Below are positions 1 to 64,000 of a stretch of 64,000 nucleotides of DNA, piece by piece; within the stretch, counting starts at the first letter, position 1, and each line of letters starts with the position of its first letter. Position numbers and translations under genes: made by a program. The stretch spans positions 96,001-160,000 of the forward strand of contig CAXXXF010000013.1 of the NCBI GenBank assembly GCA_963667175.2. Direction: 5' to 3'. This DNA is from Candidatus Latescibacterota bacterium. Its GTDB lineage: Bacteria > Latescibacterota > UBA2968 > GCA-2709665. The notes beneath the pieces are model-generated. The model was not told the origin of the DNA. It was given only the letters and a program-made list of their open reading frames with translations, and searched no databases.

Positions 1-1978
1 TCTGCCGGTAGATGCCGTTGTGGCCGGAAAGCAGATCCTTGATCTGAACCTGAAGGTCGTATTTCCCGGGCGGGACCCGGAGCTTGAGGAGTTCCGGCAT
101 AAACGCCTTCTGGGCGCCGCTGAAATCGCTCGCGACCCTGTACGCGCGACTGGACGACGTACGATGGATAACGCTGTAATCCGCCGGGGCCAGGGCAAGC
201 GCGCACTTGACCTGGATGTACGACACGTCGCGCCTCTGTCCGACCCTCACCTGTGCGGCCGGGATCCCGTAGTAGACTTCCAGCGTGGACCCGCCCTCCG
301 GCGCCCGGAAACTGGCGAGATCGAAGTAGAAGTCCAGCGGGGGATGGTGAAACCTGGGACGGTAGACGTCGGGCATGCGGGAGACCGCGTTGCGAAAAAC
401 CACGCGGGGCGCGTATTCCGTGAACCTGGCAATCCGGGAGACGTCCGTGTCCAGAGAAGGTGGCGGGATGGGCGCGAAGTCAAATGCCCCCGTTCCCCGT
501 TCGTCCGTAAACGTGATTTCCATGCCAATTCCGATACCCGTGTACGTCCAGGTTTCCCAGGGTACGGCGCCGACTTCGTTGTCCAGTGTGATCGGCGCGT
601 ACCCGCCGAAATTAAGCCGGGTATTCAGATTCCCGAACTCGTCGAAACGGCTGTCTTCCCTGATCATTGCCGTGGGGTCAACTTCGTTTTCCGCCTGCGC
701 GGACACCTGGGAGGCGTCGACGCCGACGTCGTCGTCAGCGGTCGTCGCGCCGGCTGCGTCCGCGATAACGTTCTCGTCGAAAAGCGTGGCCTCCAGGTGG
801 CTGCGATTCGCCCGAATCGGAAACACGGGGCCTGTAAACGTCAACAGCGCGGCCTCGTCGCCGTAGAGCGCCACAGCCATCCGGTCGCGGACGGCCTGGA
901 CCTTCGGATTCTGCACAAATTGCCTGCGGGTGGACCGGGAACGGTAATCGGGTTCTCCGTAGCGTATGTAGACCTCACCGCGTTTGTCCCAGGGGCTGGC
1001 GCCCTTCGAGAAGAAGGTCCGGGCGTGCCAGACGCGGCGATAGTGCTCGATGAGCCGTTCGTTGATCGCGGTCAGGATATCGGAATCTCTCTTCAGCCAG
1101 AACCTTTTCAGGAAGGCTTCCTTTTCCTCCCCTGCGGCGGTCCGGTACGCTTCGAGTTCTTCCGCGGAGGCGACCAGCGTGACGTCTGTATAGACACCGC
1201 GCTCCGTGGGGTCCAGCGTCTGCAGATACCGCTCGAAGTGCTCCAGCGCCCGTCCGAACCGTTCCAGGTAGAAGTGCGCCTGCGCGGCCAGGGGGAGCAG
1301 CCGGGTTTCCGACGGGTGCGTCTCGAGAAAGGGGGTAATGTACCGGTCGATTTTGTCGTACTGCCCGAGTTGGACCAGCGAGAGTCCGAATTCGTAGCGT
1401 CCTTCGGGGTTGTCGGGTTCCAGCTCGATGTACGTCGTATAGTAGCCCAGGGCCTTTTCGTGGTCTTCTTCGAATCTTCCGTACGCCTCCCCGAGGAGCC
1501 GGTACGCCGGTCCGTAGGCCGCGTTGATCTCAATGGCGGACCTGGCTTCGCCCACGGCCTGGCGAAAGTTGAAAAATGCCTCCAGACCTCTTCCCGAGTT
1601 TCGTAATCTGGCGAGTCCGAGCCCCACGCAGGCGCCCGGAAGGTCGGCGTCGAGTTTCTTCGCCGATTCGAAGGCAACGATGGCGGATTCGAAATCTCCC
1701 GCTTTGAGGAGGGCGTTCCCCTGGCGCGTCAGGAGGTCGGCGTCTTCCGGAAATGCCTCGACGAGCCGCCCGAGAATCCGGGCTGCTTCCGCGTGTGCCC
1801 CCGATTGCGCACGTTGTTCGGACGCGGAAACCAGGGAGTCCCTCGCGGCAGGTCGAATGGAAGGTTCAGACTGCTCACCCGCGGGTATTCCAGGCGCCGC
1901 CACAACAGCGAGAACCCACACCCAGACACAAAGGCGGGCCGGACGGCAGGGGCCGCAACGACAGGTTCGGTTCTTCAT
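1..1978 (-). CDS. GWxTD-domain protein with N-terminal TPR repeats (3' end runs off the window)
   Basis: Not in the ORF track because it has no stop in the window. Manual translation from ATG 1978 (GGAG RBS upstream) gives a signal-like N-terminus, TPR-like helices, then 'FLKRFWLKRD..INERLIEHYRRVWHARTFFSKGASPWDKRGEVYIRYGEPD' and 'WETWTY', typical of GWxTD proteins. Confidence 0.8.
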   Translation of the reverse strand, partial: MKNRTCRCGPCRPARLCVWVWVLAVVAAPGIPAGEQSEPSIRPAARDSLVSASEQRAQSGAHAEAARILGRLVEAFPEDADLLTRQGNALLKAGDFESAIVAFESAKKLDADLPGACVGLGLARLRNSGRGLEAFFNFRQAVGEARSAIEINAAYGPAYRLLGEAYGRFEEDHEKALGYYTTYIELEPDNPEGRYEFGLSLVQLGQYDKIDRYITPFLETHPSETRLLPLAAQAHFYLERFGRALEHFERYLQTLDPTERGVYTDVTLVASAEELEAYRTAAGEEKEAFLKRFWLKRDSDILTAINERLIEHYRRVWHARTFFSKGASPWDKRGEVYIRYGEPDYRSRSTRRQFVQNPKVQAVRDRMAVALYGDEAALLTFTGPVFPIRANRSHLEATLFDENVIADAAGATTADDDVGVDASQVSAQAENEVDPTAMIREDSRFDEFGNLNTRLNFGGYAPITLDNEVGAVPWETWTYTGIGIGMEITFTDERGTGAFDFAPIPPPSLDTDVSRIARFTEYAPRVVFRNAVSRMPDVYRPRFHHPPLDFYFDLASFRAPEGGSTLEVYYGIPAAQVRVGQRRDVSYIQVKCALALAPADYSVIHRTSSSRAYRVASDFSGAQKAFMPELLKLRVPPGKYDLQVQIKDLLSGHNGIYRQ

Positions 1979-2099
1979 AGCCTTACTCCAAGAGCCGGAT
2001 CGACAGGATGATGAGGTCTGTTTTTCTTAGCTAAACTTGGGCCGGGGACGGCGCATGTCAAGCGAAAAGCGTTCCCGCGTACTCCCCTTGCGAAAACCC

Positions 2100-2128
2100 T
2101 TGACCTGTGCCGCCGCGCAAGGTATTTA
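2100..2128 (+). promoter_or_regulatory. Putative sigma70 promoter
   Basis: TTGACC-N17-TATTTA upstream of the CDS at 2174. Confidence 0.4.
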
Positions 2129-2173
2129 GTGGCACTGAGGTCAATCAGACCACGCCCTGCGGAGGATCCCTGC

Positions 2174-3235
2174 ATGCGCATCGACGAACTGGACACGCCC
2201 TTCCTGGCCGTCAATCTGGACGCGCTGGAAGAAAACCTCGAGCGATACCACGGATATTTCAAGAAAAACGGCATCGGCTTTCGTCCCCACGTCAAGACCC
2301 ACAAGACCCTGGCCGTCGCCCATATGCAGATGAAATACGGCGCGATCGGCCTCACGTGCCAGAAGCTCGGGGAAGCCGAAGTCCTGGCGGCGGGCGGCAT
2401 CCAGACGGACCTGCTCATTCCCTACAACGTCATGGGCGCACAGAAACTCGACCGGCTGACGGCCCTGGCGAAACGACTGCCGGTCACCCTCGCGCCCGAC
2501 TCCGAATTCACCGTCATGGGCCTTTCCCGCGCCGCCGCTTCCGAAGGCGTTTCCATCGGCATCCTCATCGAAGTGGAAATGGGATTTGAGCGCACGGGCG
2601 TTCCCACGCCCCGGGAGGCCACGGAACTGGCCAAACTCGTCCACGATCTTCCCGGACTGGAACTCAGGGGATTCATGGGGTTTCCCACGCCCCCCGATTC
2701 CAGACCGCTCATCCAGGAAACCATCGATCGGTTCGACAAAGCCGGACTGCCTCGCGACGTGGTCAGCGGCGGCGGCACCCCGCACGCCATGGAAGCGCAC
2801 GAAATCCCCGAACTCACGGAATACCGCGCAGGGGAATATCCGGTCGGCGGGGCGATGCACTTTGCAGAAGGGCGGCACACCCTGGATCAGTGCGCGCTGC
2901 GGGTGATCACCACCGTGGTGAGCAGGCCCACGGGAGACCGGATGTTCCTGGACGCGGGGAGCAAAGCGCTGAGCGCCTCCATCTACAAGACCGACCGGGG
3001 AGACTGCATGGGGCATATCGTCGAATACCCCGACGCCCTGATCGGAATCGCTTCCGAAGAGCACGGCCACGTGGATATTTCCCGATGCCCGGTCAAGCCG
3101 GAAATCGGCGAACGCGTGCAGGTGCTTCCCGTTCACCCCTGTCCCTGCGTCAACGAACACGACGAAATGGTCGCCACCCGGAACGGAACGGTCGAAGCCA
3201 TCTGGCCGGTGCACGCCCGCGGCCGAATTCGGTGA
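2174..3235 (+). CDS. PLP-dependent alanine-racemase-fold enzyme (DSD1 / D-threonine aldolase family)
   Basis: 'LDTPFL', 'FRPHVKTHK' (PLP lysine), 'SGGGTP', 'LDAGSKAL', 'SEEHG', 'PVHPCPCVN'; GGAGG RBS before ATG 2174. Confidence 0.85.
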   Translation: MRIDELDTPFLAVNLDALEENLERYHGYFKKNGIGFRPHVKTHKTLAVAHMQMKYGAIGLTCQKLGEAEVLAAGGIQTDLLIPYNVMGAQKLDRLTALAKRLPVTLAPDSEFTVMGLSRAAASEGVSIGILIEVEMGFERTGVPTPREATELAKLVHDLPGLELRGFMGFPTPPDSRPLIQETIDRFDKAGLPRDVVSGGGTPHAMEAHEIPELTEYRAGEYPVGGAMHFAEGRHTLDQCALRVITTVVSRPTGDRMFLDAGSKALSASIYKTDRGDCMGHIVEYPDALIGIASEEHGHVDISRCPVKPEIGERVQVLPVHPCPCVNEHDEMVATRNGTVEAIWPVHARGRIR

Positions 3236-3337
3236 ATTGAAGATTCTCCTCGGAGACGCAGTGGAACGCGGACCGGATCCCCTCGACGCGGATTGCCTCG
3301 AATGCGGCAGGCGGACCATGCCTTGATTTCGGGTGAC

Positions 3338-3358
3338 TGATCTCATATATTGATATCA
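3338..3358 (+). promoter_or_regulatory. Putative toxin-antitoxin operator (two near-palindromic octamers)
   Basis: TGATCTCA-tatat-TGATATCA in an AT-rich patch upstream of the RHH antitoxin; resembles FitA/VapB-type operators. Confidence 0.45.
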
Positions 3359-3402
3359 TTTCGCCATCATATGTTGACTTCAGTCGTAGAAGGGAGCGCG
3401 CT

Positions 3403-3675
3403 TTGGCGAAGGTTCCGAAGAGCATGACCCTGCGCGGGCTGGATCCCCGGCTTGCCGCCAGGCTTAGGGAGGTGGCACGGCGGGAAGGCAAGAGCATGAA
3501 CCAGACGGTGCTGGACGCGTTGCGCAATCAGCTCGGACTGGACAAATCCCGTCGGTTTACCGAGGTCCATCACGACCTGGATCACCTCTTCGGACGCTGG
3601 GACGAGGATGAGTTCACCCGGATTCAGCAGAAGCTCGATTCCGAGCGGCGCGTTGATTCGGAACTGTGGCGGTGA
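3403..3675 (+). CDS. Ribbon-helix-helix antitoxin (FitA/VapB-like)
   Basis: 'MTLRGLDPRLAARLREVARREGKSMNQTVLDAL' RHH pattern; acidic tail; overlaps the toxin start (GTGA). Start could be ATG 3424. Confidence 0.8.
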   Translation: MAKVPKSMTLRGLDPRLAARLREVARREGKSMNQTVLDALRNQLGLDKSRRFTEVHHDLDHLFGRWDEDEFTRIQQKLDSERRVDSELWR

Positions 3676-4064
3676 ACGAATACCTGATCGATACCCATAT
3701 CTACTCGCACGCCATGCGCGCAGACCCGGCGGTCGTGTCTCTGCTTCAGCGAGCTTCGAGAATCGCGATGAGTTCGATCAGTATCGGGGAACTGCTGTCG
3801 GGGTTCAAGGGCGGCGCCCGGGAGCGCGAAAACCGCGATGAACTGGCCGAATTTCTCGATACGCCGCGCGTGTCGATATGCCGCGTCAGCGAGGATACGG
3901 CTGAGTTCTACGCCGAGATTCTCAACCAGCTGAGGAGCGCCGGAACCCCGATCCCGACGAACGACATCTGGATCTCGGCGCAGGCCATGGAGCACGGTTT
4001 GCGACTGGTCTCAATGGATCGGCATTTTGCATCCGTGTCGGGACTGCTTTTGTTTTCACCTTAG
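3672..4064 (+). CDS. vapC: PIN-domain toxin VapC
   Basis: 'YLIDTHIYS', 'SIGEL', 'GTPIPTNDIWISAQA', 'LVSMDRHF'. Confidence 0.9.
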   Translation: MNEYLIDTHIYSHAMRADPAVVSLLQRASRIAMSSISIGELLSGFKGGARERENRDELAEFLDTPRVSICRVSEDTAEFYAEILNQLRSAGTPIPTNDIWISAQAMEHGLRLVSMDRHFASVSGLLLFSP

Positions 4065-4087
4065 CAGCCCGTTGAAAAAGTCCATCC
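4065..4087. repeat. Solo end of MITE family A
   Basis: TTAG|CAGCCCGTTGAAAAAGTCCATCC nearly identical to the left end of the 8532-8691 element; begins right after the vapC TAG stop. Confidence 0.65.
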
Positions 4088-4088
4088 G

Positions 4089-5186
4089 ATGTCATCCACC
4101 GGTTTCGAACGCATCCGATTCGCCCGCCTCAACGCCGAAATCATCGAGATCAATCCAACCGAGGCGGCGCTCTACGGGCATTACGGCATCGCGCCGGTTC
4201 TGGTGGACGCGTACGAGCCGGACGACATTATTGCGCGCGTGGCGGACTGCGACGCCATGGCCGTCGTCTCGGCCTCGCTTCCTGAGGTGGTCATCAAGAG
4301 CCTCGGCAGATGCGCGATCATCTCCCGGCTGGGCAATGGAACGGACAAGATCGACGTCGAGACCGCCACCGCCGAGGGCATCGTGGTCTCCAACGTCCCC
4401 TCCTTCTGCAACGAAGAGATGGCCGACCACGTGATGGCCTGCCTGCTCAGCCTCGCCCGGCAGATCCCGAAAATGTCGCGGCACTTTTACGCGGGCGCGT
4501 ATCAGCGGGCACGAGACGAAGGCCTGCGGCTTCATCGCGTATCGGGCATGGTCCTGGGGCTGATCGGTTTCGGCGCCTCCGCCAAAGCGGTTGTGGAGCG
4601 CGCGCGTCCCTTCGGCCTCGAAATCCAGGCCACGCGGAAGAACATGCGCGCGCCGAGGGACGAGGCAGATGCCCTGGGCGTACGTATGGTGGATCTGGAC
4701 GTGCTGCTGAAGACCTCGGATTTCGTGTCTCTGCACCTGCCGCTCGCGCCCGACACCTATCGCCTGCTGGACGCATCCAGGTTGAGAAAAACGAAACCGG
4801 GCGCCTTCTTCATCAACACCTGCCGCGGCGCCATCACGGACGAGGGCGCGCTCGCCGACCTGCTTCGGAGCGGCCATCTGGCCGGCGCCGCTCTGGACAC
4901 CTTCGACGATATCGAGATCTTCGGAGAGAACGAGTCTCCGCCGGTCCACGCGCTGACAAGGCTCGACAACGTCATGCTCACCCCGCACATCTCCGGTCTC
5001 TCCGTCCAGGCCACCCGGGAAGTGGCAATCACCGGCGTGGAGAACCTCGTCTCGGTGCTCAGCGGCCGCTGGCCCCATCCCGACAACGTCGTCAACACCG
5101 GTGTGCGCCCGCGGGTCCCGCTGGTGGAACACGATCCCTCGCTGTTCGATCATCGAAAGGACAAGGCGTTGCGCGACCGGAATTGA
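4089..5186 (+). CDS. D-isomer-specific 2-hydroxyacid dehydrogenase (CtBP/SerA-like)
   Basis: 'GNGTDKIDV', 'VSNVP', 'LGLIGFGASA', 'SDFVSLHLP', 'INTCRG', 'LTPHISG'. Confidence 0.9.
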   Translation: MSSTGFERIRFARLNAEIIEINPTEAALYGHYGIAPVLVDAYEPDDIIARVADCDAMAVVSASLPEVVIKSLGRCAIISRLGNGTDKIDVETATAEGIVVSNVPSFCNEEMADHVMACLLSLARQIPKMSRHFYAGAYQRARDEGLRLHRVSGMVLGLIGFGASAKAVVERARPFGLEIQATRKNMRAPRDEADALGVRMVDLDVLLKTSDFVSLHLPLAPDTYRLLDASRLRKTKPGAFFINTCRGAITDEGALADLLRSGHLAGAALDTFDDIEIFGENESPPVHALTRLDNVMLTPHISGLSVQATREVAITGVENLVSVLSGRWPHPDNVVNTGVRPRVPLVEHDPSLFDHRKDKALRDRN

Positions 5187-5288
5187 CCGGTCCGGAATCC
5201 GGACCTCAATACCCGCCGCAAGGGAATATCCGGCGCCGCATTGTTCATCGTCGCTGCGTCAGACGAAAAACTTCAGGAGATCGATAGC

Positions 5289-5654
5289 ATGACTGAAAAC
5301 GCGAGTCCCGAACCCTTCTATTCCATGGCCCGGCGCGCCGGCGATATGCTCTTCCTCTCAGGTTTCGGCCCGGTCGAAGGCGGTGAGGTCGTCGGCGGCA
5401 ATATCGAGGAACAGACCGTCTTTACCATGGACAACATGGCGCGCGTGCTGGAAAGCGAAGACGCATCCTTCGACGACGTCGTCCGCGTCAACGTCTTCCT
5501 CCTGGACATGGCGGACCGCGACGAATTCAACCGCACGTATATGCGGTATTTCAACAACAAGGACCGGATGCCCACCCGGCGTCTGGTCGGCGCGGGCGAC
5601 ATGTATAAGGGCATCCTCGTGGAAATCGACGCCGTCGCGTACCTCGGTAAATAG
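5289..5654 (+). CDS. RidA / YjgF family protein
   Basis: 'YSMARRAGDMLFLSG', 'DVVRVNVFL', 'PTRR', 'LVEIDAVAY'; AGGAG RBS. Confidence 0.85.
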   Translation: MTENASPEPFYSMARRAGDMLFLSGFGPVEGGEVVGGNIEEQTVFTMDNMARVLESEDASFDDVVRVNVFLLDMADRDEFNRTYMRYFNNKDRMPTRRLVGAGDMYKGILVEIDAVAYLGK

Positions 5655-5713
5655 CGAGTCCCCGGACAATCCTGAACCGCAGGCGCTTCCAGACGCAAGA
5701 CCGGAGATCCACC

Positions 5714-6526
5714 ATGTCGCATCCCATCTTCGACCTCACCGACCGCGTCGCCCTCGTAACGGGCGCGGCCGCCGGCATGGGCAAGGCGATGGCGATCGGA
5801 TTCGCGGAATCCGGCGCGGATCTCATGCTGGCCGACGTCAACGAACCCGGGGCGCAGGAAACCGCCCACGAGATCGAATCGCTGGGCCGGCGCGTCATTC
5901 CCGTGCGGTGCGACGTTTCCGACGTCGACCAGGTCCGCGGCATGTTCTCCCGGCTGGACACCGAATTCGGCCGCATCCACGTCCTGGGCAACGTCGCCGG
6001 CGCCACCATGCTGGGCAAACCGGAGGACCTCACCCTGGATCAGCTTCAGGAGAGCATGCAGTCTCTCGTCATCGCGCGTTTCTGCAGTTGTCAGGAGGGG
6101 GGCAGACGGATGCTCGCCGCCGGCAAGGGCAGCATTATCAACATCGGCTCTCTGGCGAGCCTGACCGCGATCGGGCGGGGACACGTCGCCTACAGCATCG
6201 GAATGGGCGCCGTCGCGCAGATGACCCGGGAACTCAGCACGGAATGGAGCAGCCGCGGCGTGCGCGTGAACGCCATATTGCCCGCCCAGGTCATGAACCC
6301 GTTCCTGGAAAAACGCCTGCGCGCCGAACCCCGGATGGCCGATACGTGGCTGGGCGGGATTCCGTCCGGCCGGTTCGGCGAGCCGGAGGATATCGTGGGC
6401 GTTTCCATCTTCCTGGCATCCGACGCGTCGGCGTGGGTCACCGGCGTGATGTTGCCCATGGACGGCGGAAACCTCGCGATGAACGCGGGAGGAACCTATC
6501 CCGGCGGCCCGATCGTCAGCGGATAG
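5714..6526 (+). CDS. SDR family oxidoreductase
   Basis: 'VALVTGAAAGMG', 'CDVSD', 'GSIINIGS', 'VRVNAILP', 'DGG'. The catalytic YxxxK appears as YSIGM (atypical). Confidence 0.88.
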   Translation: MSHPIFDLTDRVALVTGAAAGMGKAMAIGFAESGADLMLADVNEPGAQETAHEIESLGRRVIPVRCDVSDVDQVRGMFSRLDTEFGRIHVLGNVAGATMLGKPEDLTLDQLQESMQSLVIARFCSCQEGGRRMLAAGKGSIINIGSLASLTAIGRGHVAYSIGMGAVAQMTRELSTEWSSRGVRVNAILPAQVMNPFLEKRLRAEPRMADTWLGGIPSGRFGEPEDIVGVSIFLASDASAWVTGVMLPMDGGNLAMNAGGTYPGGPIVSG

Positions 6527-6571
6527 AGGAGTTCCATCCCCGTCACCCCATCTACAAGGCAGGGGACCTTC

Positions 6572-7561
6572 ATGCCAGGCGACCTCAGTACCGAGCAACT
6601 CCTTTCTCTTCACCGGCAGATGCTCACGATCCGGCGCACCGAGGAGCAGATTGCCAGGTCGTACCAGGCCGGATTCATCCCGGGCGCCTGCCACACGTAC
6701 GTGGGCCAGGAGGCCATCGCGGCGGGCGTGTGCGCCCACCTGCGCACTGAGGACACGATCTTCAGCACCCATCGGGGCCACGGCCACGCGCTCGCCAAGG
6801 GTGTTCCCATACGCGAACTTATCGCCGAACTCTACGGCAAGTCCACGGGATGCGCCCGCGGGCGGGGCGGCAGCATGCACCTGTTCTCGCCGGAAATCGG
6901 GCTGATGGGTACCAGCGGCATCGTGGGCCCCAGCATCCTTCAGGCCGCCGGGGCAGCGTATACGTTCAAGATGCTCGAAACCGATCGCGTCAGCGCGGCC
7001 TTCTTCGGCGACGGCGGCGTCAACAACGGCGCCTTTCACGAAGGCCTGAACATGGCCGCCATCTGGCAGTTGCCCGTCATCTTCGTCCTGGAAGACAACC
7101 GGTACGCCACTGAAGTCGCCTTCGAGTACGCCACCCGCAATACGAACATCGCCGAGCGCGCGGACAGCTACGGCGTCGCCGGCGTTCAGGTTGACGGAAA
7201 CGACGTCCTCGACGTCTCTGAAAAAGCCGGCGACGCCGTCCTTCGCGCACGGGAAGGCGGCGGCCCTACGCTGCTGGACTGCAAGACCTATCGCACCCGA
7301 CCCCACGCGGAGGGGATGCGGGATACCGGTTACCGCACGCGGGACGAAGTGGACGCCTGGAGAGAGAGAGACCCGATCGCGTTGCTGGAAGGAAAACTGA
7401 TGGAGGAAGAAATCGCCGACCGGGATGCGCTCGAAGGGATCGAAAGCGAGGTCCGATCGGCCGTCGAAGAGGGCGTCGCGTTCGCCGGGAAGAGCCCGTG
7501 GCCGGACCCCGCCACGGTAACGGACCACGTCTTCGGTGGAACGGGAGCGAACCATGCGTGA
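6572..7561 (+). CDS. TPP-dependent 2-oxoacid/acetoin dehydrogenase E1 alpha
   Basis: 'HTYVGQEA', 'STHRGHGH', 'GRGGSMH', 'FFGDGG..NG.FHEGLN', 'TYR..PH'. Confidence 0.92.
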   Translation: MPGDLSTEQLLSLHRQMLTIRRTEEQIARSYQAGFIPGACHTYVGQEAIAAGVCAHLRTEDTIFSTHRGHGHALAKGVPIRELIAELYGKSTGCARGRGGSMHLFSPEIGLMGTSGIVGPSILQAAGAAYTFKMLETDRVSAAFFGDGGVNNGAFHEGLNMAAIWQLPVIFVLEDNRYATEVAFEYATRNTNIAERADSYGVAGVQVDGNDVLDVSEKAGDAVLRAREGGGPTLLDCKTYRTRPHAEGMRDTGYRTRDEVDAWRERDPIALLEGKLMEEEIADRDALEGIESEVRSAVEEGVAFAGKSPWPDPATVTDHVFGGTGANHA

Positions 7562-8531
7562 GATCACGTTCACCGAAGCCGCGCGCGAAGCCCTGTCCGA
7601 TGCCATGGCTGCGGACCCGACCATCTTCGTCGTGGGCGAAGGCGTGGGCGAACGCGGCGGCAACTTCAACACCACCACCGGACTTTACGAACGCTACGGA
7701 CCCATGCGAGTGTGCGATACCCCGATTTGCGAGCGGGGCTTTATCGGGCTCTGCACGGGCGCAGCCATGGCCGGCGCGCGGCCCGTGGTGGATTTCATGT
7801 TCATCGACTTCATTCTGGACGGCTTCGGCGAGATGGTCAACCAGGTTGCCAAGATGCAGTACATGAGCAGCGGCCGACTGTCCATGCCCGTTGTCCTGCG
7901 GGGTTGCGTGGGGATCGGAGGCGCCGCCGCCACCCACCACTCGGGAAATTACTATCCCGTTTTCGCGCACCTGCCGGGCTTCCGCGTGGCCCTGCCCGCC
8001 ACGCCGTACGACGCCAGGGGCCTGTTCAAGACCGCCCTGGAAGGCGATGATCCCGTTCTCTTCCTCGAGCACAAGTCCATCCTCAACCATCGGGGTCCGG
8101 TGCCCGAAACGCCGTACGCCATTCCCTTCGGACGGGCCGAGGTGCGGCGCGAGGGCAGGGACCTCACCGTTATCGCGCTCGCCAACATGGTTCCGGTGAC
8201 GCGGGAGCTCTGCGACCCGCTCGCCGCCGAGGGCATCTCGATTGAATTGATCGACCCGCGCACCGTGGCGCCGCTGGATATGGATACCATCCTGGAATCC
8301 GTACACAAGACGGGTCGTCTGCTCATCGTGGACGAAGCCTTCGGCCCATGCGGCATCGGCGCCGAAATCGCCGCTCAGGTTCAAAGCCTGGCGTTCGACG
8401 ATCTGGACGCGCCGGTAAGCCGCCTCAACGGCGCGCACGTTCCCACGCCGTACAGCGCCCCGCTCGAGGCTGCCTGCCTGCCGCAGCCGGATACCATTTC
8501 CCAGGCCATCCGCGACCTGATGGAAGAATAG
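7554..8531 (+). CDS. 2-oxoacid/acetoin dehydrogenase E1 beta
   Basis: 'DTPICE', 'RPVVDFM', 'HHS', 'DDPVLFLEHK', 'IDPRTVAPLD'. Confidence 0.92.
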   Translation: MREITFTEAAREALSDAMAADPTIFVVGEGVGERGGNFNTTTGLYERYGPMRVCDTPICERGFIGLCTGAAMAGARPVVDFMFIDFILDGFGEMVNQVAKMQYMSSGRLSMPVVLRGCVGIGGAAATHHSGNYYPVFAHLPGFRVALPATPYDARGLFKTALEGDDPVLFLEHKSILNHRGPVPETPYAIPFGRAEVRREGRDLTVIALANMVPVTRELCDPLAAEGISIELIDPRTVAPLDMDTILESVHKTGRLLIVDEAFGPCGIGAEIAAQVQSLAFDDLDAPVSRLNGAHVPTPYSAPLEAACLPQPDTISQAIRDLMEE

Positions 8532-8691
8532 CAGCCCGTTGATAGAGTCCATCCGGGCTGCGTCCGGCCCTTGCGGTCGAAAACCTGCGTTGCGCTCCCT
8601 CGCCGAATCGCAGGATGGGACTCGGTCGCGCGCCTTGTCTTCGGCCACAATGGCTCGGCCTCGCCTGCAGAGCGACTCTATCAACGGACTG
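8532..8691. mobile_element. MITE family A (160 bp, non-autonomous IS derivative)
   Basis: TIRs CAGCCCGTTGATAGAGTC / GACTCTATCAACGGACTG (17/18 match) flanked by an ATAG direct repeat (8528-8531 and 8692-8695); no transposase. Confidence 0.8.
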
Positions 8692-8723
8692 ATAGTCGCG
8701 GGCACTTCACGAGGATGACCTCC

Positions 8724-9884
8724 ATGCCCACAGAAATCGTCATGCCCCGCCTGGGATGGACCATGGAGGAAGGCGTTCTGGTCGAATGGCTCAAGCAGAG
8801 CGGGGATCAGGTCGAGGCCGGAGACGTCATCTTCACCGTTGAAAGCGACAAGGCGATAAACGAAATCGAGTCCTTCGACAGCGGGACCCTGTATATACCG
8901 CCCGATGCGCCTCAACCCGGAGACACGTTGCCGATCGGCGCGGTGCTGGGCTTCCTGCTGGGGCCGGGCGAACAACCTCCCGCCGCGACGCCCGCCCCGC
9001 CGGCGGCTGAGAAGGAAACGGAACCAGAGCCGCAACGGGCGACTTCTTCCAGACCGCGCACAGATCGACCGCAGGGAAGAAAGAGCCGGTCCGCGATCAG
9101 TCCGAGGGCGCTTCGCCTGGCAGAGGAACTGGGTGTCGACTGGAACACGCTCCAGGGCAGCGGTCGAAGCGGCCGTATCGTCGAGCGCGACGTCCGGGCC
9201 GCGGTCCCTGCGCCGTCCGGAATAGGTACCGAAGGCGCCGTGCGACGGACCATCGCGCGGCGGCTGACCGAGAGTCACACCGGAACGGCGCCCGTGACGC
9301 TTTCCACCGAAGCCGATGCGACGGACTTCGTTTCATTGCGCGCGGAACTCGACGTCCCCCTGCTGACGTACAACGATCTCTTCGTAAAAGTGACCGCCCT
9401 CGCGCTCGCCGACCATCCCGACCTGAACGCCTCCTGGCAGGACGGGTCCGTCTGCAGGCATGAGGAGATACACATCGGCATTGCCGTGGATACACACGCC
9501 GGCCTACTGGTTCCCGTCATCACGCACGCCGGCGCCAGAGACCTGCCCGATCTCGCCCGCGAGACCTCGGACCTCGTTCAGAAAGCCAGGCAGGGTGACC
9601 TGGGCCCGGAACATCTGCAGGGCGGTACGTTCACGGTTACGAACCTGGGCGCGTACGGAATCGACGTCTTTACGCCCATCATCAACCTGCCGCAGTGCGC
9701 CATTCTGGGGGTGGGCCGGATTGCCGCGAAACCGGCCGTGTACCAGGGCCGGGTCGTGCCCCGGGACATGGTCGCCCTGAGCCTCACCTTCGACCACCGC
9801 GTCGTGGACGGAGGTCCGGCCGCCCGGTTCCTGGACACGGTCCGACGCCACGTCGAACGCCCCGAACTCTGGCATGCTCGCTGA
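8724..9884 (+). CDS. Dihydrolipoamide acyltransferase E2
   Basis: Lipoyl motif 'VESDKA', E3-binding 'ISPRALRLAEE..GSGRSGRI', catalytic 'LTFDHRVVDG'. Confidence 0.92.
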   Translation: MPTEIVMPRLGWTMEEGVLVEWLKQSGDQVEAGDVIFTVESDKAINEIESFDSGTLYIPPDAPQPGDTLPIGAVLGFLLGPGEQPPAATPAPPAAEKETEPEPQRATSSRPRTDRPQGRKSRSAISPRALRLAEELGVDWNTLQGSGRSGRIVERDVRAAVPAPSGIGTEGAVRRTIARRLTESHTGTAPVTLSTEADATDFVSLRAELDVPLLTYNDLFVKVTALALADHPDLNASWQDGSVCRHEEIHIGIAVDTHAGLLVPVITHAGARDLPDLARETSDLVQKARQGDLGPEHLQGGTFTVTNLGAYGIDVFTPIINLPQCAILGVGRIAAKPAVYQGRVVPRDMVALSLTFDHRVVDGGPAARFLDTVRRHVERPELWHAR

Positions 9885-10091
9885 AGGCGATCAGAGGCGT
9901 TCCCGCGGGCCTGACCGGTTCGGCGAGATCGCGCCGGCCGGCAGTGCGAAAGGCTTCCACCGCAGGGGCTGTACGCTTCGCAACCGGTACGTATTACGGG
10001 GAGCACCCTATTGTTTACATCCTCCCACTCTTCTTTGGTTGGATCCGGATGTCGACTATTTGCTGCTCCTGAAACTAAATGGAAGCTGACA

Positions 10092-10852
<761 letters not shown>

Positions 10853-10904
10853 ACTGCTCTTCCTGACCACTGACCACTGTCCACTATTTACTGCTCCTGG
10901 TAAT

Positions 10905-11357
10905 ATGCAACCTCTCAACTTTCCACGTCAGTACGAATTTGACATTCGCGCCAACGGCGGGAGACAGACGATTTTCGATCCGCTTCGCCGGAAGCACGTG
11001 CGACTCACGCCGGAAGAGTGGGTGCGCCAGAACCTCGTGCAGTACCTCGTTCAAGACATGGGATTTCCACCGGGCCGCACCGCCGTCGAATCGGGCTTTT
11101 CACATAAGGGCGTCCGGCACCGCGCCGACGTGATCGTCCACAACGGCAGGGGAGAACCCGTTCTCATGGCTGAATGCAAGGCGCCCGACGTGAAAATCAA
11201 ACAGGAAGCGTTCGATCAGATCGCCCGCTACAACACCACTGTGGGATCGGACTATCTGGTGGTGACCAACGGAGTCACGCACTACTGCTACGCCCTTGAC
11301 CGCAAGGAACGCAGCTACCGGTTCCTGCGCAGTCTGCCAAGATATGAGGATCTGTAA
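10905..11357 (+). CDS. Stand-alone HsdR N-terminal-like (PD-(D/E)xK) domain protein
   Basis: 'IFDPLRRKHVRLTPEEWVRQ', 'RADVIV', 'AECKAP', 'FDQIARYN', 'VTNG'. Confidence 0.85.
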   Translation: MQPLNFPRQYEFDIRANGGRQTIFDPLRRKHVRLTPEEWVRQNLVQYLVQDMGFPPGRTAVESGFSHKGVRHRADVIVHNGRGEPVLMAECKAPDVKIKQEAFDQIARYNTTVGSDYLVVTNGVTHYCYALDRKERSYRFLRSLPRYEDL

Positions 11358-11396
11358 CCTTTTTCGAATCCACATCCCGGGAGGATTGGAAGCACG

Positions 11397-12407
11397 ATGG
11401 AAATGCGCCGCATCCCCTTCGAAATGATGGTTGCGGAATTACGCCGCGTCCTGCTCAATACCGGCTTCGCCAACAGCCGCGCGGATCGCCTGGCGAGGAT
11501 TTTCGCCGAAACCACGCGCGACGGCGTCTATTCCCACGGGGTCAACCGGTTCCTGCCGTTTATCAGGCACGCCCGTTCAGGCGAAGGCATGGACCTCCGC
11601 GCCGAGCCCGAAAGAGCGGGCGCGTTCGGCGTACTGGAGCAGTGGGACGGAAAGCTGGGCCCCGGTATCCTCAATGCGTGCACGTGCATGGACCGCGCCG
11701 TCGAAGTCGCTGAAGAACAGGGCATGGGCTGTGTGGCCCTCAGAAACACCAACCACTGGATGCGGGCGGGTACGTATGGATTAAGGGCCGCGGACGCCGG
11801 GTGCATCGGCATCTGCTGGACGAATACCACCCAGCTGATCCCGCCGTTCGGTTCCGCCGATCGGAAGGTGGGAAACAATCCCCTGGTTTTTTCCATCCCC
11901 CGGCCGGGAGGGCGGCATTTCCTGCTGGACATGGCGTTGAGCCAGTACTCCCACGGCAAGCTCGACGTGTACCGCGTTGCCAACCGGCGCCTCCCCGTCC
12001 CCGGCGGCTACGACGACAGGGGAGAGCTTTCGTTCGACGCCGGCGCCATTCAGGCCGCACGCCGTCCGCTTCCTATCGGTCACTGGAAGGGCATCGGACT
12101 CGCGATGTCGCTGGACCTGGTTGCCTCACTGCTTTCTGGGGGCCGTTCGACCTTTCAAATCGCGCAGGAGGAATCCGAATACGGTGTCTCCCAGGTCTTC
12201 ATGGCCATCCACGCCGGCGCTGTCGCGGGTGACCGGATGCGGGAAATCGTGGACCGGACGCTCGCGGATTTTCACGCCGCCGAGCCCCTCGAAGGCAACG
12301 AACCGGCGACCTATCCAGGCGAGCGGATGTTCAGGACCCGGGAGGAGAATCTGAAGTTGGGGATCCCCGTTGCGGATGATTGCTGGCGGGAAATTTTGGC
12401 GTTATAG
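11397..12407 (+). CDS. yiaK: 3-dehydro-L-gulonate 2-dehydrogenase (Ldh_2 family)
   Basis: 'GVYSHGVNRF', 'VALRNTNHWMRAGTYG', 'ICWTNT', 'GNNPL', 'LPIGHWKG'. Confidence 0.85.
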   Translation: MEMRRIPFEMMVAELRRVLLNTGFANSRADRLARIFAETTRDGVYSHGVNRFLPFIRHARSGEGMDLRAEPERAGAFGVLEQWDGKLGPGILNACTCMDRAVEVAEEQGMGCVALRNTNHWMRAGTYGLRAADAGCIGICWTNTTQLIPPFGSADRKVGNNPLVFSIPRPGGRHFLLDMALSQYSHGKLDVYRVANRRLPVPGGYDDRGELSFDAGAIQAARRPLPIGHWKGIGLAMSLDLVASLLSGGRSTFQIAQEESEYGVSQVFMAIHAGAVAGDRMREIVDRTLADFHAAEPLEGNEPATYPGERMFRTREENLKLGIPVADDCWREILAL

Positions 12408-12419
12408 AGGCGCGGCGAT

Positions 12420-12448
12420 TTGACTTGAGAAGCCGGGAAGGATATATT
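12420..12448 (+). promoter_or_regulatory. Putative sigma70 promoter
   Basis: TTGACT-N17-TATATT upstream of the CDS at 12535. Confidence 0.5.
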
Positions 12449-12534
12449 TGAAATCGAGACGGCGCATCTCTAACGAAAGGTCATTCACTTAGAATCCACT
12501 TCATTCAACAGATCTCCATTCGCCGAAGAACTGC

Positions 12535-13356
12535 ATGAATACGATTCATACCATAGAAGACCTGATACAACTGCTGGACGAAAAGCCCGAATGGGCCGAC
12601 GCCATGCGCGCTCGGCTGCTAACGCGTGAACTGATCGAACTGCCTGAAAAGTTCACGAAATTCGTCGCCGAATTAGACAGATTCGTCGAAGTCGCGAACA
12701 GACGATTCGATGCCCTGGAAGAGCGGATAGACAAGCTGTTCACGCAGACAGACAAGCGGTTCACTCAAATAGACAATCGGTTCACGCAGATAGACAATCG
12801 GTTCACGCAGATAGACAATCGGTTCACGCAGATAGACAATCGGTTCACGCAGATAGACAATCGGTTCACGCAGATAGACAATCGGTTCACGCAGATAGAC
12901 AATCGGTTCAACAGACTTGAAGCTGACGTGGGGCAGATCAAAGGCATTCTCGCCAGAAATGCCGCCCTAGAAGATGCCGCTCTCATTGCCAGAGAGATGG
13001 ATTTGCGGCGATTGAAGACACTCTCTCAGGAAGATCTTTGGGACCTCGTCGACGCCGCCGATACATCGGATATTCCCCCAAGCGATCTCAGGAGTTTCCG
13101 AAGGGCGGATCTGGTTATGGAAGCCATAGACCCTGCGGAAGAGACCTGCTACGTCGCCGTGGAAATTTCATTCACGGTCAACGGCAGGGACACCGCCAGG
13201 GCCATTCGCAACGCCGGATTCCTGACGCGGTTTACGCAGCGACGCGCTCACGCGGCAGTCGCCGGCTTATATCGAGACCATCGCATTCGGGACATCATTG
13301 AATCCGGGGACGTGTTCTGGCATGAAATGGATCCCGGCATTCTGGAATCAGAGTGA
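12535..13356 (+). CDS. Heptad-repeat coiled-coil protein with C-terminal PD-(D/E)xK-like domain
   Basis: N-terminal 'IQLLDEKPEW..AMR..LL', (FTQIDNR)x7, C-terminal 'ADLVM...VAVEIS...D..RA.R.A..L'. Confidence 0.75.
   Translation: MNTIHTIEDLIQLLDEKPEWADAMRARLLTRELIELPEKFTKFVAELDRFVEVANRRFDALEERIDKLFTQTDKRFTQIDNRFTQIDNRFTQIDNRFTQIDNRFTQIDNRFTQIDNRFTQIDNRFNRLEADVGQIKGILARNAALEDAALIAREMDLRRLKTLSQEDLWDLVDAADTSDIPPSDLRSFRRADLVMEAIDPAEETCYVAVEISFTVNGRDTARAIRNAGFLTRFTQRRAHAAVAGLYRDHRIRDIIESGDVFWHEMDPGILESE
12757..12910 (+). repeat. 21-bp in-frame tandem repeat (VNTR)
   Basis: Six perfect copies of CGGTTCACGCAGATAGACAAT from 12778, plus degenerate copies upstream; no spacers. Confidence 0.95.
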
Positions 13357-13378
13357 TCATCGCGTCACCCGCAGCGGT

Positions 13379-16300
13379 TCATCCGGCCGTCCGCTCCCGC
13401 CGCTCGCGCAGATACGCAGCCAGCAGGAAGAGCAGCGGCGCCAGGCCGAGCACGACCATTGCAATGCCGTTCCACTGATAAACGGATTCCGTTGTCCGTT
13501 GAATGAACGCGATTCCAGGGCCCGGGATGAGCGCGGCGGACCAGACGGCGACGAGATAGGCCATCAGGTTGAACCGGATCAGCCAGGCGACCAGGAAAAC
13601 CAGTACGCCCAGTTCCACAAGCGCGATGCCGGCCAGAACGGTGAAGTGATAAAAACTCCTGGCCGGTGCGACCGCCTCCGCAGACAACATGGCAACCGCG
13701 ATTCCTGCCACAATCAGCCACGGTCGTTTCACTCCGGTCTTCCAGACCAAAAGGATTGCCAGCACCGCGAATGGGTCGATCAGGTCCAGGGCCGCGTCAC
13801 TGAAGGCGTTGAAGAAGGGAAGAAAGGCATTTACCCGCGGCATGTTGAATCCGCCTGCCTCCAGATACTCCGTCAAACCATTGTACTTCACATATAAACC
13901 GATACTTTCCGTGCCCGCCCGAAGCAACAGGAATGCTGCGCCCAGCGCCAGCGTGCCCGCCCAGAATCGCGCGCTTCCCTCCCGCATCCGCAAGAGGCCC
14001 AGCCATCTGCCGGTCCCCATCTCTTCCGGGTAGAGCGACCTCTTCAACCCAATCATTAACGCCAACACTACGGCCAGCGCCAGCCCCATAATCGGCGTGC
14101 CAATCAACCATAAGACACCCTGGATCCCCAGGTAGGTCGCGATCGACTGGCTCGTATCGTAACCATGGAAGAAGGCGGGTAAGGAGTTGATCCAATTCAA
14201 CAGCATCAATAACACAACCACAATGCCGATGGTAATCGGTAGCCTCCAGTGCATCTCCTTCGCCCTGTAGAGTCGGAAGAAATAGACCCCGGCCAGTATG
14301 AGCGTCGCCAGCCCCAGGAGGACGGGCACAATTGAAGCCAACGCCTGTCCGGTGCCGCGTTCCCGGAGAGATCGAAGGAACTCCTCCGGCGCCTTGTATT
14401 GCGCACTGAAAAATCCCACCTCGTCGCCCTGGACCCGCGCATTCACGCGGAACTCGCCGTCCTCGATTTTCCGGTCGATCCGCTCCCAGACGAAATGGTG
14501 GTCCATCCGTTCCTTTTCCTTCTCCGAACGGGCCTCCAGCAGCTTGTATTGCGTTGAATCCGTCACGGGCCGCTCGAACCTCTCCACAACAAACGCCTCC
14601 GCCTTCGCTCGCGCCGCTTCGGTCTCCAATTCGGGTCCCGCCCGAGTCTCCGGGATGATGTGGTTGACGCCAACAACGCTGCCCGACGCGTCCACGCGGA
14701 CCTGGATCTCCTCCTTCTCCATCGGCTTGAACCAGCGTACGTGCCAGTGCCAGGGCGACGTGTTCTCTGCCATGAGGGTATCCGCGCGCGCAACCCCCGC
14801 GTTTCGGATCAGATACGTATAGTGGGAGGAGCCAACTCCGCTGCGAAACTGTACCGACCTGCGGTATTCCGACACATCCAATCCAAGTTCCTCACAAAAC
14901 GCCTCCGCGACACCTATCGCCTGGCGCCGGCTTACTTCGAGCTTCAACGTGCGCGAGCCGAACCGATCCACCTGGAACCCGATCATCAGCGCGATCCCTG
15001 CGACAATGCACACCCCGACGGCAATCCACCTCTGTCGATCCGGCAAGTACGCTTCGGGGTCTCTTTGAGTGACGGACGCCTGAACGGGCTCGGGCGCCGG
15101 TTCCTCCGTTTCGGCCGGTTCATCAGGCGCCTCTTCATCTACCGCTTCTTCAACTTCCTCGGATCGGGACCTCCCGGTCAGGACCGCGAACGCCGCGGGG
15201 ATGGCCGGCACCAGCAGGATTCCGATGACGAGCACGCCGGACACCTGGAAGTAGAGGCTGGATGACTTCACCATCGGCAGCGCCACGATGAACGCGTTAA
15301 TCGCGTAGTGGGCGATGACGGGCGCCCAGATCCCGAAACGCAGGAACAGGATGCCAAAGACGATCCCGATGACGGTGATCTCAATTCCTCGTATGTATAT
15401 GGGCTCATGGGGATAGTTTGAATGCAGGAACGCCCACACGATCGCTGACAGCAACACCGCCAGCCACCGTTGTTTCAACCACCTGATCAGCAGGGGAATG
15501 GCCAGCAGACGGAAGAAAAACTCCTCGACCGCCGCGGCGGACAGTCCCACCAGCAACGGGTAGATCCAGGGAATGGCCGTGCTGAACGCGTTGTCGTACT
15601 CGCTGACGTCGGCGGGCACCCAGACGTCGAAATACCGTCCGCCCAGCAGATAAAATACGGCGACGTATCCCAGAACGGCCCCGGCTGCGCCGTAACCCAC
15701 AACCGTGGACCGCAGGAATCCGGCCGTAAAAAGTCCTCTGAGCGAAAGGCGCCCGATCGGGCTCGCGCGACCCTCGGACATTACGTCTCTTTCCAGAACG
15801 CCGCCCGCGGTCCCGGCCAGGCAGACGACTCCGCCGTAAACCGCCGCGATCAGAACGACACTGAACAGAACCGTCACCAGAAAGGCGCCGTATGAGATCG
15901 TTGTATCGAAATTATACAGCGCAAGCGGCAAGGCGTTGACGTTTGCCGCAAGCCAGGCGACGGCCACGAGTGTACCGACGATGAGTCCGGCCTGCCAGCG
16001 CAACCGCTTCCGGCGATAGTTCTTGACCAGAATCACCAGCATGGCGACGCCGAGCGCGAGCCAGAACGGCAGAAAGACCTGAGTCAACAGATTCGCCCTC
16101 GAACGCACTTCGCGGTAACTCCGGGAGAAACTGTCCGGCACTTTCAGGTACTCGCTGAACCGCCCGACTCGGTCCCCGTGAACCACGACGTCCAGCCGGT
16201 AGTGCCCGTCGTCACCTACCGTGAAGTCCTTCTTCCTGTACGCGAACTGATGATCCACCCGCGCCTTGCGTTCCGTGCTGGACCGGTCGATCAACGCATA

Positions 16301-16789
16301 GACGTCAAGGTCGTACCCCTGGGTTTCTCTCAGGAAATCAGACGCGATTGCCAGCGCGTCGTCCTGCGCAAGGTTTGCGCCTTCGTCCGATTCCAGGATG
16401 CGGTGCGAGAATCCGACGATTCGCCCGCCCGGATCCAGCCCCACCCGAAGTTCCTCCTTCTGCAACGGCCTGAACCACCGCACGCTCCAGGCCCAGACCG
16501 ACAACCATTCCCTGGCGAGCCGGTTCGTCTCCTCCAGGCCCAGCGTCTGCTCCAGGAAAATCTGCTGCATCTGGCTGCTTGAAAATATCTGGGCGCTCTC
16601 GTAGCCGGCAAGATCGTACCCCAGGTTCTCCAGGTAACCCTGTGCCTTTTGGTGTACTTCGTCGCGGCTCAGCTTGAAGTCCAGCGACGCGGACGGAATC
16701 GCCTCGTGATAGAAATTCAGAAAAACCGCCAACCCGCCCACGCCCAGTACCACGAAAACCAGCAACCACATCGCATCACGACGGTCCAT
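13379..16789 (-). CDS. Large membrane protein with CPBP (CAAX/Abi) metalloprotease domain and internal duplication
   Basis: 'AVEEFFFRL', 'WAFLH', 'IAHYAIN' CPBP motifs; many TM segments; two copies of a 'W.VRWF.P..KEE..V..D..G..VG..H' soluble domain; AGGAG RBS before ATG 16789. Confidence 0.8.
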   Translation of the reverse strand: MDRRDAMWLLVFVVLGVGGLAVFLNFYHEAIPSASLDFKLSRDEVHQKAQGYLENLGYDLAGYESAQIFSSSQMQQIFLEQTLGLEETNRLAREWLSVWAWSVRWFRPLQKEELRVGLDPGGRIVGFSHRILESDEGANLAQDDALAIASDFLRETQGYDLDVYALIDRSSTERKARVDHQFAYRKKDFTVGDDGHYRLDVVVHGDRVGRFSEYLKVPDSFSRSYREVRSRANLLTQVFLPFWLALGVAMLVILVKNYRRKRLRWQAGLIVGTLVAVAWLAANVNALPLALYNFDTTISYGAFLVTVLFSVVLIAAVYGGVVCLAGTAGGVLERDVMSEGRASPIGRLSLRGLFTAGFLRSTVVGYGAAGAVLGYVAVFYLLGGRYFDVWVPADVSEYDNAFSTAIPWIYPLLVGLSAAAVEEFFFRLLAIPLLIRWLKQRWLAVLLSAIVWAFLHSNYPHEPIYIRGIEITVIGIVFGILFLRFGIWAPVIAHYAINAFIVALPMVKSSSLYFQVSGVLVIGILLVPAIPAAFAVLTGRSRSEEVEEAVDEEAPDEPAETEEPAPEPVQASVTQRDPEAYLPDRQRWIAVGVCIVAGIALMIGFQVDRFGSRTLKLEVSRRQAIGVAEAFCEELGLDVSEYRRSVQFRSGVGSSHYTYLIRNAGVARADTLMAENTSPWHWHVRWFKPMEKEEIQVRVDASGSVVGVNHIIPETRAGPELETEAARAKAEAFVVERFERPVTDSTQYKLLEARSEKEKERMDHHFVWERIDRKIEDGEFRVNARVQGDEVGFFSAQYKAPEEFLRSLRERGTGQALASIVPVLLGLATLILAGVYFFRLYRAKEMHWRLPITIGIVVVLLMLLNWINSLPAFFHGYDTSQSIATYLGIQGVLWLIGTPIMGLALAVVLALMIGLKRSLYPEEMGTGRWLGLLRMREGSARFWAGTLALGAAFLLLRAGTESIGLYVKYNGLTEYLEAGGFNMPRVNAFLPFFNAFSDAALDLIDPFAVLAILLVWKTGVKRPWLIVAGIAVAMLSAEAVAPARSFYHFTVLAGIALVELGVLVFLVAWLIRFNLMAYLVAVWSAALIPGPGIAFIQRTTESVYQWNGIAMVVLGLAPLLFLLAAYLRERRERTAG

Positions 16790-17007
16790 CAACCACTCCT
16801 TTGAATCTGGTCTGCAAGCAAAGGGGATTCTACACCCGCAATGTAAAGACGCGGGGAAGGCGGGCACAAGGAAAAACCCTGGCGACCAATCCATTCGATT
16901 CGGTTGCCATCTGTGTTGTTTCGTCCTATCTTGGTTTCTCCGGCGACCGTTCAATCAAGGTAACGTCGGGACTGTAGACGTTCCAGGCGCATGTCGGCGT
17001 CCGGACC

Positions 17008-17036
17008 GTAGGGGCAGGTTTCAAACCTGCCCCTAC
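17008..17036. repeat. GTAG-type REP-like palindrome
   Basis: GTAGGGGCAGGTTT-C-AAACCTGCCCCTAC, perfect 14-bp arms, in a divergent intergenic region. Confidence 0.7.
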
Positions 17037-17088
17037 TTGCCCATGTTTGCGCCAGGCTGATTCTCAATATTGACCAGGAGAGGATACA

Positions 17089-19158
17089 ATGGAAGAGACC
17101 GGGAAGCTCATTCGCCGAAGACTCACGGTAAACCCTGCCGGTGACGTCGGAAATCTTCAGGATTTCCCGCTCCTCGTGGTCCTGCGCGACGATGGACTCA
17201 AATCCGCCGACAACGGAGGGCGTGTTCGTGGAGACGACGGCGGCGACGTCCACTTCGTCTCGCTCGAAGGCGATGCGCTGGCGTACTGCATCGAGTCCTA
17301 CGTTCCCGAAACCGGCGCCCTGAGCGCACGGGTCAGGATCCCTTCTTTCACCGGGGCCACAAGTCTGTACCTCTGCTATGGCGGAGTACCGGTTTCATCC
17401 CCGGATCGTGTATGGGATCCACATTTCAAATTGGTCCGCCTCCACAGCAGCGATGCGCGATCCGAATCGCTCGACGACGTCCAGGCCCTCACCGTGGAGG
17501 CCTGGATCGACAGCAGACAGTCGAACACCGATGCCTTCCAGGTCCTGGTTGCCAGGTGGTCGTTGCGACCGGTAATGGACCGGTTCGAGTCCTACGATGC
17601 CGGGGACACCGACGGCCTGGACACGAAGGGTTATTTCGGCGCCGTCTCGGACGGACGCTACGTATACTTTGCACCGCAGCTCAATGCGTCCCAGGACCGT
17701 CACGGCCAGGTCCTGCGATACGACTCCCGGGGGGCGTTCGACGATCCCGATAGCTGGGAAGGATACGACGCGGGCTGCACCGACGGCCTGAACACGAAAG
17801 GGTACTACGGCGTCGTGCACGCCGGGAACCACATCTATTTTGTCCCGCGTACCGACTGCGATACCCTTCACAGCCGCATTCTGCGATATGACCGGAGCGG
17901 GGAGTTCCGGGATCCTGGTAGCTGGGAGGCATACGATATCGGGAGGACCATGGCCTGCCAGAGCGCCGCGTACGACGGTCGATATATCTACCTGTCGCCC
18001 GGATACTACGGGGATTCGGGCGAATCGGGTAAAGCCCTCCGTGTCGATACCCGGGGCGGCTTCAAGGATCCGGACAGCTATGTGATTTTCGACGCCGGGA
18101 ATACCGACGGTCTGGAGTCGAGGAACTACGACGGCGCCACCTTCGACGGACGTTACGTCTATTACTCGCCGCTCAACGACCGCGGCATCGTGCTCCGCCA
18201 CGATACCCGCGGCGGGTTCGACGATCCTGCCGCCTGGCAGGCGCTGGATGCCAGTGCTCATGGAATGGGGATGTGCGTGGGCGCCGTTTTCGACGGCCGC
18301 TACGTCTATTACGTCCCGTACGCCCACAGCAACGCCGTCAGATACGATACCCGGGGCGACTTCAAGGATCCGGACCGCTGGGAAGCCTACGACGCGGCCG
18401 GAACGTCCGGCCTGCACACAAAAGGCTACGACGGCGCGGCCTTCGACGGCCAATACGTCTACTACGTACCGTTCTACGAGGGCGACGAACCCCAACGGGG
18501 ATTCCACTGCCGCGTCCTGCGCTACAACACCTGCATGAACTTCACCGATAAGGCCGCGTGGGACGCCGCCGACGGAGGCGTTTTCACCTTCCCGCCGAAC
18601 CCGGGCGGGTTCAATGGCGGCGCGTTCGACGGACGATACGTGTACTTCTCGCCGTGGCGCGAAGACCCGGATGAAAGCGACAACCGCGAATACACGCCCC
18701 ATGGAAAGGTGTTGCGCTACGATACCGCGGATGAGGCCTCCTTTGCGCTCAAATACGCCGAATGCGGTCACAACGGCGGTCTTTGCGCCTCGCTCCCGGG
18801 TCCGACCTTCACCATCAACACGGAACGCGGCACCCGGAGCGTGCGCGCCAACAGGACGCTGAGCCCGGGCCGGCATCATCTGTCGGGCGTATACGACGGC
18901 GAACGGGCGACGCTCTATATCGACGGCAGGCCGGTGGACTCGGTCGAAGCATCCGGCTCCGTCCGGTCCGGCCAGACTCCGATCAGCATCGGCCGGCTCG
19001 CGGGCGGCGGGGCGCCGTTCCAGGGCGACATCGATGAGGTCCGCATCTCGACGACGGCCAGATCCGATCGGTGGATCAATGCCACATATCAGAATCTTTC
19101 GAATCCGACGGAATTCGTCCGCCTGGGGCCTGAAGAAAAAATGGACCATGCGCAATAG
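17089..19158 (+). CDS. DUF2341-like + LamG-like protein with an inserted 7-repeat beta-propeller
   Basis: N-terminal 'DFPLLV...GGDVHF...YCIE...VRIP...LYLCYG'; LamG halves 'LTVEAWI' and 'HHLSGVYDG...LYIDG...GDIDEVRIS'; seven G..(F)DGRYVY..P repeats between them. Confidence 0.75.
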   Translation: MEETGKLIRRRLTVNPAGDVGNLQDFPLLVVLRDDGLKSADNGGRVRGDDGGDVHFVSLEGDALAYCIESYVPETGALSARVRIPSFTGATSLYLCYGGVPVSSPDRVWDPHFKLVRLHSSDARSESLDDVQALTVEAWIDSRQSNTDAFQVLVARWSLRPVMDRFESYDAGDTDGLDTKGYFGAVSDGRYVYFAPQLNASQDRHGQVLRYDSRGAFDDPDSWEGYDAGCTDGLNTKGYYGVVHAGNHIYFVPRTDCDTLHSRILRYDRSGEFRDPGSWEAYDIGRTMACQSAAYDGRYIYLSPGYYGDSGESGKALRVDTRGGFKDPDSYVIFDAGNTDGLESRNYDGATFDGRYVYYSPLNDRGIVLRHDTRGGFDDPAAWQALDASAHGMGMCVGAVFDGRYVYYVPYAHSNAVRYDTRGDFKDPDRWEAYDAAGTSGLHTKGYDGAAFDGQYVYYVPFYEGDEPQRGFHCRVLRYNTCMNFTDKAAWDAADGGVFTFPPNPGGFNGGAFDGRYVYFSPWREDPDESDNREYTPHGKVLRYDTADEASFALKYAECGHNGGLCASLPGPTFTINTERGTRSVRANRTLSPGRHHLSGVYDGERATLYIDGRPVDSVEASGSVRSGQTPISIGRLAGGGAPFQGDIDEVRISTTARSDRWINATYQNLSNPTEFVRLGPEEKMDHAQ

Positions 19159-19191
19159 CACATGGCCCGGATCCGGCGTCCTGTTCCAGAA

Positions 19192-20094
19192 TTATCTCAC
19201 CGGTCTCCCGCCGATCCTCGCGCCCGCCTGTACGTGTACTTCGATTCCGTGCCCGGAGTCTTCCATCAGGTCGTCGTCAAAGACGACCCTTCCCGGCTCG
19301 AACAACAGCACGAGCGTGGATCCCCCGAACTGAAAATAACCCTTCTCCTGACCCCGGTCGACCCGGCCCGGCGTGTACGTCTCAACGATGCTGCCCACCG
19401 CAAAGCCGCCGATTTCCACGTACGCGATCCTCCCGAACCCGTCCGAATCGAACGTTGTAATCGCGCGTTTGTTTCGCCAGAATACGCCGGGCGCCCTGGC
19501 AAGGCCCAGCGGGTTGACAATAAAGTACCGCCCCGCGACCACGCGCGCCGGACCGGCCGTTCCGGAATCCGGAAAGTGGAACCGGTGATAGTCGCAGGGC
19601 GCGAGCCGCACGACCAGCGCCGAGCCGTGGAGAAAAGGAACCGCCTCCTCCTCGGAATCCAGCAGGCGTTGCAGGGGAACGGGGGCTCCCTTGACAGGGA
19701 TCCGTGCGCCTTCAATGAGTTGCGGATAGACCAGGACTTTCCCGTCCGCGGGGCAGGACAGCGCGCCGGGTTCCGGGGCGAACGGTCGGGCGCCGGGTTT
19801 CAACCGGCGGGTGAAGAACGCGTTGAAGGTCGGATACCGATCCAGGGGAAATTCGATCTCTTCCACGTCGATGCCGTACTCCCGCACGAAACGGGAGATT
19901 CTCCGGCGGCTACCCGGACGCGTCTGCAACCAGCCATACAACCGGCAGAAAACGGAGTTGTTCAGCAGCAGGTGGAAGAGCCCCAGGACGAAAGGAGCGT
20001 GGAACACTCGCTGGAAGAAGGCGTAGGACAGCGGCTCCGCTATCGTCCGTCCGGACCTTCGATCGCGATAGGTAATCCCGGAATCGTTATCCAT
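19192..20094 (-). CDS. psd: Phosphatidylserine decarboxylase proenzyme
   Basis: 'FNAFFTRRLKPGARP', 'PADG', 'RLAPCDYHRFHFP', 'GYFQFGGST' autocleavage motif. Confidence 0.9.
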   Translation of the reverse strand: MDNDSGITYRDRRSGRTIAEPLSYAFFQRVFHAPFVLGLFHLLLNNSVFCRLYGWLQTRPGSRRRISRFVREYGIDVEEIEFPLDRYPTFNAFFTRRLKPGARPFAPEPGALSCPADGKVLVYPQLIEGARIPVKGAPVPLQRLLDSEEEAVPFLHGSALVVRLAPCDYHRFHFPDSGTAGPARVVAGRYFIVNPLGLARAPGVFWRNKRAITTFDSDGFGRIAYVEIGGFAVGSIVETYTPGRVDRGQEKGYFQFGGSTLVLLFEPGRVVFDDDLMEDSGHGIEVHVQAGARIGGRPVR

Positions 20095-21922
20095 CTTCCT
20101 GCCGGGACGCCGGAATAACGGGAAGGACAATATGAGAGGGGTGATCCGGGTCGTGATAGATCACGTTTTCCGCCAGCGCAACGCGGCGGTCCCGGCCCAA
20201 CGCGCCACCCGTATTCGGATTGATATCGAATCTGGGAAAATTGCTGCTGGAGACGTCGAGCCGGATCCGGTGCCCTGCGTCGAAGACGGTTGAGGTGGGA
20301 TACATGACGATTTCCAGTTCATAGATTTCGCCTGGCGCCATCAATTCGGGTTTGTCCCGCGAACGCCGGTACCGACCCCGGATGATGCTGTCCGTGATAT
20401 TCTGCGCGAAGCCGTCGGGATGGTCCTCGTTCGGTGGATGCACGTCGATCAGCTTCACCGTAAAATCCGTATCCTTCGCCGACGAGGAGGCCCACAGTTT
20501 CGCCGTTAGCGGTCCCGTCACTTCAAGCGGCTTGTCCAATTCCGGGGTCTGGAAGACGAGGACGTCGCCGCGGGCCGACAACGGCAGGGTGTCCATGCAT
20601 CCGTAAAAGCGCGAGTCGCCGCGCTGGTCGTACGCGCCGGCAACGAGAATCGGATCCCCCGCGGACAGGTTGCCGCCGACCGTGGGAACCGGATCCCGGG
20701 GATCGAACGTGTAACGACTCGGCTCCGAGGGCTCCGGCATGTCCTCTGCGATCGTGCCGTCCGAATGCAGATAATACGGCGTAAACCGTGTTCCGGGCAA
20801 AGGCCAGTCCTCAACGTCCCGCCAGGCGCCCATACAGTTAAGGCGCCCCTCCCGGTTTTTGCGTCCGTCACCGCCGCCCATGACGAAGATACGAACCGGC
20901 TTTTCGCGGTCGACTCCGTTGTCGATTCCCTTCAGCCAACGGTCGAACCAGCGCAGCCGGTACCCATCGTAATCGTCAAGGACCGATTCCGATCCGAAGT
21001 CCACGTCTCCCGCGAAGGAGTTCCCCCAGCCGCCGTGGGTCCACGGGCCCATCAACAGATGCTGCGGGGATTTCATCCGTTTCGACAACGAAACGTAATT
21101 CGCCGTGGTTCCCCGGGTATATGTGTCGTACCACCCGCCCAGATAAATCGTGGGCACGTCGGCGTGTTCGTCGTAGTAGTGGTCGATCGCGTATCCCCGC
21201 TGCTTCCAATAGTCGTTGAAATCGCCTTCTCCCAGAAGATCCAGGACCCACTGTTCATAGGAAGGCAGAAACCGCAGGGCGGACGATCCTTTCCTGTAGG
21301 GCGTCCGTGTCAGCCATTCGCCGACCCTCGCGAAATCCGCGTCCAGTGCGGCCTTCAGCGCCGCGTCCGCGAGCGCCTCCCTGCTGGTTGTCGCCATCCG
21401 GAACGCGTATATCATGAACCGCAACTCCAGGGCGCCGTTCTGCCGCATCGAACTGGTGTGATAGTTCGACGTGCCAACCGCGACGACCATGGCTTTCAGA
21501 TGGGGCGGATTCAGGGTGGCAAGCGCGCTCTGGTCGCTTCCACAGTACGATCCGCCCATCGTGCCCACGTTTCCGTCGCACCAGGGCTGCGCGGCCACCC
21601 ATTCCACGGTATCGTACCCGTCCGGCGCCTCCTTTGCAAACGGATGCCACGTGCCTTCCGATTCAAACCGCCCCCGGACGTCCTGACGCACGCCCACGTA
21701 CCCTCTTCGCGCGAGATACCGGCCTTCGCTGAATTTCGACTCCTTATCGTACGGCGTGCGCTCGATTACCGCGGGAAACGCGCCCTGTACGATGTTTCCG
21801 TGCTTCGAAGGGAAATACAGATCGGTCGCCAGCTTCACGCCGTCCCGCATGGGTACCATCACGTTCCTGCGGACGATCACTTCGTATTCGATCCACGATC
21901 CCCTTACCTCGGATGCCGCCAT
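20087..21922 (-). CDS. CocE/NonD family serine hydrolase
   Basis: 'VPMRDGVKLATDLY', 'RTPY', 'DVRGRFESEG', 'GGSYCG', 'GPWTHG', 'SSSNFPRFD.NPN'. Confidence 0.9.
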   Translation of the reverse strand: MAASEVRGSWIEYEVIVRRNVMVPMRDGVKLATDLYFPSKHGNIVQGAFPAVIERTPYDKESKFSEGRYLARRGYVGVRQDVRGRFESEGTWHPFAKEAPDGYDTVEWVAAQPWCDGNVGTMGGSYCGSDQSALATLNPPHLKAMVVAVGTSNYHTSSMRQNGALELRFMIYAFRMATTSREALADAALKAALDADFARVGEWLTRTPYRKGSSALRFLPSYEQWVLDLLGEGDFNDYWKQRGYAIDHYYDEHADVPTIYLGGWYDTYTRGTTANYVSLSKRMKSPQHLLMGPWTHGGWGNSFAGDVDFGSESVLDDYDGYRLRWFDRWLKGIDNGVDREKPVRIFVMGGGDGRKNREGRLNCMGAWRDVEDWPLPGTRFTPYYLHSDGTIAEDMPEPSEPSRYTFDPRDPVPTVGGNLSAGDPILVAGAYDQRGDSRFYGCMDTLPLSARGDVLVFQTPELDKPLEVTGPLTAKLWASSSAKDTDFTVKLIDVHPPNEDHPDGFAQNITDSIIRGRYRRSRDKPELMAPGEIYELEIVMYPTSTVFDAGHRIRLDVSSSNFPRFDINPNTGGALGRDRRVALAENVIYHDPDHPSHIVLPVIPASRQEDG

Positions 21923-21950
21923 TGCAATCCTCTCCAATACCGTTTGACGC

Positions 21951-23051
21951 TCATTGCCGGTCTTCAAAATGTCCGGCGTCCCGCAGGGCCGCCACGCCCG
22001 AACCGCGCGCTGCGAGCGGGAAATCGACGGGCTGATTTCCCGTCAACTGGGACTGGTAGATCGCCATGACCATTTCCAGGGACCTGAGGCCCACCCGTCC
22101 GTCGCTGCGCAATTTCCCGCGGTCCTCCAGCGCATCGACGAGTTCGTTCAGCGCCAGAACGTAGGTTGACGCGGGCGATGGATGGTCGACGGGCGTGTGC
22201 TTCAGGGAATGCCACTGAAACCCGCTGTCCGGTTCGTAGTCGTCCTCTACCGCGCGGAAGAGATGGACCCGTTCGCCGAGAAAACGGATCACGCCTTCGG
22301 TCCCGCGCAACTCGAACGCGTTGTCCGTATAGGACGTCAACTCGGCGCCGTGGACCAGACCCGTCGTACCGTTCCTGAATTTCATGATCGCGGCGCCGAA
22401 GTCCTCCACGGCCCAGGGACGCATCCGCTGCTCGGCCATCCCGCACAACCAGGCCACCTCTCCGGCGTACATGTCCATCAGGTCGAAATAGTGGGTAAAG
22501 TCGTGCAGAAACGGACCCTCATTCTCGCTTCGCCACGAAGGGTCCGGCTTGCCGCCGTCCATATAACAGTAAATGTGGTTCAGCTCTCCGATCTCGCCGT
22601 CCCGCAGCAGTTGCAGTCCCATGTTCCACTCGGGAGACCATCGCCGGTTGTGGTTGATCTGAAGCAGGATGCCCGCGCTGTCGCAGGCGCCGATCATCCG
22701 GTCGCATTCCTCCAGGGACAGCGCCATCGGCTTTTCGCAGATGATCGCCTTCGTGGCGGGCGCCGCGGCGCATGTTTCCACCATCTCGCAATGCAGTTCC
22801 GGATGGGTGGCCACAATGCAGATATCCGGCCTGACTTCGTCCAGCATGCGCCGGTAGTCGTGATAGATCGCCTCAATCCCGTATCGCTGCCCGAAGATCT
22901 CCAGTTTTTCGCGACCCCGGTTCACCCCCGCCACCAGTTCGCAGTCCGGGTGTTCGCCCAGGGCATCGGCGTGGTTGTCGGGCAGGTCCCCGAAACTGAA
23001 CTGGTATCCCACCCGGCCCGTGCCGATGATCGCCACGCGATATTTCGTCAT
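21951..23051 (-). CDS. Gfo/Idh/MocA family oxidoreductase
   Basis: 'VAIIGTG', 'CEKPMA', 'NHNRRW', 'HDFTHYFD'. Confidence 0.88.
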   Translation of the reverse strand: MTKYRVAIIGTGRVGYQFSFGDLPDNHADALGEHPDCELVAGVNRGREKLEIFGQRYGIEAIYHDYRRMLDEVRPDICIVATHPELHCEMVETCAAAPATKAIICEKPMALSLEECDRMIGACDSAGILLQINHNRRWSPEWNMGLQLLRDGEIGELNHIYCYMDGGKPDPSWRSENEGPFLHDFTHYFDLMDMYAGEVAWLCGMAEQRMRPWAVEDFGAAIMKFRNGTTGLVHGAELTSYTDNAFELRGTEGVIRFLGERVHLFRAVEDDYEPDSGFQWHSLKHTPVDHPSPASTYVLALNELVDALEDRGKLRSDGRVGLRSLEMVMAIYQSQLTGNQPVDFPLAARGSGVAALRDAGHFEDRQ

Positions 23052-23088
23052 CAGAACCTCTTTCATTCAAATGCCACCAACAATGAAC

Positions 23089-23754
23089 TCAGTTTTCCGC
23101 GATCCCGCCGAATTGCCACCCAATCCCGAGGCCGAATTCAAACCCGCTGTAGTTGCGCCTGCCCCCCAACGCTTCCGAAAAGTCCGTCATCAGGTTAAAT
23201 CCCAGGGTCGCATTCGTCACAACGGACCCGCCCATCCGAACGTCCAGCCCCGCGCCCGCCCGGCCCCCGAATGCCGTCATTGTCGCGGCCTTCTGAACCA
23301 CCTGTATTCCGACGTCGTTCCGGGCTTCAAAGCCGGCGACGGGTCCAATCCCCGCGGTCAGGAAGGGTCTGAACCGGGTTTGGAATGCAGGCGTGCCCGT
23401 GTAATATCTCACGCCGACGATTATCGGACAGATGACTGCCGCCCGCTGCGAGACGCCCGAAGGCCCAACCCGAGAACTCGCCTCGACGGCCATGACGCCG
23501 ACCGTGGCGTAACCGGCCACGTCTTGCCGCATCCAGCGCGAATAGCCCAGCGAGAAAAACAGGCCGCCCGACCCGGCGGTCGTTTCAACCCCCAACGGAC
23601 CGATCGTTGTCGCCGCGCCGCTATTTCCTCCCTGATGCCGCAGTCCCATCCTGAGTTCAATCCGGGACCGCCTTTCCATTTCGCCTGCAGATATCATCGC
23701 CGGCGTTGCCAGCAGCAGGAAACACAACAGTACCGTCGTTCTCATTGTCGTCAT
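23089..23754 (-). CDS. Outer-membrane beta-barrel protein (OmpW/OmpA-like)
   Basis: Signal peptide, alternating amphipathic strands, 'RPFLTAGIG', near-terminal 'GLGIGWQF'. Confidence 0.65.
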   Translation of the reverse strand: MTTMRTTVLLCFLLLATPAMISAGEMERRSRIELRMGLRHQGGNSGAATTIGPLGVETTAGSGGLFFSLGYSRWMRQDVAGYATVGVMAVEASSRVGPSGVSQRAAVICPIIVGVRYYTGTPAFQTRFRPFLTAGIGPVAGFEARNDVGIQVVQKAATMTAFGGRAGAGLDVRMGGSVVTNATLGFNLMTDFSEALGGRRNYSGFEFGLGIGWQFGGIAEN

Positions 23755-23988
23755 CTACGTCTCCCTTCGAAGTTTTTTACTTCTGGCGTTTGCGTAATGG
23801 ACGTGAATTCGTCAACATTGCGGCGACATTTACATGGATTATTTCAAAGTAACAACGGCGGATTTACGTCGAAATTCCTCGCATCCTTTGGTCAGTGAAC
23901 CTGACTTGGTAAACGGCGCAATTTGGCCTGGTTATTTCCACGTTTCTCGTGGAATGACTACACTGACAATTGATTTTATTTGAAGAAT

Positions 23989-26838
23989 TTAACTGATTTC
24001 AGTCTCGACGATCTGTATTTCGTCCTCAGTCAGGTCGTACAAATCATAAACGAGACGATCGATCCGCTGATCTGTCGCAGCAATCTGGCGCTGGATAGTT
24101 GTCTTTTCGTGGTGCGTCTTCGCAATCGCATAGTGTCTGTGAAGAGACAATATCTGTTCGACCAATTCCACCATTTGGCTATGACAGGCCGTGCAAACGG
24201 GGTCGGAAGCATCGATGTTGGGGATGGGTATTTCGTCAAGATGGTTTTTTTTGAGTTGAGCGATACTTCTTTTATTCGTCACATATCTGTTTGTAAAGAG
24301 AAAGTTCACAACAGCCGAATTTAAAATGCCAAGCAGATACATAAAGTCAAGATTACTGCGGTTGTTAAATAAAAAATACAACGATTGCTCAGGAAATATC
24401 CCCGAGTCATCAAATGTAGCGAGTATTCGGGCTCCTGTTTTCCTCAGGAGGATTTTTGGTTTTGCTCCCAACTTTATCTTGTTCGTCGTGCGGCCCGTTA
24501 TGTTTTGTTGATTGAATTCAAACCAATATTTCTTCTTGAGAGCATATCTGCCTATGCTGTCTCCCTTTAACGTCTCGATCTGTAAGTTACTCGTCCTTTT
24601 TGAAGTAATAGAACTTGATCTTCCTCCGAATCCAGAAGTCGTCTCACAGAGGTTGCCCAAAGGGCAAACATTTGATGAAGATTCGATTTTTTTTATCACG
24701 TTCCTTATTTCAACATTCTCATAGTATTGAAAAGTATGGGTTGGACTCTGTTCAAACTCTCGCTGCGGAATGTCTAGAGACTCCTTTCCGTACTCTCCGA
24801 TCGCAACAAGCTCGTCTCGATCCGGGTTATTCTTGCGTCGAAAAACGAACACCAAGGTGTCGGCAGTAATTCGAGGAAACGGAACCTTATAAACCAGTGA
24901 TAGAACTTGACATTGTTTCAATATCTCTCTTCGCAATTTCTGGAACTGGGAGTTGAATCCTAATCGATCAGGTACGATATAACCAAAATAACCACCATCA
25001 ATAATCAGACGGATTCCTTGTGCGATGAAGTACTCGTACATATTGGGCATGTAGGTATTGCCGGAAAACTTCTCGATCATGTAGTCTATTTCGTGCTTAG
25101 GGTAAATTCCGGCACCGAATTTTCCTTTCAAAGAAATCCAAGGCGGATTTCCGATTACAGCGTTAAAACCGCCTACCTTCATTATTGCTTGAAATTCATC
25201 TTCCCAGTCGAAAACGTTGATTCTGAAACGTTCGTTTTCGTCGAGTAGACTCATCTGCTGTTCGACATAAATGTCTGGACCGATGAGGGAATTCCCGCAC
25301 TTGATATTGTTCCCCAAATCAGGTAGGGCACGTTCGCGGAAGAACCTGAACTGACGTGTCAGCGTTTGTTCAGTCTCCCCCTCCAGAACCTTCAGCAACA
25401 GCGATAGCTTGGTGACTTCCACCGCCTGCGAATCAATGTCGACACCGTAGATATTGTCTAAAAGAATTCGTTTTCTTTCGCCAGTTGTTAGCCGCCAACC
25501 GCCGCTCGCATCCTGTTGGAGGGAAGGTGAACGTCCCTTCGACCATTTTTCGGGACCGTTTTTTGTATAAAAATCGTAATGCCAGTCAAGCAAACACTGG
25601 TAAGCACCAATGAGAAAAGACCCGGAACCACAGGCCGGATCGAGGATCTTTAGCTTCCCGACCTGCTTAAGGGATTTTTCTTTCAGCAACTGACCCACCG
25701 TGTTCTCTATGATGTAGTCTACGACGTAGGTAGGGGTGTAGTAGACGCCTCCCGCCTTTTTTGCTTCGGGCTTGTCCTCCACGACTGCACGGTGCTGCGT
25801 TGTAAGACGAATTACCTTGCCCAAGAATTGCTCGTATACCTGCCCAAGAATGTCAGCGGACAATACCGAGAATTCATAGGGGCTTTCGGGATAGTAAAGG
25901 CTCTTGATGATTTGCTTTATCGTCCTGTCATCAATCGTTAAGCCAAAACTTATCACATCTGGGTGGCCTGACCTTTGTTTTTCGTCTCTATAGTGAAACA
26001 GACCTGAATTATAGCGTTCATCGGCCCGTCGAAACAAGTGGCAGAGACGTGCGTACACATTTCTACCATTCTGAAGCGCCATGAGCTGGCCATAGTCCTC
26101 TACACCTCGATCTTCACAAATGCGAAGAAAGATGATCCGGTCGATTGTTCGGCCGACGGTGAAGTTGAGTTCACGCTGGCTTAAGCTGGGATTCCGTAGG
26201 GCAATATTGCGCGCAAGTGCCGTTCGCCACGACTCTATTTCTTCCAAAAAAGACGAGTCGATCTCAGAGGTTCCCCTCTTTCCTTTGCTTGATTCAACAT
26301 ACTCGTCAAATGAACCCCTTAGGACCGAATCGCGTGAGTATACCGAATCGATTTCGTTCCACCTGTCGATGTAATCGGCGTAATTAATGTAGAAAATACG
26401 CGCGACTGCGGCGCGGTCCGCCTGCGTCGGCCTAACCCGGCAATCGTAAACTGCGAATTCCTCGAAGTCGGTGAGTATGCTAAGGGGTAGCTTAGCCGAC
26501 CAGGCATAGCGGCGAAGTTGATAGGCTGGATGGGTGTCGCCCTTGATGTCTACTGATGGCTTCTTTGCCTCGAGAAAGAATTTTCGAGTACCGCCTATTC
26601 GGAAACAATAATCTGGCGCCTTTGTCGCGCCACCGATTTTGATGGCGCCTTCATGGATGACGTCCTTGTATGCCTCTGCATAGCCCCGCTTATTGCTCAC
26701 ATCCCAGCCAAGAACTTCGAAAAATGGATCGAGAAACTCCCGCCTTAGTTGAGTCTCGTTGTATGACCCAGATCTGTACGAATCGCGATTACGGTCAAAA
26801 CGGTCGACCAGTTCAACTATCTCTTTTGGCGTAATCAT
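23989..26838 (-). CDS. Type IIG restriction-modification fusion (Eco57I/TaqI-like: REase + N6-adenine MTase + TRD)
   Basis: N-terminal 'APDY...FLEAKKP' PD-(D/E)xK; 'GVYYTP'; motif I 'ILDPACGSGSFL'; motif IV 'IGNPPW'; TaqI_C-like 'YLLGILNS'; C-terminal 'IDRLVYDLYDLTEDEI'. Confidence 0.92.
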   Translation of the reverse strand: MITPKEIVELVDRFDRNRDSYRSGSYNETQLRREFLDPFFEVLGWDVSNKRGYAEAYKDVIHEGAIKIGGATKAPDYCFRIGGTRKFFLEAKKPSVDIKGDTHPAYQLRRYAWSAKLPLSILTDFEEFAVYDCRVRPTQADRAAVARIFYINYADYIDRWNEIDSVYSRDSVLRGSFDEYVESSKGKRGTSEIDSSFLEEIESWRTALARNIALRNPSLSQRELNFTVGRTIDRIIFLRICEDRGVEDYGQLMALQNGRNVYARLCHLFRRADERYNSGLFHYRDEKQRSGHPDVISFGLTIDDRTIKQIIKSLYYPESPYEFSVLSADILGQVYEQFLGKVIRLTTQHRAVVEDKPEAKKAGGVYYTPTYVVDYIIENTVGQLLKEKSLKQVGKLKILDPACGSGSFLIGAYQCLLDWHYDFYTKNGPEKWSKGRSPSLQQDASGGWRLTTGERKRILLDNIYGVDIDSQAVEVTKLSLLLKVLEGETEQTLTRQFRFFRERALPDLGNNIKCGNSLIGPDIYVEQQMSLLDENERFRINVFDWEDEFQAIMKVGGFNAVIGNPPWISLKGKFGAGIYPKHEIDYMIEKFSGNTYMPNMYEYFIAQGIRLIIDGGYFGYIVPDRLGFNSQFQKLRREILKQCQVLSLVYKVPFPRITADTLVFVFRRKNNPDRDELVAIGEYGKESLDIPQREFEQSPTHTFQYYENVEIRNVIKKIESSSNVCPLGNLCETTSGFGGRSSSITSKRTSNLQIETLKGDSIGRYALKKKYWFEFNQQNITGRTTNKIKLGAKPKILLRKTGARILATFDDSGIFPEQSLYFLFNNRSNLDFMYLLGILNSAVVNFLFTNRYVTNKRSIAQLKKNHLDEIPIPNIDASDPVCTACHSQMVELVEQILSLHRHYAIAKTHHEKTTIQRQIAATDQRIDRLVYDLYDLTEDEIQIVETEIS

Positions 26839-27051
26839 ATTGGGATTCTCAGACTGTCAACATTGCCCTGCTGTCTGTCAAGAAAGTAAAGGCATGTTTA
26901 AACGCCGTATTTCGGTTTTCGCCTGTCCCACACAATTCTAGCCCAAAAAAATCCATCCGGTTTCACTAAAGCATAAAGGAACAGAAAGTACACGAGTACT
27001 CAGCGTTTTCGTCAATGATGGCATATAGCAGAGAAGACCCTATGACCGAGA

Positions 27052-28089
27052 TTATCTCTGACACAAGGCTGTTGGAGCCATTTCTCTAATGAATGATTCG
27101 TGATTGGATCTCTGCGGCAAAATCGTCCTGGGATCATCGAGATCGATAACTATGGTACCAGCACAACACTTTCGTCCTTCTCGACCTTGGGCGAATGAAT
27201 CATTCAAGTGTTTGGGCGATGAGGTTGGTAGCCCTGATGCGCAGTGTTCCGAAAGTTGCGTACAAGCGATCCAGACTTCGGCCAATTCCTCGCGTATTGC
27301 AGCGACGATTTCAGGTCGAGGCGTGCTGTGTCGACCCCGACCGATTGAGAAAATTACCATTGCCGGAGAAGCAAGCTCACAGAGGTCCTTTGCGAAAGCG
27401 CTCAAGTCCGTGGAACCCGTTCTGCCACCATGATGTGGAAATACAACAATAGGGGCAGTCGCGTCCACTTCAGAAGCGCGAAGGTCGTCCAGACCGATGT
27501 GATCAAGGTCGCCGGGAAGCAGTGCAATTGGCTTCCCGCCCTTTGATAATCGCGTAACTACACTCACCGAATTACTGGTCAGTTTTCGACCGATGCGGTC
27601 CGTGCTACCCGGGCCCTTCGCGGCAAGATACTTGCTTGGGCCGAGGATCTCGATCTGCACTTCGGTGCTATCGAGCTTCGCTTCACTGCCTCTCGTCAAA
27701 GACGTACTAAAATCAAGCTCACCCTTCAGGTCGGTACTGTCAAGCTCGTACAGGAGATCGTCCCAACGTTTAGACTTTTTCGCAGAGTCAGTATTCACAT
27801 GCACCGATCTGATGCGGAACATTCCGGATGACAGCAAATGAACCAGACCTGCGATGTGGTCATCATCCGCGTGAGAAAGCAATACTGAGTCAATTGCAGT
27901 GATTCCCTTCGCTAACAGGTACTCAAGTAAGGAACTTCCAAGACCCGTATCGATAACCACGACACAATGAGAGTCGATAAGGACTGCACTGTTACCATGT
28001 CCTACATCAAGGATGGCCAGACAATGATTAAGTGCAGGTTTCGAATTACCATTAGTCGGCTTCCCAGCTATCGAAGTAAAGTTCTTCAT
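27052..28089 (-). CDS. ComEC/Rec2-type metallo-beta-lactamase-fold hydrolase (soluble; putative nuclease effector)
   Basis: 'ILDVGHGNS', 'VIDTG', 'LSHADDDHIAG', 'NSVSVV', 'LPGDL', 'PHHGG'; no TM segments; Cys-rich C-terminus. Start may be 28104. Confidence 0.85.
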   Translation of the reverse strand: MKNFTSIAGKPTNGNSKPALNHCLAILDVGHGNSAVLIDSHCVVVIDTGLGSSLLEYLLAKGITAIDSVLLSHADDDHIAGLVHLLSSGMFRIRSVHVNTDSAKKSKRWDDLLYELDSTDLKGELDFSTSLTRGSEAKLDSTEVQIEILGPSKYLAAKGPGSTDRIGRKLTSNSVSVVTRLSKGGKPIALLPGDLDHIGLDDLRASEVDATAPIVVFPHHGGRTGSTDLSAFAKDLCELASPAMVIFSIGRGRHSTPRPEIVAAIREELAEVWIACTQLSEHCASGLPTSSPKHLNDSFAQGREGRKCCAGTIVIDLDDPRTILPQRSNHESFIREMAPTALCQR

Positions 28090-28717
28090 GTTTCTCGGCT
28101 CCAACGTTTACGTGAGCATGAAGTCGCCTCTCTGGCTTTATAAGTGGTTGAATTTTCGGAGGCACGTCATCATACGAAACACGTATTTTTTCTCTTGAAC
28201 TCCAACCTGAGATGACAACGTAGAAATACTCCCTTTCATCCACCACTTCTTCGACTCGAACTTGCGTTCTCCAGGGCCTTCGACTCGGCTGAAATACCCC
28301 TCCAAATTCTCTGACGCATTGCTCAAAACCCTTTGCGATGTTTTCAGGATCGAGTTCACGGGGCTTTAACAGCGCCGGTATAAAGCGTCTACGGCTTCTC
28401 ATAAGGAAAACATCCACATCGGTGTAGCTTGTACAGAGTAAAGCTGGAAATCTTTTTCGGTAACAAGCGGCAACTAACTCGTCACCATTGAAATTCGCGT
28501 AATTCCCTTTCTTTCGCAGATGATAGTCGCACAGGACGGCATCCGCTCGAGTTGGTAACGCCTCCACAAACTGCTGCAGATTTTTGAGAGGCTTGGCCTG
28601 AGGGACAACTGTCAGTCCCAATTCCTCTATGGGGTATTCATAGCTATCCCTCGCTTCATTGTCGTCGTCGACGATTGAAACGCTTGCGAATGTCTTGTTG
28701 TCTATAAGCAATGGCAT
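28052..28717 (-). CDS. Receiver (REC) domain protein with unknown beta-rich C-terminal domain
   Basis: Acidic pocket 'IVDDD', phosphoacceptor 'AVLCDYHL', 'NGDELV', 'LLCTSY', 'LLKP'; no HTH. Confidence 0.78.
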   Translation of the reverse strand: MPLLIDNKTFASVSIVDDDNEARDSYEYPIEELGLTVVPQAKPLKNLQQFVEALPTRADAVLCDYHLRKKGNYANFNGDELVAACYRKRFPALLCTSYTDVDVFLMRSRRRFIPALLKPRELDPENIAKGFEQCVREFGGVFQPSRRPWRTQVRVEEVVDEREYFYVVISGWSSREKIRVSYDDVPPKIQPLIKPERRLHAHVNVGAEKHEELYFDSWEAD

Positions 28718-28720
28718 TTC

Positions 28721-30787
28721 TCATACTCCCAGGATCGGTACATCGATTCGAATTTCGGCGCCTCCAAGTTTACTGCGTTCAATTGCATCGACTTCCCCGC
28801 CAAGATCCTTAACGGTGTCCCGGACGATAGTTAGACCAAGCCCCGTTCCATCTTTTCTTGTCGTCTGACCAGGCAACCAAATATCCTTCTTGGGTATTCC
28901 GTCGATGCCAGGACCATTGTCAAGAACCCTTAGCCTAAAAATCCCGCCGTCAACTTCGGTACGGAGAAGGATCATTCTTGCTTCTGTGGTGGAATGTTCA
29001 AATGCGATAAGACTATTGTTGATTAAATTCGTAACAATGGACTCTACCGCGGCCTCACTTCCACTCAAAAAAGGCGCGCCATCACAGAGACAAAGTTCAA
29101 CTTTAACGTTTCTTCCTTCGAGAAACGGTTGGAATGTCTCAATAACGCTCTCGATGACTGTGTGTAGATCGACGTGAGAGATTCTACGCTTTTCATGTTC
29201 AACGAGCTTGAGTGTCGCTTGCCCAAGTACCTCAAGGCTCGCAATCGCTCGATTGATCCCTTGAACTGGCTTAAGAAACAACCTGTCGTATGTATTGCGA
29301 AGTGCCTTTCTTGCGCGTCTCTCAATTGCATCTATGGACATCGTGATACTCTTTATTGGATTGGCATTCGACTCATGCGCAAAGGTTGCTGCTGTGATAC
29401 CGGCAGTACTGAGTGTCCGATAGAGCTGAACTTCATTCTGTAGATTTCGAACCTCTCGGTCTCTCGACCGGTCGTACGCATCCACAGCATCAGTCAACAA
29501 CTGTTGAGATTCCGTAGGTACTTTACTTATAGCAGCATTGAGATCTTGCTTCGATCTGCTCGTTTTCTTTGGTGCGTCGGTACGCGCCCTGGCTCTTCGT
29601 TTCTCGGCCACCTCCAACCTTCTCTTAGCCATCCATTCCATTGCATCTTGAGCAAACGACTTCATCTCAAGAAAGGCATCCCCTTCTATAAATCCGGATC
29701 GGTCCGTTTTTTGAACCAACAGATTCTCGGTATCGAAGATTCTGACCCGACCTATTGCTGTATTGGTGCTCGGCCGCTCCTCTGGACTCCTTACTCTACT
29801 TAGGTTCATTTCCAGCCAATCATCCCCAGGGTTACCGTAGGGCATAACTCGTAACCCATTATGATACAGGTGGACTCCACCGAATTCCTGGAGCCACGTC
29901 CGAACCTCACCAAGCGTGGATGAACGAGTCAAGAAAGTCGACCTATTCAATATGTAAACCCAGAGGTCAAACTTAACGACCGAACATCGATATTTTTTAT
30001 CGTCACGGGAAACGGTCAATTCGTCATTGTCAGCTGAGAACAATTCCTCGCCGCGCCAGTCGACAACGGACGCTCTGGCTGTGCCGGTGTTGTCTATTGA
30101 AGCGATTAAGTGGTACTCCGCATCACCAAAGTATCGCGTTTGAACAATCGCTTCGAGGTCTGAATACTCTTCCGCCTTTAATTGTGGCTTGAACCCTTCC
30201 GGGTCATCCCCGAATGGGTCGGCCAACAATACAAGCTCTCTAGCCAATCGCTTCACGTCGAGCCGCCCAATTCGATTACTCAAATCTTCCAAATATATCT
30301 CCGAACCCGGCTTTATTCTCTCGGGACAAGAGCTTTTCTCAATGGAAAGTGTAACTTCGTCGACGTGCTCAACGTCTTCAAATTCCCTCCAATCAATCAG
30401 CAGGTCGTACTGAGTGGCTTTCTCTGTCCTTGGGAAAGTTGTAAGGTAAGCGGACGAGCCCATACGCAATGCGGCCAGCCTCCCGAGGCCTTTGCTACCT
30501 GCGGGTACTCTGCCACGGCGCGTGCGTTGATTGGATGATTTTCCCGATCTTCCAATTACAAGCCATCCGTTTTCGATATCTTGCGCGCCCATACCGTCGC
30601 CGTCGTCGACGATTTTAACAGATCCTCCCGGTTGGTCAGTTTGGATCAATTCTATCCTGCAGGTGCGTGCATCCGCATCATATGCGTTCTTGACAAGCTC
30701 GATAATCCCCTTGTCGGGGCTAGGGTTTAATTCCTCGCCAAGTCGACGTAGAATGTCAGTTGCAAATCGTATTTGTACACTGCTCAT
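28721..30787 (-). CDS. MORC/MutL-like GHKL ATPase fused to C-terminal histidine kinase
   Basis: GHKL 'IELVKNAYDADA', 'VDDGDGM', 'GSKGLGRLA'; S5-like 'LYHNGLRVMPYG..GDDWL', 'KTDRSGF'; HK H-box 'TFAHE', N-box 'NLINNS', 'DNGPGI', 'GTGLGL'; ATGA overlap with the upstream MTase. Confidence 0.9.
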   Translation of the reverse strand: MSSVQIRFATDILRRLGEELNPSPDKGIIELVKNAYDADARTCRIELIQTDQPGGSVKIVDDGDGMGAQDIENGWLVIGRSGKSSNQRTRRGRVPAGSKGLGRLAALRMGSSAYLTTFPRTEKATQYDLLIDWREFEDVEHVDEVTLSIEKSSCPERIKPGSEIYLEDLSNRIGRLDVKRLARELVLLADPFGDDPEGFKPQLKAEEYSDLEAIVQTRYFGDAEYHLIASIDNTGTARASVVDWRGEELFSADNDELTVSRDDKKYRCSVVKFDLWVYILNRSTFLTRSSTLGEVRTWLQEFGGVHLYHNGLRVMPYGNPGDDWLEMNLSRVRSPEERPSTNTAIGRVRIFDTENLLVQKTDRSGFIEGDAFLEMKSFAQDAMEWMAKRRLEVAEKRRARARTDAPKKTSRSKQDLNAAISKVPTESQQLLTDAVDAYDRSRDREVRNLQNEVQLYRTLSTAGITAATFAHESNANPIKSITMSIDAIERRARKALRNTYDRLFLKPVQGINRAIASLEVLGQATLKLVEHEKRRISHVDLHTVIESVIETFQPFLEGRNVKVELCLCDGAPFLSGSEAAVESIVTNLINNSLIAFEHSTTEARMILLRTEVDGGIFRLRVLDNGPGIDGIPKKDIWLPGQTTRKDGTGLGLTIVRDTVKDLGGEVDAIERSKLGGAEIRIDVPILGV

Positions 30788-32085
30788 TCGGCATCCCTCC
30801 ACCAAGGCAGATCCGCAATCGCTGACACTGTCAAGTGCCTACAGCAGATATATTGATCTAACCATTGGGTCGTCTTTGGATTCCGAAGAACTTCGAGTAG
30901 CTCGCGACAAGCCTCAATTGTCCCATCCATTGGGCGCAAGACAAGAAGATGATTCTCAACTGCAACGGCACTCTCCGTATTAACAATTGTCCCAAGCGCT
31001 CTGAATTTATCTCCCGGCCTTGAGGTCCGCCGAACCACAACAAATGGCGAAGCAATGACTTTGCCCTTAAACCTACGATATTGCGAAACTTCGCTGACCG
31101 TCTGCCATGATGATGAATTGCGAGCATGTACGAAAGGATGCGAAGGTCCTTCATGCGGGTCTCGATAGTCAACAACAGGACCGATACATACCTCGAACCA
31201 TTCCCCCACACTTGAAAGTGTCGGTCTAATTGGTCTACTCCAATGAAAACCATTCGATCCTTTAGTTTCTTCGTGAATCTCAACATCCAGAACAAATACA
31301 TCAACGTCGGTCCACCTATCAAACCTGCCATGTAATTCTATCCGATGCATTCTCGATCGTGATTCAACGAACTTTCGCCATTTTTCATACCGAGACCCAC
31401 TTCTGAGCACATCAGGCAATATTGCTACGATTCGTGTCCCACAATTCGCGTGGCGAATGCATGCCTCCATAAAGAGCGCGGCGGCATTTACCTTTCCGCT
31501 GGCCCAATTACAACTTTCAGGTGCGGTTGACAGACCGAAGGGTGGATTTACGACAATGTGTGTAGCCGCCTTGATCGCGTCCTCGTCCGAAATCCCGCAC
31601 GCACAGACAATCTTGGGAAACGTCTCTTGAACATTGGGGACACTACATTTATCCCGAATATTGTCGCGAAATGCAGCTAGTAAGAGCCTCGCCTTTGCGG
31701 CCTGAATGAACTTTGGATAGATGTCGCGGCCCATTATCTGGGCGCCCCAACTTTTCAGAGTAGTATCAAGATCGTTGTTTTTGCCTAATTTGGTAGCGCA
31801 TGTGATGAGCAAATCACCAGTGCCACATGCAGGATCCAAAATGACTGATCGATCGTCAATCGTACCAACGAAGGATTTCACCGCGATTTGTGATAAATCG
31901 GAACCCGTAAAGAAAGCACCCGACGTCCGTAGTTCCGTCAACGAAACGAGCCTGCGCAGTTCCTGCGCAGGCTGACCATCCAATGCGTCGTCGATGCGCG
32001 CAATTGTGTCGTCATTTTCCGATAGATCCACTGACTCCAGAATCAAGGAATGAAGGTAGTCGAGATATGGTGCGAATTTGTCCAT
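30784..32085 (-). CDS. N6-adenine DNA methyltransferase (gamma class) with C-terminal TRD-like region
   Basis: 'GAFFT', motif I 'ILDPACGTGDLL', motif IV 'VNPPF', 'AILPDVL', C-terminal 'VVRRTSRP...AVENHL'. Confidence 0.88.
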   Translation of the reverse strand: MDKFAPYLDYLHSLILESVDLSENDDTIARIDDALDGQPAQELRRLVSLTELRTSGAFFTGSDLSQIAVKSFVGTIDDRSVILDPACGTGDLLITCATKLGKNNDLDTTLKSWGAQIMGRDIYPKFIQAAKARLLLAAFRDNIRDKCSVPNVQETFPKIVCACGISDEDAIKAATHIVVNPPFGLSTAPESCNWASGKVNAAALFMEACIRHANCGTRIVAILPDVLRSGSRYEKWRKFVESRSRMHRIELHGRFDRWTDVDVFVLDVEIHEETKGSNGFHWSRPIRPTLSSVGEWFEVCIGPVVDYRDPHEGPSHPFVHARNSSSWQTVSEVSQYRRFKGKVIASPFVVVRRTSRPGDKFRALGTIVNTESAVAVENHLLVLRPMDGTIEACRELLEVLRNPKTTQWLDQYICCRHLTVSAIADLPWWRDAE

Positions 32086-32158
32086 AGGCGCCGCATCTTT
32101 CAACCACGCTCGCAGAGTTACCGCTTGAAACAGCAATTATCACGAAAGGCCCTGCGAA

Positions 32159-32187
32159 AATGTACGGCAGATTACGATTATCGTCAA
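32159..32187 (-). promoter_or_regulatory. Putative sigma70 promoter of the island operon
   Basis: Minus strand TTGACG-N17-TACATT about 70 nt upstream of the MTase ATG. Confidence 0.5.
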
Positions 32188-32258
32188 GCTGGAGGCAATT
32201 GACGCCTGATCAAATAACGCCGTGATTGCCACTTGAACGGGCTCTCCGATACCTTGAT

Positions 32259-33611
32259 TTACACGCTCTCCGTCGCCACCTGTTCCAGCGCGTCGACCAG
32301 GCTCTTGCGTACGAGGTCGCACAGTTCGTCGATGTCCTCCCGCTGTACGATCAGCGCCGGGCCCACGGCGAACCATGTGGGGTCGACGCGGATCAGCAGC
32401 CCGTTTTCCAGAGAGGTACGTTTCAGCGCCTGGCCCAGTTCCGGAAACGGCGCCATCGACTTCGTGTCCCTTACCAGTTCCACGCCCTGCAACAGCCCCC
32501 GGCCCCGCACCTCGCGCACCACGCCCAGGTCCTTCAACCCTTCCAGCTTCGATGCCAGGTATCGGCCGAGTTCCCCGGCCTTCCTGTCCAGTTCCTGCTC
32601 GACGATTTCATCGATTACGGCCATACCCACGGCGCAGGCGACCGGATTGGCCGCGAACGTATGTCCGTGCGCGAAGTTGACGTCCGCCTCCACCGGGCCG
32701 AGAAAGACGGCTCCCATATCCTCCCGCGCCATCATCGCGCCCACGGGATACGCCCCGCTGGAGATTCCCTTTCCCGCGCAGATGATATCGGGCGTGACCC
32801 CGAAGGTCTGGGCGGCGAACATCGAACCGGTCTTGCCGAACCCCGTGATGATCTCGTCGTAGATCAACGCCACGTTGTGCCGGTCGCAGACGTCGCGGAC
32901 AATCTGAAAATACTCCTCGGTGGGCGTAATGATCCCACCGGTATTGCCGATCGGTTCCAGAATGACGCCGGCCACGGTGTCCGGGTCTTCGTTGACGATC
33001 ACGTCCTCGAACGTCTCCGCGCAGAAGCGGTTGCAATCCTCCCACGAAGCGAACCGGTCTCGGTAATAGGTGGGCGGAAAGACCTTCAGAAAGCCGCCCG
33101 GCTGGGGCTCGAACGGGGTCTTGCGTTTTCCCGTCCCGCTGGCGGCCATTGCGCCGAAGGTGGCGCCGTGATACCCGAAGTAACGGCTGACGAACTTGTA
33201 CTTGCCCGGATAGCCGCTTTGCTTGAAGTATTGCCGCGTGAATTTCAGCGCGGATTCCACGGCCTCCGATCCACCGCTGTAGGACTTGATGAAATTCAAA
33301 TTCTCCGGCGTCACCTCGCTCAGCTTCTCGACGAAATCCAGCGCCACGTCCGAAAGCCCGTGCATGGGCGGCGAGAATCCCAGTGTCTCCGCCTGCGTTC
33401 GCATCGCCTCCAGCACCCGGGGGTGCCCGTGTCCGAGCGAGGCCACGAAGATGCCGCCGATCCCGTCGAAATAACGTTTGCCCTCCGTATCCCAATAGTG
33501 GATTCCGTGCGCTTTCTTCACGACGAACGGACGCTCCAGGAATGCCGACGTCTGTTGATAATCCAGAAACGTCCGCTCGAGGAGCCGCCGCTGGCGGCCG
33601 TCCAGCTTCAT
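32259..33611 (-). CDS. Class III aminotransferase (omega-amino acid/taurine type)
   Basis: 'GGSEAVESALK', 'YHG.T', 'ILEPI', 'IYDEIITGFGKTG', 'PDII.AGKG', 'HGHTF'. Confidence 0.9.
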   Translation of the reverse strand: MKLDGRQRRLLERTFLDYQQTSAFLERPFVVKKAHGIHYWDTEGKRYFDGIGGIFVASLGHGHPRVLEAMRTQAETLGFSPPMHGLSDVALDFVEKLSEVTPENLNFIKSYSGGSEAVESALKFTRQYFKQSGYPGKYKFVSRYFGYHGATFGAMAASGTGKRKTPFEPQPGGFLKVFPPTYYRDRFASWEDCNRFCAETFEDVIVNEDPDTVAGVILEPIGNTGGIITPTEEYFQIVRDVCDRHNVALIYDEIITGFGKTGSMFAAQTFGVTPDIICAGKGISSGAYPVGAMMAREDMGAVFLGPVEADVNFAHGHTFAANPVACAVGMAVIDEIVEQELDRKAGELGRYLASKLEGLKDLGVVREVRGRGLLQGVELVRDTKSMAPFPELGQALKRTSLENGLLIRVDPTWFAVGPALIVQREDIDELCDLVRKSLVDALEQVATESV

Positions 33612-33672
33612 CTATTCATTCCTCCGGCCTCATGGCCTCAACGTCATCGACAACCTCTACGACAAACCCTTA

Positions 33673-33861
33673 GAAGCTGTCTTAAAATTCCAAGCGGTCT
33701 TCGCACCTGCCTGCTGCCGCAGGCAAGGCAGGCGGCTGCAAAAGCGCCGGTCGGCGTTGGTCAAACCCACCCGTATAGACAAATATGGGCGGATTTTCCC
33801 GCCTTGACCGCCACTTTTTCGCTCGTGCTCGGGAACTCACCGGTAATTTTAAAACAACTTC
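33673..33861. mobile_element. MITE family B (189 bp)
   Basis: TIRs GAAGCTGTCTTAAAATT / AATTTTAAAACAACTTC (15/17 match), TTA direct repeats at 33670-33672 and 33862-33864, internal GC hairpin CCTGCCTGC...GCAAGGCAGG. Confidence 0.78.
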
Positions 33862-34616
33862 TTAGGCGCCAGCACGAGCCGTTCCGCATTCTTGTAGGCG
33901 ATCTGCTCCCTTTCCTGTTCCGTAATATCCGCCGCGGCCAGCAGGGTGGGGAACGCCATCGGCTCGTACAGAGGCGAATCCGTTCCGAAGAGGACCCTGT
34001 CCGCGCCCACCTCACGCACGACCAGCCCGATGATGCCGGTCCGAATCGCCCGCGCGGTGCCCATGTCCGTGTAGAGGTTGCCCGTTCTGCAATCCTGCAG
34101 CGCGTCGATCGCCTCGTACGTCTGGCCCGGCTGTCCGGCGCCGAAATGCGCCGTTATCAACGTCAGGGACGGGAATGCTTCGGCCAGCCGCCGCAAACGG
34201 GCCGGGGCCGCGTAGGACTCGTTTTCTCCGTGGGAAAGCACGGGAAGCCCGAGCGGCTCCAACTTTTCGAAAAGCCGGAAAGTGGGCTTGATGTCGGCCG
34301 GATACTTGTGCTGTACCGGGTGGATTTTGATGCCGGCGACCATGGGATGATCCTTGAACCGCTCCAGCAACTCCAGCGACTCGCTCATTTTCAGCGGGTT
34401 CAAAACCAGCCAGACGAGCAGATGGTTCAGCTTCTCAGCCTGCTCTATGGTCCATTCGTTCCCGTACGTCAGCTCCGTAAACAGCGCGGAACCGGACGTG
34501 ACCACGGTCCGTTCGATGCCCGCGCGCTCCTGCAGCGCCACGAATCCCTCGGCCGTAAACGTTGTAACGTCGTCGAACCACGGCCCCAGATGGGCGTGCG
34601 TGTCGATATATCGCAT
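33849..34616 (-). CDS. Amidohydrolase family (TIM-barrel) protein
   Basis: 'IDTHAH', 'GIKIHP', 'PVLSHG', 'AHFG', 'VLFGTDSP', 'NAERL'. Confidence 0.88.
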   Translation of the reverse strand: MRYIDTHAHLGPWFDDVTTFTAEGFVALQERAGIERTVVTSGSALFTELTYGNEWTIEQAEKLNHLLVWLVLNPLKMSESLELLERFKDHPMVAGIKIHPVQHKYPADIKPTFRLFEKLEPLGLPVLSHGENESYAAPARLRRLAEAFPSLTLITAHFGAGQPGQTYEAIDALQDCRTGNLYTDMGTARAIRTGIIGLVVREVGADRVLFGTDSPLYEPMAFPTLLAAADITEQEREQIAYKNAERLVLAPKKLF

Positions 34617-34661
34617 GTGACGTCCCTCCGGTTTCAACTTCCCGCTTATTCGTCCCTGGAA

Positions 34662-35987
34662 TTACACGACCCTGCCCACGGCCTCGATCAATCCGTCCAC
34701 GTGGCTTTCGTCCATCGGCGCGGAGACGGCGCACATCACCAGGCCGTTCCCCAGGTAATATCCCTCTTCGATCAGACCGAGCAACAGCCGGTGCGCCGCC
34801 GCCTTGTCCGTTCCCGCCAGGTGGCGGTAATTCAGCATCTCTTCGCACGAAAAGTGAATGCTGAACAGTGAGCCGACACCGACCGCGGTCGCATTCACAT
34901 TTTTCGCCGAAAACAGGCGATTCAACCCATGCCTGAGCCGCTCTCCCAGCCGGTTCAGGTGCGCGAATACATCCGGCGTCAACTGCTTCAGGGTCGCCAG
35001 GCCCGCGGCCATGGCCACAGGATGCCCGCTGAACGTGCCGCTCTGAAAGAAACCTGTCGGCCCCCGGGACGAATCGAAGCGATCCATCAGGTCGGCCCGG
35101 CCTCCGAAGGCCCCCACAGGAAACCCGCCGCCGATGACCTTTCCAAACGTCGTCAGGTCGGGCGCGATGCCGTAGTGTTCCTGCAGACCCCCGGCGCCGA
35201 CCCGGAACCCCACGATCTCGTCGAATATCACCAGCACATTGATCCGGCGCGCCATGTCACACACGAACTGCGCAAACTCCGCGCGTTGAGACAAGATGCC
35301 GGCCCTGGGGTCGAAGATCACACACGCCAGTTCGTTCCGGTGTCGCGCGAGCAATCTCTCAACCGCGTTCTCGTCGTCATACGGCAGGACCACCACCTCG
35401 CCGGCAGCGTTCGGTGATGCGCCGCCCGCCGTGGAAACCGAATGCGGAGCCGACGCGGGGCCCGCCTTTTCCAGCGGCGGCGCCACGCTCACCTCCACCA
35501 CGTCGTGGCTGCCGTGGTACCCGCCCTCGAACTTGGCGATTTTCGTCCGGCCGCTGACGCCCCGCGCCAGGCGAATGGCGTGCAGGGTCGCTTCGGTGCC
35601 GGAATTGCAGAACCGGATCTTTTCCACGGACTTCACTCGCCCGCACATCTCTTCGGCCAGCTCTGTCTCTACCCCCGCGGGCGCGCTGAGCGCGATGCCT
35701 CGGGAAACCTGTCCCTGCACGGCGGCTACGACCGCCGGATGGTTGTGGCCCAGAATCTGCGCGGTATGGTGGTTGTTGAAGTCCGTCAGTTTGCGGCCGT
35801 CCAGGTCGTATACGTAACACCCCTCGCCTCGCTCGACGGTCAGCGGATAGGGCTCGTAATAGTACGCGCCTTTCACCCCGCCGGGCATCACCGACCTGGC
35901 CTGCTCGAAGGCCGCCCCGGAGCGCGGACTCCCCGCACGGTAACGTTCCGCCGATGACGGCCTGCTTTCAGCCGATGTCTCATCCAT
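34662..35987 (-). CDS. Class III aminotransferase, glutamate-1-semialdehyde aminomutase-like paralogue
   Basis: 'MPGGV', 'NSGTEAT', 'KFEGGYHG', 'FDEIVGFR', 'PDLTTFGKVIGGGFPVGAFGG'. Confidence 0.88.
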   Translation of the reverse strand: MDETSAESRPSSAERYRAGSPRSGAAFEQARSVMPGGVKGAYYYEPYPLTVERGEGCYVYDLDGRKLTDFNNHHTAQILGHNHPAVVAAVQGQVSRGIALSAPAGVETELAEEMCGRVKSVEKIRFCNSGTEATLHAIRLARGVSGRTKIAKFEGGYHGSHDVVEVSVAPPLEKAGPASAPHSVSTAGGASPNAAGEVVVLPYDDENAVERLLARHRNELACVIFDPRAGILSQRAEFAQFVCDMARRINVLVIFDEIVGFRVGAGGLQEHYGIAPDLTTFGKVIGGGFPVGAFGGRADLMDRFDSSRGPTGFFQSGTFSGHPVAMAAGLATLKQLTPDVFAHLNRLGERLRHGLNRLFSAKNVNATAVGVGSLFSIHFSCEEMLNYRHLAGTDKAAAHRLLLGLIEEGYYLGNGLVMCAVSAPMDESHVDGLIEAVGRVV

Positions 35988-35996
35988 GCCGATTTC

Positions 35997-36998
35997 TCAA
36001 TCCATCCGGAAACGCTCGAAAACAACGTGCTGGTAGGGGGATTCCGATCCTGCTTCGTACAGGCAGCCGACCGAGCCGTCCGAAAGCAACGCAAGACACG
36101 AATACGCCGCCGGTCCTTCGTGCAGCAGTTTCGCCGAGGACCAGGTCATGCCACCGTCGTTACTCGATCGGACGGTCATATTCACCCGCTCGCCTCCATC
36201 CGGGCTTGCGGGCTCCGGCGCCGCGGGATTCGAAAACAGCAGGCTGTTCTTCCCGATGCCTTCGACCATGCTGGCCTGGCATTTGGGACAGGGAAGGTTG
36301 CGGTCGTGTGTGAACCCGGTCCAGGACGCCCCGCCGTCCCGGCTGAACGCCGTTCCGCGATACCCTTCGCTGTGCGTCTGCATCCGGGTATTCATGACCA
36401 CGGTCCCGTCCGCGAGTTCGACGAACTGGCACTCGTTGGCCCCCGGCCGGACCGAGCCCCCGAGCCGCCAGGACGCCCCGCCGTCGTCGCTGTACACCGA
36501 ATGGGAACCGCAGTCGTACGTTTCCGGATTCCGGTGGTCGCAGGGAATCAGCAGCCGCCCTTTCCGCGCGCCCCTCCTGAGCTGGATGCCCACCCCCGGA
36601 CCCGTCGCGTACCAGGACCACGCCTCCTCTTTCACGTCTTGCGTGACGTCGATGGGATCGGACCACGAGAGGCCGTCGTCGGAACTGTGCGTGAGCAGCA
36701 CGTCGATATTGTCCCTGCAGAACAACATCCGGATCGTGCCCGTCTCCGCGTGTACCACGGGGCACGGGTTGCCGATGGTCACCTCTCCCGCTTCACAATA
36801 GACGACTGCCTGCTCTGACCAGGTACGCCCTCCGTCTTCCGAACGCTTCACCAGGAGATCGATATCGCCGTGGTCCGCCCGGCTGTTTCGCCTGCCCTCG
36901 CAGAAGGCCAGCAGCGATCCCCCGGGCGCAGCAAGCAGCGCCGGAATCCGGTACGTGTGGTACCCATCCCGTCCGCTGGTGAATACATTCGTCTTCAC
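35997..36998 (-). CDS. Sialidase-family (BNR repeat, GH33-like) protein
   Basis: 'YRIP' motif; Asp boxes SEDGGRTW, SDDGLSW, SDDGGASW, SRDGGASW, SNDGGMTW; 'AYS', 'LYE'. Confidence 0.9.
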   Translation of the reverse strand: MKTNVFTSGRDGYHTYRIPALLAAPGGSLLAFCEGRRNSRADHGDIDLLVKRSEDGGRTWSEQAVVYCEAGEVTIGNPCPVVHAETGTIRMLFCRDNIDVLLTHSSDDGLSWSDPIDVTQDVKEEAWSWYATGPGVGIQLRRGARKGRLLIPCDHRNPETYDCGSHSVYSDDGGASWRLGGSVRPGANECQFVELADGTVVMNTRMQTHSEGYRGTAFSRDGGASWTGFTHDRNLPCPKCQASMVEGIGKNSLLFSNPAAPEPASPDGGERVNMTVRSSNDGGMTWSSAKLLHEGPAAYSCLALLSDGSVGCLYEAGSESPYQHVVFERFRMD

Positions 36999-37007
36999 GC
37001 GTTTCCC

Positions 37008-37820
37008 TCAATGCTGGTCGCGCCGGTCCATGATCTCCGTCGCCTTCAGTTCCCGAACCAGTTCGATCAGGCCCTCTGTGGCCGCCTCCAGGAATTCCTC
37101 CCCCTTCTCGCGGCTGGCCTTTGTCGCGTCGCCCATCACGCCGCTCGCCGTTTTCGTGCTCCAGTACGGCGTGAAATTCGCGCTGGATCCATCCGGATGG
37201 CCGCCTGACAGCAGATCGGACTGGAAACTGTTCGAGAGGGGCGACCTCTCGTCGACCGCCTTGCTCATGTCCACCAGGTCCGGCTTCAACGCGAGATACA
37301 GGGACGTCTCGAACTCTCCTCCGTGCGAGGTCCCGCCGTAGTCCGACTCCCTCAACTTGCGTCCGGCTTCTTTCACTTTCCGGAGCCCCCAATGATTCAC
37401 CGAGCCGCACAGAATTCTGCCCTCGTATTCGATGACCGACAGCCGGGCCGCCAGATCCAGCGGGGACGTATTGCTTCCGTGGCCGTTCACGACCAGGATC
37501 CGCTTGAAGCCGTGGTGGGCGAGGCTGCAGCAGACGTCCTTGACGTATCGGATGAAGGTATCCCACGTGATCGTCAGCGTCCCGTGAAAATCCATATGGT
37601 GGGGGCTGTACCCGTGCGGAACCGCCGGGACCAGAACGGCCTCGGACGGGATCCGCGACACGGCCCGTTCGCAGATTCCGGTACAGAGAACAACGTCGGT
37701 ATCCACCGGAAGATGGGGTCCGTGATCCTCGTACGTCGCCACCGGCAGTACCGCGACGCGGTCCTGCTCCGCGGCTTCCTTGATTTCATACCAGATCATC
37801 TCGGCAAATCGATATTTCAT
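37008..37820 (-). CDS. Creatininase family amidohydrolase
   Basis: 'EDHGPHLPVDTD', 'SPHHMDF.GT', 'NGHGSN', 'HGGEFETS'. Confidence 0.9.
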   Translation of the reverse strand: MKYRFAEMIWYEIKEAAEQDRVAVLPVATYEDHGPHLPVDTDVVLCTGICERAVSRIPSEAVLVPAVPHGYSPHHMDFHGTLTITWDTFIRYVKDVCCSLAHHGFKRILVVNGHGSNTSPLDLAARLSVIEYEGRILCGSVNHWGLRKVKEAGRKLRESDYGGTSHGGEFETSLYLALKPDLVDMSKAVDERSPLSNSFQSDLLSGGHPDGSSANFTPYWSTKTASGVMGDATKASREKGEEFLEAATEGLIELVRELKATEIMDRRDQH

Positions 37821-37930
37821 CCTCTGCTCCTTCAGCCGCCATTGATATCCCGATTACGCAAACGAGGGCCGATGCCTGTCCGCAAACGGCCCATCCGGAG
37901 TCCACTGGACTTGCGTTCCCGCGCTTCCGC

Positions 37931-38392
37931 TCAATGCACTGGGAAGAAGACGTCGGTGCGCCATTTCGACGGGTCGGGCTCCTCGCCCGGATCCGTCATA
38001 TAGACCTCCCATGGCGCTCCCGCCGCCTGCAAACCCGACTCGTCCATCCATTCCTTCAGCGCCGACCATGTCTGCCCCAACTGCTCGTATGGCCCCATAT
38101 GGGTAACGGTTGCGACCTTTCCCGCGGGCAGTTCACCCGGTCGGACCCTTTCGGCGCCCTCTACTGCCGAAGCCACCGGCATCCCGCATTCCATTTCCAG
38201 CTTTTCGGAGTCCATCTCGTGGTAAACGGTAAAGGGCATTCCCGCCGGCGCAAGACCGTTCCGGGTGAGATATTCCATGATCTCGCCGAAAAGAGCGCCA
38301 ATGACCTGGGCGATCTCCTCCATCGAGGTTGTGGCGCGGATGCCAACAAAGGGCTGCGACTCGACTTCCGTTGTAGCGAAATTCAAACGCAT
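37931..38392 (-). CDS. GyrI-like small-molecule binding protein
   Basis: 'LPAGKVATVTHMGPYE', 'PWEVY..DP', 'WRTDV..P'. Confidence 0.85.
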   Translation of the reverse strand: MRLNFATTEVESQPFVGIRATTSMEEIAQVIGALFGEIMEYLTRNGLAPAGMPFTVYHEMDSEKLEMECGMPVASAVEGAERVRPGELPAGKVATVTHMGPYEQLGQTWSALKEWMDESGLQAAGAPWEVYMTDPGEEPDPSKWRTDVFFPVH

Positions 38393-38485
38393 CGATGGCT
38401 CCTCAATGATCAGGGTGTTTTCGGACCGGAGTTCAAATCGTCCGTGTAAGGCGGCAAGACCTGGCAGGGCGCCGCGGCCGGCTGC

Positions 38486-38899
38486 TCAATCTTCGTCGTC
38501 CGCGTCTTTCACCACAAAGTCCAGCGCCGCGGAGTTCATGCAGTACCTCAACCCCGTGGGCCGAGGTCCGTCGTCGAACACATGCCCGAGATGGGCGTCG
38601 CACCGGCTGCACTTCACCTCCGTCCGCACCATGCCGTAGGACGAATCCGCTTCGGTTTCCACGTTTGCGTTATCCGTCGGCGCCCAGAAGCTGGGCCAGC
38701 CCGTACAGGAATCATACTTGGTGTCCGAACGGAAGAGTTCGTTTCCGCAGCACACACAAAGGTAGATCCCCGTCCCCTTGAAGTCGTGATACCGGCCCGT
38801 AAACGCCCGTTCCGTTCCGCTTCTTCTCGTTACGTGGTACTGTTCCGGCGTGAGCATCTGCCGCCATTCCTCGTCGGTCTTCTCGATTTTTTCCGCCAA
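38486..38899 (-). CDS. msrB: Peptide-methionine (R)-S-oxide reductase
   Basis: 'GTERAF', 'CVCCG', 'GWPSF', '[20 protein letters not shown]'. Confidence 0.95.
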
Positions 38900-38920
38900 T
38901 GCGTCCTCCAGGTTGGTCGT

Positions 38921-40720
38921 TTACAATATCTCCGCCGCCATCAACCGGTGCCCGGAAGAGAAATAGAGATCCCTGCCAATGATGGGCCCGGCCGCCGCGT
39001 GGCCGGTCAATCTCTCATCAAATTCCACGATCACGTCAAATGTCAGCGAACCGGGATCAAGCCGGTAGATCAGGGTGTGGGTGAGGCCGTAGATCATCCC
39101 GTCCGGCCCAAGCTGCAGCCCGTTGTCCACCGGGCCGCCCTCCGGCGCGGCGATCCGGTCCGTAAACGCCCGCGTCGCGGGGTCGAACACAAAGAGCTCA
39201 GGTCCCCGCTCATCGCCGCTGAACGTCCCGAACAGCCTTCCCTCCGGTACGGTTGCCAGCGCATTGAAGACGTGTACCGGCGGGTCGGCCGCGCCTTCCC
39301 ACACTTTCTCTTCCCTGTTGTAATCGAAGAGGAAAAGCACGGCCTCGTCCACCCTGGGCTGGGTCCCGCTTCCCGCACTGATGGTTGTGCCGACGGCGAT
39401 CAGAGACTCCGCCTCCAGATGCGCCAGCGTATAGCAGCTTCCGTCTCCCACAATTCGATAATATGCCTTCTTCTCCTCTGTTCCAGGGTCGTAATACGAC
39501 AGCGGCCCGCCCCACATCCCGTAGTCGGGAATGGATGCCAGCCAGACCTTTCCGCCGGGACCCGCCAACGTCGTACGCGGCCGGTACGATATGTCGTCCA
39601 CCCGCCCGATGTCCCATGGGTTGCTGCCCCGGCTTTCGCCGAAACGGTACGGTTGCGACGGATCGTAAATGGAGATTCTCGCACCGGGATACGAGGAGAT
39701 ATATACCTTCCCGTCGAGATTCGCCATCGAATAGGCCTCGCCGGTAGCCGTCGAACAGATGCCCAGGTCCGCGAGGTCGTCCCCGTCCGGGTCGTAGCGA
39801 AACAGCCGCTCCGGCAGGACGCTGGATCCGTAAACGCATCCGTCGGGGCCGCCGTGCAGGCAGAAGATATCCGTTCCGGCCGCCTCGAATTCGATATTGA
39901 AGGTCTTCGCCGCGCCGCCGGGGTCTGTAACTTCGAGAATCCGGCACGTCTGCTCCGCCGCGTCCACGAACCGGAAGGTGCTGCCGTCCGGCAGCTTCGG
40001 CGTGACGGATTCCGCCGGTACGGTTGCTTCCACCGGGACGGCGTCCATGCCCTCCAGACGGAAATTCCCTTCGCTCGATTCAATATAGAGGTTGCCATCC
40101 GACCCGCGGTGAAGGTTCAGCGACCCGTCGCCGCGCGTAACCACCGGCCCGACGGTCCGTTTTTCACCGGTCTTCGGGTCCAGGACGACAACGTGCGGCC
40201 GGGTCTGCATGATCAGCGACGCGACCGTATCGTCGGTATTCACGTGGCAGTAGGCGTACATATCCACTTCGTCCAGCCGTCCGTACCGGGTAAACTCCCC
40301 GGTTTCGGGATTGAAGCTCGTCAGGTCCGCCGTGCCGTAGCTGGAAATCCAGATCAGTCCCCTGGAATCCTCGTCGATGCTGCACGGAAAGATGGCCGCC
40401 GTTCCGTTGATCGTGCCGAAATTCACCAGATCGTCCTGCTCCGGATCGAAGCAGTACAGCTGTCCGGAGTGCGCCGCCCCGATGTACAGCCGCCCGTTTC
40501 GGGCCTGATATACCGCCGTGGTATAGTTCGAATCCGGAACGTCCGGCCAGAATTGACGCAGCCGCCCGGTTTCCGGATCGATCTGCAAGACGAAGAGATT
40601 CGCTGCCTGTTGCGACATCGTCGCATACAGACACGGGTCGCCGGCGCCGTTTCGCCCTGCAAATAACTGCGCCCGGTTTACCGCGCGAACCGGAATGCCA
40701 ACTTCCCTCACCTGCGACAT
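38921..40720 (-). CDS. Hypothetical beta-propeller repeat protein
   Basis: Repeated 'G.DG.(I/V)Y' and 'YDP..G' blade motifs; GGAGG RBS before ATG 40720. Confidence 0.65.
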   Translation of the reverse strand: MSQVREVGIPVRAVNRAQLFAGRNGAGDPCLYATMSQQAANLFVLQIDPETGRLRQFWPDVPDSNYTTAVYQARNGRLYIGAAHSGQLYCFDPEQDDLVNFGTINGTAAIFPCSIDEDSRGLIWISSYGTADLTSFNPETGEFTRYGRLDEVDMYAYCHVNTDDTVASLIMQTRPHVVVLDPKTGEKRTVGPVVTRGDGSLNLHRGSDGNLYIESSEGNFRLEGMDAVPVEATVPAESVTPKLPDGSTFRFVDAAEQTCRILEVTDPGGAAKTFNIEFEAAGTDIFCLHGGPDGCVYGSSVLPERLFRYDPDGDDLADLGICSTATGEAYSMANLDGKVYISSYPGARISIYDPSQPYRFGESRGSNPWDIGRVDDISYRPRTTLAGPGGKVWLASIPDYGMWGGPLSYYDPGTEEKKAYYRIVGDGSCYTLAHLEAESLIAVGTTISAGSGTQPRVDEAVLFLFDYNREEKVWEGAADPPVHVFNALATVPEGRLFGTFSGDERGPELFVFDPATRAFTDRIAAPEGGPVDNGLQLGPDGMIYGLTHTLIYRLDPGSLTFDVIVEFDERLTGHAAAGPIIGRDLYFSSGHRLMAAEIL

Positions 40721-40801
40721 GTCAACCTCCTCCGAAAAGCCGTTGATGCGAGCCCGCTGTCGGCGTTGTGCCCGGAGTCCGGGCCGTTCCCGATTTCCGC
40801 C

Positions 40802-40830
40802 AATATTGATCTTTCCCCGGGCAGTGTCAA
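40802..40830 (-). promoter_or_regulatory. Putative sigma70 promoter
   Basis: Minus strand TTGACA-N17-AATATT. Confidence 0.45.
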
Positions 40831-41007
40831 GGCCCTTCTCACCCCGTGATCCTCTACTCGATTCACCCTCCCGAATGCGTCCTTGGAGAAAACGGAATCT
40901 CAACTTACCTTCGAAAAACGTCCATCTGACCGGCCACCGGCGTCACCTCGGCGATGGCATCGACTTCCACGCCGCGGCGTCCGATTCATCGATTTGAGGA
41001 GACCGGA

Positions 41008-41880
41008 ATGAAACAGCTCAGAGGCATCTGCGCGGCACTTTGCACCCCCTTTACGGACGACGGCGAACACATCGACGAAACCGCGCTGAGACATCATATC
41101 GACTCCATGCTGGAAGCCGGCGTCCACAGTATCCTCATCAACGGCGGCACGGGCGAGTTCGCCTGCCTGCGACCGGAAGAACGCAGGCAGCTGGTCGAAC
41201 TGGCTGCCAAACACATCGACGGCAGGGCCGACTTCGTTGCCATGGCCTCCGCGGTCAGTACGTCGGAGACGATCGAATACGCCAGACACGCGGAAGGCGC
41301 CGGCGCGGACTGCCTCCTGGTACTCCCGCCCTATTTTGAAGGCCCTGATATGGAAGGCGTGTACGAGCACTACGCGGAAATCTCCGAAACCGTCAGCACG
41401 CCCATGATGGTCTACAATATCCCCGTCCATACCGGCATCGACGTCACGCCTGCCTTCTTCAGGCGCCTTATGGAAATCGAAAACATCCAATACATCAAGG
41501 ACAGCATGGCCGACGTTCTGCGCATCCAGGAACTGTTGGCCGTTGGCGCACGGGTCTTCAATGGCGGGGATCCCATCGCCTTCTTCAGCCTGGTTGCAGG
41601 ATGCCCCGGCTGCGTTTGGGGGGCGGTCAACGCCATGCCGAAAGAAGCCGTAGATCTGTACAATCTGGTCGCCGGGGGAAGTCTTGCCGAAGCCCGGGAC
41701 CTCTGGCGCCGCATGTTTCCCGCCAACCGCTTTTTCTGGACCCACGTATACAACGCTTCCGTAAAGGCCGCAACCAATCTGTCCGGCAGACCCGTGGGCC
41801 CGTGCCGCAAACCCGTCAAGCCCCTCACGGAAATTGAAACGGCCGAACTCAGAGAGGCCATGAAACCCCTGCTGGACTGA
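41008..41880 (+). CDS. Dihydrodipicolinate synthase family aldolase
   Basis: 'CTPF', 'NGGTGEF', 'PPYF', 'YNIP..TG', 'IKDS'. Confidence 0.9.
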   Translation: MKQLRGICAALCTPFTDDGEHIDETALRHHIDSMLEAGVHSILINGGTGEFACLRPEERRQLVELAAKHIDGRADFVAMASAVSTSETIEYARHAEGAGADCLLVLPPYFEGPDMEGVYEHYAEISETVSTPMMVYNIPVHTGIDVTPAFFRRLMEIENIQYIKDSMADVLRIQELLAVGARVFNGGDPIAFFSLVAGCPGCVWGAVNAMPKEAVDLYNLVAGGSLAEARDLWRRMFPANRFFWTHVYNASVKAATNLSGRPVGPCRKPVKPLTEIETAELREAMKPLLD

Positions 41881-41885
41881 AAAAA

Positions 41886-41907
41886 AGGGCGCACTCCGAT
41901 GCGCCCT
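41886..41907. terminator. Hairpin terminator between convergent genes
   Basis: AGGGCGCA-ctccga-TGCGCCCT preceded by an A-run. Confidence 0.55.
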
Positions 41908-41986
41908 GTTCACAGCCGGAAACAGGAGATACCCGCCGCCTTTACCCGGCGGCTTCCGGGACAGAAACCTCGCTCAGGCCGGCGCG

Positions 41987-42385
41987 TCACGTCAGATCTA
42001 TGGCGCCGCCCGGCGGCGGCGCGGCCGGCAATCCGCCGGCGCCCGGCACCACGATCCGGGAGGACTCCTGTCGCCGCTTTTCCTTGGCATCCTCCATCAT
42101 CTCCTCCACGGCCCTTGCAAGGGCCTGCGGGAACTTCCGGAGCGCTTCTTCCAGGTCTGCGGCTTCGATGTCGCATTGCACGGGGAGCGGGCCGACCTGG
42201 GACATCAGATGGGTCTGTCCGATAAACTTCTGGCGACGGGACCCGTCCGGAGATCCATCCTGATTTATCGGTACCAGTCTCCGAATCGACGCCACTTTCA
42301 GGTCTGTATAGTTCTCTTCTCGGTACAGGTTGGTCCGATCAACCTGTATCTCGCCCAGCGGCTGCTGTTCGTTTCGGTTCACCAA
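41987..42385 (-). CDS. Conserved hypothetical cytoplasmic protein
   Basis: 'NLYREE..TDLKVASIRRLVP...DGS.D..R..F.G', 'SRIVVPG'; coding-like composition. Confidence 0.7.
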   Translation of the reverse strand: MVNRNEQQPLGEIQVDRTNLYREENYTDLKVASIRRLVPINQDGSPDGSRRQKFIGQTHLMSQVGPLPVQCDIEAADLEEALRKFPQALARAVEEMMEDAKEKRRQESSRIVVPGAGGLPAAPPPGGAIDLT

Positions 42386-42487
42386 CTCTCTCCTTTCAAC
42401 GGGCTGCTCATGTTCTGTCCCGGAATACAGTCGTTTCCGAACTGCCTTACGGATTCTGTGCCTCTTGTGCTTTTTGCGGCGATTGCC

Positions 42488-43138
42488 CTACCGGAATCTC
42501 GACGGCCAGAACGCCTCGGGCGCCGCATTGAACGTCATCTCCTCCCTTCGGGTCGGATGCGACAGCGTGAGCGACCGCGCGTGGAGCGCCAGGCTTTTCT
42601 CCGGAAATCGGATCCTCGATCCATACCGGAAATCGCCGAGAACAGGATGCCCGCGGTGCGCGAACTGAACCCGGATCTGGTGGCGCCTTCCCGTTTCCGG
42701 CCGCACCTCCACCCAGGAAATCCCGCGTTCGAACCGCAATCGCCGGAACCCGAGCACCGCCTCCCGGCCCCTTCCGGACACGGCGCTTGACGGTCCGGCG
42801 CGCAACAGCCGGTCGGCCATCCGGCCCTCTCCCGGCGTCTTCCCCTCCACCAACGCCCAGTACACCTTTCCGATTTTGTGGGCGCGAAACTGTTCGGACA
42901 GTCTGGCAGCCGCCTTGGAGGTCCGGGCAAATACCATGACGCCGGACGTCGGCCGGTCCAGCCGATGCACCAGCCCCAGAAAGGCGTCGCCCGGCTTGTT
43001 GAACGCCTCCTTCACGTACGCCTTGCCGTGTTCCAGAAGCGAAACGTCGCCGGTACGGTCTCCCTGGACGAGCATGCCCGCGGGTTTCCGGACCACCAGC
43101 AGGTGGTTGTCCATATAGATGACGTCAAGAGCATTCAT
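42488..43138 (-). CDS. RluA family pseudouridine synthase
   Basis: 'KPAG', 'HRLDRPTSG', 'TGRRHQIR', 'GD..YG', 'LHA'. Confidence 0.92.
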
Positions 43139-44502
43139 CGCACCCTGTTCAGCCCGTTAAGCGCCGCCACCCGGTATGCTTCGGCCATTGTCGGATAGTT
43201 GAACGTGGTGTTGATGAAGTACATCAACGTATTGCCCGCGCCTTGCTGCGCCATAATTGCCTGGCCGATGTGGACAATTTCCGACGCCTCGGACCCGAAA
43301 CAGTGAATGCCCAGAATCGCCAGGGTCTCCCGATGAAACAGGATTTTCAACATCCCGGTGGTCCGTCCGGTGATCTGGGCCCGCGCAAGATGTCTGAACG
43401 ACGCATGGCCGACCTCGTAGGGGATTTTGTTCGCCGTCAATTCTCTTTCAGTCAGTCCCACGGAACTGATTTCGGGCAGGGTATAGATCCCCGTCGGAAT
43501 GTCCTTGACAAGATGGGCCTCACATTCCCCGAATATCAGGTGGGTGGCCGCGAACCGCCCCTGGTCGTATGCCGCGCTGGCGAGACTGGGGTATCCCGCC
43601 ACGTCGCCGACCGCATAGATGTGTTTCCTGGCGGTCTGGTAGGAATCGTTTACGACAACCGAACCCCGAATGTCCCTCTGAACACCGATCTCCTCCAGGC
43701 CCATGCCGTCCGAATTCCCCGTTCGGCCCTGCGCCCAGAACAGACAGTCGCTGAGGATTTCCTTATTGGATTTGAGGTGCAGGCGCACGCCGTCGTCGTC
43801 CGCAGCCACCCTCTCGTACTCCTCGTTGTGCCTGATCAGCACACCCTGTTCGCGCAGGTGATAGCTGAGCGCGTCCACGATCTCGTCATCCAGAAACGTC
43901 AGCAGCCGATCCAGGCTGTTGATCAGATTCACCTTGATCTGCAGGCCCCTGAAAATGGATGCATACTCGCAGCCGATCACGCCCGCGCCATATATCGTCA
44001 CCGACCTGGGATGGTCCTTAAGCTCCAGAATCGAGTCGCTGTCCAGGATGCGCGGATGTGAAAAGTCCACGTCCGGCGGGTGGTACGGCCTTGCGCCGGT
44101 GGCGATGACGAATCCGTCCGCGCGACAATGTCCCGCGCCCCCGTTCCGAAGGCGAACCAGAATTCGATGACTGTCTTCGAACGCGGCGCGTCCGTGGAAG
44201 ACGTCGACAAAATTCCTTGCGTAGAATCCCTTGCGTAAGTCCACCTGCTGCCGGATGACGCCCTCCGCCTCGCGCAGCAGGTCCTGAAATCGGGAATCAC
44301 GGGTACGGCCCGTATCCACCAGTTGCTGGATCGCGTGGCGCAGCGCCTTGCTGGGAATCGTGGTCTGGTGCGTGCACGTTCCTCCCACCGAGGGCCGGTC
44401 GTCCACCATGGCGACCCTCTTTCCCTCCTTGGTCGCCTTCATCGCCGCCCCCTCTCCGCCCGGACCGCTCCCAATGACGATTACGTCGTAGTGGTTTTCC
44501 AT
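43135..44502 (-). CDS. sthA: Soluble pyridine nucleotide transhydrogenase
   Basis: '[11 protein letters not shown]', '[14 protein letters not shown]', '[14 protein letters not shown]', '[22 protein letters not shown]'. Confidence 0.93.
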
Positions 44503-44712
44503 AACGCAGGATTCTCTTCACACGGTTGCAGGAAATAGCTATCGAGGGCCTGCGCCGGCGACTTCGAACCCGTTCCGGCATACCCGGGGCGCCCGATCAC
44601 ACCCGGAATCCCCGGTAAAAGTAAAGGATTGTTGCGCACAATATCAAGCCCTCTCTTGTGTCCTGTCCCGGAATCCGAAAAGCCTTCCGGCCACCTTACG
44701 TGCGCAATAAAT

Positions 44713-44742
44713 AAGGACGCCGATTCAGGAATCGGCGTCCTT
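44713..44742 (-). terminator. Rho-independent terminator of the cold-shock gene
   Basis: AAGGACGCCGATTC-ag-GAATCGGCGTCCTT perfect hairpin followed by an AT-rich tract on the minus strand. Confidence 0.75.
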
Positions 44743-44794
44743 CGAATGGATCGATAGAGGATTCAGATGCGGAAAAATGGACCGTGCCTACCGG

Positions 44795-45004
44795 TTAAAC
44801 CTGCCCCAGTTTCACGACGTCCGCGGCCTGGTAGCCCTTGGGCCCCTGCACAACTTCAAATGAAACGACTTCACCTTCGGTTAACGACTTGAATCCCTCG
44901 CCCTGGATAGCCGAAAAATGCACGAAGACGTCTTCGCCCTCATCCCTTTCGATAAAGCCGTAACCCTTGGCGTCGTTGAACCACTTCACGCGACCTTCTG
45001 GCAC
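44795..45004 (-). CDS. Cold-shock protein (CspA family)
   Basis: '[13 protein letters not shown]', 'DVFVHFSAI', 'GPKG.QA'. Confidence 0.95.
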
Positions 45005-45147
45005 AGTGCTTCACCACCTTTCAGCGTTAGAATATCGATGAAACCAAAAACGGCAAGGACCGGAACTTCTGATCCTTGCCAGACACACTTCAGGACTGCA
45101 AAGGAGACAGAAACTTCATCCTTCTACGTCATGTTGCCAATTGATGC

Positions 45148-45176
45148 ATAATAATTCATTTTGGTTCAATTGTCAA
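45148..45176 (-). promoter_or_regulatory. Sigma70 promoter of the csp gene, implying a ~135-nt 5' UTR
   Basis: Minus strand TTGACA-N17-TATTAT. Confidence 0.65.
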
Positions 45177-45475
45177 CCCTTTTTAAGCGGTTTTTCCGTA
45201 CAAGTTTTCCTCGCGTGCGTGGACACGTTTCCCGGCAGGATCCACGCGTGGGACGATCCGAACAAGTTATTGATATTCAATATGATATGACGGTTCATTT
45301 CTGAATTCCGGCATGAAATCACCGGCCGGGCGCCGTCAAAGGCGCCGAATTCGTACGAATCCTCCTTTACTCTTGACAGGCGCGAACTCGTTCTCCATTT
45401 TGGTTTTTTCGATCGGCGAACCGATCGAACGTGTCGTGGTTCGTGCACGGTCGTTCTCTTGAGGAAGGAGATCCC

Positions 45476-48400
45476 ATGCCCTCCTGGAACAGCACCGAAG
45501 AGAGAGAATGCAGGCGTCGACTTGAAGAACGGAAGGCAATGTACAGTCGGAGCGCCGGAGACGTCGAACACCCCTGCCTCAGTGTAAGGGACGACAACGT
45601 CAGTATCGCCCGCGCCAATATCCGCCGCCATGACTGGGCGAAAAAGCACTACGAGGGTATGCTCGAACTGGGCGATCACTATGCAGACCGTTCCGACGCG
45701 TGGATTGCCGGTATGGTCCCGGAACCAGGCCCCGCGCAGATCTACGGGACCTTCTGCCCCGTCTGCGGCGCGGACAACACCTACAACATGCGATGGAACG
45801 ATCGCGCTCCGGACAGACTGGTCTGTTTCCACTGCGGCGCCGCCATGACCGACGAGGCGTTTCCGGAAGAGGGGCGCCTCGATCTGCCGCGCTCCGGCCA
45901 GACCCTCACGTATTACATCCGGCCTGAAGAGAAAAACGACCCGGAGTTCACGACCGGCCGAAACGCCTTCGCCTGGGCGGGGCGCCGGGTCCACTCATCG
46001 TACAGCGGCGCCGTCCGGCAGCAGAAGGTCCACCGCATGCCGGCGGTGGCGCGGAACCTGGCCATCCTTTATCGGATGGAAGGCGAGGACCGCTACGCCC
46101 GCGCGTCGGCAGCCGTCCTGAAACGCTTTGCCGCCGTGTATCCCGCCTACCTGTTCCGCGACTACTGGAACACCTACATGGACTGCGATCCCCTGTACGC
46201 GTGCGAACTCATGGCGCAGGACAGGGATATCGCCCGGTACGAAGTCAACCCGTGTCCCGACCAGAACGCGCGTTCGCCAATGAAAAGCGGCAGGCTCATT
46301 CAGACGTTCTGGGGTTGCGGACGCCTGTCCGGCGGCGGCGTGCAGTCCGAAGCCCATTTCATCTCGATGCTGGCCGAAGCCCTGGACCTGCTCTGGGACG
46401 AAAGGGATGGCCGCGGCGCCCTCTACCTCACGGAACAGGAACGCGAGCGCATCGTCAAAGATCTGCTCGTGGAGGGCCTCTTCACCTTTACGCACTGGGA
46501 GGGCATCAACAACAAGGTCGCGGGTTGCCGCGAGGGCGAAGTCGTTCTCGGGCGGTTTCTGGGCGTTCCCGACTACGTGCATCGGGGAGTCGAGGGGTTT
46601 GAGCCATACCTGAACGGGTTCTTCAAATTCGACGGCAGCACGGCAGAAGGCGCCAGCTACTATCTCTATGCCGTGGCCAACGTGCGAAACCTGCCCGAGG
46701 CGGCCCACGGGTATTCCGATCCGCCAGCCTACGCTGGCAGAGACCGTTACGACGACCTCAATCTCTATGCCCCTGGCGGGCCCTACCACACCGTACTCCG
46801 GGCACGGACGTTGATGACCCTGCCCGACGGACGCCTGCCGCACACGGCCGACGCCCGAGAAGGGCCGTCCGATTGGCCGTATCCGGCGTGGATTCACAAC
46901 GTGGGTCTCGTGCGTCTGGGCGACGATTTCGCGCCATTCGTACGCATGGACACGGGGGACGCGTACGCCCTGTTCAACCGGCCGGCGGAACTGCGGTCCG
47001 CCCCTCCGCCGCCGGTACGCGACCGGTTCTTCCCGGGATGGCTGCTGGCGATCTTCAACACCGGCTACGACGGCATGTTCCCGTCCGACCTCACCGGAAC
47101 GGCCACCCTGCTGATGAACTTCTACCAGCCGGAAGGCCACGACCACCCGGACGCCCTCAACGTTGCCATGAACGTGGAGGGCGTGGAAGTCCTTTCCGAT
47201 CTCGGATACATTGGAGACCATCCTCTGAACGCGAGTATCCGAAGCACGCTCAAACACAACCTGGTGGTCGTCGACGAGCAGGAGCAGCTATTACGGGGCC
47301 GGCGGCCTCCCGGCAATCTCCAACTCCTGGCCGCATCGCAGGCGACGAAAGTGATCGAAGCCGACTGCGGCGCCTACGAACAGGCCGAAACGTACCGCCG
47401 CTTCTGCGCCATGGTCCACAGGGGGACCGGCCCTGCCTATCTCGTCGACGTGTTCCGAGTCGAGGGCGGCGCGGTCCACGACTACGCCATCCACGGAGAG
47501 GGCCGCATCAGCGCGCAGCCGGCCGACGACCGGCCGATTCCATTGAGGCGCCGTCCCGGAGTCATGGGGAGAGACATCGAGAAGCTCCGCGTCGGCCGAC
47601 CTGCAGGCCCGTGGACCGTGTCCTGGACCGACAGCGGCATGACCATGCGCGCCAGGCTGATGTCGCCCGTGGACGAAGTCATTGTGGGCGAAGGCCCGGG
47701 ACAGCGGGACCATGCGGAAATCGGCGCCCGTAACGACTACCTCTTCGCGCGCAAGACGGAAGCCGGAAACGGAAGCACGTTTGTGGCCGTGATCGACCAC
47801 TTCCGGAGCGACCCCGACGTCCGCGAGGTTCAACCTCTCTGTCTTCCCGACGACGCCGGCGGACCGGTGGCGATTCGCATCTGCCGCCGGACCGGAGTCG
47901 ACACGGTCATCCAGACCATGGATCAGACCGAACGCACCTATGGAGACGTCGCCTTTGCAGGTCGCGCCGCCGTTTACACCCGGTGTGACGCTACCGGTCC
48001 ATCGCTCTTTCTGGCGGAAGCGACCCGTTTTGCTTCCCCCGACCTGGCCGTCGACCTGGATGCAGACTCGATCAAGGGGGAAATCTCGGATTGCGACGAA
48101 TCCGGGTTCAGGATCGGCGAGACCCTCCCGTATCCCGATGCCCTCGCGGACCATTTCGTCCGGGTACAGGATCCCGAGCAGGGCTGCTGGACGGCCTACC
48201 GCATCAGGTCCGCGACCGCCGGCCGGATCGACGTGGACGAGTTTCCCTTCAACGCGGGCGTGTCCTGGCAAATCTCCTCGCTCTTCCGGATCGAACAGAT
48301 TTCGGCGGATGCCTTCCTCGTACAAACCACAGCCCCGGCCCGGTTCTCCATCCGGACGCCGCACCGTCGCGCCTTCATCGAACACGAAGACGGCATGCGG

Positions 48401-48496
48401 ACCCACCTGGAGTCGCAGAAAACAGCCGGTATGCTGCCCCTTTCCATCAACCCCCGGACTCTCCAGCCGGGCGGATCCATTTTACGTCTCGAATAG
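45476..48496 (+). CDS. Heparinase II/III-like polysaccharide lyase
   Basis: Helical N-half with 'EGASY'; 'GHDHPDALN', 'DLGY', 'STLKHNLVVVD', 'YLVDVFRV.GG..HDY..HG'; CxxC...CxxC near the N-terminus. Confidence 0.75.
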   Translation: MPSWNSTEERECRRRLEERKAMYSRSAGDVEHPCLSVRDDNVSIARANIRRHDWAKKHYEGMLELGDHYADRSDAWIAGMVPEPGPAQIYGTFCPVCGADNTYNMRWNDRAPDRLVCFHCGAAMTDEAFPEEGRLDLPRSGQTLTYYIRPEEKNDPEFTTGRNAFAWAGRRVHSSYSGAVRQQKVHRMPAVARNLAILYRMEGEDRYARASAAVLKRFAAVYPAYLFRDYWNTYMDCDPLYACELMAQDRDIARYEVNPCPDQNARSPMKSGRLIQTFWGCGRLSGGGVQSEAHFISMLAEALDLLWDERDGRGALYLTEQERERIVKDLLVEGLFTFTHWEGINNKVAGCREGEVVLGRFLGVPDYVHRGVEGFEPYLNGFFKFDGSTAEGASYYLYAVANVRNLPEAAHGYSDPPAYAGRDRYDDLNLYAPGGPYHTVLRARTLMTLPDGRLPHTADAREGPSDWPYPAWIHNVGLVRLGDDFAPFVRMDTGDAYALFNRPAELRSAPPPPVRDRFFPGWLLAIFNTGYDGMFPSDLTGTATLLMNFYQPEGHDHPDALNVAMNVEGVEVLSDLGYIGDHPLNASIRSTLKHNLVVVDEQEQLLRGRRPPGNLQLLAASQATKVIEADCGAYEQAETYRRFCAMVHRGTGPAYLVDVFRVEGGAVHDYAIHGEGRISAQPADDRPIPLRRRPGVMGRDIEKLRVGRPAGPWTVSWTDSGMTMRARLMSPVDEVIVGEGPGQRDHAEIGARNDYLFARKTEAGNGSTFVAVIDHFRSDPDVREVQPLCLPDDAGGPVAIRICRRTGVDTVIQTMDQTERTYGDVAFAGRAAVYTRCDATGPSLFLAEATRFASPDLAVDLDADSIKGEISDCDESGFRIGETLPYPDALADHFVRVQDPEQGCWTAYRIRSATAGRIDVDEFPFNAGVSWQISSLFRIEQISADAFLVQTTAPARFSIRTPHRRAFIEHEDGMRTHLESQKTAGMLPLSINPRTLQPGGSILRLE

Positions 48497-48514
48497 CAGT
48501 CCGTTGAAAAAGTC
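48497..48514. repeat. Solo end of MITE family A
   Basis: ATAG|CAGTCCGTTGAAAAAGTC, matching the family A TIR and starting right after the lyase TAG stop. Confidence 0.6.
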
Positions 48515-48725
48515 GCCCATATTGCGGAAATGCGGCATTGGACAGCCACCCGACGAGCATCCCGGAGGCCCCGGAATTCGAGGGCGATATCAGACTTGCA
48601 ATCCCGGCGGGTATGTTGTAGACTCTTGATATCGGTTTCGCAGGAACGCGCGCGCCGATCCTCGCCGGCATCCGCCGGAACGATACACCTCATCTGCCGA
48701 ACCTTTCTCCAGCGGGATTCCGTCC

Positions 48726-49841
48726 ATGTCCGCGCCGCCTCAACCCTGCGTCACGTACGAGTCTCTCGGGGTTCGCCCCCTGATCAATTGTATGGGAACC
48801 TACACCATCATCTCGGGTTCTCTGATGCTGCCGGAAGTCCGCCAGGCCATACAGGATGCCTCGAAAGCGTACGTGCATCTGGACGAACTGATGGAAAGGG
48901 TGGGCGCCAGGATCGCTGAACTGATGGCATGCGAATGGGGCATGGTTACCAGCGGTTGCGCTGCCGCGTTGTGCCAGGTCACCGCCGCCTGCGTGGCGGG
49001 CATGGATCCTGAACGCATGAAACGCCTGCCCGATACCTCCGGCATGAAGAACCGGGTCATCACGCAGCCCTCCCACCGGCACGTCTATGACCACGCCATC
49101 CGAATGGTCGGCGTACAAATCGTCGAGGTCGAAACCCTTCGCCAGATGGAGGCGGCCATCGACGAATCCACCGCCATGATCGCCATTTTCGGCGACGCGG
49201 CCGACCGGGGCACGATCTCCGTGCCCGCCATGGTCAGCATCGCCCGGAAATACGGCGTGCCGACGTTCGTCGACGCGGCCGCGGAACGTCCGGACGTGCC
49301 CAATCCCTATCTGACGGACGGCGTGGACGTGGTCGCGTACAGCGGCGGCAAGTGCCTTCGCGGTCCCCAGGCGTCCGGTCTGGTTCTGGGACGAAAAGAC
49401 GTCCTCCACGCCGCCTTTATGAACGGCGCGCCGCACCATTCGCTTGCCCGTCCGATGAAGGCGGGCAAGGAGGAAGTGATGGGACTCCTCGCTGCGGTGG
49501 AACAGTGGGTCAGGCGAGACCACGTCGCGGAATGGCAGGAGTGGGAGCGCCGCCTCGAAACCATCGTGAATGAGGTCGCGCATATCCCAACCCTGACGTC
49601 GGAAATCCTTCAGCCCGGCCGGTCCAACGTCGCCCCGGTGCTTGCCGTCAACTGGGATCCGGAAGCCGTCCGAGTTACGCCGGAAGAGGCCAGGCGGCAA
49701 CTTTCAGAAGGCAACCCGCGCATCGAACTCTTCCACACGGGGAGCGGCGTGGAAGTTATGCCCTACATGATGGAATCCGGCGAAGACGTCCTCGTCGCCC
49801 GCCGCCTCAAACAGGTCCTCGAAGCCGCGCTGCCGAACTGA
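48726..49841 (+). CDS. SelA-like / DgaE-like PLP-dependent enzyme
   Basis: 'LGVRPLINCMGTYT..SGS', 'TSGCAAAL', 'VDAAAE', 'YSGGKCLRGPQASG', 'RPMKAGKEE'. Confidence 0.85.
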   Translation: MSAPPQPCVTYESLGVRPLINCMGTYTIISGSLMLPEVRQAIQDASKAYVHLDELMERVGARIAELMACEWGMVTSGCAAALCQVTAACVAGMDPERMKRLPDTSGMKNRVITQPSHRHVYDHAIRMVGVQIVEVETLRQMEAAIDESTAMIAIFGDAADRGTISVPAMVSIARKYGVPTFVDAAAERPDVPNPYLTDGVDVVAYSGGKCLRGPQASGLVLGRKDVLHAAFMNGAPHHSLARPMKAGKEEVMGLLAAVEQWVRRDHVAEWQEWERRLETIVNEVAHIPTLTSEILQPGRSNVAPVLAVNWDPEAVRVTPEEARRQLSEGNPRIELFHTGSGVEVMPYMMESGEDVLVARRLKQVLEAALPN

Positions 49842-49911
49842 AATTTCAATCGGGTCACGATAGCCCGCACGCGGCGCATCTCGCCGATCCGGGCCCCCGA
49901 CGGAGGCCCTG

Positions 49912-51147
49912 ATGCGCGTCGAAATCACCCGCCATGCGCTGGACCGCGTCCCCCTCTCCATCATCTTCGACGACTCCACCCTGCTGGTCAACCTCAACTA
50001 CTTCTTCATGCGGGACAGAAACCCCATCGACGGCCAGCGCCGCCGATGGGAGGACGTGCCGGTCGTCCACCCGGAGTCCTTCACGCGGGAATTCGCCGAG
50101 TACTGCCTCGACCAGGGTGTCAAGGGGAAATTCAGCGTCGTCCCATGTCCGGCGGCGCTGGGGCGGATCGACCATGGGCTGCCGCTCTTCAGCAAGGCGC
50201 AGCAGGAAAGTTGGCTGGATATGTGCAGGGAGCTCATCGTACCCAATTTCGACGTCACACCGGAGATGATGACCCACACGTTCGTGGTGGACCTGGAGAC
50301 GTTGAAGCCGGTGGACCCCAACCTCTGGGAACAGTGGGGCTGGAACCAGTTGCCCACGGACCGGGAGGACCTGGTGACCGACTACATCGCGCTTGCCTGT
50401 GAGATTCTCCACAACGTCGGCCTGACGCCCGACGGCGTCACTTCGCCCGGCGGATTCGGCAATCCGCTCGACTTCTACGCCAGATGCGCCGAAGCCGCCT
50501 GCCGCCGCGTCACCGGCAACCCCACGCCCTATCTGTTCAAACGCGTGTCCAACGGCGCGGTGGAGACGCCCGTGTGGCACCCCGACCGCGACGCGGGAAC
50601 GGCGATGGGCGAGATCATCGCCGGCACGGGAGACTGGACAGGGTCCTGGACGGGATACGGGGAAGTCAACCCCGATCGATACATCACGGCCGACCTTCAG
50701 GGAGGGCGATTGCCGGCCCTTATCGACGCGGCCGACCCCGCCGTCCTCATCAGCCACTGGCAGGGCTTCTATGGCCTCCACGACGCCGACCGCCGCGGAT
50801 TCAATGCCTTCAAGACCGTTGTCCGCCGGCTGAAAGAACGGGACCCTGCCGGCGAACGCACCCGGTGGCGCAAATGCAGCGAGATTACAACCTACGCCAT
50901 CATGCGGGAGATGGCCGAACTCACGTTCGAAGGCAACACGGTCACGCTCGACCTGCCCGTGCGCGTGCCGGAGTTGACGTTGTGCGTGAGGGAGAAGAGA
51001 ATCAGGTCCGTGGCGGCAGACGGTGCGCCGCTTGCCCGCGCCCCGATCAGGGCCGCATTCCGAAGTCAGACCTTCTACGAGGAGAACGGCGCAACCTTCA
51101 TCGCCGTCGATCCGCAACGTCGAACAACCACCCTGGAACTCCAGTAA
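49912..51147 (+). CDS. Hypothetical protein (possible polysaccharide-deacetylase-like fold)
   Basis: 'SIIFDD', 'GVKGKFSVVP', 'PEMMTH', 'GVTSPG', 'SHWQ'; GGAGG RBS. Confidence 0.6.
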   Translation: MRVEITRHALDRVPLSIIFDDSTLLVNLNYFFMRDRNPIDGQRRRWEDVPVVHPESFTREFAEYCLDQGVKGKFSVVPCPAALGRIDHGLPLFSKAQQESWLDMCRELIVPNFDVTPEMMTHTFVVDLETLKPVDPNLWEQWGWNQLPTDREDLVTDYIALACEILHNVGLTPDGVTSPGGFGNPLDFYARCAEAACRRVTGNPTPYLFKRVSNGAVETPVWHPDRDAGTAMGEIIAGTGDWTGSWTGYGEVNPDRYITADLQGGRLPALIDAADPAVLISHWQGFYGLHDADRRGFNAFKTVVRRLKERDPAGERTRWRKCSEITTYAIMREMAELTFEGNTVTLDLPVRVPELTLCVREKRIRSVAADGAPLARAPIRAAFRSQTFYEENGATFIAVDPQRRTTTLELQ

Positions 51148-51163
51148 ACCGGATATCAGCGCC

Positions 51164-51622
51164 ATGAGACTCTGCGACGCATTGGTCAGCGACCGTATCG
51201 AACTCAATCTGACCAGCCCCGATCGGAACGGCGCCATTCGCGAGTTGATCGAAATGATCGGCCGGTCGGTGGACCTGCCCGATCCCGACGCCCTGCTTGG
51301 CCTGATCCTTGAACAGGAGGCCATCAAAACCAGCGGCGTGGACCAGGACGTGGCGATTCCGCACGCCCGGACGGACGACGTTGTGGGCGTGGTCGTGGGG
51401 CTGGGTATTTCCAGAGACGGCATCGACTTCCGGAGCCTCGACGGGCAACCCGTACACCTGATCTTCCTGATCCTTTCTTCCGAAGCGTCGATGCCGGCCT
51501 ACATGAGCGTTCTGAGCCGTACCGCCCGCATTTTCGACCGCGAGGCGATCCGGCGGCAGGTTCTGGGGGCCGCGTCGCCCGACGAGATTATGGAAATCAT
51601 CCGCGCACAGGAGCCGTTTTAA
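51164..51622 (+). CDS. PTS EIIA (Ntr/fructose-type) domain protein
   Basis: 'VAIPHAR' phospho-His motif, 'GIDF.SLDGQPVHLIFL'. Confidence 0.88.
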   Translation: MRLCDALVSDRIELNLTSPDRNGAIRELIEMIGRSVDLPDPDALLGLILEQEAIKTSGVDQDVAIPHARTDDVVGVVVGLGISRDGIDFRSLDGQPVHLIFLILSSEASMPAYMSVLSRTARIFDREAIRRQVLGAASPDEIMEIIRAQEPF

Positions 51623-51684
51623 AAGCCGGGACACCGGATCCCGTTCGACGTCCGGCTGCGATCCCCGTCAGGTCGCCTATTGCC

Positions 51685-52020
51685 ATGCATTTGCTCTTTA
51701 TCACTCTCTATCGCGAGGACCTCCTCGACGAGGTCCTCTCCGGCCTCGTGGAATTGGAAATCACGGGCGCGACGGTTCTTGAAGGAACCGCCATGGAACG
51801 CATCCTCGCCGAGGAAGTGCCCATTTTCGCGGGTCTGCTGCCGGCCGGACCCGGTCGGACGAGCGCTATCGCGGCGCCCCTCGACGATCGCGCCTTGCTC
51901 GAGCCGCTCGTCCGGCTTTTCAGAGAAACCGGTGTCGACTTCAAGCAGCCCGGCGTCGGGAGGCTCTTTCTGCTGCCTGTCGATTTCTGCCTTGGACCGG
52001 AAAGTCGAGAACCTCCATGA
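51685..52020 (+). CDS. PII-like (GlnB-fold) small protein
   Basis: 111 aa; 'LDEVL..L.E..ITGATVLE..M', C-terminal 'PGVG.LF.LPV...G'. Confidence 0.6.
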   Translation: MHLLFITLYREDLLDEVLSGLVELEITGATVLEGTAMERILAEEVPIFAGLLPAGPGRTSAIAAPLDDRALLEPLVRLFRETGVDFKQPGVGRLFLLPVDFCLGPESREPP

Positions 52021-53204
52021 AGCTGGTTGTCGCCGCCATTCTGATCGTCGCCATCGCATTCGTCGGTTCCCGCCTCAGTTTCGTCCAAATCCGCCTGCCC
52101 CTCGGCGTCCGGAATCTCTTTCTCACCGGTATGGAATTCGTCCTGGTCGGCTTTCTTCTCGGCGGGGCCGTCCTCGATCTGCTTGACGTGAAGACCCTGG
52201 ACGGTCTCTATCCGTTCCTGGGCATGGGTCTCTCGTGGATCGGCATGCTCTTCGGTGTTCAGTGGGAGTTTCGACGGCTGAACCACATTCCCGCGAGGGT
52301 CTTCGGCGTCGCGTTCGTACAGAGTCTGATCACCATCTTCGTTGTTGCGGTACCGTTCTTCCTGCTGTTCAGCCGCTTTTTTTCGCACGGAACGGAACTC
52401 CTCGTCATCGCCGCGGTCACACTGGCCGCCGCGGCATCCGGCACGGCTTCAAGCGGTCTGACGCTGTTCGCACGAGACACCCCGTCTCGCGCGCGTCCCC
52501 TCATGCGGCTTCTCACGAACGTCTCCAATATCGACGACGTCGTCGGTCTCACCGCCTTCGGCCTCATTTCCTGCCTGGCCGTTCTGCACGCGGGCGCATC
52601 CACCATTCTCTGGATCGGCGTCTCCGTGGGGCTCGGTCTTAGCGTCGGTCTGCTGGTCGTCGCCCTCACCGCCTACCGCCTCAGGAACGACGAGATGCTG
52701 CTGGTCGTGATCGGCGCGATCACGTTTTCCGGTGGCCTTGCGCTGTATCTCAGCCTGTCTCCACTGCTCGTTAATCTGATCGCGGGCGTCATTGTGGCAA
52801 ACATGGCGAGAGGTCGCGCCAGAGCGGGTATTCGCAGCGTACTGCTGAGGGGAGAACACTCCATCTACATCATTTTTCTGATCCTGGTGGGCGCCGGATG
52901 GCGAATCGAATCCGTCTGGATTCTGGCGCTCGTGCCCGTCTACGTTCTCGTCCGGACGCTCGGCAAGGCTGCTGGCGGGTCCGTCTCCGTTCGCCTGTTT
53001 CTGCCCGGGTCACGTGCGCTGAGTAAATTGGGCCTGGGCCTGCTTTCTCACGGGGGAATGGCCGTGGCCATCGTGGTCAACCTGCACCAGATCCACCGCT
53101 CCGAACTGACGGACGCCGTGATTTCCGTCGTGCTGCCGGGCATCATCCTCAGCGAGCTCATTGCTCCGGCCTCGACGCGACGCCTGCTGGAAAACGCCCC
53201 ATGA
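52017..53204 (+). CDS. Cation:proton antiporter-like membrane protein
   Basis: About 12-13 TM segments, 'IDDVVG', 'LSPLL', 'R.LGK..G'; ATGA overlap. Confidence 0.75.
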   Translation: MKLVVAAILIVAIAFVGSRLSFVQIRLPLGVRNLFLTGMEFVLVGFLLGGAVLDLLDVKTLDGLYPFLGMGLSWIGMLFGVQWEFRRLNHIPARVFGVAFVQSLITIFVVAVPFFLLFSRFFSHGTELLVIAAVTLAAAASGTASSGLTLFARDTPSRARPLMRLLTNVSNIDDVVGLTAFGLISCLAVLHAGASTILWIGVSVGLGLSVGLLVVALTAYRLRNDEMLLVVIGAITFSGGLALYLSLSPLLVNLIAGVIVANMARGRARAGIRSVLLRGEHSIYIIFLILVGAGWRIESVWILALVPVYVLVRTLGKAAGGSVSVRLFLPGSRALSKLGLGLLSHGGMAVAIVVNLHQIHRSELTDAVISVVLPGIILSELIAPASTRRLLENAP

Positions 53205-54517
53205 GGCTGATTCTCGTCTTTATCGCTCTGAGTCTGCTCATGGCGTGGGCCGGCTCCACTCCGCCCGGAGACGCGCCCGGCGCGTACGCGACCCTGGTTG
53301 TGGGTCTGCTCCTGCTCTCCGGCTACGTGGCGGGTCATGTCCTCGCGACGTTGCGGCTGCCCCGGATCACGGGATACCTCTGCGTGGGCATGCTCACGGG
53401 TCCGTTTCTCCTGGGCTTCCTGACGAGAGAAGCCGTAAGCCAACTCGGTTTTGTGAACGAACTGGCCGTGACGTTCATCGCACTGGCGGCTGGGGGCGAG
53501 TTGCGGGTTGCCCAACTCAGGGAGCGGATGAACGTCATTTTTCTTTCGATGCTCTCCCAGACCACCGTTGTCTTCATCATCGTCACCGTCTTCGTGTTCC
53601 TTGCCGCGCCGCTGCTTCCCTTCACCGCCACCTTCACCAGTCTGCAGATACTCACCGTCGGCATGCTCTTCGGCGTGCTCGCCGTGGCGCGTTCGCCGTC
53701 CAGCGCCATCGCCATTATCAACGAGACGCGGGCGATGGGTCCGTTCACGGAAACCGCGCTGGGCGTCACCGTGGCGCTGGACGTCCTGGTGATCATACTG
53801 TTCGGCGCCGCGGTTTCCTTCTGTGAGGTCGTGATGTCTCCCGCTACCGCCCTGGACACCGGATTTGTCGCCACCCTGGGCGGCGAGGTTCTCCTCGGTA
53901 TCGGCGCCGGCCTGGTCGTGGGCCTGGCCCTGGGTTACTATATCGACCGGGTTCGGGTGAACCTTCCGCTTCTGCTGCTGGGCGCTGCCCTTCTGGTGAC
54001 CAGCATCTCGCACGGCTTCGCCGCGTATCTGAAGGAGGCTTACGGCCTCAATATTCACCCGGAGCCCCTGCTGATCTGCGTGACCGCCGGCTTCACCGTG
54101 CAGAACGTCTCCCGCCAGGGTTTCCGATTCATAGAAGCAATCGAGTCCGTCAGCCTTCCCGTGTACGTGCTGTTCTTCACGCTGGCCGGAGCGGGCCTGA
54201 ACCTGGACGCCCTCAGGCAGACGTGGACCATCGCGATACTGCTCGTGGCCGTGAGAACCGGCGCCATCTACCTGAGCGCGTACGCCGGAGGCCGTCTCGG
54301 AGGCGACCCGCCGCGCTTCAACCGGCTCGCGGGCCTGACTTATCTCACGCAGGCCGGCGTCAGTCTGGGCCTGGCTATGGAGGTCACCCGGCGCTTTCCG
54401 GGCTGGGGAGACGCCTTCGTGACCGTGATCGTCGCCGTCATCGCGGTCAATCAGATGATCGGCCCCATCGCGATGAAACATGCGCTGACGCGCGCCGGAG
54501 AAACCCGGGAAGCCTGA
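53201..54517 (+). CDS. Cation:proton antiporter (Na+/H+ exchanger family)
   Basis: 'LPRITGYL..G...GP', 'IAL.AGGEL', 'SPSS', 'VALDV', 'FFTLAG', 'QAGVSLGL'; ATGA overlap. Confidence 0.82.
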   Translation: MRLILVFIALSLLMAWAGSTPPGDAPGAYATLVVGLLLLSGYVAGHVLATLRLPRITGYLCVGMLTGPFLLGFLTREAVSQLGFVNELAVTFIALAAGGELRVAQLRERMNVIFLSMLSQTTVVFIIVTVFVFLAAPLLPFTATFTSLQILTVGMLFGVLAVARSPSSAIAIINETRAMGPFTETALGVTVALDVLVIILFGAAVSFCEVVMSPATALDTGFVATLGGEVLLGIGAGLVVGLALGYYIDRVRVNLPLLLLGAALLVTSISHGFAAYLKEAYGLNIHPEPLLICVTAGFTVQNVSRQGFRFIEAIESVSLPVYVLFFTLAGAGLNLDALRQTWTIAILLVAVRTGAIYLSAYAGGRLGGDPPRFNRLAGLTYLTQAGVSLGLAMEVTRRFPGWGDAFVTVIVAVIAVNQMIGPIAMKHALTRAGETREA

Positions 54518-54795
54518 TCGCAATGCCCATTCTGCAGTGACGTCCGCAAACGCCGGCGAGGACCCGATCGCGTAACGGTCTTCAAACCGGTCGAGGTCAC
54601 GCGCGGCAGGCGCGAAGTACCGGTCGATCGTCCGCCACGATGGGAAGTATCTGGTCGATTCGGCTTGCCGTAATGCAGTAATGGCTTACATTATTATCAT
54701 AAGACGAACGACGTTGCGGCCAATTGAAGAGTTCATTCCGGCTTGCGCCTCCCGGTCCATCGTTGCCTTGTATGGAAACGCAAGGAAACTGCAGA

Positions 54796-56352
54796 ATGTC
54801 CATTGAGGGAAAACCACAGCCGTCGGAGGATGCCGGCGAGCACCGCAGGCTGCTCGGCCTGGATATCTACCTGACACCCGTGTTTGTAATATCCAGCATT
54901 AGCATCGTCGCCTTTGTTGCAGGGGCGCTGTTCTTCCAGGAAACCGCGACGGTCGTATCTAAAGAGACGCGCACGTGGCTGACAACGAATCTCGACTGGT
55001 TCTTTATGAGCGCGGCCAACCTCGTCGTACTCTTCTGCGTCTACGTCGCCGTTTCGCCGATGGGGCGGGTGCGCCTGGGAGGGCCGCGCGCGAAACCGGA
55101 ATACACGAACGTCTCCTGGCTTGCCATGCTCTTTGCCGCCGGCGTAGGCATCGGTCTTCTGTTCTTCGGAGTCGCGGAGCCGGTCTACCACTTCATGAGC
55201 CCGCCGCTGGGCATCGCGCCCGGGACGGAGGCAGCCGTCGTCGCGGGCATCGCGGCCACGACGTTTCACTGGGGCCTGCACGGCTGGGCCATCTACGGCG
55301 TCGTCGGAATGTCGCTCGCTTATTTCGCTTACAACCGCGGATTACCGCTCACGATTCGCTCGGCGTTTTATCCCCTTTTCCGCGACCGCGTCTGGGGCTG
55401 GCCTGGCCACGTTATCGACACGTTTGCAATATTCGCCGGGTTGTTCGGGCTGGCAACGTCGCTCGGTCTCGGGGTTCAACAGGTAACGTCCGGCTTCAAC
55501 TATCTGTTCGACGTTCCGGTAAGCAGCGCCACGATGGTGGTCATGATTGTGGCGATCACCGCCATTGCCCTGATTTCGGTGCTGACCGGTATCGACGTCG
55601 GCATCAAACGTCTGAGTCAGTTCAACGTGGTCGTCGCGCTTGGGCTGCTTCTCGCCGTCATCCTGCTCGGTCCGACGGCTTACATCCTGAGCAGTATCGC
55701 CCGTGGGCTTGGCGGATACCTGACAGAGATCGGTCCTCTCAGCAACTGGATCGGCCGCGAGGACACGGGATTCGTTCGAGACTGGACCACGTTCTACTGG
55801 GCATGGTGGTTCGCCTGGGCGCCGTTCGTGGGGACGTTCATCGCCAGGATTTCGAAGGGACGCACGGTTCGCGAGTTCGTGATCTTCGTTCTGTTGTTGC
55901 CGACTCTGTTTGGCCTGATCTGGTTCGGATCCTTCGGCGGCGGCGCTTTTTACCAGTACATCGTCGAGGGTTACGCAGGGGTTGCCGAGAACGTGGAGGC
56001 ATCGCGACTGGAGATCGCGCTATTCAAAATGCTGGACAGATTGCCTGCGTCGGTCCCGTTATCGTGTGTCGCGATGCTTCTGACGATTGTCTTTTTTGTG
56101 ACGTCGTCGGACTCCGGTTCGCTGATCATCGACACGATTGCGGCCGGCGGCAGGGTTGACGCACCGGTGACGCAACGGGTTTTCTGGTGTACGATTGAGG
56201 GGCTGGTGGCGATTGCGCTCCTGCTTGGCGGAGGATTGGAGGCCTTGCAGGCCGCCTCGCTGGCCACCGGTCTCCCGTTTGCCATCGTTCTGTTGGGAAT
56301 GGCGTTTTGCGTCTGGCGAGGGCTGCGCCGGGAATCGCGCGAGTTGTCCTGA
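54796..56352 (+). CDS. BCCT family (betaine/carnitine/choline) transporter
   Basis: 'SWLAMLFAAGVGIGL.FFGVAEP', 'FHWGLHGWAIY', 'WTTFYWAWW..WAPFVG.FIARISKGRT.REF', 'TSSDSG'. Confidence 0.93.
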   Translation: MSIEGKPQPSEDAGEHRRLLGLDIYLTPVFVISSISIVAFVAGALFFQETATVVSKETRTWLTTNLDWFFMSAANLVVLFCVYVAVSPMGRVRLGGPRAKPEYTNVSWLAMLFAAGVGIGLLFFGVAEPVYHFMSPPLGIAPGTEAAVVAGIAATTFHWGLHGWAIYGVVGMSLAYFAYNRGLPLTIRSAFYPLFRDRVWGWPGHVIDTFAIFAGLFGLATSLGLGVQQVTSGFNYLFDVPVSSATMVVMIVAITAIALISVLTGIDVGIKRLSQFNVVVALGLLLAVILLGPTAYILSSIARGLGGYLTEIGPLSNWIGREDTGFVRDWTTFYWAWWFAWAPFVGTFIARISKGRTVREFVIFVLLLPTLFGLIWFGSFGGGAFYQYIVEGYAGVAENVEASRLEIALFKMLDRLPASVPLSCVAMLLTIVFFVTSSDSGSLIIDTIAAGGRVDAPVTQRVFWCTIEGLVAIALLLGGGLEALQAASLATGLPFAIVLLGMAFCVWRGLRRESRELS

Positions 56353-56451
56353 AGCAAAACTCACTCGGGACGGACGTGAAACCCGCATCCTCGGCTGGGC
56401 CTGCGCGCCAGCTTTCTTCCAAACCTTATTACACGTGACAAGGAGGTTCGC

Positions 56452-59400
56452 ATGAAGTGCAGAGGGATGCATCTGTCGTTTCTTGTATGCGTTGCCGTTG
56501 TTCTCTCGGCGCAATGGGTGTGGGCGCAGTCTACCGGCACCGTGACCGGAACCGTGGTCGACGCGGAGACCGGGGAGCCGCTGGAAGGCGCGAACGTGTC
56601 CATCGAGGCGTTGAAGCTGAACCAGTGGTCGGACCCGGCAGGACGCTTTACCATCCGAGACGTGCCGGCCGGCGTCCACGAGCTGAGCGTGCGACTCATC
56701 GGGTATACGGCCGAGCCACGCGCGATCACCGTCACCTCCGGAGCGACCCTGACCGTTGCGTTGCGTATGGAGCTGGCGCTGCTGTTCATGGATGAGCTCG
56801 TCGTGACCGGCACGGCCGTCAAGAAATCTCCCATAAACCAGCCATACGCGGTTGTGGCGGTTGGACGCGAGGAGATGGCGGAGCAGGGTTCCCCGCAGGC
56901 CGTTGATTTCTTCAAGAACCTGGGCGCGAGCCACGGCGTGATCGGCGAGCGCAGCAGTTGGTACAACGCAGGCCAGGCCGCCACCCTTGCCGAGAGCATC
57001 GCCAATGTGAACCTGCGGGGCCTGGGAGCGTCGCGCACCCTGGTGTTGATCAACAGTCGCCGCCAGACCTACGTCCCGGCGCGTCTGATCGGAGGACGCT
57101 TCGTCGACGTGAACGCCATCCCCGCCATCGCTCTGGATCGGGTCGAGGTGCTCAAGGAGGGCGCCTCGGCCATTTACGGATCGGACGCGGTGGGCGGCGT
57201 CGCCAATTTCCTGACCCGCTCCGACTTCGAGGGCTTCGAGGTCTCTGCCGAGCACGACTATTTCGCCAATGCAGGCGACACGAACGCAGGCGCAATCTGG
57301 GGCGGGAAAATCGGCGAAGCCCACGCGGTTGTCGCCGCGGAGTGGCGGGGCCGGCGGGAGTTGAAGCTATCGGAAAGAGAATATCTGCTGCAGCCATGGC
57401 ACGGCGGCGGGCAGCGTCTGGGATGGTCAAGCCTGGGGAATCCCGGCACCTTCGCCGTCGGGTCGCCAGCCCCGTGGACAGCGACCATCCACGCGCCCCG
57501 TTGCGAGGAATTCGGCGGCTTCCGGGAATCCTGGACCTGTCGTTTTCGGTATCAGCCATGGGACAATCTGATCGAGGAAATGAGTCATAGCCGCGTTTTT
57601 GCCGAAGTCAACGGCAAGCTGGCCAACGGCGCTGAATATCACGTTGAGGGTCTTTGGTCCGAAGCCAGGATTCCCAATTGGTACACCACGCCTTCGTACC
57701 CGCCCTTTCCCCTTACCGACACGAGCATCATGGAAGCCGCGCCGAACCATCCGGGCAGGCAGGCCTTCTGCGCGGACTACGGCGCAGATCCGACCGACCC
57801 GTATTACGAAGCATGTCAGGGCGAAGAGAACTGGTATTTCAACGGACGCCCCTTTGGCAACTCGGGCCCGGAACGTCTCTTAAGCCGCAAATCCCGCACG
57901 TATCGCATGGCGGCGTCCTTAAACGGGGACTTCGAGGGAATCGGCGGTCGAGACGCCCATTTCGATCTCGGTATCGCCTACTCGGGCACGTCCGGCAACT
58001 ACAACCTGCCCGGGGTGTACGTCGAGCGGCTCTTCCTCGGCTTCCGGGGATTCGGGGGCCCGCGTTGCGGAGTGGGCGTCGTGGCAGACCCTGCGTCCCT
58101 CGCCGGAATGCGGCTCGGCCCCCTCAGCGGCCAGGTTGCCGGCCAGGGCGACTGCCAGTATTACAACCCGTTCAGCAACGCCATCGAGTACTCGCAGCAA
58201 CCCGGCTCGGCATTTGAGAACAGGGCGAATCCCGACTACCGCTCGGGGCTCGCCAACAGCCCGGAGTTGAGGCAATGGCTCAATCAGGAAGTCGATCTGC
58301 AGAGCACCGCGGATATGCTGGTCGCCGACGCCACGCTGAGCGGAATCTGGATTGAGGACGTCGCGAGCTACGCGGCGGGCTACCAGTTCCGCCTGCTCAA
58401 CGCCACCGGCGATCCCAACGATGAGGGCGACGTTACCCGCAACCCTTGCCCGGTCATCGGCGACAAGAGCTGCTCGGAAGAGGATAAGTTCGGCCCTTAC
58501 GCGTTTACCAACGTGCATCTGCCGTACGACGAATCCCAGACCGTGCATCGCTTCTTTTCCGAAATTCCCCTGCGCCTGGGGTCGCGCTTCGACGTCCAGC
58601 TCGCCGCCAACTACGAGTTTCACGACGTGGCGAGCAGTTTCGATCCCAAGTTCGGCTGGCGCTATCAGCTGGTGGATTCCCCGGCGCAATCCCTGTTTCT
58701 CCGCGGCTCAGTTCAAACGACGTTTCGCACCCCGTCCCTGGACGACGTGAATGAAAGCCCGCTGACGACGCTCGAGTGGATCAACGAAACGGGCGCGTAT
58801 CAAGCGGTGGACCGAATCGGCAGCAAGGACCTCAGACCCGAACAGGCTTTTACCTATAACGCGGGCCTCGCGCTTATTACCGAGACGGGATTCGAAGCGA
58901 CCGTGGACTACTGGAGTTACGACTTCAGCGACGTGATCGGTTCCATGCCCCACGGCGCCATTACCGCCCTATACGCGGTTGAAGCAAATAAGGATGCGCT
59001 GAAACAGTTCATCGTCTGCCCCGACGGGCTGGGCACGGGCACGTGCGAGGCCTCCCAACTCGAGCGGGTGCAAGTCGACATCGTGAATTGGCCTGGGCTC
59101 AAAACCTCCGGAATCGATCTGCACCTGAATGCGCGGGCGCAGCGTGGCACGGGGCTGTTCAGGGCCAGCCTGGAAGGCACCTATACGCTGGCGTACGAGA
59201 CAAAATCCCTGCGGTTGGGCGGCCTGGCGCTTCAGGACGCCGCAGACGCCGCGGGCTACCTGAATTTCGGCAATCCGATCGCAACGTCGCTTCCCAAGTT
59301 CAAGGGACGGATTTCCGGGAGCTATTACAGGCAAGACTGGACCTTCGCGAGCTATCTGAATTACATCTCGTCTTACGAAGACCGGGGGTCGACAGCATCG

Positions 59401-59628
59401 GATAATTCGACGATCAAGAGCATATTCGGCACAATCGAATCGCATCTGACCTGGGACGCGACGTTCATGTGGAACCTGCCAAACGGGATAAACCTTACGC
59501 TGTCCGGGGTGAATCTGCTCGATAAGAGGCCCCCGCTCGTGAATATGGAGCAGGCCTACGACGGCTTCACCCACGATCCGAAGGGCCGGCGGGTGAAGCT
59601 GGCCGTTACCTATCGCCTCGGGGGTTGA
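56452..59628 (+). CDS. TonB-dependent receptor with N-terminal carboxypeptidase-regulatory-like domain
   Basis: Signal peptide, 'GTVTGTVVDAETGEPL.GANV', TonB box 'ELVVTG', plug 'NLRGLG..RTLVL', 'GASAIYGSDAVGGV', C-terminal 'NLLD..PP...GR'. Confidence 0.92.
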   Translation: MKCRGMHLSFLVCVAVVLSAQWVWAQSTGTVTGTVVDAETGEPLEGANVSIEALKLNQWSDPAGRFTIRDVPAGVHELSVRLIGYTAEPRAITVTSGATLTVALRMELALLFMDELVVTGTAVKKSPINQPYAVVAVGREEMAEQGSPQAVDFFKNLGASHGVIGERSSWYNAGQAATLAESIANVNLRGLGASRTLVLINSRRQTYVPARLIGGRFVDVNAIPAIALDRVEVLKEGASAIYGSDAVGGVANFLTRSDFEGFEVSAEHDYFANAGDTNAGAIWGGKIGEAHAVVAAEWRGRRELKLSEREYLLQPWHGGGQRLGWSSLGNPGTFAVGSPAPWTATIHAPRCEEFGGFRESWTCRFRYQPWDNLIEEMSHSRVFAEVNGKLANGAEYHVEGLWSEARIPNWYTTPSYPPFPLTDTSIMEAAPNHPGRQAFCADYGADPTDPYYEACQGEENWYFNGRPFGNSGPERLLSRKSRTYRMAASLNGDFEGIGGRDAHFDLGIAYSGTSGNYNLPGVYVERLFLGFRGFGGPRCGVGVVADPASLAGMRLGPLSGQVAGQGDCQYYNPFSNAIEYSQQPGSAFENRANPDYRSGLANSPELRQWLNQEVDLQSTADMLVADATLSGIWIEDVASYAAGYQFRLLNATGDPNDEGDVTRNPCPVIGDKSCSEEDKFGPYAFTNVHLPYDESQTVHRFFSEIPLRLGSRFDVQLAANYEFHDVASSFDPKFGWRYQLVDSPAQSLFLRGSVQTTFRTPSLDDVNESPLTTLEWINETGAYQAVDRIGSKDLRPEQAFTYNAGLALITETGFEATVDYWSYDFSDVIGSMPHGAITALYAVEANKDALKQFIVCPDGLGTGTCEASQLERVQVDIVNWPGLKTSGIDLHLNARAQRGTGLFRASLEGTYTLAYETKSLRLGGLALQDAADAAGYLNFGNPIATSLPKFKGRISGSYYRQDWTFASYLNYISSYEDRGSTASDNSTIKSIFGTIESHLTWDATFMWNLPNGINLTLSGVNLLDKRPPLVNMEQAYDGFTHDPKGRRVKLAVTYRLGG

Positions 59629-59869
59629 CAGCCCGCTCCGGTTGACGAATTCGAGGAAGGCATCCGGCAGGCTCGCGGGTGCCTTTTCTATTTGGATTCG
59701 CCTCAAATTTACCGATATCGCCGCGGCATAAGAAAACGTTGCAAACTCGATACCCAAACGGCATATTAACGGCGTTCGAGTGGAGCCCCGATTGGATTGA
59801 ACGACCGTGATCTTCGATTCCAGGCCCCACGATCAGATGCGAACCGCACCCGCGCCACCCGGAATTTGA

Positions 59870-60364
59870 ATGAACAAACGCGAAGATTATCTGTCCTGGG
59901 ACGAATATTTCATGGGCGTTGCGCTGCTTTCCGCGCTCCGGAGCAAGGACCCCAACACCCGCGTGGGCGCCTGTATCATCAACGAGAAGAAGAAAATCGT
60001 CGGAATCGGTTACAACGGCCTGCCCCTCGGCTGTTCGGACGACGAATATCCGTGGGCGAGAGAGGGCGACTTTCTCAACACCAAATACCCGTACGTCTGC
60101 CACGCCGAACTCAACGCGATCCTGAACAAGATCGACACCAACCTCTACGATTGTACGATCTACGTCACCCACTTTCCCTGCAACGAGTGCGCGAAAGTGA
60201 TCATTCAGTCCGGCATTCGAGAAGTCATCTACCTGGCGGACAAATACGCCGAGACCGATTCGGTCAAAGCCTCCAGACGCATGTTCAACAGCGCCGGCGT
60301 CGTCTACCGGCAACTTACCGGGCACCGGGAGCACGTGCACATCGAATTCAAGGATCTCGCCTGA
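59870..60364 (+). CDS. dCMP deaminase
   Basis: 'WDEYFM', 'RSKDP.TRVGAC', 'HAELNAI', 'PCNECAK'. Confidence 0.93.
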   Translation: MNKREDYLSWDEYFMGVALLSALRSKDPNTRVGACIINEKKKIVGIGYNGLPLGCSDDEYPWAREGDFLNTKYPYVCHAELNAILNKIDTNLYDCTIYVTHFPCNECAKVIIQSGIREVIYLADKYAETDSVKASRRMFNSAGVVYRQLTGHREHVHIEFKDLA

Positions 60365-60376
60365 AAGGAATCCGCT

Positions 60377-61210
60377 ATGCCCGCTGCCGACTGGCTGCCG
60401 GCCGGTTCGGACCTCACGTCCGTCGCATCCCGATACGCAAACCCGCTCCACGCCCTGGCAGCCGCCGAGATTCCCGCCATCCTTCTAAGGCAGGCCTACA
60501 ACCCGGGCCACTGTGAGGGCCTTATCCGCCGGTTCATAGACCGCGGCCTGATGCGGGATCCGGCGGACACGGCGTCCGGCGATACACGCACCCGTATCGA
60601 CGTCGGCACCAGTCTCGGAAACAGGGGCGGCGACCGGAAGGGGTTTTTCGAACACGCCGGACAGACCCACGCCCTGTTCGAACGCCTCTTCGACGGTTTC
60701 GACAATCCGGTCGACGTCATCTACAACAGCCTCGCCGCTCTTGCCGGCGGCAAACGGGTGATGACGGCGCGTGAACCGGACGGCCGCCGATACGGTCCCG
60801 CCATCTTCCGCATTCACTACACCCATCACGTCTACCAGCCGCACATCGACCACGTCTCGCTTCGTGAAAAACGTTTCGATTACGAGGTCTCCCGGTTCGA
60901 GCACCAGTTTGCGGGTGTGCTGTGCTTCCAGAACGCGGACCAGGCCGGACCGGCCACCCAGGCCATCCTGCATCGCTGCCTGTGGACGGAGGACGTCGAG
61001 GTCCATATTGCCGCAAACACCTTTCACGAATACGCCCGGCTGAACAACGTCGAGCGCTGCCGGGTCGCCCTTGAACCGGGCGACCTGTACTTCTTCAACA
61101 CCCGCTGCATTCACGAAGTCCCCGCGGTCGAGGGAAGCGATCCCAGGATTGTCCTGGCCGTATTTATCGGCTATTCCGACGACGATGGCGAGGTTTACGT
61201 CTGGGCCTAG
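60377..61210 (+). CDS. Putative 2OG-Fe(II) oxygenase-fold protein
   Basis: 'PHID' (HxD), 'PGDLYFFN...HEV', 'RIV'. Confidence 0.65.
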   Translation: MPAADWLPAGSDLTSVASRYANPLHALAAAEIPAILLRQAYNPGHCEGLIRRFIDRGLMRDPADTASGDTRTRIDVGTSLGNRGGDRKGFFEHAGQTHALFERLFDGFDNPVDVIYNSLAALAGGKRVMTAREPDGRRYGPAIFRIHYTHHVYQPHIDHVSLREKRFDYEVSRFEHQFAGVLCFQNADQAGPATQAILHRCLWTEDVEVHIAANTFHEYARLNNVERCRVALEPGDLYFFNTRCIHEVPAVEGSDPRIVLAVFIGYSDDDGEVYVWA

Positions 61211-61311
61211 CACGATCCCGTGGCCCACGCTCGAAACCCGCCCCCCGTAGCCGGTCTCACACCGCGTCTCTTGTCCGGGAGCAATACAAGCGGATCCCTG
61301 GAGCCGCCGCC

Positions 61312-62697
61312 ATGCCGGAAGTCGTGTACCGGGGAATTCTCCTGCCGGAATGCCCTGCCACCGCCGACGTCAAGTCGGTCCTGCCGGACTACCGGGCCAT
61401 GCTGCTTGCCGTGATGGCCGCCATCGCGGACCGCTACGAACGCACCCCCGGGTACCCATTTATCGATACCAAACTGGATCTCATTAGCGGCGAGGACTTC
61501 GATGCTGACGATCCTCTGAAGGGTCCGAACGCGGTCTATGGATGGATTCAGGGGCGCGGGTTGGAATCTCTGGCCGGGCACTGCCGCTGGATGCGCCGCC
61601 ACAACCTGAACGCGGAACTCCGACGCCGCCTGGAGCGCATCACGGCCGACGTACTCGAGGCGCTGCTCGACGTTCGCGACCGAAACGCCGGCCACCTTTC
61701 GTTCTTCATGTCGCCGCGAGGGATTCCGTTTGCGCCGGACGGGGAAGGCGGGATCCGGACGTTGAGGTTCTCGGAGGAGTCGAGTTACGGCTTCAGCGAC
61801 CTGTTCAGCGCCAAGGGCATGGTCGCCGCGGCGAGATACCTCGGGTTGCGGGAGGCCGAAACGGAAGCCAGGGAATACTGCCGCCGCGTGGACGACGCCA
61901 TTCACGAGGGCCGTTTTACCACCGACCAGATTTCGCTGGATCCCAGGAATCCCACCGGGCCCCGGCCGGGCCGCCACCCTCACGGCGCGTTCATGATTCA
62001 GATCGGCGCGGCGGCGCTGCTGGCCGAACACGGCGTTTGCGACGGCGTGGAGATGGGGCTCCGCCTCATCCGTCACGAACTGCAGACCTACGTCAACCTG
62101 GATGGACGGGTTCCGCGCCTCCGGGAGTACGACTTCTGGGAGGCCGTGGACGACGACGGCCGGCCCTGCGAGGAGAACGGGAGGGTCCTTTGCGATCCGG
62201 GACACGTCCTCGAATTCATCGGCCTGACGCTGAAATTCACCTTGGCCGTCAGAAAGAACGGCCTCGCGGATGCTGACCAGATCGAGGAAATCGACGGCGT
62301 CGAATCCCATATGCCCGCCCTGCTGTCACATACCTTTGCGGGGGGGTTCCAGCCTGGTCCCGGCGGCATCTGCAAGGCGTTCGACCTGGTTTCCCGCACG
62401 CCCGCCAATACCGACATGCCGTGGTGGAACCTGCCCGAGACGCTGCGCGCCGCCGCGTATTGTTTTTCGATCGCCCGAACCGGGGCGCAACGACGGAACG
62501 CCCTCGGCATATTCAGCGCGTGCCACAACGCCTTCACAAGGCACTTCGTTCGTCCGGACCTTCATCTGATGGCCTATCAGACCCGCGACGAAGCCGGGCG
62601 GGTCGTGCCGGTCATACCCGCCACCGCGGACGCGGACCCGGGATACCACACCGGCCTGAGCATCATCGACGTGCTCGAAGTCTTCGAAAACACGTAG
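61312..62697 (+). CDS. AGE family (N-acylglucosamine 2-epimerase-like) protein
   Basis: 'WIQGR', 'FSDLF', 'DPGHVLEF', 'WW...E', 'YH' motifs of the (alpha/alpha)6 epimerase family. Confidence 0.7.
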   Translation: MPEVVYRGILLPECPATADVKSVLPDYRAMLLAVMAAIADRYERTPGYPFIDTKLDLISGEDFDADDPLKGPNAVYGWIQGRGLESLAGHCRWMRRHNLNAELRRRLERITADVLEALLDVRDRNAGHLSFFMSPRGIPFAPDGEGGIRTLRFSEESSYGFSDLFSAKGMVAAARYLGLREAETEAREYCRRVDDAIHEGRFTTDQISLDPRNPTGPRPGRHPHGAFMIQIGAAALLAEHGVCDGVEMGLRLIRHELQTYVNLDGRVPRLREYDFWEAVDDDGRPCEENGRVLCDPGHVLEFIGLTLKFTLAVRKNGLADADQIEEIDGVESHMPALLSHTFAGGFQPGPGGICKAFDLVSRTPANTDMPWWNLPETLRAAAYCFSIARTGAQRRNALGIFSACHNAFTRHFVRPDLHLMAYQTRDEAGRVVPVIPATADADPGYHTGLSIIDVLEVFENT

Positions 62698-62720
62698 CGA
62701 CTCGAGAATTTCAGGCAGCC

Positions 62721-63383
62721 ATGCGACTCGAGATCAAAAATCTCTCACTTCGGTACGGCACAAAACCCCCCCTGTTCGAACGGGTAAATCTCACCGTTGA
62801 CAGCGGAGATTTCATCCTCATACACGGACCTTCGGGAAGCGGGAAATCCAGCCTCCTCAGGCTGCCCAGCCGGCTGCAGGAACCGGCCTCGGGCGAGATC
62901 CTGCTGGATGGCCTCTCCGTGAGGCGGCACAACGTCACCGAATTGCGGCGAACGGTCGGTTACGTGCAGCAGACACCCGAAATGGCCGTCGGTGCCGTGC
63001 GTTCCAACCTGACCCTGTCGTTCACGTTCAGGGCCGCCCGCGAAAAGCGATTGCCGGACGAAAACAGACTCCGAACCCTTCTGGACGATTTTCTGCTTCA
63101 GGACGTGGACCTCGACGACGACGCGGAAACCCTCTCCGTGGGCCAGAAGCAACGTATCGCCCTGATCCGGACCCTGTTGTCCGAACCCCGTTTTCTCCTT
63201 TGTGACGAACCCACGTCCGCCCTCGACCCCGAGTCCAAATCGGTGGTCGAAACCTGGCTGGAACGCCTCGCGCTGGAGCAGAACATCGGCATCGTGCAGG
63301 TTACCCATCTGGACTTCAGGCCGGATCGGGTCGGGGCCCGACGCTATCGCCTCGATGGCGATCTGCGGGAGGTCTGCGGATGA
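62721..63383 (+). CDS. ABC transporter ATP-binding protein (FetA/YbbL-like)
   Basis: Walker A 'GPSGSGKS', signature 'LSVGQKQR', Walker B 'LLCDEPTSALD'. Confidence 0.9.
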   Translation: MRLEIKNLSLRYGTKPPLFERVNLTVDSGDFILIHGPSGSGKSSLLRLPSRLQEPASGEILLDGLSVRRHNVTELRRTVGYVQQTPEMAVGAVRSNLTLSFTFRAAREKRLPDENRLRTLLDDFLLQDVDLDDDAETLSVGQKQRIALIRTLLSEPRFLLCDEPTSALDPESKSVVETWLERLALEQNIGIVQVTHLDFRPDRVGARRYRLDGDLREVCG

Positions 63384-64000
63384 ACCTGATCGAGATCTCC
63401 CCGCTGCAGTTGCTTCTGTGTCTCGTATTCGTCCTGATCGCGGGCACGGGCTCGGTCATCTTCCGGCTCAACCTGGAAAAGGACCTCGCGTGGGGCACGG
63501 TGCGCACCTTCGCGCAACTCTTCCTGGTCGGCTACGTCCTCAAATACATCTTTCGAATCAACAACCCGTACCTGATTCTCATCCTCTTCGTCTGGATGGT
63601 CTTCTGGGCCGCTCACGCCATCCGTGGCCGGGTGAAGGAAAAGGAGGTGGCCTACTTCGTGCCCACCTTCATTTCCATGGTCGCCAGCTACACCACCGTG
63701 TCCATCCTGGTCACCGCCGCAATCGTGCAGGTCAAACCCTGGTACACGCCGCAGTACTTCATTCCCCTGGGCGGCATGATTGTCGGCAATTCCATGAACG
63801 CGGTCACGATCGCGCTGGAACGTCTCTTCTCCGATTTGCGGAAACAAAGAGCCCGGATCGAACTCGCCCTCTGCCTCGGCGCCACTTACCAGGAAGCCAC
63901 GACCGCCATCCTGCGCGACGTGGTCAAAGCCGGCATGATTCCCTCCATCAACGCCCTGATGACCGTCGGCCTCGTCTCCCTTCCCGGGATGATGACCGGC
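63380..64000 (+). CDS. fetB: ABC permease FetB/YbbM (UPF0014), truncated by the window end
   Basis: Manual translation: 'R..AQL.LVGYVL', 'WY.PQYFIPLGGMIVGNSMN', 'LGAT', 'IPSIN.L.TVGLVSLPGMMTG'. Confidence 0.88.
   Translation, partial: MNLIEISPLQLLLCLVFVLIAGTGSVIFRLNLEKDLAWGTVRTFAQLFLVGYVLKYIFRINNPYLILILFVWMVFWAAHAIRGRVKEKEVAYFVPTFISMVASYTTVSILVTAAIVQVKPWYTPQYFIPLGGMIVGNSMNAVTIALERLFSDLRKQRARIELALCLGATYQEATTAILRDVVKAGMIPSINALMTVGLVSLPGMMTG

Follow-up and report, generated by a model that had tools for sequence, protein, structure and literature searches.

A candidate restriction-modification-like defence cassette with a GHKL-histidine kinase, a receiver protein and a ComEC-type hydrolase in a Candidatus Latescibacterota bacterium

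The window, i.e. the whole stretch of 64,000 nucleotides of Candidatus Latescibacterota DNA analysed here, contains a cassette of four genes on the minus strand. These encode an N6-adenine DNA methyltransferase (MTase; ORF 1, 30784..32136, with an ATG at 32085), a histidine kinase (HK; ORF 2, 28721..30805, ATG at 30787), a receiver protein (RR; ORF 3, 28052..28717), and a metallo-beta-lactamase-fold (MBL) hydrolase (ORF 4, 27052..28104, likely ATG at 28089). The junctions were read directly: the MTase stop and the HK start overlap as ATGA at 30784-30787 with GGAGGG upstream, the TGA of the HK gene is followed after 3 nt by the RR ATG, and the RR stop codon TAA (28052-28054) lies within the MBL ORF, giving a 38-nt overlap with the likely MBL ATG. 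The GC content is 0.42-0.51 over positions 24001-32000 compared to about 0.6 in the flanks, and ORFs, junctions, and GC profile thus agree with the first-pass annotation, which had described four co-oriented, tightly coupled genes on an AT-richer island. Its gene list of the island omitted a Type IIG restriction-modification (R-M) gene (23989..26838, minus strand), which shares the AT-rich island between housekeeping genes with the cassette. For the single promoter that it had proposed, the promoter-like site TTGACG-17 nt-TACATT (32159..32187, minus strand) upstream of the MTase start matches the consensus at 9 of 12 positions, but the region contains 7 such matches against 9.5 expected from shuffles, and the site is a weak promoter candidate.

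ORF 1 read from the ATG at 32085 encodes a gamma-class N6-adenine DNA MTase of 433 aa (30784..32085, minus strand), matched by Pfam N6_Mtase (2.8e-9) and PADLOC MTase_II (1.1e-10). Pattern searches located motif I, DPACGTG, at residues 84-90 (31816-31836) and motif IV, NPPF, at residues 180-183 (31537-31548); D84, G88, N180, and P181 are invariant among 70 sequences. By our reading of its sequence pattern, the C-terminus appears to be a conserved TaqI_C-like region.

The HK is a soluble GHKL(MORC-like)-histidine kinase fusion of 688 aa (28721..30787, minus strand) with Pfam HATPase_c_3 at the N-terminus (1.9e-19) and HATPase_c at the C-terminus (1.1e-17). The N-terminal Bergerat-fold ATPase domain (residues 26-144; 30356..30712, minus strand) carries the motifs E30xxxN34xxD37, D61xGxG65, and G97xxGxG102, found by pattern search as ELVKNAYDA, DDGDG, and GSKGLG. 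All of these motif residues are invariant in a family alignment of 30 sequences, which uses a 694-aa numbering equal to the 688-aa numbering plus 6. The residues F-A-H-E-S of the H-box, including the predicted phospho-accepting His471 (codon 29375..29377, minus strand; H477 in the 694-aa numbering), are likewise invariant (n = 30). The catalytic ATP-binding (CA) domain (28736..29056, minus strand) comprises an N box (N587/N591), a G1 box (D623xGxG627), and a G2 box (G647xGxG651), and the C-terminal motifs read FAHE, NLINN, DNGPG, and GTGLG in the pattern search. In a PDB profile search, DHp plus CA matched ZraS (1.5e-15); the N-terminus matched MORC2 (2.3e-5) and MORC2/MORC3 PDB chains (2e-5 to 4e-4), while residues 18-192 matched the NCBIfam model for BbrUII/HgiDII restriction enzymes (NF050001; 6e-18), and there was a match to PADLOC REase_II (1e-7). 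These profile matches support a MORC/paraMORC-like N-terminal module, as proposed earlier for the input of the kinase. The kinase had also been described as lacking a membrane sensor, and we found no TM-like segment in it (maximum Kyte-Doolittle 19-residue mean 0.97).

The RR protein comprises 221 aa. Its REC domain (28304..28717, minus strand; AF2 mean pLDDT 94.2) contains DD17-18, D64 (codon 28526-28528), and CT95-96 according to pattern search. Across 64 sequences, D18 and D64 do not vary, and D17 is kept in at least 90%. The window RR reached Pfam Response_reg only at E = 0.023; 37 of 64 members matched this model at E ≤ 1 and none of the 64 matched Response_reg_2. In a Foldseek search of the PDB, all matches listed down to rank 16 were receiver domains (E about 1e-4, TMt about 0.7), and it is on this predicted fold that the REC nature of the window protein rests. 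All motifs reported in the first-pass annotation were present in the window, including the canonical REC lysine as K118-P, but this lysine is not conserved across the RR family (n = 64). The missing conservation and the match of only 37 of 64 members to Response_reg count against the proposed relay, and phospho-acceptance by the RR is therefore putative. The C-terminal part (residues 139-221; 28055..28303, minus strand) is a private all-beta domain with five strands in the model and the predicted MBL-binding output domain. It had no Pfam match, and no HTH or wHTH Pfam match was obtained in the 64 members; R146 and N204 are invariant and R150, W172, and G206 are each kept in at least 90% of sequences (n = 64), while the C-termini of distant RR relatives could not be aligned with it. 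The RR profile retrieved 396 representatives at E ≤ 1e-30 among 1.84 billion. No fusion of the RR into a longer protein was found, in a search that is weak evidence on this point, and its absence from 50,697 phage records is neutral.

ORF 4 (27052..28104, minus strand) encodes a ComEC-type MBL-fold hydrolase with a Cys-rich C-terminal part, which has 350 aa if started at TTG 28104 and probably 345 aa from ATG 28089. It was matched by Pfam Lactamase_B (2.3e-10) and TIGR00361 ComEC/Rec2 (1.8e-10), and a HADDDH motif was found by pattern search at 27856-27873. With its model (AF2 mean pLDDT 90.5) as query, the ComEC MBL domain 9ic4 was the top Foldseek match (E 3.4e-15, TMt 0.79), in line with the earlier ComEC-type assignment, followed by the phosphorylcholine esterase Pce and an ElaC homologue (1zkp) and, further down, RNase Z. 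MBL-fold enzymes act also on RNA and small phosphodiesters. In 67 sequences, D52, H78, D82, H83, D199, H224, H225, C281, C288, and C348 are invariant, and at least 90% share D80, C313, C314, and H335, each taken singly. The catalytic residues of all four cassette proteins are invariant or nearly so in family alignments.

For the distribution analysis, we used the best 80 of 120 confirmed relatives, obtained from 133 pattern matches. In these best 80 of 120 loci, tblastn and ORF clustering recovered the order MTase-HK-RR-MBL, with the HK in 80/80, the RR and the MBL in 78/80 each, and a cognate MTase homologue in 76/80. The two loci without RR and MBL, L017 and L040, come from short contigs (2.5 and 2.8 kb) that end inside or just after the HK gene. 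As to the MTase, it is replaced at L008 by genes for an HmaB-like methylase and an HmaA-like SNF2 helicase, the latter overlapping the HK start, and at L061 by a BsuBI/PstI R-M pair; L009 and L054 carry HK-RR-MBL without a recognisable MTase gene beside them, which argues against an obligatory protective methylase. Median gaps at the junctions are a few nucleotides or overlaps (n = 73 loci). No fifth conserved gene was found in the 80 loci, where the next most widespread real cluster covers 7 loci, nor was a conserved XRE or other regulator gene. The loci span about 13 phylum-level groups, as grouped by us from record titles; since the same four genes occur in the same order in 80 loci, the arrangement is more than chance. 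HK identity is 47-81% between distant lineages, and insertion sites differ even within Latescibacterota metagenome-assembled genomes. Also, 4 of 72,556 plasmids carry the cassette, among them a conjugative Burkholderia plasmid on which it is annotated as M subunit, ATP-binding protein, response regulator, and MBL fold metallo-hydrolase. Across loci, the identity of the HK to its window counterpart correlates with that of its partners to theirs (Spearman 0.76 for HK-RR, 0.72 for HK-MBL, and 0.53 for HK-MTase, values inflated by shared ancestry). Altogether, these data support the view that the four genes form a real, conserved, and horizontally mobile unit.

The flanks of the cassette vary between loci and often contain mobile or defence genes. 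Of 29 sampled loci, 15 have a Pfam or PADLOC match of mobile-element or defence type at most 2 ORFs from the cassette, and the neighbours at the other 14 are only housekeeping or unannotated genes. Adjoining genes include those for integrase, TrwC relaxase, transposase, terminase, HmaC, HEC-01A, PDC-S02, PDC-S28, and C3a139. In the window, a 213-nt gap separates the MBL gene from the gene of the Type IIG R-M enzyme (949 aa; PADLOC PDLC03604, 9.2e-197; Pfam Eco57I, TaqI_C, and HSDR_N). A clear homologue of this enzyme was found at 1 of 80 loci (L002, 90% identity) and a weak partial match at L075, and the syntenic locus L001 has the cassette at the same site without the Type IIG gene. The enzyme is a separate acquisition outside the cassette.

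Complex modelling was used to analyse the RR-MBL pair, which scored 0.82 (runs 0.82, 0.82, and 0.78), the best of three controls reaching 0.01. Among solved complexes, 58 of 80 attain this score mark, and among mismatched pairs 2 of 110 do so; both counts are rough here since own alignments were used. At least 76% of contacts agreed between runs, and the partner pLDDT was at least 81. In the predicted interface, RR residues 143-206 contact MBL residues 55-61, 81-95, 112-120, and 304-309; the RR side is formed wholly by the beta-domain, which sits beside the MBL metal motif H78-H83 and touches residues 81-82 and 84-95 at and just after it. In the RR domain, conservation is higher at the interface than elsewhere (0.61 vs 0.47; permutation p about 0.01), while the MBL shows no such excess (0.48 vs 0.54, p 0.84). 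The model thus supports RR-MBL binding but does not show it, and the earlier idea of a receiver acting directly on the MBL gains from the model and its controls but not from conservation on the MBL side.

We hold it to be somewhat more probable than not that the cassette is a self-contained, mobile, R-M-like system against phages or other mobile genetic elements, which follows the logic of the Ambrosia system with a different effector and output. The gamma-class MTase would place m6A on host DNA, and the MORC/paraMORC-type GHKL ATPase would serve as kinase input by engaging DNA or a DNA-bound state. The signal may then pass through the long middle region to DHp, where His471 would be autophosphorylated by the C-terminal CA domain, as its intact and invariant motifs suggest, and the phosphoryl group would be transferred to Asp64 of the receiver. 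Since the RR beta-domain is placed beside the HxDxDH motif in the complex model, REC phosphorylation would switch the hydrolase post-translationally and not transcriptionally. The ComEC MBL domain is reported to have nuclease activity (PMC8579336), and by analogy the MBL would degrade nucleic acid, most likely DNA.

The same contact may also be wired inversely, with the unphosphorylated RR capping a constitutively toxic MBL and kinase and MTase maintaining the cap in an intact element. If the cassette were lost, or if a phage anti-restriction protein inhibited MTase or kinase, the nuclease would be freed, with abortive infection or post-segregational killing as the result instead of targeted restriction. 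R-M systems commonly act as addiction modules, the cassette lies next to ParDE on plasmids, and contacts at MBL residues 81-82 and 84-95 are compatible with occlusion of the metal motif. Against this stand L009 and L054, where HK-RR-MBL without an adjoining MTase indicates that the MTase is not always needed for survival, and we consider such wiring unlikely. Computation favours neither activation nor inhibition of the MBL, and the inverse wiring has most steps in common with the best explanation.

Similarly improbable is transcriptional control, in which the phosphorylated RR would be a DNA-binding inducer of the MTase and MBL genes on infection and the amount of MBL would be decisive. DNA binding by a small beta-barrel is conceivable, and transcriptional control is the working model, as far as the available part of the preprint describes it, for Ambrosia, the sole tested relative, in which AbrC carries a wHTH, infection raises reporter expression, and defence is lost with D60A (10.1101/2025.09.30.679545). 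The five-stranded RR C-terminus has no three-helix bundle, however, and the lack of HTH/wHTH matches (n = 64) and of a conserved XRE or other regulator gene (80 loci) also speaks against this view, as does the complex model, which puts this very domain on the MBL; moreover, with all four genes translationally coupled and sharing one upstream region, the nuclease could hardly be induced on its own. The least probable reading, a non-immune epigenetic, DNA-repair, or regulatory mobile unit whose kinase reports DNA topology or methylation and whose MBL acts on RNA or on a signal of the small phosphodiester type, would fit the 14 of 29 loci with inconspicuous neighbours, the missing defence-library matches of HK and RR, and an MBL fold that covers RNases and esterases, but it is at odds with the patchy spread of the cassette, its varied insertion sites, its GC content below that of the host, the adjoining integrase, relaxase, Hma, R-M, and PDC genes, the DNA nuclease domain as nearest structural relative of the MBL, and the phage defence by Ambrosia, the nearest architecture as far as described.

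To place the preferred defence reading among known systems, PADLOC was consulted as had been proposed, along with NCBIfam and Pfam: PADLOC recognised the Type IIG enzyme, the four-gene set is named by no model of PADLOC 2.0.0, NCBIfam 20, or Pfam, and in the first two libraries neither HK nor RR is named as a defence protein. Detocs, the defensive two-component system, reportedly combines a sensor kinase of the TPR type with a buffer REC protein and a fusion of REC and ATP nucleosidase, and is said to lack an MTase, a GHKL/MORC input, and an MBL. It shares with the cassette a His-Asp phosphorelay as anti-phage signalling layer and a REC-linked effector; no Detocs-named PADLOC model was among the window matches. 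The ComEC MBL domain (9ic4) has the same N-terminal DVGxG-type and HxDxDH-type metal motifs as the cassette MBL, which we take to be ComEC signatures. However, in ComEC this domain belongs to a membrane channel, of which it forms the extracytoplasmic part, whereas the cassette MBL is soluble, stands alone, has an additional Cys-rich region at its C-terminus, and is partnered by a receiver protein. The paraMORC-type GHKL restriction enzymes (BbrUII/HgiDII, NF050001) likewise combine an N-terminal Bergerat ATPase with a link to a DNA MTase, and in BbrUII/HgiDII-type enzymes the same GHKL module is fused directly to a nuclease. As far as described by Iyer, Abhiman and Aravind 2008 (PMC2292703), in whose available text 'receiver', 'lactamase', and 'two-component' do not occur, the GHKL part of paraMORC enzymes shares a polypeptide or an operon with a nuclease or helicase, whereas in the cassette it is fused to an HK transmitter and the nuclease is connected via the receiver.

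The first-pass annotation had recognised no named, characterised system, which holds for the exact gene set but overlooks two relatives. R-M-linked GHKL-HK/REC pairs (HEF_HK/Response_reg_2) were described computationally by Bellieny-Rabelo et al. 2021 (PMC8011034). In the accessible part of that study, they resemble the cassette in the soluble kinase with HATPase_c_3, DHp, and HATPase_c, the adjacent divergent REC protein, the R-M neighbourhood, and the paraMORC affinity, but occur mainly with C5-MTases and HNH, Vsr, or other nucleases instead of an N6-MTase and an MBL; 'lactamase' and 'MBL' are absent from its main text as available. The window HK and RR did not match PF19191 and PF19192 even at E ≤ 10, and PF19192 matched none of 64 RR relatives. 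Plasmids of Campylobacter and Enterobacter carry full-length HK relatives with about 25% identity, paired with RR-like proteins of 340-357 aa, whose C-termini are unrelated to the RR beta-domain.

The second relative is Ambrosia, which according to the available part of the 2025 preprint consists of XRE-MTase-HATPase/HK-REC-HNH (AbrR-AbrA-AbrB-AbrC-AbrD), defends Pseudomonas aeruginosa, and depends for this on each of its five proteins and on the REC Asp (10.1101/2025.09.30.679545). Compared by architecture and description, not by sequence, AbrA-D and the cassette both combine R-M and two-component parts, with an N6-adenine MTase, a 'sensor histidine kinase/HSP90-like ATPase', a REC protein, and a nuclease in one cluster. 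As far as described, Ambrosia differs in its type IV HNH endonuclease in place of the ComEC-type MBL, its fifth gene for the XRE protein AbrR without conserved counterpart in the 80 cassette loci, its wHTH-bearing, transcriptional AbrC in place of an all-beta, predicted effector-binding RR, and its restriction to Gammaproteobacteria (76% Pseudomonadales) in contrast to about 13 phylum-level groups. Phage methylated by the Ambrosia MTase stayed sensitive (10.1101/2025.09.30.679545), so that classical R-M logic may be wrong. Going by these descriptions, the concept is not new, and the cassette is a relative of Ambrosia with an MBL effector, without XRE gene and wHTH, and probably with a post-translational output.

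Between 23.9 and 32.1 kb of the window the GC content falls to 0.42-0.51, compared with ~0.6 on either side, and this AT-rich island is occupied by five genes on the minus strand. Four of them form a cassette encoding a DNA methyltransferase (MTase; 30784..32085, from ATG), a histidine kinase of 688 aa (HK; 28721..30787), a response regulator of 221 aa (RR; 28052..28717) and a metallo-β-lactamase-fold protein of 350 or 345 aa (MBL; 27052..28104 or 27052..28089). The fifth gene, separated from the MBL gene by 213 nt, encodes a Type IIG restriction-modification (R-M) enzyme of 949 aa (23989..26838). The tight coupling described in the first-pass annotation was read directly in the sequence: an ATGA stop/start overlap at 30784-30787 with GGAGGG just 5′ joins the MTase and kinase genes, the TGA of the kinase gene is followed by gaa and the RR ATG, and the RR stop lies within the MBL frame. 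For the putative promoter that had been placed ahead of these genes, a consensus-like site is present at 32187-32159, but the match is weak and the region is not enriched in such matches. The terminator scan returned a perfect hairpin with an 11-bp stem, AGCCTGCGCAG GAA CTGCGCAGGCT, at 31949-31973 (minus strand) in the 5′ part of the MTase coding region, which may be coincidental.

The island is flanked by genes of ordinary metabolism (class III aminotransferases, an amidohydrolase, an oxidoreductase and an S15 peptidase). Neither a tRNA gene nor an integrase gene was found in the window, and direct or inverted repeats flanking the island did not exceed short pairs of chance size. Elsewhere in the window, two proteins are encoded amid housekeeping genes: a stand-alone 150-aa HSDR_N_2 protein (10905-11357, plus strand; 9.2e-33), corresponding to a PD-(D/E)xK-like type I restriction R-protein N-terminus, and a 132-aa PIN-domain protein (3666-4064, plus strand; 5.6e-15).

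The kinase has at least 120 relatives listed in its cluster, with 59-96% identity and 660-713 aa, all of them with both ATPase domains. An alignment of 30 of these was used to scan one genome per species, yielding 133 pattern matches, 120 of which encode relatives, and the best 80 of these 120 loci (L001-L080) were fetched. Gene content was determined by tblastn with the window proteins and by all-against-all clustering of ORFs of at least 70 aa, and both approaches agree. Among these best 80 of 120 loci the kinase was found in all 80, RR and MBL in 78 each, and the cognate MTase in 76. RR and MBL are both missing from L017 and L040, short contigs (2.5 and 2.8 kb) whose sequence stops within the kinase gene or shortly after it. 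The MTase gene is located upstream and co-oriented in 73 loci, inverted in two (L049, L053), and ~2 kb away from the kinase gene with ORFs inserted between them in one (L016). In this latter locus, ORFs of 148 and 460 aa (5918-7772, plus strand), neither with a Pfam or PADLOC match, lie between a shortened MTase (378-aa ORF) and the kinase; they may represent an insertion that broke the cassette. RR follows directly 3′ of the kinase with a gap of a few nt in nearly all of the 73 loci measured, and consecutive cassette genes mostly overlap or lie a few nt apart, with gaps computed from the starts of the longest ORFs.

ORF clustering revealed no fifth conserved gene, the next independent cluster spanning 7 of 81 sources; antisense ORF clusters 4-11 were rejected as genes, being shadows of the four conserved ones. 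Also, a conserved XRE regulator was found neither in the best 80 of 120 loci nor as an ORF upstream of the cassette in the window. The phylum tally, taken from record titles with names grouped into phyla by us, comprises Latescibacterota, Planctomycetota, Spirochaetota, Gemmatimonadota, Verrucomicrobiota, Armatimonadota, Pseudomonadota, Acidobacteriota, Bacteroidota/Rhodothermales, Chloroflexota, Actinomycetota, Myxococcota and 'delta proteobacteria' in the best 80 loci, with a cyanobacterial plasmid as a further group beyond them. The order MTase-HK-REC-MBL, whose conservation across taxa had been put forward for checking, recurs in the best 80 loci across ~13 phyla.

The Type IIG enzyme of the island is complete (HSDR_N, Eco57I/MmeI-type MTase and TaqI_C; PADLOC PDLC03604, 9.2e-197), and its membership in the system was rejected. 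By tblastn, a clear homologue among the best 80 loci occurs in L002 alone (90% identity), with a further weak partial match in L075. The window regions 20109-23060 and 33865-37820 are collinear with L001 and L002, two public MAG contigs, one of them labelled Candidatus Latescibacterota, at 71-88% nucleotide identity. In L001 the cassette lies at the same chromosomal site without the Type IIG gene, and the window region 23060-27060, which holds this gene and a 221-aa ORF at 23089-23754 without a Pfam match, has no counterpart there. Because the Type IIG gene is rare and missing in L001, we regard the four genes as the unit and the Type IIG gene as a second, independent passenger of the island, in agreement with the first-pass annotation.

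The cognate MTase is missing from four loci with the kinase. Its position 5′ of HK-RR-MBL is taken in L008 (1446-8004, plus strand) by an HmaB-like adenine methylase of 1079 aa (2e-36) and an HmaA-like SNF2 helicase of 1150 aa (1.8e-92), and the end of the helicase gene overlaps the start of the kinase gene; this locus is a hybrid of an Hma-type modification module and the HK-RR-MBL trio, and HmaC was not found downstream. In L061 a BsuBI/PstI-type R-M pair is located divergently upstream. For L009 and L054, neither Pfam nor PADLOC revealed a methylase next to the trio, and the ORFs adjoining the kinase gene (264 aa at 7089-7883, plus strand, and 331 aa at 7100-8095, minus strand, respectively) matched neither Pfam nor PADLOC models, so that a methylase is either absent from these trios or replaced by a partner that went unrecognised. 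Based on these four loci, HK-RR-MBL acts as a portable sensor-effector trio that, with rare exceptions, is paired with a methylase. A second link between cassette and Hma besides L008 was observed in L027, where HmaC (8.9e-92), two small ORFs and HmaB (8.7e-62) lie tail-to-tail with a complete MTase-HK-RR-MBL cassette (12019-17988, minus strand).

All catalytic motifs named in the first-pass annotation were recovered in the window proteins by pattern search. The MTase matches Pfam N6_Mtase and carries DPxCGxG (motif I) before NPPF (motif IV), the order of gamma-class methyltransferases; D84, G88, N180 and P181 are invariant in 70 sequences, in which conservation extends to a C-terminal region with RRTSRP ... 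ENHL ... CRHLT. No membrane-like segment was detected in any cassette protein. Pfam assigns HATPase_c_3 to the N-terminal and HATPase_c to the C-terminal part of the kinase. In 30 sequences the Bergerat motifs I-III (ExxxNxxD, DxGxG, GxxGxG) are intact and invariant, as is every residue of the FAHES H-box and the N, G1 and G2 boxes. The family profile matched the DHp and CA domains of solved histidine kinases (ZraS, 1.5e-15) and, with residues 27-121, human MORC2 and MORC3 (2.3e-5 to 3.9e-4), and the NCBIfam model of BbrUII/HgiDII restriction enzymes covers residues 18-192 (6e-18). The middle region of ~300 residues is highly conserved and includes an invariant QKTDRSG at 359-365, a loop that is a candidate for the S5 ATP-contacting Lys. 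Past residue 121 no sequence match to MORC chains was obtained, and neither the profile nor the Atlas search assigned an S5 fold to the middle region; the Atlas search with residues 125-440 led at 0.85 to hypothetical clusters with HATPase_c_3, which serves as a lead only.

RR gave nothing significant in Pfam, with Response_reg at E=0.023 under a relaxed threshold. Its AlphaFold (AF2) model (mean pLDDT 94.2) comprises a REC fold (residues 1-~138) and a five-stranded β domain (residues 149-219), and Foldseek against the PDB returned receivers (E ~1e-4, TM to target ~0.7). The predicted (βα)5 fold has the acidic pair, the phospho-Asp and the Thr/Ser of a receiver: across 64 sequences D18 and D64 do not vary and D17 reaches at least 90% conservation, and CT is present at 95-96. 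The DD, D, T and K residues listed in the first-pass annotation are all found in the window protein, but the β5 Lys (K118) is not conserved in the 64 sequences. In the C-terminal domain R146 and N204 are invariant and R150, W172 and G206 near-invariant. This domain has no Pfam match and an HTH Pfam match occurs in 0 of 64 members; as to a name, Foldseek with the whole model gave receivers alone and the Atlas 28 unnamed clusters. Fusion of RR to longer proteins was seen in 0 of 682 candidates, which is weak evidence. A profile search with RR in 1.84 billion cluster representatives yielded 396 matches at E<=1e-30, 809 at E<=1e-10 and 1726 at E<=1e-3, and every one of the best 150 is 175-241 aa long.

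RR has no DNA-binding output domain. One reading of its role is that it controls transcription, as proposed for Ambrosia, the Pseudomonas defence system AbrR-AbrA-AbrB-AbrC-AbrD. The REC protein of Ambrosia carries a wHTH output domain (10.1101/2025.09.30.679545, available text), whereas RR has five β strands in the model and an HTH in none of the 64 members, and we consider transcriptional control unlikely here.

The partner proposed for RR is the MBL protein, which matches Lactamase_B and ComEC/Rec2 in sequence. In a Foldseek search with its model (mean pLDDT 90.5), the top match was the β-lactamase-like nuclease domain of ComEC (9ic4, E 3.4e-15), which outscores the next structural match by four orders of magnitude. 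The putative metal ligands H78, D82, H83, D199, H224 and H225 are invariant and D80 is at least 90% conserved. An MBL fold with HxDxDH, downstream Asp and His ligands and ComEC as the closest solved structure thus characterises the modelled protein as ComEC-type. Furthermore, C281, C288 and C348 are invariant and C313, C314 and H335 at least 90% conserved, a Cys/His set whose pattern suggests a zinc site.

The complex model of RR and MBL reached a score of 0.82 (0.82, 0.82 and 0.78 in three runs), compared with 0.01 for the best of three controls. Among solved complexes 58 of 80 reach the score mark, as do 2 of 110 mismatched pairs, figures that apply only roughly to a run with own alignments. 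At least 76% of contacts are shared between the runs, and the partner pLDDT is 81 or more. Since we know of no similar solved complex, it seems unlikely that the model passed by way of a memorised structure. On the RR side the predicted interface lies in the C-terminal β domain alone (residues 143-206), and on the MBL side it comprises residues 55-61, 81-95, 112-120 and 304-309, that is, the helix starting in HxDxDH and its neighbours. Conservation at the RR interface positions exceeds that of the remaining domain (0.61 vs 0.47, permutation p ~0.01), which does not hold for the MBL interface positions (0.48 vs 0.54, p 0.84). Taken as a prediction, the model supports binding of RR to MBL but does not show it.

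On balance we lean towards reading the cassette as an R-M-like defence system with a MORC-type input, a phosphorelay, a switch of MBL by RR and a self mark set by the MTase, a reading based on the gene set, its conservation, the intact motifs, the folds and the predicted RR-MBL contact. In this reading, the MORC-type ATPase of the kinase would sense DNA, the signal would pass by phosphotransfer from His471 to Asp64, and RR, already bound to the ComEC-type hydrolase via its private domain, would switch this enzyme post-translationally, while methylation by the MTase might protect self DNA. The first-pass annotation had interpreted the genes as a phosphorelay-gated defence system of this kind; the conserved unit, the MORC-like input and the predicted RR-MBL contact agree with it, but the lack of conservation of the β5 Lys does not. 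Both the direction of the RR switch and a DNA substrate of MBL are presumed in this scheme, and inverse wiring of the switch or an addiction module is an improbable alternative to it, a non-immune role of the cassette a very unlikely one. Within the defence reading, we consider a 'two-component restriction enzyme' plausible, though somewhat less likely than not, in which a His-Asp phosphorelay would replace the GHKL-nuclease fusion and RR would carry a dedicated adaptor domain clamped near the active site of the ComEC-type nuclease.

In a survey of neighbouring genes, two ORFs per side were analysed with Pfam; 34 loci were randomly drawn from 53 with full flanks and five dropped for a size limit, leaving 29 loci with 115 flank ORFs. 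Adding 11 ORFs of exceptional loci to the Pfam scan gave 126 ORFs, of which 46 without a clear housekeeping match or looking like defence genes were analysed with PADLOC. A mobile-element or defence-type neighbour was present in 15 of 29 loci, a descriptive figure without a background rate: integrases (L047, L053), TrwC relaxases (L051, L059), a transposase (L034), terminase-like proteins (L019, L067), HmaC with HmaB further on (L027), HEC-01A (L021), C3a139 and PDC-S02 (L026), PDC-S28 (L033), and DUF4420, pYEATS/DUF932, HNH-AP2 and WD40-Roc-DUF4365 proteins (L035, L036, L007 and L052, respectively). Neighbours in the other 14 loci are housekeeping or unannotated. Of 72,556 plasmid records, 4 carry the cassette; among 50,697 phage records, none does. 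On a conjugative Burkholderia plasmid it adjoins ParDE, and its genes bear the RefSeq labels 'type I R-M subunit M', 'ATP-binding protein', 'response regulator' and 'MBL fold metallo-hydrolase'. Latescibacterota MAGs differ in the site of the cassette (L001 vs L004/L005); together with the low GC content in the window, this points to acquisition by horizontal transfer.

If the cassette is such a 'two-component restriction enzyme', phosphorylation of RR would gate DNA cleavage directly, within seconds and without transcription, and the cassette would represent an immune class with a nuclease as response-regulator output in ~13 phyla and ~400 representative RR clusters. A real, direct RR-nuclease switch would be a new class of response-regulator output and possibly a phosphorylation-gated nuclease tool. 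Documentation of two-component signalling in immune systems is just starting (Detocs, Ambrosia), and the cassette is a compact, soluble, four-protein version in which RR appears to hold the effector nuclease directly. Sensing by MORC and paraMORC proteins is a question spanning bacteria, plants and animals; the MORC-like module of the cassette would have a readable His-then-Asp output and, in the 'two-component restriction enzyme' case, would become a tractable model of how MORC-type ATPases turn DNA state into a chemical signal.

The first-pass annotation had not recognised the four genes as a named system, and in the PADLOC run the four proteins indeed obtained generic MTase, REase_II N-terminal and MBL matches and nothing more. 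Among NCBIfam models, they matched generic HK, ComEC and MTase models alone, far under the respective cut-offs. As none of the models scanned in PADLOC 2.0.0 and NCBIfam 20 represents the cassette, genome annotation at present misses it, and no description of the MTase-HK-REC-MBL set was found in the main texts of the literature searched.

Soluble kinases with HATPase_c_3, DHp and HATPase_c beside divergent REC proteins in R-M neighbourhoods were described by computation alone by Bellieny-Rabelo et al. 2021 (PMC8011034), who created the Pfam families HEF_HK and Response_reg_2; the main text of that paper does not mention an MBL protein. HK shares with these pairs the soluble architecture, including a DHp domain with H-E, and the cassette, like them, has its HK and RR genes side by side in an R-M setting. 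HEF_HK (PF19191) did not match HK at E<=10, the presence of PF19191 in the Pfam copy used being unconfirmed, and the precomputed Pfam domains of the 120 listed HK relatives are PF02518, PF13589 and PF14501 alone. Response_reg_2 (PF19192) did not match the window RR at E<=10 and matched 0 of 64 members at E<=1.

More distant, full-length kinase relatives of ~25% identity with the same double-ATPase architecture were observed on Campylobacter armoricus plasmid pCA639-1 (L083, 5989-10439) and an Enterobacter mori plasmid (L082, 5986-9208). Their partner REC proteins of 340-357 aa have unrelated C-terminal regions: in hhalign comparisons of RR with the 340-aa protein of L083 and the 357-aa protein of L082, the REC part alone was aligned, with probabilities of 23% and 2%, respectively. 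Neither HEF_HK nor Response_reg_2 matched these plasmid relatives at E<=0.01. The Campylobacter pair is followed by a convergent C5 MTase. In the organism tally, a kinase match is recorded for 41 Campylobacter plasmid records, many from conjugative plasmids, and among the plasmid matches listed the kinase coverage is 96-97% in 24 of 30 rows. The plasmid pairs look like a sister system in which the effector is fused to or replaced by the RR C-terminus.

The input module is shared with paraMORC restriction enzymes (Iyer 2008; NF050001), where it is fused to a nuclease; an HK, receiver or MBL context is absent from the available text of Iyer 2008. Classical Type II R-M systems consist of MTase and endonuclease without a signalling layer, whereas the cassette has HK and RR between them. 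Detocs reportedly combines a sensor HK in a DtcA/DtcB/DtcC set with a buffer REC and a REC fused to the effector, without an MTase, so that the use of a phosphorelay would be its sole likeness to the cassette. No Detocs-named model was among the PADLOC matches, the presence of such models in the release being unconfirmed. The text of Payne 2024, on Hma-embedded candidates, mentions no histidine kinase, response regulator, MBL or GHKL, and in the CoCoNuT paper and the V. cholerae WASA preprint such domains appear in unrelated systems.

The nearest tested relative by architecture is Ambrosia, which, according to the available text of the preprint, comprises an XRE protein, an N6 MTase, a HATPase/HK, a REC-wHTH protein and a type IV HNH nuclease and occurs in Gammaproteobacteria (10.1101/2025.09.30.679545). 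It is described there as protecting P. aeruginosa, with every gene and REC D60 required, as being upregulated on infection, and as having an AbrA methylation that does not protect phage; HMM cut-offs are 100 (AbrA), 500 (AbrB), 150 (AbrC) and 200 bits (AbrD). As far as described in that text, Ambrosia and the cassette both bring together genes for an N6 MTase, a HATPase/HK, a REC protein and a nuclease in a single cluster. The effector is the type IV HNH protein AbrD in Ambrosia and an MBL-fold protein in the cassette, where no HNH is conserved in the best 80 loci, and the HipB-like XRE regulator AbrR has no conserved counterpart. The cassette lacks these three defining features of Ambrosia (HNH, XRE, wHTH) and is set apart by its gene content. 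Compared with Ambrosia it is broader in range and has a different effector, and its output probably differs as well, acting by protein-protein contact.
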